Source: Gammaproteobacteria bacterium
GTDB lineage: Bacteria; Pseudomonadota; Gammaproteobacteria; S012-40
Assembly (NCBI GenBank): GCA_015491615.1
Contig: WFVN01000138.1
Span: 1 to 32,738 of the forward strand
Direction of reading: 5' to 3'
Length of the DNA: 32,738 bases
The notes under the pieces are model-generated. The model had not been told where the DNA came from and did no database searches. It saw only the letters and a list, made by a program, of their open reading frames with translations. This document shows positions 1 to 32,738 of this stretch, in pieces. The translations under genes and the position numbers were made by a program. Position 1 is the first letter of the stretch; each line of letters starts with the position of its first letter.

Positions 1-515
1 ATTTTGAGGAGCCGGTGGAATTTGTTGATGAAGTGGTCGTCGTAGCCGAACACCACCGAGGGGCGGAAGGCGGTGACGTGCAGGTCCGGGCTTTCGGCCG
101 CCATCACCGCCGCCTCGCCCTCGGCCTTGCTGCGCAGATAGCGGCTGGGGGCATCGGGGGCGGCGCGCAGGGCGCTCATGTGCAGCAGGCGGCGCACGCC
201 GTGGGCCCGGCATTGGTCCACCACCCGCTGGGGCAGGCGCACGTGCACGTCCTCGAAGCGGGCGTGGCGGTCCTCGTTGAGGATGCCCACCAGGTTGATG
301 ACCGCGTCCGCCCCCTCAATGACACCCGAGAGCTGGGCGTCGTCGTGGACGTCCGCTTCGATCAGATCCACCCCGGGGAGAATGCGCAGGTCCTTGTGCA
401 GATCGGGATGGGCGCTGGGGACACGCACGGCGAACCCCGCAGCGACCAGATCGTGGACGATGTGGCGGCCGATGAAGCCGCTCCCTCCCAATACGGTCAC
501 CCGTCGAATGATCAT
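1..515 (-). CDS. Complex I NDUFA9-like / atypical SDR NAD(P)-dependent epimerase family protein (partial, runs off the window start)
   Basis: Not in the ORF track because there is no stop in the window. Manual minus-strand translation from ATG 515: MIIRRVTVLGGSGFIGRHIV...DAVINLVGILNE...HMSAL...SRYLRSKAEGE...FRPSVVFG. It has the Rossmann GGSGFIG and YxxSK motifs, and an AAGGA RBS upstream. Confidence 0.88.
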   Translation of the reverse strand, partial: MIIRRVTVLGGSGFIGRHIVHDLVAAGFAVRVPSAHPDLHKDLRILPGVDLIEADVHDDAQLSGVIEGADAVINLVGILNEDRHARFEDVHVRLPQRVVDQCRAHGVRRLLHMSALRAAPDAPSRYLRSKAEGEAAVMAAESPDLHVTAFRPSVVFGYDDHFINKFHRLLK

Positions 516-549
516 GTGATTCCTTTTCCGTTTGGTATTGAGGATCCGC

Positions 550-576
550 ATTATAGCCAGCCGTGGCCCGTCTCAA
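550..576 (-). promoter_or_regulatory. Putative sigma70 promoter for the SDR gene
   Basis: Minus strand TTGAGA-N15-TATAAT, with a perfect -10 at 550-555 about 35 nt upstream of the ATG. The spacer is shorter than optimal. Confidence 0.4.
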
Positions 577-2525
577 CCCGCGTCGGGGGCGGCCACGGGT
601 GGCATGCGCCGGCGCAATGGATCGACGCGCCCGTCCAGGCGGTGGTCGAAGATGACGGTGTAGGCCATCACCCGCTGCACGTAGTGGCGGGTTTCATTGT
701 AGGGAATGGTCTCCACCCACAGATCGGCCGCCAGGGGCTGTTCTGGCAGCCACTGACGCACCCGCTGCGGACCGGCGTTGTACGCGGCGGTAGCCGCTAC
801 CAGATTGCCGCCGAAGGTGTCTCGCATGCGTTGCAGGTAGGCGGTACCGATGCGGATGTTCTTGTCCACGTCCAGCAATTCGCGACTGGAGCGCAGGCGG
901 GTGTTGATGAGGCGCGCGGTGAGGCGGCCAGTGCTGGGCATGACCTGCATCAGGCCCAGCGCGCCGGCGTGGGAACGCGCATCGGCCATGTATACGCTCT
1001 CCTGGCGGATGACGCCGTACACCCAGGCCGGGTCGATGCGAAGCTGGCGCGCCTGGGCGAGGACCTGCTCGCGGTACACCAAAGGGAAGCGCAGGTCCAG
1101 ATCGTCGAAATGGTCGCTGCGGGCGACGGTGAGGATGGCACGGTCGTGCCAACCCCAGCGGCTGGCCAGGACCGCCGCCATGCGCAGGCCCCGCTCGTCC
1201 AAATCGGCGATGGCGGCGTTCCACTCGCGACGGGCGTCAGCGAGCCGTCCCAGACGATACAACTCGCGGGCACGGACGATGCCCGGTCGCCGGGCGACGG
1301 CCGCCAGTTCTCCATCACTGAAGGTGAGCCGGTCGGAGCGGATGGGGTAAGCGCGCCCCAGACGGTCGGCGGCCAGGAAACCGTAATAGCCGCGTTCTCT
1401 GGAGAGACGTGTGAATTCCCGTCGCGCCGCCGACTCCAGGGCCGGGAGGCGCCCTGCGCGGGCCTCCAGGATCCGTGCCCGCCAGTAGCGCCAACGCTCG
1501 CCGTCCCGCTCGTCGGGAGGCAGGGCCTCGATCCAGGCCAGGGCGGCATCCCAGTCCTGTCGGGCGAGAGCGGACCGCACCCGCCATTCGCGCACGCGCG
1601 CATCCGCGTTGGGGACCGCCGCCAGCCAGGCGAGGGCCTGGGGCAAGCCTCGGTAGGCTGCGCGCAAGGCGATGTAGCGATCCACTTCCGCGACCACCTC
1701 CGCACCGTCCTCGGCCCGGTGCACCTCGCGCACGCCGGACCAGAAGTCGTAAGCAGCCTGTGGGTCGCGCCGGGCCAGACGCTTGACTCCGTAACGGACG
1801 ATCTCCCGTGCCAGGGGCAGGTCACGCCGGTATTCGTGGTGGTGGAGAGCCTCGGCGGGGGCACGCCGCATGCGAATCCAGCGCCGTACCCAGCGCTGGT
1901 CCGCGTCCGGCAAGGACTTGGCCAAATAGCGGGCCAGGGAAGTCCGACCATTTTGCATGACCAGGCGGATACGCGCCCACACCGCCTCCCGCGTGCGCCC
2001 GCCGTACTCGGCCCAGCGTTCGAAAACCGGATCGCAGGCGCGTGGCTGGGAGCGCCCCACCAACCACAGCCGTTCGGCCCGATCCATCGCCTCGCGGGTG
2101 CGACCGGTCTCGAACAGGGCACGGGCCTCGAGGCAGCGTAGGGTGGTGCCACCCACCGGCTGGTAATTCTCCAGGAACACCTCCCAACGCCCCTGGCGGG
2201 CGAGGCGCTTGAGCCAACGGGCACGCAAGCGATCGGCGATGGGCAGTTCACCGTGACGGGCGAGGAAAGTACGGATCTCGCTGTCGCTCACGCGCCGCAT
2301 CCAACGACGCAGGCGCTCGTATTCCAAGTAAGGCGCGAGTGGATAGGTTTCGATTTGTTGGAGCAGACGGCGGTAGGTGCGCAGGTGCCCGCGCTTGAGG
2401 GCCGCCTCGGCTTGTTGAAAAACGCGTCGCTCTTCTGCGTAAGGATCCGGCTCGGCGGCGACGGCGACACACGCCAGCGCCCAGGCGAACAGGAGAAGGA
2501 TTCCCCCCATGCGGTTCCGTGCCAT
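573..2525 (-). CDS. slt: Soluble lytic murein transglycosylase (Slt70-like)
   Basis: Signal peptide, long helical N-domain and C-terminal SLT domain with IRQES (catalytic Glu), GALGLMQVMP, AAYNAG and ETRHYV. Start placed at ATG 2525 after GAGGAG rather than the track's 2534. Confidence 0.93.
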   Translation of the reverse strand: MARNRMGGILLLFAWALACVAVAAEPDPYAEERRVFQQAEAALKRGHLRTYRRLLQQIETYPLAPYLEYERLRRWMRRVSDSEIRTFLARHGELPIADRLRARWLKRLARQGRWEVFLENYQPVGGTTLRCLEARALFETGRTREAMDRAERLWLVGRSQPRACDPVFERWAEYGGRTREAVWARIRLVMQNGRTSLARYLAKSLPDADQRWVRRWIRMRRAPAEALHHHEYRRDLPLAREIVRYGVKRLARRDPQAAYDFWSGVREVHRAEDGAEVVAEVDRYIALRAAYRGLPQALAWLAAVPNADARVREWRVRSALARQDWDAALAWIEALPPDERDGERWRYWRARILEARAGRLPALESAARREFTRLSRERGYYGFLAADRLGRAYPIRSDRLTFSDGELAAVARRPGIVRARELYRLGRLADARREWNAAIADLDERGLRMAAVLASRWGWHDRAILTVARSDHFDDLDLRFPLVYREQVLAQARQLRIDPAWVYGVIRQESVYMADARSHAGALGLMQVMPSTGRLTARLINTRLRSSRELLDVDKNIRIGTAYLQRMRDTFGGNLVAATAAYNAGPQRVRQWLPEQPLAADLWVETIPYNETRHYVQRVMAYTVIFDHRLDGRVDPLRRRMPPVAAPDAG

Positions 2526-2596
2526 ACTCCTCAAGTTCCCTGCGCGAGCATCCGCTTCATTCTAGCCCCAACTCCAACTCTGTGACGAGGTGAGTC

Positions 2597-3961
2597 ATGG
2601 CCTTCCGATCCGTCAACCCCGCCACCGGCGAAACCGTCTTCCAACAACCAGCCTGGGACGAGGCCGCGCTGGACGCGGCTTTGCAAGAAGTGGCCCAGGT
2701 CACACCTGCTTGGATGGAGACCCCTATCCAACGGCGCACCAAACTCATGGCGCGGGCGGGCGAGGTGCTGCGTGGGCGACGCGACGAGCTGGCCCGCCTC
2801 ATCACCGAGGAGATGGGCAAGCTGTACAAAGAGGCCCAGGCGGAAGTGGAGAAATGTGCCTGGGTGTGCGAGTTCTATGCCCAGGAGGGTCCTGGCTTCC
2901 TCGCCGACGAGGTGCGCGAATCCGACGCCGGGCGTTCCCTGGTGGCCTTCCAGCCCCTGGGCACGGTGCTCGCGGTGATGCCCTGGAACTTCCCCCTCTG
3001 GCAGGTCTTCCGCTTCGCCGCTCCGGCCCTGGTGGCCGGTAACACCGGCGTCCTCAAGCACGCCTCCAACGTCCCCCGTTGCGCCCTGGCCATCGAATCG
3101 GTGTTCCGCGAGGCGGGCTTCCCGGACGGCGTGTTCCGCACCCTCATGATCCGCGCCGATCAGGTGGCGCGAGTGATCGACGATCCGCGCGTGCACGCCG
3201 TCACCCTCACCGGCTCGGAACCGGCGGGCCGGCGGGTGGCCGCCGAGGCGGGGGCACAGATCAAGAAGACGGTACTGGAATTGGGCGGCTCCGACGCCTT
3301 CGTCGTTCTCGACGACGCCGACCTGGATCTGGCGGTACAGGAGGGGGTCGCCTCCCGCTTCCTCAACGCCGGCCAGAGCTGCATCGCCGCCAAGCGCTTC
3401 ATCCTCGTGGAGGCCGTGGCCGAGGCCTTCCTGGAACGTTTCAAGGCGGCGGTGGAAGCCCTGCGCCCCGGCGACCCCATGGACCCGGACACCACCCTCG
3501 CCCCCATGGCCCGCAAGGACCTGCGTGCGGAGCTCCACGAGCAAGTGACCCGCTCCATCGACCAGGGCGCGGTACCCCTCACCGGCTGCCGTCCCTTATC
3601 TAGGCCGGGTATCTTCTACGCCCCCTCCATCCTCGACCGCGTGGGCCCGGGCATGGCCGCCTACGAAGAAGAACTGTTCGGCCCCGTGGCCATTGTCATC
3701 CGCGCCCGCGACGAGGACGACGCCCTGCGCATCGCCAACGACTCCCGCTTCGGCCTCGGCGGTAGCGTGTGGACCCGCGATGCCACCCGCGGCGAGGCCT
3801 TTGCCCGGCGCATGGCCTGCGGCTGCGCCTTCGTCAACGGCATGGTCAAATCCGATCCACGCCTGCCCTTCGGCGGTATCAAGGTCTCCGGTTACGGGCG
3901 CGAGCTCGCGCGCGAGGGGATCCGCGAGTTCGTCAACGTCAAGACCCTCTGGATCCGCTGA
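2597..3961 (+). CDS. NAD(P)-dependent succinate-semialdehyde dehydrogenase-like aldehyde dehydrogenase (Sad/GabD1 type)
   Basis: ALDH motifs MPWNFP, LKHA, TGSE, LELGGSD, NAGQSC (catalytic Cys), EELFGP and PFGGIKxSGYGRE; GAGG RBS. Substrate is inferred from family resemblance. Confidence 0.88.
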   Translation: MAFRSVNPATGETVFQQPAWDEAALDAALQEVAQVTPAWMETPIQRRTKLMARAGEVLRGRRDELARLITEEMGKLYKEAQAEVEKCAWVCEFYAQEGPGFLADEVRESDAGRSLVAFQPLGTVLAVMPWNFPLWQVFRFAAPALVAGNTGVLKHASNVPRCALAIESVFREAGFPDGVFRTLMIRADQVARVIDDPRVHAVTLTGSEPAGRRVAAEAGAQIKKTVLELGGSDAFVVLDDADLDLAVQEGVASRFLNAGQSCIAAKRFILVEAVAEAFLERFKAAVEALRPGDPMDPDTTLAPMARKDLRAELHEQVTRSIDQGAVPLTGCRPLSRPGIFYAPSILDRVGPGMAAYEEELFGPVAIVIRARDEDDALRIANDSRFGLGGSVWTRDATRGEAFARRMACGCAFVNGMVKSDPRLPFGGIKVSGYGRELAREGIREFVNVKTLWIR

Positions 3962-4030
3962 ACGCTCAAGTCCGCGCCCCCTGCACCCGACAAATAGAAC
4001 GACGACCCGAGCGACCCCAGGAGCGGCGAC

Positions 4031-4882
4031 ATGGCGGCACGGAGACTGGATCTGGACCGGCTACCCCCTTTGCCTGACGTGGCTCGCCGGCTTCTCACCA
4101 TGGACGAGGACGCGGTGGGGACCCGGCAAGTGGCCGAATGGGTGGAGCTGGACCCGGCCCTCGCCGCGCACGTGGTGCGTCATGCCAGCTCCCCCGTGCT
4201 GGGGGTGCGCGAGCGCGTCCACTCCATCCACGAGGCGATCATGCGCCTGGGGGTGAACAAAGTCACCGAACTGGCCCTCGGGCTTGCCGCCGGCAGTGTC
4301 TTCCACCTGCCTGCCCACGGCCCCCTGGGGGCGCACGACTTCTGGCGCCACGCCGTCTTCACCGCCGCTCTCATGCATCGCCTGGCCGGCACCCTCCCCG
4401 ATTTCGGCGCCACCAAACCGGGCATGGCCTACCTCGCCGGCCTGCTGCACAATATCGGCCTGCTCGCTCTGGCGCACCTGGAACCAGAGGACTTCAAGGC
4501 CCTCAACCGCCTTGCCCAGAACGAGCCAGACACCCCCCTGGGCGACCTGGAACAACGCCTGGGCATCGAAGACCACGCCCACCTCGGCGCCCGCCTCCTG
4601 CGTCACTGGCGCATGCCGCAGGCGACGGTGGTCACCGCCCAGGCCCATCACGAGCCCCACTACCGGGGAGAAATGCACACCTACGCCAACCTGTGCAACG
4701 TGGCCATCGGCGTGGTCAAGGAACGCCTGGGGGTCGGCGATGGCGACGCCGGTTACAGCGACGGCCCGGCCCTCGCCGCCCTCGGCCTGGACGCCGGCCA
4801 AGTGAACAAGGAATGGGAGGCCCTGTGTCAATTCGAAGACGACCTGCAAGCCGCCGCCACCGCCCTCTCCAATCTGGGCTGA
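4031..4882 (+). CDS. Stand-alone HDOD domain signalling protein
   Basis: LPPLP start, DPALAA, SIHEAIMRLG, FWRHA, AGLLHNIG, HAHLGARLLRHW and HHEP; AGGAG RBS. Confidence 0.88.
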   Translation: MAARRLDLDRLPPLPDVARRLLTMDEDAVGTRQVAEWVELDPALAAHVVRHASSPVLGVRERVHSIHEAIMRLGVNKVTELALGLAAGSVFHLPAHGPLGAHDFWRHAVFTAALMHRLAGTLPDFGATKPGMAYLAGLLHNIGLLALAHLEPEDFKALNRLAQNEPDTPLGDLEQRLGIEDHAHLGARLLRHWRMPQATVVTAQAHHEPHYRGEMHTYANLCNVAIGVVKERLGVGDGDAGYSDGPALAALGLDAGQVNKEWEALCQFEDDLQAAATALSNLG

Positions 4883-5487
4883 CCGCCCTCCTCCTCGCCC
4901 TCGCCCTGCCCCTCCAGGCCGAACCCGGGCGCGCCCTCCTCCAGGAGACCGCCGCTACCGCGGACACCGGTCGCATCCACATCGACCTCATCAACGGCAC
5001 CGGCGGCGCCACCCGCACCGCCCCCAGCCTGGTGCGCGTGGGCAGCCGCGCCGGAGAGTGGCAGATCGCCCGCGACGCCCTCGGATTCAAATATCCCGCC
5101 GGTCGCGCGGTGGCGGTATACGGACGTCTCGGCCTGGACACCGGCGCCGGACGCAGCGACGCCGTCGCCGGGCTGGCCTGGAGTGGTCGCAGCGGTCGCC
5201 TGCGCCTCAACCTCAACCCGGAGCTTTCCAAGGCCGGCGACACCCCCCACCTGTATCTCAACGGCGCCGCCCGCCTCGGGCTACCCCTGCCCGCCGGTCA
5301 TCCCGGTCGCCTCGCCGGCATCCTGGAGGCCAGCCTCTCCGACGAAGCAGGAAGGGAACTGGCCATCGTCGGCGGCCTGCGCTGGCAACTCCATCCCGCC
5401 CTCACCCTCGATGCGGTGATCCTCACCGCCGGCCCGGTGAACGCCATCGGGACCCCTACCGCCCTGCGCCTCTGTCTGGGCCTGTGA
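4813..5487 (+). CDS. Hypothetical exported protein, possibly a small outer-membrane beta-barrel
   Basis: 3' part of track ORF 4138..5487. From ATG 4813 (AAGGA upstream) there is a basic N-region, hydrophobic LTALLLALALPLQA/E signal, and alternating amphipathic strands (VAVYGRLGLD, LRLNLNPEL, GGLRWQL, LRLCLGL). Start is uncertain because it overlaps the HDOD gene by 70 nt. Confidence 0.55.
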   Translation: MGGPVSIRRRPASRRHRPLQSGLTALLLALALPLQAEPGRALLQETAATADTGRIHIDLINGTGGATRTAPSLVRVGSRAGEWQIARDALGFKYPAGRAVAVYGRLGLDTGAGRSDAVAGLAWSGRSGRLRLNLNPELSKAGDTPHLYLNGAARLGLPLPAGHPGRLAGILEASLSDEAGRELAIVGGLRWQLHPALTLDAVILTAGPVNAIGTPTALRLCLGL

Positions 5488-5499
5488 AAGCCACCGGCG

Positions 5500-5533
5500 C
5501 TGTCACCAAACTGTAACATTGCCTCCGTACCAT
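5500..5533 (+). promoter_or_regulatory. Pho box (PhoB site) with -10 element for the pst operon
   Basis: CTGTCAC-CAAA-CTGTAAC at 5500-5517 matches the 11-bp-periodic consensus CTGTCAT-A(A/T)A(T/A)-CTGTCA(C/T). TACCAT follows 10 nt later (5528-5533), about 45 nt upstream of pstC. Confidence 0.85.
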
Positions 5534-5576
5534 CCGGCTTCCGGTCCCACGTGGCCGGCCTTGGAGCCCGAACCCC

Positions 5577-7814
5577 ATGTCCGCCTTCGAACCGTCCCTG
5601 AGCTATCGACGCTGGCGCCACCTCAAGGACCGCCTGGCCAAGCACGGCGTGGCCATCGGCGGGGTGGGCGTGATCGTCGCCATCACCCTCATCTTCTTCT
5701 ATCTCCTCCTCGTCGTCCTGCCCCTGTTCAAACCGGCGGAAATGGAAGCGGGGCCCAGTTTTTCTCTCACCGACGCTCCCCAGGCCATCCACTACCTCAC
5801 CGTGGACGAGTACGTGGAGGTGGGCCTGGCGGTGGACGAGGCCGGTCGGGCCCTGTTCTTCTCCACCGCCGACGGCCACCCCCTCGAACGCATCGACATC
5901 GAGCTCCCTCCGGGGGCCCGCGTCACCGCCTTGGGCAAGGGCGACCCGGCCATCGAGATCCTCGCCCTAGGGCTGGACAACGGCCAGGTGGTGGTAGTCA
6001 AGCCGGTGTACAAGATCAGCTACCCCGATGACCGCCGCCACATCACCCCTACGTTGGAATATCCCCTGGGCACCGACCCCATCGATCTGGACGAGGACGG
6101 CGCCCCCTTGCGCGCGGTGGCTCTGCAGATGGGCGAGGAGCAGGCCACCCTCGCCGCCGTGGGCGAGTCCGGCCAGGTGTTCGTCGCCAACCTCGCCATC
6201 GAGGAATCGTTCCTCGGCGAGGGCTTCAGCTTCGAACAAGAAAACACCGTCATCGAACCGGACCTGGACGACATCCGCTACCTCCTGGTGAGCGGCCCGC
6301 AGACCGAGCTCTACCTCGCCAACGGCGACGGCAACGCCCTCCTCTATGACCTGCGCGACCCTACCGAGCCCGAGCTCCTGCAACGCCTGGACCTCACCCC
6401 GCCGGGGGTACGCCTCACCAGCCTGCGCTTCCTCACTGGCAGCGTCTCCCTCATGGTCGGTGATTCCCGCGGCCACATCGCCCAATGGTTTCCGGTGAAC
6501 GAACGGGGCCGCCCGCGCTTGGTACACGTGCGCGAATTCGCCGAGCAGGACGCAGCCATCACCGACATCGCCCCGGAACACGGCCGTCGTGGTTTCGTCG
6601 CCGCCGATGCCAAAGGCCGGCTGGGGGTGTACTACACCACCTCCGAGCGTCTCCTGGCCTTGGCCCCCGTCACCGATGTCCCCGTCGCCAAGGTGGCGGT
6701 GAGCCCGCGCGCCGACGCCGCCCTGGTGCTGGATGCACAAGGACGCCTGCACGTCTTTCGCATCCACAACGAGCACCCGGAGATCTCCTTCAAGTCCCTG
6801 TGGGGCAAGGTGTGGTACGAGGGCTACAGCGAGCCGGCCCATCTCTGGCAATCCTCCGCCGCCACCACCGACTTCGAGCCCAAATTCAGCCTCACCCCCC
6901 TGGCGCTGGGCACCCTCAAGGCGGCCTTCTACGCCATGCTGGTGGCCGTCCCCCTGGCCATCATGGGGGCCATCTACACCGCCTACTTCATGTCCCCGGG
7001 GTTGCGCCGAGTGGTGAAACCCACCATCGAGATCATGGAGGCCCTGCCCACCGTGATCCTCGGCTTCCTCGCCGGCCTGTGGCTGGCCCCTTACGTGGAG
7101 GCCCATCTGCCCGGCATCTTCGCCAGCCTCCTCATCTTGCCCGCTGGCGTCCTCCTGTTCGCCTATCTGTGGCAGCGCCTGCCCCGCACCTTGCGTGCGC
7201 ATGTGCCCGACGGTTGGGAACCCCTGTTACTGCTGCCGGTACTGGCCGCGCTCACTGCCCTGGCCATGTGGCTCAGCTATCCCATGGAAGAACTCTTCTT
7301 CGAAGGCGACATGCGTAACTGGCTGGCCAACGATCTCGGTATTCCCTTCGACCAGCGCAACGCCATCGTCGTCGGCCTGGCCATGGGCTTCGCCGTCATC
7401 CCCACCATCTTCTCCATCACCGAGGACGCCATCTTCCAAGTGCCCAAGCACCTCACTTTCGGCTCCCTGGCCCTCGGCGCCACCCCGTGGCAGACCCTCA
7501 CCCGGGTGGTCATCCTCACCGCCAGCCCCGGCATCTTTTCGGCAGTGATGATCGGTCTCGGGCGCGCCGTGGGAGAAACCATGATCGTCCTCATGGCCAC
7601 CGGTAACACGCCGGTGATGGACTGGAGCCCCTTCCAGGGCATGCGCACCCTGTCGGCCAACATCGCCGTGGAGATGCCCGAATCGGAGGTGGACAGCACC
7701 CACTACCGGGTCCTGTTCCTGGCCGCCCTGGTACTGTTCTTGTTCACCTTCGCCGTCAACACCGCGGCGGAGATGGTCCGTCAACGCCTGCGCAAGAAAT
7801 ACAGCAGCCTATGA
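5577..7814 (+). CDS. pstC: Phosphate ABC transporter permease PstC, long form with a large periplasmic beta-rich domain
   Basis: C-terminal permease with [34 protein letters not shown] and RTLSANIAVE; N-terminal TM plus ~380 aa soluble insert; first gene after the Pho box. Confidence 0.92.
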   Translation: MSAFEPSLSYRRWRHLKDRLAKHGVAIGGVGVIVAITLIFFYLLLVVLPLFKPAEMEAGPSFSLTDAPQAIHYLTVDEYVEVGLAVDEAGRALFFSTADGHPLERIDIELPPGARVTALGKGDPAIEILALGLDNGQVVVVKPVYKISYPDDRRHITPTLEYPLGTDPIDLDEDGAPLRAVALQMGEEQATLAAVGESGQVFVANLAIEESFLGEGFSFEQENTVIEPDLDDIRYLLVSGPQTELYLANGDGNALLYDLRDPTEPELLQRLDLTPPGVRLTSLRFLTGSVSLMVGDSRGHIAQWFPVNERGRPRLVHVREFAEQDAAITDIAPEHGRRGFVAADAKGRLGVYYTTSERLLALAPVTDVPVAKVAVSPRADAALVLDAQGRLHVFRIHNEHPEISFKSLWGKVWYEGYSEPAHLWQSSAATTDFEPKFSLTPLALGTLKAAFYAMLVAVPLAIMGAIYTAYFMSPGLRRVVKPTIEIMEALPTVILGFLAGLWLAPYVEAHLPGIFASLLILPAGVLLFAYLWQRLPRTLRAHVPDGWEPLLLLPVLAALTALAMWLSYPMEELFFEGDMRNWLANDLGIPFDQRNAIVVGLAMGFAVIPTIFSITEDAIFQVPKHLTFGSLALGATPWQTLTRVVILTASPGIFSAVMIGLGRAVGETMIVLMATGNTPVMDWSPFQGMRTLSANIAVEMPESEVDSTHYRVLFLAALVLFLFTFAVNTAAEMVRQRLRKKYSSL

Positions 7815-9472
7815 ACGTGCGCGCCTGGTTCAAGAGCGGTTCCCCTTGGGTATGGCTCAACGCCGCCGCGGTGAGCGCCAGCATTCTCATGGTAGTGGGC
7901 CTGCTCGCCCTCATCGCCGCCCGCGGCCTGGGCCATTTCTGGCCGCACCCGGTGGTCGCCTTCACCTATCACGAAGGACCGGATCAGAGCCGCCGTATCA
8001 TCGGCGAGATCCAGGACGACGAAGAACTACCCGCTTCGCGCTTGCGCGAAGCCGGATATTGGCTCCCCGACGGCACCGGCGAGCGCATCACCCGTTACCT
8101 GGTCAAGGTAGGCAACCGGGACGTGTACGGGGCCGACTTCTTCTCCGCCGCCTCCAGCAACATGGGTCCCTGGGAATACCCCCGCGGCATCTTCGTGGCG
8201 GAACGCTGGGAGTGGGGCAACTTCTACGGCTTCCTGCGGCAAGTGAAAGAGGCCGGGCACGTAGTGGCCGAAGGCGACGGGGCCTGGACCGTCCTCCAAG
8301 AACGTCTGAGCCGGGTGCGTGAACTGCATGACGCCATCCGCCGCCTGGAAAAGGACGAGATCGGCGCCATCAACTACCGCATGGAGCGCCTGCGCCTGAA
8401 AGAGCGGGGTTACGAGCTGGACGGCGAGCTCACCCCGGCGCGCAAGGCCGAGATCGAGATGGAACGGGCCCGTCTGCAACGGGAATACGAAACCGTCCAG
8501 GCGCGCCTCCAAACGCTCTATCGGGACATCCGGCGGGACAGCTTCACCGCCGAGGTGATGACCGGACAAGTGGTGGAGATTCCCCTCGCTACGGTGGTAC
8601 GCGCCTATCGCCCCAACGCCATGGGTCCGTTCGAGAAGGTCGGCCACTACCTGGCCAAGCTGTGGGAGTTCGTCTCCGAAGAACCACGTGAGGCGAATAC
8701 CGAGGGCGGCGTCTTCCCGGCCATCTTCGGCACCGTGATGATGGTCCTCATCATGAGCGTGTTCGTCACCCCCATGGGCATCGTCGCCGCCGTCTACCTG
8801 CGCGAATACGCCAAACAAGGGCCCCTGACACGCGTCATCCGCATCTCCGTCAACAATCTCGCCGGTGTGCCCTCCATCGTCTATGGCGTCTTCGGCCTGG
8901 GCTTCTTCGTCTATTTCCTGGGCGGCAACATCGACCGCCTGTTCTTCCCCGAGGCCCTGCCCTCACCCACTTTCGGCACCCCCGGCATCCTCTGGGCCTC
9001 CCTCACCCTGGCCCTGCTCACCCTGCCGGTGGTCATCGTCTCCACCGAGGAGGGTCTTTCGCGCATCCCCAAATCCCTACGCGAAGGGAGCCTGGCCCTG
9101 GGGGCGACCAAGGCGGAGACCCTCTGGCGGGTGGTTCTGCCCATGGCCAGCCCCGCACTCATGACCGGCCTCATCCTCGCGGTGGCGCGCGCCGCCGGCG
9201 AGGTGGCGCCGTTGATGTTGGTGGGGGTGGTGAAACTGGCCCCCGCCCTGCCCCTGGACGGCAACTTCCCCTTCCTGCACCTGGAGCGTAAATTCATGCA
9301 CCTGGGTTTCCATATCTACGACGTCGGTTTCCAGAGCCCCAACGTGGAAGCAGCACGTCCCCTGGTGTACGCCACCGCCCTGCTCCTGGTGCTGGTGATC
9401 GTGGTCCTGAACCTCACCGCCATCCAGATCCGCAACCGTCTGCGCGAGAAATACCGCTCCTTGGAAACTTGA
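7811..9472 (+). CDS. pstA: Phosphate ABC transporter permease PstA, long form
   Basis: [32 protein letters not shown] and ARAAGEVAP; ATGA overlap with pstC. Confidence 0.93.
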
Positions 9473-9474
9473 AG

Positions 9475-10335
9475 ATGAATGACGAGACCGCGAACAAACC
9501 GACCCTGGACCGACCGGCCACCCACGCCATCGACATCGCCAACCTGCAGCGCGGCGGCGAACGCATGGACCTGGCCCAGGAGGACATCGCCCTCAAGGTG
9601 GAGAACCTGCGCCTGTGGTACGGGGAGAAACAGGCCCTCAAGGGCATCGACATGGACATCCCCCGCACCCGGGTGACCGCCTTCATCGGCCCCTCCGGTT
9701 GCGGCAAGTCCACCCTCCTGCGTTGCTTCAACCGCATGAACGATCTGGTGGACAACGTGCGCATCGAGGGCCGCATCCTCCTCGACGACCGGGACATCTA
9801 CGACCCCGCCCTGGACGTGGCCGAACTCAGAAGACGGGTGGGAATGGTGTTCCAGAAGCCCAACCCATTCCCCAAGTCCATATACGAGAACGTGGCCTAC
9901 GGCCTGCGTATCCAGGGCATCAACGACCGCCGCATCCTCGACGAGGTGGTGGAGAAGTCCCTACGCCGCGCCGCCCTCTGGGACGAGGTGAAAGACCGCC
10001 TGCAGGACAACGCCTTGGGCCTCTCCGGCGGTCAGCAGCAGCGCCTGGTCATCGCCCGCGCGGTCGCGGTGGAGCCGGAGGTGCTGCTCCTGGACGAACC
10101 CGCCTCCGCCCTCGACCCCATCTCCACTCTCAAGATCGAGGAGCTCATCTACGAGCTCAAGTCCAACTACACCATCGTCATCGTCACCCACAACATGCAA
10201 CAGGCGGCGCGCGTCTCCGACTACACCGCTTTCATGTACATGGGCGAGCTCATCGAGTTCGGCGACACCGACGGGTTGTTCACCAATCCCAAGAAGAAAC
10301 AGACCGAAGACTACATCACCGGCCGTTACGGCTGA
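9475..10335 (+). CDS. pstB: Phosphate ABC transporter ATP-binding protein PstB
   Basis: Walker [52 protein letters not shown] and C-terminal YITGRYG. ATG 9475 preferred over TTG 9469. Confidence 0.96.
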
Positions 10336-10394
10336 ACGGCGCACTCCGGGCCACGCCACGGTCCAAGGGAAAGGCCCGCCGCGGAGGAAAGCAC

Positions 10395-11117
10395 ATGGAC
10401 ATCGACAAAGAACGACTCACCCACCACATCTCGCGTCAGTTCAACGCCGAGCTGGAGGACCTGCGCAACCGCGTCCTCACCATGGGAGGCTTGGTGGAAC
10501 AGCAGATCACCGACGCCGTACGCGCCCTGGTAGAAGGGAACACGGAATTGGCCGAGGCGGTCATCCCCCGCGATCACCAAGTGAACGCCCTGGAGGTAGC
10601 CATCGACGAGGAGTGTACCCACGTCATCGCCCGCCGCCAGCCGGCCGCCTCCGACCTGCGCCTCATCATCGCCGTCATCAAGACCATCACCGATCTGGAG
10701 CGCATGGGCGACGAGGCCGAGCGCATCGCCCGCATGGCCATCCACCTGGCCAGTCTGGAGCGCCCCCGCAGCCAATACCTGGAGATCCAGAACCTGGGCG
10801 ATCACGTGCGTCAGCTCACCCACGACGCCCTCGACGCCTTCGCCCGCATGGACGCCGAGGCCGCCGCCCATGTCGCCCAGCGGGACACCAAAGTAGACCT
10901 CGAATACGAAGGCATCATCCGCCAGTCGGTCACTCACATGATGGAGGACCCGCGCTCCATCGCCCGCATCCTCGACGTGATGTGGTCGGCGCGTGCCCTG
11001 GAACGCATCGGCGACCACGCCCGCAACATCTGCGAATACGTCATCTACCTGGTGAAGGGTAAGGACGTGCGCCACACCAGCCTGGAACAACTGGAAAAGA
11101 CCGCGCGCGGCGAGTGA
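10395..11117 (+). CDS. phoU: Phosphate signalling complex protein PhoU
   Basis: 3' part of track ORF 9615..11117. MDIDKERLTHHISRQFNAELE, RRQPAASDLR, DLERMGD and ERIGDHARNICE; GGAGG RBS before ATG 10395. Confidence 0.95.
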   Translation: MDIDKERLTHHISRQFNAELEDLRNRVLTMGGLVEQQITDAVRALVEGNTELAEAVIPRDHQVNALEVAIDEECTHVIARRQPAASDLRLIIAVIKTITDLERMGDEAERIARMAIHLASLERPRSQYLEIQNLGDHVRQLTHDALDAFARMDAEAAAHVAQRDTKVDLEYEGIIRQSVTHMMEDPRSIARILDVMWSARALERIGDHARNICEYVIYLVKGKDVRHTSLEQLEKTARGE

Positions 11118-11122
11118 GCCGA

Positions 11123-11407
11123 TCAGCCGGGAAAATGGTAGTACTTGCGCACCGGGGCGCGGATCTCCCAGATACAGCGCATCCCCGCCGGGAAGGTGAC
11201 CAGGTCGCCCGCCCGCAAAGTCACCGGCGCACCGCCCTCCGGCGTCACCACCACCTCCCCTTCCAACAGGTAGCACACCTCCTCGGCGGCATACTCCCAC
11301 GGAAAGATGCTCACTTCCTTTTCCCACACGGGCCAGGCGGACACGCCCAGCGCCTCCAGGCGTTCCCGCGAGGGCGCCCGTTCGATGACGATCTCTCGCT
11401 CGTTCAC
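11123..11407 (-). CDS. Small cupin (DUF861/EutQ-like) protein
   Basis: WPVWEKEVSIFPWEY, EVCYLLEG, GDLVTFPAG and W..VRKYY; GTG start 2 nt after the speA stop, so probably co-transcribed. Confidence 0.85.
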   Translation of the reverse strand: MNEREIVIERAPSRERLEALGVSAWPVWEKEVSIFPWEYAAEEVCYLLEGEVVVTPEGGAPVTLRAGDLVTFPAGMRCIWEIRAPVRKYYHFPG

Positions 11408-11409
11408 GA

Positions 11410-13302
11410 CTACAGCTCCTCCAGATAGGTATAACCGGACAGACCCGACTCCAACAAGGCCAAGGTCTCGGCGGCCGTCTCCGTCTCCAAGCCTGCTTCC
11501 GCCACCCGCCGGTGGTAATCCTCCATGAGCCGGCGCGGATGGTAGTGGATGTAGCGGAGGATCTCGTCCACCGTGTCTCCCCGTTCCGGCTCCTCCAGAC
11601 GATACCCCTCCTCGGTGAAAGTGAGGTTCACCGAGTGGGTGTCACCGAACAAGTTGTGCAGATCCCCCAGGATTTCCTGATAGGCCCCGACGAGGAAAAA
11701 GCCCAACAGATAAGGCTCACCGGGGCGCAGGGGATGCAGGGGCAGGGTGTGCTCCACCGAGTCGCCTTCCACATAGTCGTCGATGCGCCCGTCGGAGTCG
11801 CAGGTGAGGTCCTGGATCACCCCCCGGCGCGTGGGCGGCTCGTCCAGCCGGTGCAGAGGCACGATGGGGAACACCTGGCGGATGGCCCACACGTCGGGCA
11901 GGGACTGGAACAGGGAGAAGTTGCAGAAATACTTGTCCGCCAACTTTTCCGACAGCTCGTCCCGCAACTCGCGGTGCGCCAAACGGTCGTGGCGCAGCCG
12001 CGACAAGACCTGGCGGCAAATAGCGAAGTACAACGCCTCGGCCATCGCCCGCTGCTCCAGGTCCAACACCCCGTGGCTGAACATGCCCTGCGCCTCCGCC
12101 AACCAATGGGCGGCATCGTGATAGGCCTCCATGGGCGGAGGCGGCGGATCGGCGGCGTAGGTCTCCCACAGGCTGCGGATCACCAAAGGGGCGTCCGCAG
12201 GCGGAGTCGGCGGCTCACGCTCCGGCACCATGCGCTCCACCTCGATGACCCGCGTCACCAACAGGGCGTGGTGGGCGGTCATGGCGCGCCCCGACTCGGT
12301 GATCACATGGGGATGGGGCAGATCGTGCTCGCTGCAGATGGCCCACAGGGCGTGCACCACGTCGCGGGCATACTCCTCCATCGTGTAGTTCATGGAGCAC
12401 TCCGAACGCGAACGGGTGCCTTCGTAGTCCACCCCCAGCCCTCCACCCACGTCGGCGAACTCGATGGGGGCCCCCTGGGCACGCAACTGGGCGTAGAAAC
12501 GGGCAAACTCGTCCATGCCCTTCTGGATGTCGCGGATATTGGCGATCTGCGACCCAAGATGGCAGTGCACCAGGCGCAGGCAATCCAAGGCCTCCGCCTC
12601 GCGCAGACGGGCCACCGCCTCAATCACCTGGGCGGCGGAGAGGCCGAACTTGGACTTTTCCCCCCCGGTGTTCTGCCACTTGCCCTTGCCGATGGAGGCC
12701 AAGCGCACGCGCAAACCCAACAGGGGCCGCACCCCCAGGGCGCGGGCCTCCTCCAGCACCAGGTCCAACTCGGAGGATTTTTCCAGAACGATGAACACGC
12801 GCAGCCCCAGGCGCAGACCGATGAGGGCGAGGCGAATGTACTCGCGGTCCTTGTAGCCGTTGCAGATCACCACCCCACCAGGGCGTGAACGGGCCAGCGC
12901 CACCATCAGCTCCGGCTTGCTGCCGGCCTCCAGGCCCACCGCCCCCGAATCGGTGGCGAGAATATGCTCCACCACCGTGCACTGCTGGTTCACCTTGATG
13001 GGATAGACGGCGGTGTAACCGCCTTCGTAGCCTTCGCCCGCCATGGCCCGGGCGAAGGCCTGGTGCAGGCGCCGCACCCGGTCGTGGAGAATGTCGCTGA
13101 CGCGGATCAACAGCGGCAGATCCAGCCCCTGGGCCCTGGCCTCCTCTACCACCGTCTCCAGGTCCACGGAACGGACACTGTCCGCCGATGGACGCACCCG
13201 CAGGCGACCGTCCATACCGACGAAGAAATAGCCATCGCCCCAATGGGGCATGTTGTAGGTCGCCTCGGCCCGTTTCGGGTCCCAGGGACGCGCCTTTTCC
13301 AT
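11410..13302 (-). CDS. speA: Biosynthetic arginine decarboxylase
   Basis: YPIKVNQ (PLP Lys), GLEAGSKPE, CNGYKD, HLGSQI, DVGGGLGVDY, TESGRA, DLTCDSDG and GAYQEILGDLHNLFG. Start placed at ATG 13302 because the track's 13458 overlaps speE. Confidence 0.95.
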   Translation of the reverse strand: MEKARPWDPKRAEATYNMPHWGDGYFFVGMDGRLRVRPSADSVRSVDLETVVEEARAQGLDLPLLIRVSDILHDRVRRLHQAFARAMAGEGYEGGYTAVYPIKVNQQCTVVEHILATDSGAVGLEAGSKPELMVALARSRPGGVVICNGYKDREYIRLALIGLRLGLRVFIVLEKSSELDLVLEEARALGVRPLLGLRVRLASIGKGKWQNTGGEKSKFGLSAAQVIEAVARLREAEALDCLRLVHCHLGSQIANIRDIQKGMDEFARFYAQLRAQGAPIEFADVGGGLGVDYEGTRSRSECSMNYTMEEYARDVVHALWAICSEHDLPHPHVITESGRAMTAHHALLVTRVIEVERMVPEREPPTPPADAPLVIRSLWETYAADPPPPPMEAYHDAAHWLAEAQGMFSHGVLDLEQRAMAEALYFAICRQVLSRLRHDRLAHRELRDELSEKLADKYFCNFSLFQSLPDVWAIRQVFPIVPLHRLDEPPTRRGVIQDLTCDSDGRIDDYVEGDSVEHTLPLHPLRPGEPYLLGFFLVGAYQEILGDLHNLFGDTHSVNLTFTEEGYRLEEPERGDTVDEILRYIHYHPRRLMEDYHRRVAEAGLETETAAETLALLESGLSGYTYLEEL

Positions 13303-13323
13303 GTCTTGTCGATCACCAGCCGC

Positions 13324-13344
13324 TATAATCGGGCGCCTATTGTA
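13324..13344. promoter_or_regulatory. Opposed -10 hexamers, candidate bidirectional promoter for speE/speA
   Basis: TATAAT on + (13324-13329) and TACAAT on - (13339-13344) within the 70-bp divergent intergenic region. Confidence 0.5.
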
Positions 13345-13372
13345 TAAGAGCGCAAACAAGGGAGCGACGGCG

Positions 13373-14236
13373 ATGTCCGAGGTCATGTCCGGAGGAAAAT
13401 GGTTCACGGAAGTGTGTGAGGAAGGGGGCAGCGCCTTCTCCCTGCAGATACGCGCCAAGCTGCACGAGGAACAGACCCCCTTCCAGAAGATCGAGATCTA
13501 CGAGACCACCCACTTCGGAAATCTCATGATCATCGACGGCTTCATCATGCTCAGCCAGCGGGACAACTTCCTCTACCACGAGATGATCGCCCACCCGGTG
13601 TTGTTCACCCACCCCGACCCCAAGCGGGTGCTCATCGTCGGCGGGGGAGACTGCGGCACCCTGCGCGAAGTGCTGAAACACCCCGGCGTGGAAAAGGTGG
13701 ACCAGGTAGAGATCGACGAACGGGTCACCCGCCTGGCCGAGCAATTTTTCCCCGAGCTCACCGAGGCCAACGACGACCCGCGCGCCCACCTCCACTTCGA
13801 AGACGGCATTCGCTGGGTGGCCGATGCCGCCTACGGCTACTACGACGTCATCATCATCGACAGCACCGACCCCATCGGTCCCGCCGAGGGCCTGTTCACC
13901 CAGGCTTTCTATAGCGACTGCCGCCGCGCCCTGGGCGAAGGCGGCCTCATCGTCCAGCAGAGCGAATCCCCCCTGCTGCACATGAACATCCTCAAGGACA
14001 TGCACCACGCCATGCGCGGCGCCGGCTTCCTCGACACCGCCACTCTCTTTTTCCCCCAGCCCGTCTATCCCACCGGCTGGTGGACGGTGACTATGGCCTG
14101 CAAGGACAACGTCATCAGTGGCTTTCGCAAACGAGATGCCGACGACCGTCCCTTCACCACCCGCTACTACAATGCCGCCGTCCATCGAGGGGCCCTGGCG
14201 GCGCCGGAGTTCTTTTATCCTCGGATTTTCGAGTGA
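13373..14236 (+). CDS. speE: Polyamine aminopropyltransferase (spermidine synthase family)
   Basis: TPFQKIEI, YHEMIAH, VLIVGGGDCGTLREVLKH, VEIDE and IIIDSTDPIGPAEGLF; GGAG RBS before ATG 13373. Confidence 0.93.
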   Translation: MSEVMSGGKWFTEVCEEGGSAFSLQIRAKLHEEQTPFQKIEIYETTHFGNLMIIDGFIMLSQRDNFLYHEMIAHPVLFTHPDPKRVLIVGGGDCGTLREVLKHPGVEKVDQVEIDERVTRLAEQFFPELTEANDDPRAHLHFEDGIRWVADAAYGYYDVIIIDSTDPIGPAEGLFTQAFYSDCRRALGEGGLIVQQSESPLLHMNILKDMHHAMRGAGFLDTATLFFPQPVYPTGWWTVTMACKDNVISGFRKRDADDRPFTTRYYNAAVHRGALAAPEFFYPRIFE

Positions 14237-14469
14237 GTCACAGAAACCCACACCCGATTTGACCCGGCGGTGGCAAAACCCCGGCGATCCAACATTCCGC
14301 CACCCCGGGAACACCCTCTTCAATGAACGACTTCACCACCGAGGCCTTCATACCCAACCCACCTTTGACGAAACACTCGAAATCCCAGGTCGAGCCACAC
14401 GAAACTTCAGGGACACCCCAGTAGAATTCTCCCGACGACCTCCGCTGCCCGCCTCCCTGACCCCTCCGA

Positions 14470-15972
14470 TCACCCCCCCGTCATAAACTGCACACCGGAG
14501 ACGCACCGATAATTCGGATCGAAAAGATCATAATCTTCTGGAATCGAGGTCTTTTTGACTATACGCGCGATATTGTTCAACAGCTTCTCTGCCGGCACCT
14601 TGTTGACGTTGAAGAGTATGGCGACGTTGATTTCCGTATCGATATTCGTTAAATCAGGGTAAAAATACTTGGATACCCGGGCTCCACCAGGCACTCTCGG
14701 TATGGAGCCGTCTTTGGTGACATAATCGTACGTTACCCTATCTTCCACCTTATCCCAACCCAAAACTCTTCCAAATTCATTTTCCACCATACTCTTGATG
14801 GTCTCGGAATCCAGCAAACGACTTTCTGCAACATACGGCTGTCCCAGGACATCGTTACGCGTATCCAGGGCGCAAAGTATCCTCGCCATGTCATGGGCAT
14901 TGGCGGCCCACCCACCGGTGGCTAGACCAAGCATACTATCGATAGTGGGAGCCGGCGGCATCTTACGTTGGGTCTGGTCTTTCTTTTCATCATAGAAGTA
15001 ACTCGTCGCATCAAGATTCGTGAAGGTGTAGGCATCCACGAGATTTGAAAGTCCCAAGGGAGCGAACACATTATCCTGAATGTAATCGTGGTAGGACTGC
15101 CCACTGCGCTCACTGATGAGAAGGCCCAGCACACCGAAACCATGGTTGGAATAACGACGATTTAAACCTGCCTTGAAGCGGAGGGGGACGGCTCGAAATT
15201 GTTTCCCCTCACTTGTTGTGTACACGTAGGTCCCCGCCAACATGGCCGCATGTAGTTGCGCATAGGAAAGCGGAACATTCGCACCGAGATTCCAATAGTC
15301 GCGTGCTACTTTCGTGTTCCCGCTCCTCAAATAACCAGCCGTATGGGAGAGAACATGCCAGACCCGAATCTGGCTGGCCCACTCCAACATCTTCTCAACA
15401 TTGGCTTGGCTCCCCCCTTGATCCAAATATTGAGGCAAGGAATTCACGTCGAGTTCTTCCTTAGAGTTCAGGAGTCTTTCGGGTGCCTCCACCAAGGCGT
15501 CGAGGTAGATCCCAATGTTGTTCAGCGCCCCATCCGGATTGGACAAGAGCCACGGCTCATCGGAAGAACCCGCTCTGGGCCATATCACTTCTATCTGGCT
15601 GCTGTAGACAGGCTGATCGAGGGAAATATCACCCGACTCGACGAGCTGGAGGACACCGATGGCCGTGACCACTTTGCTGACGCTGCCGATGCGGGTACGG
15701 TGCCATGGCTTCATCGCCTCTTGATTTTCTCTGTCAGCCCAGCCGTACCCCTTCCAGAGCACGAGCCGGCCATTTTTGGTCACCGCCACGGTGGCACCAG
15801 GGATCTCGTTATCCTCCAAGTATTTCAATACCAGAGCGTCGATCTCGGTCCCCAGAAGCGGAGTTTGCTTACCGGAAATAGGCGGAGACGAACCACCACA
15901 GGCACTCAGCAACAGAAATACGGATGCGAAAGTCAGAAGTCTGCCGATGGATCGAAAAGTCTCTCTCTCCAT
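14470..15972 (-). CDS. Serine hydrolase, beta-lactamase class C/AmpC-related family, predicted lipoprotein
   Basis: Lipobox LLLSA-C; IPGATVAV, GYGWAD, RIGSVSK (SxxK), LSHTAG and YSNHGF (YxN). Codon usage is much more AT-rich than the neighbours. Start at ATG 15972 (15987 possible). Confidence 0.85.
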   Translation of the reverse strand: MERETFRSIGRLLTFASVFLLLSACGGSSPPISGKQTPLLGTEIDALVLKYLEDNEIPGATVAVTKNGRLVLWKGYGWADRENQEAMKPWHRTRIGSVSKVVTAIGVLQLVESGDISLDQPVYSSQIEVIWPRAGSSDEPWLLSNPDGALNNIGIYLDALVEAPERLLNSKEELDVNSLPQYLDQGGSQANVEKMLEWASQIRVWHVLSHTAGYLRSGNTKVARDYWNLGANVPLSYAQLHAAMLAGTYVYTTSEGKQFRAVPLRFKAGLNRRYSNHGFGVLGLLISERSGQSYHDYIQDNVFAPLGLSNLVDAYTFTNLDATSYFYDEKKDQTQRKMPPAPTIDSMLGLATGGWAANAHDMARILCALDTRNDVLGQPYVAESRLLDSETIKSMVENEFGRVLGWDKVEDRVTYDYVTKDGSIPRVPGGARVSKYFYPDLTNIDTEINVAILFNVNKVPAEKLLNNIARIVKKTSIPEDYDLFDPNYRCVSGVQFMTGG

Positions 15973-16326
15973 GTGGAAACCACCCATATCCCAATGCCGA
16001 CCAAAGACTCTAAAAATAGAGATGATTATAGACAGCAAATAGAGATATAGACAGCCATTTTGTAGAGTCAAACTGTTGTCCGTCGCCGACTCGGCAAGCA
16101 TCGGCCACGAGCGGGATCATGGTCACGTTCCCTAGAGGGTTTTGGGATTCTGACGGGCCAAATCCTGCCTACAACACCATGCTGGAGATATCGATCACTT
16201 TGCCTAGGCCCGCGATTCATCGGGTGGTGAAACGAGAATCTTTCTAGCCCCATAGGCCCAGACTTAGATACATGCCATCGTGTCGCCTCGCGGTCTTCCT
16301 CTCACCTGTGACTTTTGCACCGGAGA

Positions 16327-18234
16327 TCAACGAGCGGAGGGAAAGAAAGCCTTGCGTAAGTAGGCGACGATGGAGTCGATTTCGGCCGGGGTGAGAACTC
16401 GTCCCCAGGCGGGCATGGCGCTGCCGGGAACACCGTAGGCGATGCGCGAGGCCAGGTCGTCGTCGGTGAGGCGCGCCAGGGTCTGATCACGAAGATCACG
16501 AGGCGGGGGCTCGAGGAAAGCGCCGATCCAATTGCGACCACTGCCGTCGGCGGCGTGGCAGAAGGAACAGTTCTCCTGATAGAGCCGCTCCCCCGCTCGC
16601 TCGCGGGGGGTGGCGTCGATCAGGACCGGGGCGCGGTCATGGACGGCATAAGGGGTGGCGCCACTCACCTGGTCCGGGGCACGGTGGTCATAACCGGCGC
16701 GCGGATAAGATACCGCCCACGACCGCCACGGTACCCCTTCGGTTTCCACCCGCGCCCGGTCGTGGCAACTGATGCATGCCCGGAGATAGAGGATGCGGCC
16801 ACGCTGCTGCGCCGGGGTGAGGCGGTCCACCGGCCGGTCCAGGGGGATCTCTCCCAAGGCGAAGGGAAAGGCATCGCGGTAACGGTCGTGGTCGGGCCAG
16901 CCGTTCTCGGCGGTGTGGTAATCGCCGGCCGGGGCTTTGGCGACGACGAAGCGCGTATGGACGAAGCGAGCCACGGCACGCATGTCCGCCTCCTCGAGGA
17001 CGCGGGCGAAGGATTGCATGGCGGTTCCGGGACGCCCTTCCCGCAGGACGCGGACGATGGCCTCGACGGTCAGGCGCTCGGGGTCGGCGGCGGTGAAATC
17101 CACCGGCGGTGGATCAAGGAAGGTGGCGGCCAGAGTCTTGGCGTCGCCGTCGTAGCCGTGGCAGAAGTAACAGCGGAAGTCGTAGATGCGCCGGCCACGG
17201 GCCAGCTCCGGCTCGGGATCTTCGCCGCGAACGTCCTCTCTTGCGTCGCCCCCTCCCGCTTCTCCTTCGCGCGGGCGAATGAAACGAATGAACACGTACT
17301 CGGCCACGTCGGCGATCTGCTGCGGGGTGAGGACCTTGCCCCAAGCAGGCATGACGGTTCCCCGCTTGCCTCGTTCGATGGCCTGGTAGAGGTGCGCCCG
17401 ATCGAAACGGGCGCGACTGGCGGTGCTGGTGAAGTCACGCGGAGGCGGGTGGATGAAGTGGGCGCGGGGGCCGTCACCGCGCCCGTCCCGCCCGTGACAT
17501 TCATAACACTGCCCCTGGAAGATGGCTTCGCCGCGTAGGGGGTCGCCCTCGAGATTGCCGGGATACCCCCTGGCGGATACGGTCGCTCGTAGCAAAGACG
17601 CCTCATACCGCGCCCGCCCGAGGAAGCGCTCGCGCACGAAGTCCACTACTCGTTCGATCTCTTCCGGCGACAGGCGCGAGACGAAAGGCATCATGGCGGT
17701 GCCCGGGCGTCCGTGGGTGACGGCGTCGATCATGCGCTCGCGGGTGAGCGTCCCAGGATCGGCCTGAGTGAAATCCCGTGGCGGTGGTTTGAAGCTGTTG
17801 CGCGCCCACATCGCCGCCGCGCCATCGTCCCCGTGGCAGACGGCGCAATGCCGCCGGTAGAGGGCCTCGCCGTTCTTCTTATCATCCGAGCCGCCATTTC
17901 CTTTTCCCCTTTTGGCAGGCATGAAGCGACGGCGCACGAAGTCCACCACTTGCTCGATCTGCTCCGGGGTGAGACGCGAGGCGAAGGGCATCATGGCAGT
18001 ACCCGGGCGTCCGTGGGCGACGGCGTCGATCATGCGCTCGCGGGTGAACGTCCCAGGATCGGCCTGAGTGAAATCTCGTGGCGGCGGCTTCAATGAACGG
18101 GCGGCGCGGGAGTCACCGTCTCCCCGCTCTCCGTGGCAAACGGCGCAATGGGCTTGATAGAGACGTTCCCCTTCGTCCGCCAAAGCGACATTCATGGCTA
18201 CATAGACGCACAACCAAAGCAGGTGGCGTTTCAT
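16327..18234 (-). CDS. Periplasmic multidomain c-type cytochrome, 6 CXXCH motifs
   Basis: Signal peptide; CAVCH, CAVCH, CYECH, CYFCH, CISCH and CSFCH. Five domains have the class I pattern CXXCH..G.G..PPPRDF..G(T/S)(A/V)M. Start 18234 or 18255. Confidence 0.9.
   Translation of the reverse strand: MKRHLLWLCVYVAMNVALADEGERLYQAHCAVCHGERGDGDSRAARSLKPPPRDFTQADPGTFTRERMIDAVAHGRPGTAMMPFASRLTPEQIEQVVDFVRRRFMPAKRGKGNGGSDDKKNGEALYRRHCAVCHGDDGAAAMWARNSFKPPPRDFTQADPGTLTRERMIDAVTHGRPGTAMMPFVSRLSPEEIERVVDFVRERFLGRARYEASLLRATVSARGYPGNLEGDPLRGEAIFQGQCYECHGRDGRGDGPRAHFIHPPPRDFTSTASRARFDRAHLYQAIERGKRGTVMPAWGKVLTPQQIADVAEYVFIRFIRPREGEAGGGDAREDVRGEDPEPELARGRRIYDFRCYFCHGYDGDAKTLAATFLDPPPVDFTAADPERLTVEAIVRVLREGRPGTAMQSFARVLEEADMRAVARFVHTRFVVAKAPAGDYHTAENGWPDHDRYRDAFPFALGEIPLDRPVDRLTPAQQRGRILYLRACISCHDRARVETEGVPWRSWAVSYPRAGYDHRAPDQVSGATPYAVHDRAPVLIDATPRERAGERLYQENCSFCHAADGSGRNWIGAFLEPPPRDLRDQTLARLTDDDLASRIAYGVPGSAMPAWGRVLTPAEIDSIVAYLRKAFFPSAR
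17623..18162. repeat. Intragenic tandem duplication with 300-bp period (cytochrome domains 1 and 2)
   Basis: 17623-17862 aligns with 17923-18162 at an exact 300-nt offset; 17701-17790 vs 18001-18090 match at 84/90 nt by manual count. Confidence 0.92.
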
Positions 18235-18379
18235 AAGCGAAGACGACGGGGGCATGGGGCGGTTGGCTTGGATCGGGGGTTTGCGCTAACCTACGGCGGC
18301 ACGACAGAACGACGAAACCGCGTGCGAGGGGGGATCATACCGGGCCATGGCCAGGGGGGGCAAACGCAACGTCGAGAGG

Positions 18380-19156
18380 ATGTATCGGCACCTGCCGACA
18401 GCGGTGTTCGCCGTGCTCCTGGCGGCCCTGGCGGCCTTGCCCGGCTGGAGCGACACCCTCATCGGTGACCCGGTGGCAGGCGCCAACGACCCCATTCTCG
18501 GTTCCAAACACGACTTCACTGGGTTGAACCGCCGTGCCGGCGTGTTCGCCATGCCGGGAGTGGCCTTCTCCGACTACGGCAACCCCTGCGTCTACTGTCA
18601 CCTCCCTCCGGAGAAGGCCGAGGTGGATGAGACGAAGGAAGGGGCCATCCCCGACTGGAACCGTTTCTACCCCGCCACCGATGCCTACCGGCTCTACGAC
18701 AGCACTTACATGGACTCCAAGACGCGCACCCCCAGCCCCATCAGCCTGCTTTGCCTTTCCTGCCACGACGGCACCATGGGAGTGGACATGGTGGTCTTCC
18801 CGCCGACCGATTTCGACAGCGCCCAGGATGAGGCCCTGCACATGCGCATCCATGGCGCCGACGACGTCGTCTCCTGCGGCAAGTGCCACAACGGGCGCGT
18901 GGCGCACGACATCTCCATCAAGCACATCGGCACCGACCTGCGCAACGATCATCCCATTTCCATGCGCTATGCCGGTCTGTTGCGCGCGGACGAGGACTTC
19001 CGCCTCCCCGATACTCCCGAGGGTTTCAACAACGGTGTGCGCTTGTACGAAGGACGGGTCGAGTGCGCTTCCTGCCACAACGTCCACAACCCGGAGAAGG
19101 ACCTGCTCCTGCGAGCCGACTCGGACCTGCTCTGCCAGACATGTCACACCAAGTAG
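18380..19156 (+). CDS. Periplasmic pentaheme cytochrome c (cytochrome c3-like / doubled-CXXCH type)
   Basis: Signal peptide; CVYCH, CLSCH, CGKCH, CASCH and CQTCH; extra His motifs GSKHD, NDHPI and HNVH as likely distal ligands. Start 18380 or 18347. Confidence 0.9.
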   Translation: MYRHLPTAVFAVLLAALAALPGWSDTLIGDPVAGANDPILGSKHDFTGLNRRAGVFAMPGVAFSDYGNPCVYCHLPPEKAEVDETKEGAIPDWNRFYPATDAYRLYDSTYMDSKTRTPSPISLLCLSCHDGTMGVDMVVFPPTDFDSAQDEALHMRIHGADDVVSCGKCHNGRVAHDISIKHIGTDLRNDHPISMRYAGLLRADEDFRLPDTPEGFNNGVRLYEGRVECASCHNVHNPEKDLLLRADSDLLCQTCHTK

Positions 19157-19290
19157 CCCGCTTGGCAAGGGGCCACCACACAACGCCCGGAGCTCATCGG
19201 CAACCCGTGAACGGCTGGCTCGCCCCGACCCGATTTTGCCGCCTTTCCCCGTCGCACGACACCGAAGAGCCACCGAACGAAACGACTGCC

Positions 19291-20352
19291 GTGGCACGCC
19301 TGGTCGTTTTGTTCGTCGCCGTTCTTCTGAGCGCCTGCGCCTCACGCCCCTCGATACCGATTTCAGCGCCGCCCGTCTATCCGCCACCGCCATCCGAGCC
19401 CCGTTTCGTGTACGACGGCACCCTGCGCACCAGCAGCGATTTCATCCGCCCCACCTTCGGCGACCGCTTGCGCGCCTTCGCTACCGGTAGCCGCGAGACG
19501 CCTTTCGGTCTCGCCAAGCCCTTCGCGGTCGCGGTACGCGCGGGGCGCATCTACGTGAGCGACACCCAGCAGCGGGCGGTGCTGCTGTTCGATCTTTCCG
19601 GCCAGCGGGTGGTAGTCATCGGCGAGCGGGGGGCGGGCACGCTGGTGAAGCCCATGGGCGTGGCTCTCTCCCACGATGGCCAGCGTCTGTTCGTGGCCGA
19701 CGTCACCGCCCGCCGGATCCAGGTCTTCGACGCAGAAGGGAAACACTTGGCCACCCTGGGACGCGACGCCGGCATGCGCCGCCCGGTGGGGTTGGCTCTT
19801 TCCCCCGACGACGCCCGCCTGTATGTGGTGGACGTGGGGGGCGTGGACACGGACCGCCACCGGGTGTGGGTATTCGACACCCGCAGCGGCAAGCTGCTGT
19901 TCCATTTCGGCCGCCGCGGCACCGCCCTGGGCGAGTTCAACCTGCCCATCCACGCCGCCACCGGCCCCGACGGCACCCTCTACGTGGTGGACGGGGGCAA
20001 CTTCCGCGTCCAGGCCTTCGACCCGGACGGACGCCCCCTGTTCGCCTTCGGCGCCCCCGGCCGGCGCTCGGGGCAGTTCTCCCGCCCCAAAGGGATCGCC
20101 ACCGATGGCGAGGGGCGCATCTACGTGGTGGACGCGGCCTTCGGCAACGTGCAGATCTTCGATGCCCGCGGGCGCCTGCTGATGCACCTGGGCGACCGGG
20201 CCACCAGCGGCGGCCCGGGGCGCTTCATGCTCCCCTCGGGCTGCACGGTGGACGAGGCCGGACGCCTGTTCGTGGTGGATCAGTTCTTCCGCAAAATCGA
20301 CGTCTTCCGCCCCGCCGCCCAGCCCCCGTGGGAGCGCCTGCCACTACGCTAA
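19291..20352 (+). CDS. NHL-repeat six-bladed beta-propeller lipoprotein
   Basis: 3' part of track ORF 18883..20352. GTG start, lipobox LLSA-C, and repeated P.G.A....G.(I/L)YV.D..N.R(I/V)QVFD units. Confidence 0.87.
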   Translation: MARLVVLFVAVLLSACASRPSIPISAPPVYPPPPSEPRFVYDGTLRTSSDFIRPTFGDRLRAFATGSRETPFGLAKPFAVAVRAGRIYVSDTQQRAVLLFDLSGQRVVVIGERGAGTLVKPMGVALSHDGQRLFVADVTARRIQVFDAEGKHLATLGRDAGMRRPVGLALSPDDARLYVVDVGGVDTDRHRVWVFDTRSGKLLFHFGRRGTALGEFNLPIHAATGPDGTLYVVDGGNFRVQAFDPDGRPLFAFGAPGRRSGQFSRPKGIATDGEGRIYVVDAAFGNVQIFDARGRLLMHLGDRATSGGPGRFMLPSGCTVDEAGRLFVVDQFFRKIDVFRPAAQPPWERLPLR

Positions 20353-22803
20353 CCCGGGCGGGGAGAAACCCTCCTGCAGTTGCCTCTGAAACGCCTCGCC
20401 AGGCAGGGGTGGGCTGATGTAGTACCCCTGGATGGCGTCCACACCCATGGTTTTGAGCAATTCGGCGGCGCGCGCGTCCTCGACCCCTTCGGCGATCACC
20501 CGCAACCCCAGATCGTGGGCCATGTCGATGGTGGAGCGGACAATCACCCGGCTGTGCTCGTCCTGTACCAGGCCGACGATGAAGGAACGGTCGATCTTGA
20601 TCTCGTTCACCGGCATCTGCTTGAGATAGGAAAGGGAAGAGTAGCCGGTACCGAAATCGTCGATGGAGACGGTGAAACCACGTTGATTGAGGGCTTCGAG
20701 GATATGGCTGGCAGCGCGGACATCCTCCACCAGAGCCGTTTCGGTCACCTCCAGTTTGACGAAGCGAGGCGAGACACCGGCCGATTCCACCTGCCGCGCC
20801 ACATCCTCCGCCAGACTGGGACGTTGCAGATCGCGGGCGGAAAGGTTCAGCGCCAGACACAGACCATGGGAAAGAATGACCGGCGCGCATTCGGCCAGAA
20901 CCCGCTCCAACACCCAATCGGTGAGGGTGTGGATGAGACCGGTCTGTTCCGCCAGGGGAATGAACTCGGAAGGTTGCATGATGCCGTGTACCGGATGGTG
21001 CCAGCGCACCAGGGCCTCGCAGGCGGTGACCCGGGCCTGCTGGAAGGACCACACCGGCTGGTAGTGGAGCAACAGTTGTCCCTGACCGAGGGCCTCGCGC
21101 AGCTCTCCCATCACCGCCAACTGGCGGAGGTTGTGCTGGTCGCTCTCCGGGTCGTAGAGGGCATAACCCCGATTCTCCCGCTTGGCCATGTACATGGCCA
21201 CGTCGGCCCGCTGCAGGAGTACGCCGGCATCTCGCCCATGGTAGGGATACAGGGCGATGCCCATGCTACACCCTACCTGTAAGCGCTGGCCGTCGACGAC
21301 GAAAGGCTCCTCCAGGGCCTTCACCAGCTTGTTGGCGGTGTGCACCGCCTGACGCACGTCGGCTCCCGGCAGGAGGATGGCGAATTCGTCACCGCCCAGG
21401 CGAGCGACGGTGTCCGATTCGCGCAACAACAGGCGCAGGCGCTGGGCCACCTGCTGCAGGAGCTTGTCGCCCACCTGGTGGCCGAGGGTGTCGTTGACGA
21501 TCTTGAAGCGGTCTAGATCCATGAGACAGAGGGCAAAGCGACCCTTCTCCCGTTGCGCGGCACGCACGCACTGCTGCATGCGATCGAACAGGAGGGTGCG
21601 GTTGGGAAGATCCGTGAGAGCGTCGTGCAGGGCCTGGTAACGCAGCGCGGCCGTCTGCACCTTGCGACTGGTGATGTCGCGGGCCACGGCGATGTGATAA
21701 TCGGTGGAACCGAGACGGATACGACGCAGGGTCACCTCCATGGGAAAGACGGTACCGTTGCGACGGCGCCCGTACAGCTCATGCATCTCTTCTTCTTCGC
21801 CCTCGCCGCCCAGAAACAAACGACGCGCCGCTTCGCGATAAGGTTCGGGCACGAGCCGTTCCACCGGCTGCCCCACCAATTGCCCCGGCGGGTAACCGAA
21901 CACCCGTTCGCATGAGGCATTGGCGAGGCGCACCACCCCCTGCGGATCGACGAGGATGATGGCGTCGGCGACGTGGTCCATAACGGCGCGGGTACGGGCT
22001 TCGCTCACCCGCAGGGCCTCCTGCATCTGATTGAAGGCGACCGCCAACTCGCCAATCTCGTCCTTACGTTCGACGGGAATACGCACTTGGCGTCCGCCGC
22101 GGGCCACTTCGTCGATGGCCGCCCGCAGAATCCCCAAGGGGCGGATGACGTCGCGCCGCAGAGCCAGAAACAGAATCAACCCCAGGGCCAAAGCCAACGC
22201 CAGGGCGCCCACCCACAACTTGGTGCGCGTAGCCTGGATGCGCGCCTGCGTCTGGGCGGTGGAAACAGCGAGGTAAAAGACACCGCGTAGGGGCGCGTGA
22301 TCGTAACCATGGCAGGAAAAACAGGCGACATCGGCGCGAATGGGCGTCATCAGAGCGAGGACCCCGGGACGCGAGTCATCCAGCACCGTCTCACCACGCA
22401 GGGCCCGCTCCAACATGCCGGGAGAGACCAGATCTGGGTGACGGGCCGGACGTGGTTCCCGCTCGAACACTGGCCCGCCCAGATAGGCATTGACCTTTTC
22501 CACCGTGCGCAGATCGGTAAAGGCCTCGCTTCCGTCGCGGCGCAAGACTTCGATCTCCAGGATGCCGGCGACGCCGTGGAGCCGATCCAGCCATTCCCGC
22601 GCCAAAGTCCCGCTGCCGTTGAGCATGAGGGTCTTGAGGCTGGCCATGAGGGTCTGGGCGTGCACCTTGAGTTGCTCGGTATCGGCGCTGTGGATGGCGC
22701 GCGCCAGCTCCCGGTCCACCCACACGCCCACGCCCCCGAGGACGAGGAGGAGCACGCCGGCGAGAATGGCGGCGAGGCGCAGGCTGAGACTGTGCAGGTT
22801 CAT
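20344..22803 (-). CDS. Membrane diguanylate cyclase/phosphodiesterase: periplasmic CXXCH sensor-HAMP-PAS-GGDEF-EAL
   Basis: Two TMs flank a periplasmic domain with CFSCH; HAMP (DEIGELAVAFNQM); PAS; RESD I-site plus RLGGDEF; EAL with EALVRW, DDFGTGYSS, KIDRSF, EGVE and QGY. Confidence 0.93.
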   Translation of the reverse strand: MNLHSLSLRLAAILAGVLLLVLGGVGVWVDRELARAIHSADTEQLKVHAQTLMASLKTLMLNGSGTLAREWLDRLHGVAGILEIEVLRRDGSEAFTDLRTVEKVNAYLGGPVFEREPRPARHPDLVSPGMLERALRGETVLDDSRPGVLALMTPIRADVACFSCHGYDHAPLRGVFYLAVSTAQTQARIQATRTKLWVGALALALALGLILFLALRRDVIRPLGILRAAIDEVARGGRQVRIPVERKDEIGELAVAFNQMQEALRVSEARTRAVMDHVADAIILVDPQGVVRLANASCERVFGYPPGQLVGQPVERLVPEPYREAARRLFLGGEGEEEEMHELYGRRRNGTVFPMEVTLRRIRLGSTDYHIAVARDITSRKVQTAALRYQALHDALTDLPNRTLLFDRMQQCVRAAQREKGRFALCLMDLDRFKIVNDTLGHQVGDKLLQQVAQRLRLLLRESDTVARLGGDEFAILLPGADVRQAVHTANKLVKALEEPFVVDGQRLQVGCSMGIALYPYHGRDAGVLLQRADVAMYMAKRENRGYALYDPESDQHNLRQLAVMGELREALGQGQLLLHYQPVWSFQQARVTACEALVRWHHPVHGIMQPSEFIPLAEQTGLIHTLTDWVLERVLAECAPVILSHGLCLALNLSARDLQRPSLAEDVARQVESAGVSPRFVKLEVTETALVEDVRAASHILEALNQRGFTVSIDDFGTGYSSLSYLKQMPVNEIKIDRSFIVGLVQDEHSRVIVRSTIDMAHDLGLRVIAEGVEDARAAELLKTMGVDAIQGYYISPPLPGEAFQRQLQEGFSPPGLA

Positions 22804-22838
22804 GGGGCTCCGGTATGACGGAAGAGTGTCTACTTTTC

Positions 22839-22855
22839 AGCAGGTTCCGCGCCAA
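22839..22855 (-). promoter_or_regulatory. Putative sigma54 (-24/-12) promoter of the GGDEF/EAL gene
   Basis: Minus strand TTGGCGCGGAACCTGCT gives GG-N10-GC, close to the consensus TGGCACG-N4-TTGC, about 35 nt upstream of the ATG. Confidence 0.65.
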
Positions 22856-23028
22856 TCCTCCCTGACGGTCCTCGAAGCATTTAATCATCAGCCCGGCCGC
22901 GGGAAAAGGGCGAGATCCCTTCAGCGTCATACGAGCCTGGGGGAGCAATGTGATTCCAAGGTGAATGGCCCAGACCGGCATCTCATCGCCGTCTCCCGTT
23001 CGTCTCCGGCTTGGATCAAGAAGGAGCT

Positions 23029-24222
23029 TCAGGGGAGATGGAGACGGGTCACACCCCCGTAACTACCGATCCACAAGCTTCCGTCGGCGGCGCGCGACAT
23101 GGAAAACACGTTGTCGGCGAAGAGACCGTCCTTACGGGTGAGGACGACGAAGCCACGCCCGTCCTCGCGAAAGCGCGCGAGGCCGGCGCTGGTGCCGATC
23201 CACAGCGTGCCCTGGGAATCGATGTGAAGCATGAAGACATGGTTGGCCGGCAGACCGTCGCGGGTGGTGTAATTGGTCCAGCGCTGCCCGTCATAGCGCG
23301 CCAGACCACCACCCCAGGTACCTGCCCAGACGGTTCCATCGGCGGTCACCGCCAGGGAGACGATGTAGTTGGGATTGTAAGCAACCGTGACCCGCTCCAG
23401 CCCTTGCTCGTGTTTCTGTTGGGCATGGTGGCGCGAGGCGGCCCCAGGGTCGGATTTGAACTGGATGGCATCCTTGACCACCTCAAAGGGCGCTCCGACA
23501 CCTTCCTCGTGGGCCCAATGCTCCCAGCGACCCTCCTGATAACGGGCCACCCCACCCTCAGTGGCGAACCAGATGGCACCGTCGGGCCCCTTTTCCACCC
23601 CGTATACCCAGTCGTTGGGCAATCCCCCCTCGGTGTTGGCGACGTCGAAGGTCTCCCAGGCTCCCGGGTCACCCAAGCGAGCGCCACGTACCCGATTGGC
23701 GCCGGACCAAGTGGCGATCCACAGGTCGCCCCGGTCGTCCAACTGGGTATCGTACACGAACTGGTCGGCCAATCCGTGGGGGATGTTGTAGTTCGTCCAA
23801 CTGTCCTTTTCCGGATCGTATACCGACAAGCCACCGCCGTAAGTTCCCACCAGCAGAAGCCGGCCCAATTTACCAAGGTGGAAGACGCCGTTGGAAAGGA
23901 GGCTGCCACTGTCGATGTTGTAGAGACGATAATCGTCACGGCGGATATCGTAGCGGATGACCCCGCCGGAGGTGCCCACCCAAACGACATCGCCATCGGC
24001 GAGGATGGCCTTGACGTTGCGGTTGCCAACGCGGAAATGGCTGAAACGGGGCGGGCGACGGGCTCCTTGGTGTGGCTGGGCCTGGTCGACACCCGCTTCG
24101 GGGCCCCGGGCCTCCGGTGAAGTGGGACCCGTTTGCGCTTGACGCTGGCCCAACCAATACCCCCCTCCCGCCACGGCGACCAGGAGGGCTGCAACGAAAA
24201 AAAACCTGGGGCGGGAGGTCAT
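23029..24222 (-). CDS. Stand-alone Reg_prop (two-component regulator propeller) beta-propeller protein with N-terminal membrane anchor/signal
   Basis: Repeats such as GLPNDWVY..G..WFATEGGV, GLPANHVF..LWIGTSAGL and GLFADNVF..LWIGSYGG; no kinase or output domain. Confidence 0.85.
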   Translation of the reverse strand: MTSRPRFFFVAALLVAVAGGGYWLGQRQAQTGPTSPEARGPEAGVDQAQPHQGARRPPRFSHFRVGNRNVKAILADGDVVWVGTSGGVIRYDIRRDDYRLYNIDSGSLLSNGVFHLGKLGRLLLVGTYGGGLSVYDPEKDSWTNYNIPHGLADQFVYDTQLDDRGDLWIATWSGANRVRGARLGDPGAWETFDVANTEGGLPNDWVYGVEKGPDGAIWFATEGGVARYQEGRWEHWAHEEGVGAPFEVVKDAIQFKSDPGAASRHHAQQKHEQGLERVTVAYNPNYIVSLAVTADGTVWAGTWGGGLARYDGQRWTNYTTRDGLPANHVFMLHIDSQGTLWIGTSAGLARFREDGRGFVVLTRKDGLFADNVFSMSRAADGSLWIGSYGGVTRLHLP

Positions 24223-24284
24223 GGACGGGCACCCAATATGCAGACGCCCGGCATTCTACCATCCCCGGGGAGAGGGGGCAGCCG

Positions 24285-25316
24285 TCACCACCCGATGCGC
24301 GCCACCAAGCCATTGAGACCGGCCCAGACCCCACCGTCCTGGGTCACGGCGAGGGCATACACGTCCCGCTGGGGCAGACCTGACACCCCATGCCAACGAC
24401 CGTCCTTTCGGTAGGCCAGTCCCCCGTCGGTGCCGGCCCACAAGCGCCCGTCGCCATCTACCGCCAAAGCATAGACGATATCGCCCGGCAAACCGTCGGC
24501 ACGGGTCTCGTTGCGGAAACGGCGGCCATCGAAACGGGAGACGCCACCGCCCCATGTCCCTACCCACACATGGCCGTCGCCGTCCACGGCGAGGGAGAAG
24601 ACGTAGTTGGGATTGAAACTGGGACGACCATCCACGCGCACGTTCAGGTCGTGGCGATTGCGTGTGCCAAGGCCGGTGTTGTCGCTGAAGGGGCGACCGT
24701 CACGGTTGGGGGCCCCCAGGCCGTCGGCGTGGGTCCAGGTACGCCAGGAGCGACCGTCGAAGGCGTTGAGACCGCCCTCGGTACCCACCCAGAGGACACC
24801 GCGCGGATCCACGGCGAGGGCATACACCCATTCGTTGATCAGTTCCTCCAGATAGGTCTCGAAACGGTCTTCGCCACGGCGCCAGCGGTTGAGCCCGGCC
24901 CAGGTACCGATCCATACGTCGCCAGCGCGGTCTTCCGCGAAGCTGTACACCCAGTAGTCGGCCAGTCCGTGGAGTGGGAAATAGGTCTTCCAGCGACCCT
25001 CGGCATAGCGAGACACCCCGCCCCCATTGGTGCCCAACCATACCTCGCCGCGGCTGTCCACGAAGGCGGCGAAGACATACTCGTTGGCCAGGGCGTTGTC
25101 GCGGGTGAACACCCCCAGGCGCTCGCCCGTGCGCAAATCCACCTGCATGGCCCCCACGGAAGTCCCCACCCAGAGTTGCTGGCGAGCGGAGTCCACTGCC
25201 AAGGCCCGCACTACCACGCCCTGCCCCACTTGGAAGGATTCGCGCACGGCGAAACCCGCCGCCTGGACGACGGCACAAAACGAGACGGAGAAGAAAAGAA
25301 ACAGACGTGCAATCAC
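24285..25316 (-). CDS. Second stand-alone Reg_prop beta-propeller protein, secreted
   Basis: GTG start overlapping the cytochrome stop; signal peptide ending VQA/A; repeats LANEYVF..WLGTNGGG, LADYWVY..WIGTWAGL and LPGDIVY..WAGTDGGL. Confidence 0.85.
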   Translation of the reverse strand: MIARLFLFFSVSFCAVVQAAGFAVRESFQVGQGVVVRALAVDSARQQLWVGTSVGAMQVDLRTGERLGVFTRDNALANEYVFAAFVDSRGEVWLGTNGGGVSRYAEGRWKTYFPLHGLADYWVYSFAEDRAGDVWIGTWAGLNRWRRGEDRFETYLEELINEWVYALAVDPRGVLWVGTEGGLNAFDGRSWRTWTHADGLGAPNRDGRPFSDNTGLGTRNRHDLNVRVDGRPSFNPNYVFSLAVDGDGHVWVGTWGGGVSRFDGRRFRNETRADGLPGDIVYALAVDGDGRLWAGTDGGLAYRKDGRWHGVSGLPQRDVYALAVTQDGGVWAGLNGLVARIGW

Positions 25317-25609
25317 AGAAGACTGCGCAAATAGAGAACGACGTTCTCGATTTCCCGGTCGCTGAGGATGCCGGCGAACCCGGGCATCACCCCATTGCCC
25401 TGTCGGATCCGCTCGGCCAGGTCACGGTCGGTGGTGTTGAGGCGCTCACCGAGGGCAAAATTGGGCATGCCAGGCATCATCCCCTCCCCCGCCGGACCGT
25501 GACACCCCATGCAGTAACGATCGTACACCGTTTTTCCGGCAGCCACCGGGTCGTCGGCCCCAACGGCACCGGCGAAGGCAACGAAGAAGACCCAAACGGC
25601 TATCCTCAT
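25313..25609 (-). CDS. Small monoheme class I cytochrome c (c6/c553-like)
   Basis: 3' end of track ORF 25313..26338. MRIAVWVFFVAFAGAVGA signal, CMGCH, and GNGVMPGF (axial Met); 98 aa. Confidence 0.9.
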   Translation of the reverse strand: MRIAVWVFFVAFAGAVGADDPVAAGKTVYDRYCMGCHGPAGEGMMPGMPNFALGERLNTTDRDLAERIRQGNGVMPGFAGILSDREIENVVLYLRSLL

Positions 25610-25619
25610 GGGCACGGCT

Positions 25620-26438
25620 TCAGTCGATTCCCAACCGCAAACGGCGCTCGGTGAACCAGTCGTCGCCGATACCGATGTTGGGTTTGACATCCTGTACCTG
25701 AAAGAAAGAGGTATGGAAGGTCTGAACGTTCTGCACGAAGACCCGATCCCAAGCCCAGGCCTTCCCCACCTGTTGCCAGGTGAGGAGCTGACGCTTGAGG
25801 AACAAACCCTTACGGTCGTAATAATCCACCCGCGTCTTGACACACTGTTCCCAGTTTTCGGCCTTCTTGAACCAGTTGACCTTCTTGCTGTAGATGGAAT
25901 CGGGCTCTTTGGGCACGCTCTCCACGACGAAGAACTCTTCGCCTTTGCGGTCCCGTTCCAAACGCAGGAAACGGTGCTCGTCGTCGTCCAACCGGCGCAG
26001 GCTGATGTCTCCGTAGGTGAGATCGGATCCCAGGAAGCTGTCCCCCAGGTCGCGCACCGATACACGCCGGATCTTGCGCAGCACCGGCAGGTAGATCCAT
26101 TGATCGGCATTCTTCCCCGTTTCCGGCAGATAGGCCCAGCGCATGAAAGCGGCACCACGGGCATCCGGTGGATAGAGGGTGAAGAGAACCATCTTCTCCT
26201 GGATACCGTCCTTGCCCTTGTAGTCCTTCCACAGACGCAGGTAAACGGTGAGCTTTTCGTTGCCGGCCCGGTCCTTGAGGCGAATGGTAAGGCGCGATTG
26301 TTGATCGTCACCTGGGTGTTTGTAATCACAGCGAGCAACGATATCGCGGCCGTTCAGCGATATGCCAGCAGAGCTCTCCCCCTCCACTGCGAAGGCCGGG
26401 AGGGAAAGGAGCGCTGCGAGCAAAATCAGCCGTTTCAT
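25620..26438 (-). CDS. LolA-like 'outer membrane lipoprotein-sorting' family protein
   Basis: Signal peptide; F..P.D.RG..F, DQWIYLPVLRKIRRV, SFLGSDLTYGD, YSKKVNW, DYYDRKG.FLK and C-terminal FTERRL. Confidence 0.85.
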   Translation of the reverse strand: MKRLILLAALLSLPAFAVEGESSAGISLNGRDIVARCDYKHPGDDQQSRLTIRLKDRAGNEKLTVYLRLWKDYKGKDGIQEKMVLFTLYPPDARGAAFMRWAYLPETGKNADQWIYLPVLRKIRRVSVRDLGDSFLGSDLTYGDISLRRLDDDEHRFLRLERDRKGEEFFVVESVPKEPDSIYSKKVNWFKKAENWEQCVKTRVDYYDRKGLFLKRQLLTWQQVGKAWAWDRVFVQNVQTFHTSFFQVQDVKPNIGIGDDWFTERRLRLGID

Positions 26439-27469
26439 GTTGTCGCGCCCGGTTTCACCGCCTGGATGAGAGTGAAGGGGCTGGGCTCGGGGAGGGGTCG
26501 GTAGGCGATGTCGGTGAACCCGACGTCACGCACCATGTCGGCCACTTCCTTCACCGAGTAAGCCCGTCCGGCAGGGGTGTGGACCAACTGATTGAGCCCG
26601 ATGAGCACCGGGAGCAACGGCCCCGACTTCTCCTCATTGAGGAACTGTTCCTGCACCAGCAGCACCCCACCCGGATCCAGGGCCTCGTAAGATTTGCGGA
26701 TGATCTCGCGAATCACGTCCGGCCCTTCCTGGTTGATCATGGAGGACAGGAGCACCACGTCGTAGCCGCTGCCGAAAGGGTCTTCCAGGTAGTTGCCTTC
26801 CTTGGTGCTCACCCGCTCACCGGCGCGGTAATCGGCGATGATGTCGCGGGTGACCTCCAAGGTCTGGGGCAGGTCCATGACGTCGGCGGTCATGCCGAGA
26901 TTCCTCTCCGTCATGATGATAGAGAAGATGCCAGGTCCACCACCCACGTCCAACATCCGCTTTTTACCGGGCAGGGGGACTTCCTCGGCAAGGAGCTGTG
27001 CCTGCGGGATCCCCCGATAGAGCATACCCATGATGTACGTGCGGGTCTCCTCGGGGCCGTGCTCGTGTTGTTTCTCCACCACCGGGCGCCCTTCGATCAC
27101 CGCTTTCTTCAGACCGGTCCAGGCCTCCACCCAGGATTCGAACATGCTGACGATACCGCCCTGATAACGGGGACTGCCCCTCACCAGGAAGGTCTCCGCC
27201 AAGGGAGTGTTGGTGAAACACTCACCCTCCTTGCGCAGGAAGCCCTGACATACCGAGGCTATGAGGATCATCTCCAGGCCACGCGCATCGGCGCCTGTCT
27301 TCTCGGCCAGTTCTTCGGCCGTGGCCGGCCCTTCATGTAGCAGAGTGAACACGTCCAGGGCGTTGGCCACGTGGAATGCGAACGAGGGCCAATAAGCGGA
27401 AGCGGCTTCCATGACCGCCATAGGATTGAGGCCATCGTCTTTGGAGTCGTTCTGCCAATCTTTGTCCAT
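26435..27469 (-). CDS. SAM-dependent class II (Methyltransf_2, dimerising) methyltransferase
   Basis: N-terminal winged-helix dimerisation region (LDVFTLL..GPATAEELA), LDVGGGPG, MDLP, EGNY and YEALDPGG; its stop overlaps the next ATG. Confidence 0.88.
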   Translation of the reverse strand: MDKDWQNDSKDDGLNPMAVMEAASAYWPSFAFHVANALDVFTLLHEGPATAEELAEKTGADARGLEMILIASVCQGFLRKEGECFTNTPLAETFLVRGSPRYQGGIVSMFESWVEAWTGLKKAVIEGRPVVEKQHEHGPEETRTYIMGMLYRGIPQAQLLAEEVPLPGKKRMLDVGGGPGIFSIIMTERNLGMTADVMDLPQTLEVTRDIIADYRAGERVSTKEGNYLEDPFGSGYDVVLLSSMINQEGPDVIREIIRKSYEALDPGGVLLVQEQFLNEEKSGPLLPVLIGLNQLVHTPAGRAYSVKEVADMVRDVGFTDIAYRPLPEPSPFTLIQAVKPGATT

Positions 27470-27558
27470 CGAAGTCCCTTGCTTGATATGAACGCCGCAC
27501 CGGCCGACGGATTCCTCCGACCGGATAACGGGAATCTTAAACGCGAAGCGGAAGGAGA

Positions 27559-27597
27559 TAAAGGAAAGGGGGCGCCGAAGCGCCCCCTCCCTTTTCT
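27559..27597 (-). terminator. Rho-independent terminator after the secreted-protein gene
   Basis: Minus strand GGGGGCGC-TTCG-GCGCCCCC (C-UUCG-G tetraloop) followed by TTTCCTTT. The + strand also has a T-tract, so it may be bidirectional. Confidence 0.85.
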
Positions 27598-27621
27598 TCG
27601 GCTAGACAGCCTTGCCGTTGA

Positions 27622-28674
27622 TCACGGGCAAACGTCGGTCACCCCATCGGCACCCACGCCCGTGGGGCTGGGATTGCCATCCGTGCCCACCAAGCAGGGA
27701 TTGGGACCGAAGTTGCCGTCCCAGTTCCAGGGTCCGGCCTGGAACAGACTGAAGTAGGCGATGGGATTGGGCGTCTGGGGCGAGCCGACCACCTCGTAAG
27801 CCTGGTAGCCGAACATGCTGCCCATCATGCCGCCGGTCATACCGCCGCCACCACCCGTACCACCGGTACCAACGGTGGAAGTCAAGTCGATGGACTGACC
27901 GATCCAGGTGGCCTTGATGTTGTCACCCGGATTGTAGGTGAGGGAGTCCCCCGTGGGCAGGCTGGCGGTACCGGAAGCGTTCATCCGGGTACCGGCGAGC
28001 TGACGCAGGGTGAACACCTGCAGATCGGTGGGGGCACCCACCGCGCCTTGCTGCAGACCCACCACCTGGTCCAACTCCATGGTGAAGCCGTCGGGCTGGC
28101 CGTCTCCGTCGCTGTCGACGTCCGCGGCATAGAAGAAGTTGCTCACGAAGTCATCGGCATAGCCGGCGCCACCGGCATTCTCCAGAATTTGGTCGATGAC
28201 GATGGTGTCGGCATTGGGATCCAGCCCCCAACCGGTGGCGAGGCTGGTGTTGGCAGCGAACACGGTGCCGTCGGGCGTGGTCTGGTTGATGGTCTGCTTA
28301 CCGATGATGCCCTGCGGGTTGGCGCCGCCGCCACCACCGAAGTTGACGGTCATAAGAACCACCGTCTCGTCGGCGAAGCTGGGCGCCGTGAGGGTGGGGT
28401 CGACCGTGGCATTCTGGTCGGTGACGATGGTGCGGATGTAGGCATCGGTGGCACCCGCCTGCTGCATGCTCAATTGCAGGAAGCCGTTACCCTCGGCGAT
28501 GACGCCGCAGGTCCACCCCGCCGGACAGTTGTAGCTGATGGCCCCGTTATTGGCGGTCCACTGATCGAAGGTCTTGACCTCGATGGGGACTGCGGCGGAA
28601 CTCGCCCCGGCATACATCGCCGCCAACGCCCCCGCGAGCGCAGTCATTTTGATGAACTCCTTCCCCGTACGCAT
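27622..28674 (-). CDS. Hypothetical secreted acidic Gly/Thr-rich protein (350 aa), family unrecognised
   Basis: GAGGAGG RBS before ATG 28674; signal peptide ending ASSA/A; strongly biased codons (GGT/GGC, ACC, AAC); flanked by its own promoter and terminator. Confidence 0.85.
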   Translation of the reverse strand: MRTGKEFIKMTALAGALAAMYAGASSAAVPIEVKTFDQWTANNGAISYNCPAGWTCGVIAEGNGFLQLSMQQAGATDAYIRTIVTDQNATVDPTLTAPSFADETVVLMTVNFGGGGGANPQGIIGKQTINQTTPDGTVFAANTSLATGWGLDPNADTIVIDQILENAGGAGYADDFVSNFFYAADVDSDGDGQPDGFTMELDQVVGLQQGAVGAPTDLQVFTLRQLAGTRMNASGTASLPTGDSLTYNPGDNIKATWIGQSIDLTSTVGTGGTGGGGGMTGGMMGSMFGYQAYEVVGSPQTPNPIAYFSLFQAGPWNWDGNFGPNPCLVGTDGNPSPTGVGADGVTDVCP

Positions 28675-28806
28675 AGCAACCTCCTCGTTCTTGGTTGGCT
28701 TTCGGTTGACCCATCCCGCCATCCTTTGGCGGGACCTTGGAACGAACTGCACGTCCTGTTCCAGGACCAACGCCCCTTCCTGGAGCGCTGCGCAGTCTTA
28801 CCTCTC

Positions 28807-28835
28807 AAGCTAGCAATGACCTCGTTCGAAGTCAA
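28807..28835 (-). promoter_or_regulatory. sigma70 promoter of the secreted-protein gene
   Basis: Minus strand TTGACT-N17-TAGCTT with extended -10 TG and an upstream A-tract. Confidence 0.72.
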
Positions 28836-28932
28836 GTTTTTGGCTGCCTTATTCTCCATGGAGTTTTCCGTTTTCAGGCACCAAAAACACAAGCTTTTGA
28901 TTGAAAGATGTTTTTGCACCTCCTGAACGAGT

Positions 28933-29568
28933 CTAGCGGTTCAAATAGCCGTAGAACACGCGGTTGAGGTAGCGCAAGTTCCTTTGCCCGCGGCCCACGT
29001 CCAGGCGTGTCGCCGAGGCGTAGTCCAGGGTGAGCCAGCGATAGCGCGCCAGGGGCAGGCCCAGGGTACGCGCCAGATACACCCGCAGCGGGCCCACGTG
29101 ACTCACCACGGCGATGCGCTCGCCCGGATGGCGCGCGAGGATGGCCTCGATGGCCGGGCACACCCGTTCGGCCAGTTGGTGGACAGTCTCGCCATCCGCC
29201 GGGGCGTAGCCGGCCTGGTCGGCCTTCCAGGCGCGGAATCCGTCGGGGTCGCCAGCCTGGATCTGGTCGAAGGTGAGCCCTTCCCAGACACCGAAGCGGC
29301 GCTCCACCAGTTCCGGCACCAGGATCACCTCGCAGCCGGCGGTAGCGGCCACGGCCTCGGCGGTCTGCCGCGCCCGGGCCACCGGGCTGGCATAGACCGC
29401 CGCCAGCCCTTCGCCGGCCAGTCCCTGCGCCAGGGCCTCGGCCTGCCTGCGGCCGTTTTCGTTGAGGGGCGGATCTTCCCGCTCGTCGCAGTAGATGCGG
29501 TCGAGAGGAAAGTCCGTCTCTCCGTGACGGCACAGGTACAGGTCGGTGCTCGGTTCCTTTTCTCTCAT
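28933..29568 (-). CDS. Histidine phosphatase superfamily protein (PGAM/CobC-like)
   Basis: LYLCRHGET, YASPVARARQTA, LVERRFGVWEG, GET and VVSHVG. Confidence 0.9.
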   Translation of the reverse strand: MREKEPSTDLYLCRHGETDFPLDRIYCDEREDPPLNENGRRQAEALAQGLAGEGLAAVYASPVARARQTAEAVAATAGCEVILVPELVERRFGVWEGLTFDQIQAGDPDGFRAWKADQAGYAPADGETVHQLAERVCPAIEAILARHPGERIAVVSHVGPLRVYLARTLGLPLARYRWLTLDYASATRLDVGRGQRNLRYLNRVFYGYLNR

Positions 29569-29643
29569 CGCGGTCCTCTCGTCCTCCCACGGGCCATCCC
29601 GGAGGAGGCTTCGCTTTGGCTATCGGCCAATTACATCACAGTT

Positions 29644-30327
29644 TTAGGGTTTTGTGGCGTGCCAACTCTCGGGAAGAATGAAGGCCCGGATGCGCGTGGC
29701 ATCGGGGCTGAGACCCAGCGCCTCGGCGAGGGCGGCGAAGGGGGCCGTATCGCCCTGGACGAGGGAGTGGCTGGCGATCTCGCGCCACCAGGCGACACCG
29801 GCGCACAGGGCCTGCAGGCGCCGCAGGTAGGCTTCGGCCCAGTCCCGCCATTGGGCTTCGCTGAGGCCGTGCTGGGCCATGAAGGGAGTGCGCTGGCAGG
29901 AGCGGATGACATCGTCCACGGGGCGTTCGACGATCACCCAGCGGGCCTGCGGGAAGGCCTGCGCCCACAGGGGCCACAGGAGGGTGAGCTTGGCGTCCTT
30001 GAACAGCCAGGGACGGCTGCCATCGTAGCCTTCGTCCCGCAGGATGCAGTGGACGGTCTCGCGCAGGTTGTCCACCGGCAGGAGTTCGTCGGGGGCAGGC
30101 AGGCGGCGCACGCCCAAGGGGTCCATGCCGAGGGCCCGGAGAATGCCTTTGTCGACCCCTTCGCGCAGGGCGACGTTCTCGAAAAAGCCGCGGGGATTGG
30201 GGGGGCCGCCGGGGACGGTACGACCCACCCAGGCGCCGCTCTCGGCCAACAGACCGGCCACCAGAGAAGTGCCCGAACGGGGCAGGCCGGTGACGAGGAT
30301 GGGACGGTCCCAGTGGTCGGACGTCAT
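29644..30327 (-). CDS. PAPS-dependent sulfotransferase-like protein
   Basis: 5'-PSB loop ILVTGLPRSGTS, NPRGFFEN, W.FKD and 3'-PB-like IVERPVDDVIRS; ATGA overlap with the lipoate ligase stop. Confidence 0.82.
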   Translation of the reverse strand: MTSDHWDRPILVTGLPRSGTSLVAGLLAESGAWVGRTVPGGPPNPRGFFENVALREGVDKGILRALGMDPLGVRRLPAPDELLPVDNLRETVHCILRDEGYDGSRPWLFKDAKLTLLWPLWAQAFPQARWVIVERPVDDVIRSCQRTPFMAQHGLSEAQWRDWAEAYLRRLQALCAGVAWWREIASHSLVQGDTAPFAALAEALGLSPDATRIRAFILPESWHATKP

Positions 30328-31397
30328 TCGCGGTGCACGGCGTTGAGGATGGCGGTGACCACGTCTTCGGGTTCCACGCCGGGAATCTGTAGCCCCAGTT
30401 CCCGGTAGGCGCGGGCCACCGCGGCGAGCAGAGGCTCACGTTCCAGGGGCAAGCCGCGCAGGCGCTCGTCGAGGCGCAGGACGCCGTTCTCCGGCCAGCA
30501 GGTGAAGTCGCCGCTCACCAGGAGGTCGGCGATGCGACCGTCCTTGACCAGGAGCTGCACCCGCAGGAGCCCGCCGGGGGCCTTGTGGGCGGCCTCGGTG
30601 AGGTGGGTGTCGGCGGCAATCTTGACCCCCATCTCGACGAATTTGCGTCCCATTTGATAGGTCCATTCGGGGTCGGCCAGTTCCCGTTCCGCCCGTTCGA
30701 TGGCGGCCAGTTCGTGCTCGCCGGGTTCGTCCAGGACCGGCTCGACCCCGAGGACGGCGGCCACCTGGCACAGGAACTCCGCCTGCACCGCCGCGCGCGG
30801 GGGGGCTTCCCCCAGTTCCTTGCGCAGGGTGGTCATGTAGTCGTCCAGGCCCTGACGGAGCTTGTCGCGGAATTTCTCCGAGGGCACGCGCAGGCAGCGG
30901 GCCATGGTCTCGGTGTCGAAGTCGAACAGGAAGCTGCCCACCATGACCACCGCCTCGCCGATGTGGGCGGCGCCGGTGCCGCCGATCTTGCGCCCGTGCA
31001 CATGGATGTCGTTGATAGGGCGGAAGCGTGCGTCCACCCCCAAGGCCTGGTAGGTGCGTGCCACCGGCTCGATGAAGCGGGGGTAGATCTCCAGCACCTG
31101 TCCGGGCACCAAGTGACGGGGGAAGATGAAGTGGAAGAAGAGCTGGTTGCTGTCGAGGAGGACGGCGCCGCCTCCCACGTGGCGGCGGATCACCGGCAGG
31201 CCGTGTTGCCGACACCAGGCCTCGTCCACTTCCAGGGCGATCTCCTGGTGCAGGCCCACGCAGACGTAAGGGGCGTCGGGGGAGACGAGAGTGAGCACGG
31301 GGTCGTCGTCCCGCCCCAACGCCTCGGCCACGCCGTGATAGACGGCCTGGGAGCGCAGGGGCGAGACGGTACCGAAGTCGAGGACGCGCAGGCGCAT
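30324..31397 (-). CDS. Lipoate-protein ligase A family protein (catalytic plus C-terminal domain)
   Basis: RRHVGGGAV, NDIHVHGRKIGG (catalytic Lys), MTTL and C-terminal KAPGGLL...SGDF. Confidence 0.88.
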   Translation of the reverse strand: MRLRVLDFGTVSPLRSQAVYHGVAEALGRDDDPVLTLVSPDAPYVCVGLHQEIALEVDEAWCRQHGLPVIRRHVGGGAVLLDSNQLFFHFIFPRHLVPGQVLEIYPRFIEPVARTYQALGVDARFRPINDIHVHGRKIGGTGAAHIGEAVVMVGSFLFDFDTETMARCLRVPSEKFRDKLRQGLDDYMTTLRKELGEAPPRAAVQAEFLCQVAAVLGVEPVLDEPGEHELAAIERAERELADPEWTYQMGRKFVEMGVKIAADTHLTEAAHKAPGGLLRVQLLVKDGRIADLLVSGDFTCWPENGVLRLDERLRGLPLEREPLLAAVARAYRELGLQIPGVEPEDVVTAILNAVHRE

Positions 31398-32624
31398 TCA
31401 GACGATTCCCGGGATGAAGCGGTAGCGGACGCGGCGCATGTACCAGCGGTATTCGGGATACTGGCGCAGGTGGCGTTCCTCGGTCAAACAGCGGGCCACG
31501 TAGAGCGCGCTCCAGCCGAGCATGCCGAACAGCCAGGGCCAGGACCAGAAGGCGCCGTACACCCCCGCCTGGAGCCACCAGAAAGTGAGTTTGCAGGTGG
31601 TGGCGGGGTGGCGTACGAGGCCGTAGGGGCCGCGCCATTGGAGGCGCTTGAAGGTGATGTTGGCGCCGGAGGGCCCAAGGGAGAGGTCGCTGTAAATGAG
31701 GGCGGCGAGGAGTGCAGTGAGCACCACCTGGAAGGCGAGAACGGCGCCGGCGTCGGGAAGCAGGAGGGTCTGTGGGGCGGCGGTGCCCACGTTGGGGCCG
31801 AAGGGGAAGATGAGGCCGGTGACCTGGTTCATGGGCGCGTAGCAGGCCAGACACACCAACCAGCCGGAGAGGGTGGTGTCGATGGAGCGGCTGCGGTTTT
31901 CCATCCAGCGGGATTCCAGGCCGTAGGCGGCGGAGGCGGCGATGGCGTCGGCCGCCCACAGGAGGCTGGAGAGCCAGGCCAGGGCAACCAGATCGAAGCC
32001 ACCGCCCCACTGCCCCGCCAGGCGTACCGCCTGGTCCAGGTTGACCCCCACCTGTCCCACCATGACGGGGATGAAGTAGGCACGCGAGAGGAGGTTCAAC
32101 AGGACCTTGCGGTTGCCCCAATTGCGCCAGGCGCGCCGGCGCAGGCGATACCCGGGCCACAGGCTGCGCAGCAGTTGCCACAGGCGCACGGCGGGGTCGT
32201 GATAGTCCTCCACCGGGCTGGCGCGCAGACGCAGGGTGAGGAGGAAATAGGGCAGGCCCAAGGGCAGGTAGAGATCCCACAGGGCCCGCAGGAAGGCGGT
32301 GGTGTGTTCCAGCCCCCGGTAGTAGGGGTGGTGGGCGAAGAAGGCCCGGGCCAGCCACAGGAGGGCGCCCCAGATCAGGTAACGCGCGAGGGCGCGCGGG
32401 AGCAGGTGCGACCAGGGCCGGGCGTCGATCCGGTAGTGGCCGAGTCCCCGCCCCTGGCGCCAGGCGTTCATGATCCCCCAGAGGGCGGCGAGGATCAGGG
32501 GCGGCCAGTGGAAGTGTTCGCCGATGCCGCCTTGCCGTGCCGCCCAGAGATAGGCCCCCGTCACCACGGCGAGGGCGGCGGCGACGTAGGCGTGCGGCGA
32601 GAGGTTGAAACTGCGCGGATCCAC
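31398..32624 (-). CDS. Polytopic membrane protein with C-terminal ICMT/PEMT-like methyltransferase domain
   Basis: Multiple TM segments; GPYGLVRHP and ARCLTEERHL...EY..Y...VRYRFIPG at the C-terminus. GTG start is uncertain; the stop abuts the lipoate ligase ATG. Confidence 0.78.
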   Translation of the reverse strand: MDPRSFNLSPHAYVAAALAVVTGAYLWAARQGGIGEHFHWPPLILAALWGIMNAWRQGRGLGHYRIDARPWSHLLPRALARYLIWGALLWLARAFFAHHPYYRGLEHTTAFLRALWDLYLPLGLPYFLLTLRLRASPVEDYHDPAVRLWQLLRSLWPGYRLRRRAWRNWGNRKVLLNLLSRAYFIPVMVGQVGVNLDQAVRLAGQWGGGFDLVALAWLSSLLWAADAIAASAAYGLESRWMENRSRSIDTTLSGWLVCLACYAPMNQVTGLIFPFGPNVGTAAPQTLLLPDAGAVLAFQVVLTALLAALIYSDLSLGPSGANITFKRLQWRGPYGLVRHPATTCKLTFWWLQAGVYGAFWSWPWLFGMLGWSALYVARCLTEERHLRQYPEYRWYMRRVRYRFIPGIV

Positions 32625-32738
32625 GGAGAGCGCAGGGGCAAGATCCGGGCCGGAAGTGCGAACGAAGAGCCTCGATCGGGTGACTCAGGCACAGGAGGGG
32701 TCTCGCCCCATGGTAACGGTCACGGACGACGTAGGGCC

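Follow-up and report, generated by a model that had tools for sequence, protein, structure and literature searches.

The window, a stretch of 32,738 nucleotides, encodes on its minus strand a predicted secreted protein, here called X, and raises the question of what this protein does and which of the surrounding genes it works with. The gene and its leader peptide are located as follows.

27622..28674, minus strand: coding sequence of X, an open reading frame (ORF) of a 350-aa precursor plus stop, with a mature chain of 323 aa
28594..28674, minus strand: Sec-type signal peptide of X, residues 1-27, cleavage between ASSA and AV, assigned by eye

X is an acidic, probably secreted protein without annotated relatives

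The ATG at position 28674, with GAGGAGG upstream and a 5-nt spacer, was favored as the start over a longer, TTG-started X frame from 28770 in the ORF list, because of the ribosome-binding site and the alignment of the orthologue N-termini. The leader reads MRTGKEFIKMTALAGALAAMYAGASSA, followed by AVP (signal peptide by eye). At their N-terminus, all 28 X orthologues had a basic n-region, then an h-region of Ala, Gly and Leu and a c-region of small residues, and A27 and P30 were nearly invariant in the family alignment. The mature chain contains 51 Gly, 35 Thr, 31 Ala, 25 Asp, 23 Val, 20 Pro, 20 Asn, 19 Gln, four Cys, three Lys, three Arg and no His, with a pI of ∼4.05. The initial annotation of the gene as coding for a secreted, acidic, His-free protein rich in Gly, Thr, Asp, Asn and Gln was thus borne out. 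The X precursor had the lowest K+R+H fraction among 1553 crude ORF calls of the MAG, and His-free proteins of at least 250 aa made up three of the 1033 called: X, flagellin and FliD (checked with Pfam). The composition of X was similar to that of extracellular filament proteins of the same genome.

Neither X nor two of its orthologues matched a Pfam or NCBIfam family, and 12 other members, longer or atypical, showed no Pfam family or fused domain. The PDB sequence-profile search returned no relative of X, only noise (E 0.45 and 0.87), the best ESM Atlas score (0.79) lay under the useful range, and PADLOC reported nothing. The search gave 175 representative homologues at E≤1e-3, and the family that X founds is unannotated and without known relatives. 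The conserved residues were Cys, Gly, Gln, Trp and Phe, and a conserved catalytic set of His, Ser, Lys or Asp was absent; sequence comparison supports X as an exported, non-enzymatic-looking protein. The two Cys pairs noted initially are both present in X, at residues 50/56 (CPAGWTC) and 327/349 (the chain ends in DVCP). C50 and C56 were invariant in 88 sequences, and the second pair proved to be a subfamily trait, with four Cys in 41/121 members.

X was found in all 16 genomes of its order, in 21/401 sampled genomes of the class and in 0/300 other sampled genomes of the phylum. A search for related loci returned no record with X alone and one same-genus record with six close sequences. Identity to the X of the window was 28-38% in the order and 25-33% outside it, compared with 56-64% and 50-60% for the LolA-like protein encoded downstream and 70-73% and 62-70% for the O-methyltransferase between them. 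Judged by these identities, X diverges at two to three times the rate of its neighbors. The family further includes tandem copies, several paralogues per genome and fused double-domain forms of ∼670 aa. Paralogues, two in the window's genome and more elsewhere, were located away from any LolA_like gene, and the X fold can therefore work without that neighbor.

Expression signals of X

28675..28800, minus strand: structured 5′ leader of X, ∼125 nt, within-genus conservation above that of the coding sequence
28680..28686, minus strand: Shine-Dalgarno GAGGAGG of X, 5 nt before the ATG
28807..28835, minus strand: candidate promoter of X, TTGACT (28835-28830), 17-nt spacer, TAGCTT (28812-28807), by eye, 8/12 matches, weak -10
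27564..27591, minus strand: intrinsic terminator after X, 12-bp stem (9 GC pairs), TTCG loop, T-rich tail

Both the GAGGAGG ribosome-binding site and the gene's own terminator, as annotated initially, were found. The arrangement GAGGAG(G/A)TTGCT-ATG was seen again in several further genera within the order. A Shine-Dalgarno match of at least 5 nt preceded X in 16/28 loci vs. 7/24 for the LolA-like gene, and a terminator-like hairpin followed X in 16/28 loci vs. 7/24 after the LolA-like gene. As read from these signals, the X gene is a strongly translated unit that is insulated by a terminator from the downstream genes, a layout that recurs in orthologues. The promoter, in turn, had been overstated as near-consensus. 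A sigma-70 scan of 27300-29100 gave 0 promoter-like sites, with the by-eye candidate below the threshold of the scanner, and a candidate with 8/12 matches is therefore not near-consensus; its -35 hexamer was kept in the same-genus genome G015. Codon adaptation placed X in the 76th percentile, yet the 13 genes of the ribosomal-protein operon used as reference lay at about the genome median, and the index is therefore no measure of expression here.

The 5′ leader shared 90% identity over 123 nt with that of G015, compared with ∼75-80% for the coding sequence, a by-eye estimate from invariant columns (mean column identity 87%). Its minimum free energy was -58 kcal/mol (z -3.45), and its conservation was limited to the genus. 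An Rfam search of the whole window gave nothing at gathering score and sub-threshold noise only around X; the idea that the leader holds a riboswitch, for c-di-GMP or another ligand, was dropped since no Rfam family was found.

X is linked to a LolA-like gene and, outside its order, to a variant Ame-type cassette

The neighboring genes in the window are the following.

31398-32624, minus strand: membrane protein, of a genus-specific trio (29644..32624) outside the conserved module
30324-31397, minus strand: LplA-like ligase, of the same trio
29644-30327, minus strand: sulfotransferase, of the same trio
28933..29568, minus strand: histidine phosphatase (CobC-like), cytoplasmic, upstream of X; widely syntenic, separate unit
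26435..27469, minus strand: class-2 O-methyltransferase (Dimerisation + Methyltransf_2), cytoplasmic; facultative module member
25620..26438, minus strand: LolA_like protein, secreted (PF17131, E 3e-38; weak, partial DUF1329, E 1e-08)
25313..25639, minus strand: monohaem cytochrome c, overlapping with its start the last 20 nt of the LolA-like gene (25620-25639); operon continuation specific to the order
24285-25316 and 23029-24222, minus strand: two secreted Reg_prop beta-propeller proteins
20344..22803, minus strand: HAMP-PAS-GGDEF-EAL c-di-GMP enzyme, last gene of the order-specific cluster

The LolA-like gene was near X in 12/14 loci in the order and 13/18 outside it. Its orthologue (at least 49% identity) occurred in 22/401 genomes of the class, namely all 21 genomes with X and one fragmented genome without it, and in 18/20 other X genomes a copy of X lay, by coordinates, at most 7 kb from this orthologue on the same contig; the genomes are related and belong to about ten gammaproteobacterial families, and the counts are not independent. 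By gene order, the conserved partner of X is this downstream LolA-like gene, which is usually adjacent, with the O-methyltransferase in between in some lineages. A full-length O-methyltransferase gene stood beside X in 4/14 loci in the order and 5/18 outside, with fragments in L027 and L041. Its best NCBIfam matches were BchU/CrtF-like, far under the cut-off, and by domain content and distribution it is a member of the small-molecule class 2 family that has been lost repeatedly. The histidine phosphatase gene was upstream of X in 13/14 loci in the order and 11/18 outside; at locus L040 it followed CbiM/CbiQ/ABC genes. Linkage of homologues to the cluster, the lack of which had been named initially as counter-evidence, applied to the orthologues for part of the cluster (histidine phosphatase, O-methyltransferase and LolA-like genes) and not to the paralogues.

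Outside the order, the LolA-like gene heads a cassette that encodes an RHH regulator of ∼145 aa with a Zn-ribbon, a DUF1302 outer-membrane barrel, an RND pump of the HAE3/MMPL type and a second, small barrel of ∼300 aa ending in INIYY. Of the 13 outside loci with the LolA-like gene near X, 9 had both DUF1302 and MMPL after this gene, and one further outside locus had DUF1302 at its edge. DUF1302 (PF06980) matches were obtained in 10 loci outside the order and on contig C177 of the window's genome, and a protein of 816-860 aa with MMPL, Sterol-sensing and Patched matches was encoded downstream in eight outside loci (L040, L041, L045-L050). The pump ORF of L043 spans 524 aa, and an extra fragment at 2739-3464 also matches the pump of the window's genome. 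The LolA-like proteins of L040, L043, L048 and L053 likewise showed PF17131 and DUF1329 matches. A BNR/Ycf48 propeller (AmeC-like) was not among the cassette ORFs of the 12 loci scanned, and the cassette is therefore regarded as a variant and not a typical Ame member.

In the order of the window, four further loci were checked and had no DUF1302 or MMPL gene after the LolA-like gene. In the window's genome, the genes for the RHH regulator, the DUF1302 protein, the MMPL pump and the small barrel are located on contig C177, apart from the window. Gene order thus indicates a division of the cassette in this order, in which X has remained next to the O-methyltransferase and LolA-like genes and the three have become attached to the cytochrome c/Reg_prop/c-di-GMP cluster. 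Profile alignment (hhalign) of the X family with the LolA-like, DUF1302 and small-barrel alignments gave probabilities of 2.7%, 0.5% and 0.7%. The predicted complex of mature X and the mature LolA-like protein, computed with alignments, had ipSAE values of 0.00 and 0.00, which speaks neither for nor against binding. GspL of a type II secretion system (T2SS) was present in the window's genome and in 5/5 other X genomes checked, and a secretion route therefore exists. For Ca. Tenderia electrophaga, an X orthologue could not be located by locus tag and product name, without sequences, in Table S5 of PMC5371394; in that genome, ccm genes precede the cytochrome cluster and the sole ribazole phosphatase lies in a cobalamin operon.

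Proposed role of X

Our preferred reading, held tentatively and at a little less than an even chance, is that X, abundant and non-enzymatic, serves outside the cytoplasm as a partner of the LolA-like carrier in an Ame-type pathway of hydrophobe transport. X would be made in excess and exported by Sec, and this acidic all-beta protein would act outside the cytoplasm together with the LolA-like periplasmic carrier. Through the carrier it would be tied to the DUF1302 barrel, the HAE3/MMPL pump and the small second barrel under control of the RHH regulator, with the cytoplasmic O-methyltransferase as an optional addition. Its fold may be an open meander sheet of large size and gentle curvature, fastened by the invariant N-terminal disulfide hairpin; the Asp-rich and Gly/Met loops would then be lineage-specific decorations. 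The hydrophobic cargo that pump, carrier and barrel move could be received, held or presented by X, acting as a binding or coat protein at the periplasm-to-surface end of the pathway. Several observations stand against this reading. X has its own terminator and, in the four order loci, neither DUF1302 nor MMPL follows the LolA-like gene, so that the adjacency could be inherited synteny. The cytoplasmic histidine phosphatase is almost as syntenic with X as the LolA-like gene, the paralogues of X sit apart from LolA_like genes, X is homologous to none of the four Ame components, and the AmeC/BNR propeller is missing.

The strongest competitor, which we nevertheless regard as unlikely, is that X is a stand-alone, abundant and self-assembling surface protein (S-layer, matrix or fiber) and that its position beside the LolA-like gene reflects inherited gene order only. 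The acidic composition poor in Lys, Arg and His, shared among long proteins only with flagellin and FliD, argues for it, as do the monocistronic design with a strong ribosome-binding site and terminator, and the fast divergence with paralogues, tandem copies and double-domain forms of ∼670 aa. The Asp-rich loop of X points the same way, as such loops occur in Ca-dependent surface proteins, but it is not conserved. Against it, X matches one LolA-like orthologue almost perfectly in phyletic distribution and lies beside it in about ten families, which exceeds what drift of gene order would be expected to leave. Pfam detected no anchoring or lattice domain in X and 12 relatives; this is a weak argument, because Gram-negative S-layer proteins often have no known domain of either kind.

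Predicted structure of X

The AlphaFold2 model of X (pLDDT 88, pTM 0.84) is an all-beta meander of 17 DSSP strand elements, ∼11 of them with at least 8 residues, in agreement with the beta-strand-like segments annotated initially. As modeled, this meander matches no solved fold well. Foldseek returned nothing at E≤1e-3, its best rows being BamA, OccK and OmpF (E at least 0.05, TM ∼0.2), and the top VIA matches were all outer-membrane barrels, at Z 8-10.5 over ∼190-225 aligned residues. The search for a confident enzyme or porin fold, suggested initially as a check, thus yielded none with either tool. The best VIA match (Z 10.5) had an rmsd of 10.3 Å. The rmsd was 10-15 Å to barrels that we take to be 14-18-stranded, and fell only with very large ones (FimD 8.9 Å, LptD 7.4 Å, SlpA 6.1 Å); this would fit an open sheet, for which the trend of rmsd with barrel size is the sole basis.

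These matches raise the alternative, improbable in our view, that X is a BAM-inserted, porin-like outer-membrane beta-barrel, perhaps for hydrophobic solutes. That every top structural match is such a barrel favors it, together with the long strands of the all-beta meander, the porin-like richness in Gly, Thr, Asn and Asp, and the envelope transport cassette nearby. The matches themselves are poor, however, and further features of the family argue against a barrel. X ends in Cys-Pro, and in the family the C-terminal residue was Phe, Trp or Tyr in only 29/121 members and Pro in 46/121, in contrast to the INIYY end of the small barrel of the cassette. Family-averaged Kyte-Doolittle means of the two strand faces were mostly +0.7 to +1.8 vs. 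-0.2 to -1.2, and three long strands were at ∼0 with nearly no contrast; set against true barrels to our knowledge, this is not a strongly hydrophobic lipid side. Loop lengths in the model did not alternate between short and long, and two disulfides are predicted. Closure of two X domains into one giant barrel was considered and rejected: the double-domain protein P0017 (pLDDT 71, pTM 0.70) was not modeled as a single larger barrel, and its best VIA matches (Z≤9.5) mostly involved a single domain.

Loops of X and enzymes encoded beside it

The Asp loop DVDSDGDGQPDG (DVDSDGDGQPD, DxDxDG-type) spans residues 185-196, and the Gly/Met tract GTGGTGGGGGMTGGMMGSM starts at residue 269 and has five Met within 13 residues (280-292). 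Both had been listed initially and are present in X, yet they are not traits of the family. The Asp loop was confined to the closest orthologues: P0003-P0006 kept it, and P0007-P0011 and the paralogues either lacked it or had another sequence there, with a deletion in P0007. The Gly/Met tract occurred in only 14/121 members and was absent from the near-identical orthologue P0005 and from P0006, and two X paralogues in the window's genome carried even longer GGM-type tracts. In the model, both motifs are in loops, and the Met tract has a pLDDT of ∼53.

The possibility that X is a periplasmic metal binder, with Ca2+ at DVDSDGDGQPD or Cu(I) at the Met-rich tract, is very doubtful. The DxDxDG-type loop, the five clustered Met and the longer tracts of the paralogues are compatible with it. 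DNA of the window was found in hydrothermal-vent metagenomes, where metal stress is plausible; the run listing for positions 23000-32700 comprised 11 DNA runs from five studies, with a share of at least 0.91 in four runs of one study, and no RNA run. Against it stand the restricted distribution of both motifs, their position in loops, of low confidence for the Met tract, and the lack of a conserved set of His, Cys or Met ligands beyond the structural Cys pair. Metal binding as the core function, as entertained in the initial annotation, was thus not sustained.

The initial suggestion that the flanking enzymes modify X, by lipoylation, sulfation, methylation or dephosphorylation, has in its favor that the genes are adjacent and co-oriented both here and in the genome of the same genus, but is hardly credible: the trio of LplA-like ligase, sulfotransferase and membrane protein accompanied X in 1/32 other loci (L024 of G015, same genus; 1/14 in the order, 0/18 outside), the translated N-termini of the ligase, the sulfotransferase, the histidine phosphatase and the O-methyltransferase carry no signal peptide while X would be exported unfolded by Sec, none of its three mature Lys is kept even in close orthologues, and the O-methyltransferase belongs to a small-molecule class and is not a constant neighbor.

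Significance

Cassettes of DUF1302, LolA-like and HAE3-RND genes are widespread and have phenotypes on hydrophobic substrates. X is conserved, fast-evolving, probably abundant and without known relatives, and therefore offers a handle on the cassette system and its cargo. The lineages that carry it are uncultured or little-studied autotrophs, kin of electrode- and mineral-oxidizing bacteria; few of the components by which the surface of these organisms touches solids have been described. The present analysis also corrects a tempting misreading, namely that X is modified by the adjacent lipoate ligase and sulfotransferase.

A more far-reaching version of the transport reading, which we put forward as rather improbable, is that X is an extracytoplasmic carrier or coat protein of a new fold that defines an unrecognized five-to-seven-gene subtype of HAE3-RND envelope systems (X, O-methyltransferase, LolA-like protein, RHH regulator, DUF1302 protein, MMPL pump and small barrel). 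This subtype would be confined to lithoautotrophic Gammaproteobacteria that carry RuBisCO and live in mineral, vent and electrode habitats. Its cargo, traveling between the cell and solid substrates, would be a hydrophobic molecule, possibly methylated and redox-active or sulfur-based. In the order of the window, the half with X and the LolA-like gene would be wired to the cytochrome c/propeller-sensor/c-di-GMP cluster, and the module would thereby be connected with the sensing of surfaces and with electron uptake from outside the cell.

Comparison with known systems

Genes for the major subunits of surface appendages typically come first, have a strong ribosome-binding site and are separated from the accessory genes by a terminator. 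The X gene resembles pilin- and flagellin-type genes in this layout and in its acidic, His-free product poor in Lys and Arg. It differs from them in that there is no homology, that no usher, chaperone or secretion ATPase is encoded nearby, and that a compact globular sheet is predicted in place of a pilin or flagellin fold.

With outer-membrane barrels (OccK/OprD, maltoporin, the FimD usher, LptD and the SlpA barrel), which are its best structural matches, X shares a long-stranded antiparallel meander. It differs in the rmsd of 6-15 Å and TM of ∼0.2, in the weak amphipathicity of its strands, in its disulfides and in a C-terminus that is not aromatic. The unclosed half-barrels of the LolA/LolB superfamily and the 'catcher's mitt' of JlpA resemble X as exported beta-sheets with one more apolar face in a setting of hydrophobe transport. 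X is larger, has no helical lid and shows no sequence or profile relation to the neighboring LolA-like protein. JlpA (3uau_B) aligned with the double-domain model at Z 6.0 and rmsd 6.3 Å over 156 residues, a weak match in the noise range of the tool.

The closest parallels to the X loci are the Ame-type cassettes. The X loci differ from them in lacking AmeC/BNR, in the additional X, RHH regulator, small barrel and sometimes O-methyltransferase, in a LolA-like protein of ∼270 and not ∼450 aa, and in the split in the order of the window; X has no homologue in those cassettes. AmeABCD of Castellaniella defragrans serves the export of, or tolerance to, monoterpenes, and the X loci share with it a DUF1302 protein, a secreted LolA-superfamily protein and an RND pump of the MMPL/sterol-sensing type in one orientation, which fits AmeA, AmeB and AmeD (PMC6394551). 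Cassettes of DUF1302, DUF1329, BNR and RND (COG1033, HAE3) genes occur in Shewanella, Pseudomonas and Kangiella; a second study reports that such genes are cofit and proposes export of a component of the envelope as their role, and the composition of the X loci fits this four-gene cluster (bioRxiv 10.1101/072470).

Composition and expression signals of the secreted protein

The orphan secreted protein, here called X, is encoded by a genuine gene, and its ORF and leader are located as follows.

27622–28674, minus strand: ORF of X, 350 residues
28675–28800, minus strand: 5′ leader of X, 125 nt

Read by eye, the N-terminus is a Sec-type signal peptide with a basic n-region, an Ala/Gly/Leu core and the sequence ASSA-AV, a layout common to 28 of 28 collected orthologues. 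The mature chain of 323 aa contains 51 Gly, 35 Thr, 25 Asp, 20 Asn and 19 Gln but just 3 Lys, 3 Arg and no His, as the initial annotation had described; its pI is about 4.05. The Cys pairs, Asp-rich loop and Gly/Met tract that it listed were also located: the four Cys are at positions 50, 56, 327 and 349, the DVDSDGDGQPDG loop begins at 185 and the tract at 269. The precursor had the lowest Lys+Arg+His fraction among 1553 crude ORF calls of the whole metagenome-assembled genome (MAG), and X was one of 3 His-free proteins among 1033 of at least 250 aa, together with flagellin and FliD (both identified with Pfam). This composition is beyond chance. Next lowest in Lys+Arg+His across the MAG was a protein of 340 aa with no Pfam match (G000:C84:1824-2846, locus L072), a candidate for another exported or surface protein.

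The annotated ribosome-binding site and terminator were both confirmed, with GAGGAGG 5 nt ahead of the ATG and a 12-bp GC-rich hairpin with a T-rich tail 3′ of the stop codon. The "near-consensus promoter" was overstated: a promoter scan at X detected none, and the best candidate found by eye, TTGACT-17-TAGCTT, has 8 of 12 matches. A terminator-like hairpin was present within 160 nt 3′ of X in 16 of 28 loci, compared to 7 of 24 after the LolA-like gene, and the same counts were obtained for a Shine-Dalgarno match of at least 5 nt before each gene. The arrangement GAGGAG(G/A)TTGCT-ATG was found repeatedly across genera of the order (S012-40 lineage). Within the genus, for which two genomes were compared, the leader was more conserved than the coding sequence: it was 90% identical over 123 nt, against some 75–80% for the latter as judged by eye from the list of invariant columns (mean column identity given by the tool, 87%). 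The leader had a minimum free energy of -58 kcal/mol (z -3.45) with two or three stable hairpins; it matched no Rfam family, and sequence comparison did not detect it in other genera. The leader, terminator and RBS features fit a gene that may be made in excess of its neighbours.

Distribution and linkage to the LolA-like gene

Two genes follow X on its 3′ side.

26435–27469, minus strand: O-methyltransferase
25620–26438, minus strand: secreted LolA-like protein (LolA_like, PF17131)

The counts of X, LolA-like and RuBisCO genes come from related genomes and overstate independence because the X genomes are kin; with this in mind, X was present in each of the 16 order genomes (12 genera of a single family; 1–10 matches per genome). 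Of 401 genomes sampled evenly across the class, 21 carried it (about ten families), and of 300 sampled from elsewhere in the phylum, none did. A LolA-like orthologue (at least 49% identity) occurred in 22 of the 401 class genomes, namely all 21 with X and one assembly of 470 contigs (G411), while four further genomes had matches of only 31–37% identity. Among the 20 other X genomes, 18 had a copy of X and the LolA-like gene on one contig within 7 kb of each other; the other two are fragmented assemblies in which the genes were on separate contigs. RuBisCO was found in all 20 other X genomes versus 168 of 401 overall. No match to its large subunit was found in the window's own MAG (G000, 87% complete), which is probably an assembly gap.

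Outside the order, four genes come 3′ of the LolA-like gene. DUF1302 and MMPL genes were both present in 9 of 13 outside loci with a LolA-like gene near X, and DUF1302 alone was at the edge of one more. In G000 the four genes are grouped on contig C177 beside ccm genes (G000:C177:4161-9840, locus L073).

Cassette genes outside the order and their counterparts on G000 contig C177
Gene 1: about 145 aa, ribbon-helix-helix plus CxxC...CxxC zinc ribbon (read from translation), no Pfam match; C177, about 126 aa, ribbon-helix-helix plus zinc ribbon, no Pfam match
Gene 2: about 500 aa, DUF1302; C177, 583 aa
Gene 3: about 830 aa, MMPL/sterol-sensing RND pump; C177, 906 aa
Gene 4: about 300 aa, barrel-type C-terminus; C177, 305 aa, orthologous to the small-barrel proteins of the cassette
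Next gene on C177: TPR protein, 924 aa, after the 305-aa protein

We tentatively favour, at slightly less than even confidence, a reading of X as an exported, non-enzymatic partner of the LolA-like/DUF1302/HAE3 pathway, probably a cargo-binding or coat protein at the periplasm-to-surface end. An autonomous structural surface polymer would suit the composition and expression signals of X, but this explanation leaves the tight LolA-like linkage unaccounted for and we consider it unlikely.

Predicted structure

The AlphaFold2 model of X (88-sequence alignment) had a pLDDT of 88 and a pTM of 0.84, and its only uncertain regions were two Gly-rich loops. The fold was an all-beta meander with 17 DSSP strand elements, about 11 of them of at least 8 residues. 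Foldseek against the PDB returned nothing at E≤1e-3 (TM about 0.2). The VIA-align matches were exclusively outer-membrane barrels, with Z of 8–10.5 and large rmsd.

Outer-membrane barrels aligned to the X model with VIA-align (rmsd)
OmpG: 15.4 Å
Occ/OprD porins: about 12 Å
Maltoporin: 10.3 Å
FimD usher: 8.9 Å
LptD: 7.4 Å
SlpA barrel: 6.1 Å, 223 residues aligned

Because the fit gets better with wider barrels, ordered by the strand numbers that we take them to have, we infer that X may form a large, open, gently curved sheet rather than a closed barrel. An outer-membrane barrel is improbable despite these matches: X ends in Cys-Pro (an aromatic last residue was found in 29 of 121 relatives), whereas the small barrel of the cassette ends in ...INIYY. 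Further, the apolar faces of most strands are weak (mean +0.7 to +1.8 KD units), the loops show no short/long alternation, and a double-domain relative is modelled as two domains, with nearly all structural matches spanning a single one.

Conservation within the X family

X had no match in Pfam or NCBIfam, and neither did 12 other members and two orthologues. A word-indexed search of 5.8 billion proteins gave only 10 relatives, and phmmer against 1.84 billion representatives gave 175 at E≤1e-3, 94 at 1e-10 and 13 at 1e-30. Double-length tandem forms made up about 18 of the 150 relatives listed from these 175. Four to five consecutive partial matches were observed at G014:C58:1548-6830, and further tandem or fused sites at G196:C1:93785-96032, G305:C105:10338-12378, G126:C42:29345-31410 and G005:C82:9085-11070, of which the last is a 722-aa ORF with two fused domains. 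Genes of this family tend to duplicate locally.

The (near-)invariant positions were C50, C56, G122, G148, W39, W257, W318, F180, F221 and P326, and a conserved Gln series (Q67, Q127, Q162, Q203, Q219, Q260) lies on alternate strands; no catalytic-looking set was present among the conserved positions. Low basic content is a family trait, with a median K+R+H of 4.8% and 34 of 121 members without His. The motifs that might suggest a metal-binding protein are not conserved, which makes that reading highly unlikely: the Gly/Met tract occurred in 14 of 121 members and the Asp loop only in the nearest orthologues. Four Cys were present in 41 of 121, the second pair being a subfamily feature.

Gene neighbourhood in the window

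The minus-strand order is membrane protein, LplA-like ligase, sulfotransferase, His phosphatase, X, O-methyltransferase, LolA-like, cytochrome c, two Reg_prop propellers and HAMP-PAS-GGDEF-EAL. The window proteins were compared by tblastn with 14 orthologue loci of the order and with 18 outside it, in other class families; two of these 18 are wrong, weaker X copies (the LolA-like-adjacent copy is visible from coordinates in those genomes).

Window genes found at orthologue loci (order; outside)
LplA-like, sulfotransferase, membrane protein: 1/14 (same genus only); 0/18
His phosphatase: 13/14; 11/18
LolA-like: 12/14; 13/18
Full-length O-methyltransferase: 4/14; 5/18
Cytochrome c, propellers, GGDEF-EAL: 8/14; 0/18

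That X is the substrate of its flanking enzymes, as initially proposed, is barely credible, since these enzymes are cytoplasmic and their linkage is genus-specific. The initial observations largely stood. Their interpretation as a secreted protein of structural type with separate expression held in spirit, but not with regard to the relevant neighbours.

The window holds these further features.

29644–32624, minus strand: three genes whose stops and starts touch or overlap
16327–25639: cytochrome cluster
18335–19393, minus strand: 352-aa ORF with no Pfam family

The membrane protein of this trio is multi-pass, has 408 aa and weakly resembles isoprenylcysteine methyltransferases at its C-terminus; the other two products are an LplA-like lipoate-protein ligase including the C-terminal domain and a Sulfotransfer_3 protein. 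Among 32 related loci the trio was found only in the same-genus genome (G015). The His phosphatase is CobC-like (NCBIfam, below cut-off), its copy at locus L040 comes after CbiM/CbiQ/ABC genes, and it appears to form the end of a cobalt/cobalamin unit that lies upstream. Remnants of the O-methyltransferase C-terminus were detected by tblastn between X and LolA-like genes at two loci where the full gene is absent (L027:3054-3173, 41 aa; L041:7762-7836, 25 aa), and therefore suggest an ancestral gene that may have been lost repeatedly.

Tenderiales and neighbouring orders carry a "secondary c-type cytochrome cluster" of two periplasmic sensor proteins, a c-di-GMP phosphodiesterase, a CcoP-like cytochrome, an NHL protein and a pentahaem cytochrome (Eddie et al., bioRxiv 10.1101/2022.05.06.490989, section 7); the portion of this preprint available to us does not mention X. 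The window cluster, compared by that text description, fits it and is fused to the X/LolA-like module. Its order is pentahaem cbb3-type cytochrome, 352-aa ORF, NHL lipoprotein, GGDEF-EAL, two Reg_prop proteins and monohaem cytochrome. The NHL ORF, on the opposite strand, extends far upstream and overlaps the 5′ part of the 352-aa ORF, and one of the two start calls is therefore wrong.

Comparison with known systems

As a partner of the LolA-like/DUF1302/HAE3 pathway, X would act alongside it at the periplasm-to-surface end, in cargo binding or as a coat; no relationship was found between X and any cassette protein. The cassette resembles two systems in composition, as far as the accessible parts of the reports describe them. 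AmeABCD of Castellaniella, required for monoterpene tolerance, shares the DUF1302 protein (AmeA), the LolA-superfamily protein (AmeB) and the HAE3 pump (AmeD) (PMC6394551). The other is a cofit DUF1302/DUF1329/BNR/RND cluster, for which export of an envelope component was proposed (bioRxiv 10.1101/072470); another suggestion is an esterase-like role (bioRxiv 10.1101/2020.07.04.188060). Unlike both published systems, the X-linked cassette is without a propeller. Its additional members are X, the ribbon-helix-helix regulator and the small barrel, joined in some loci by the methyltransferase.
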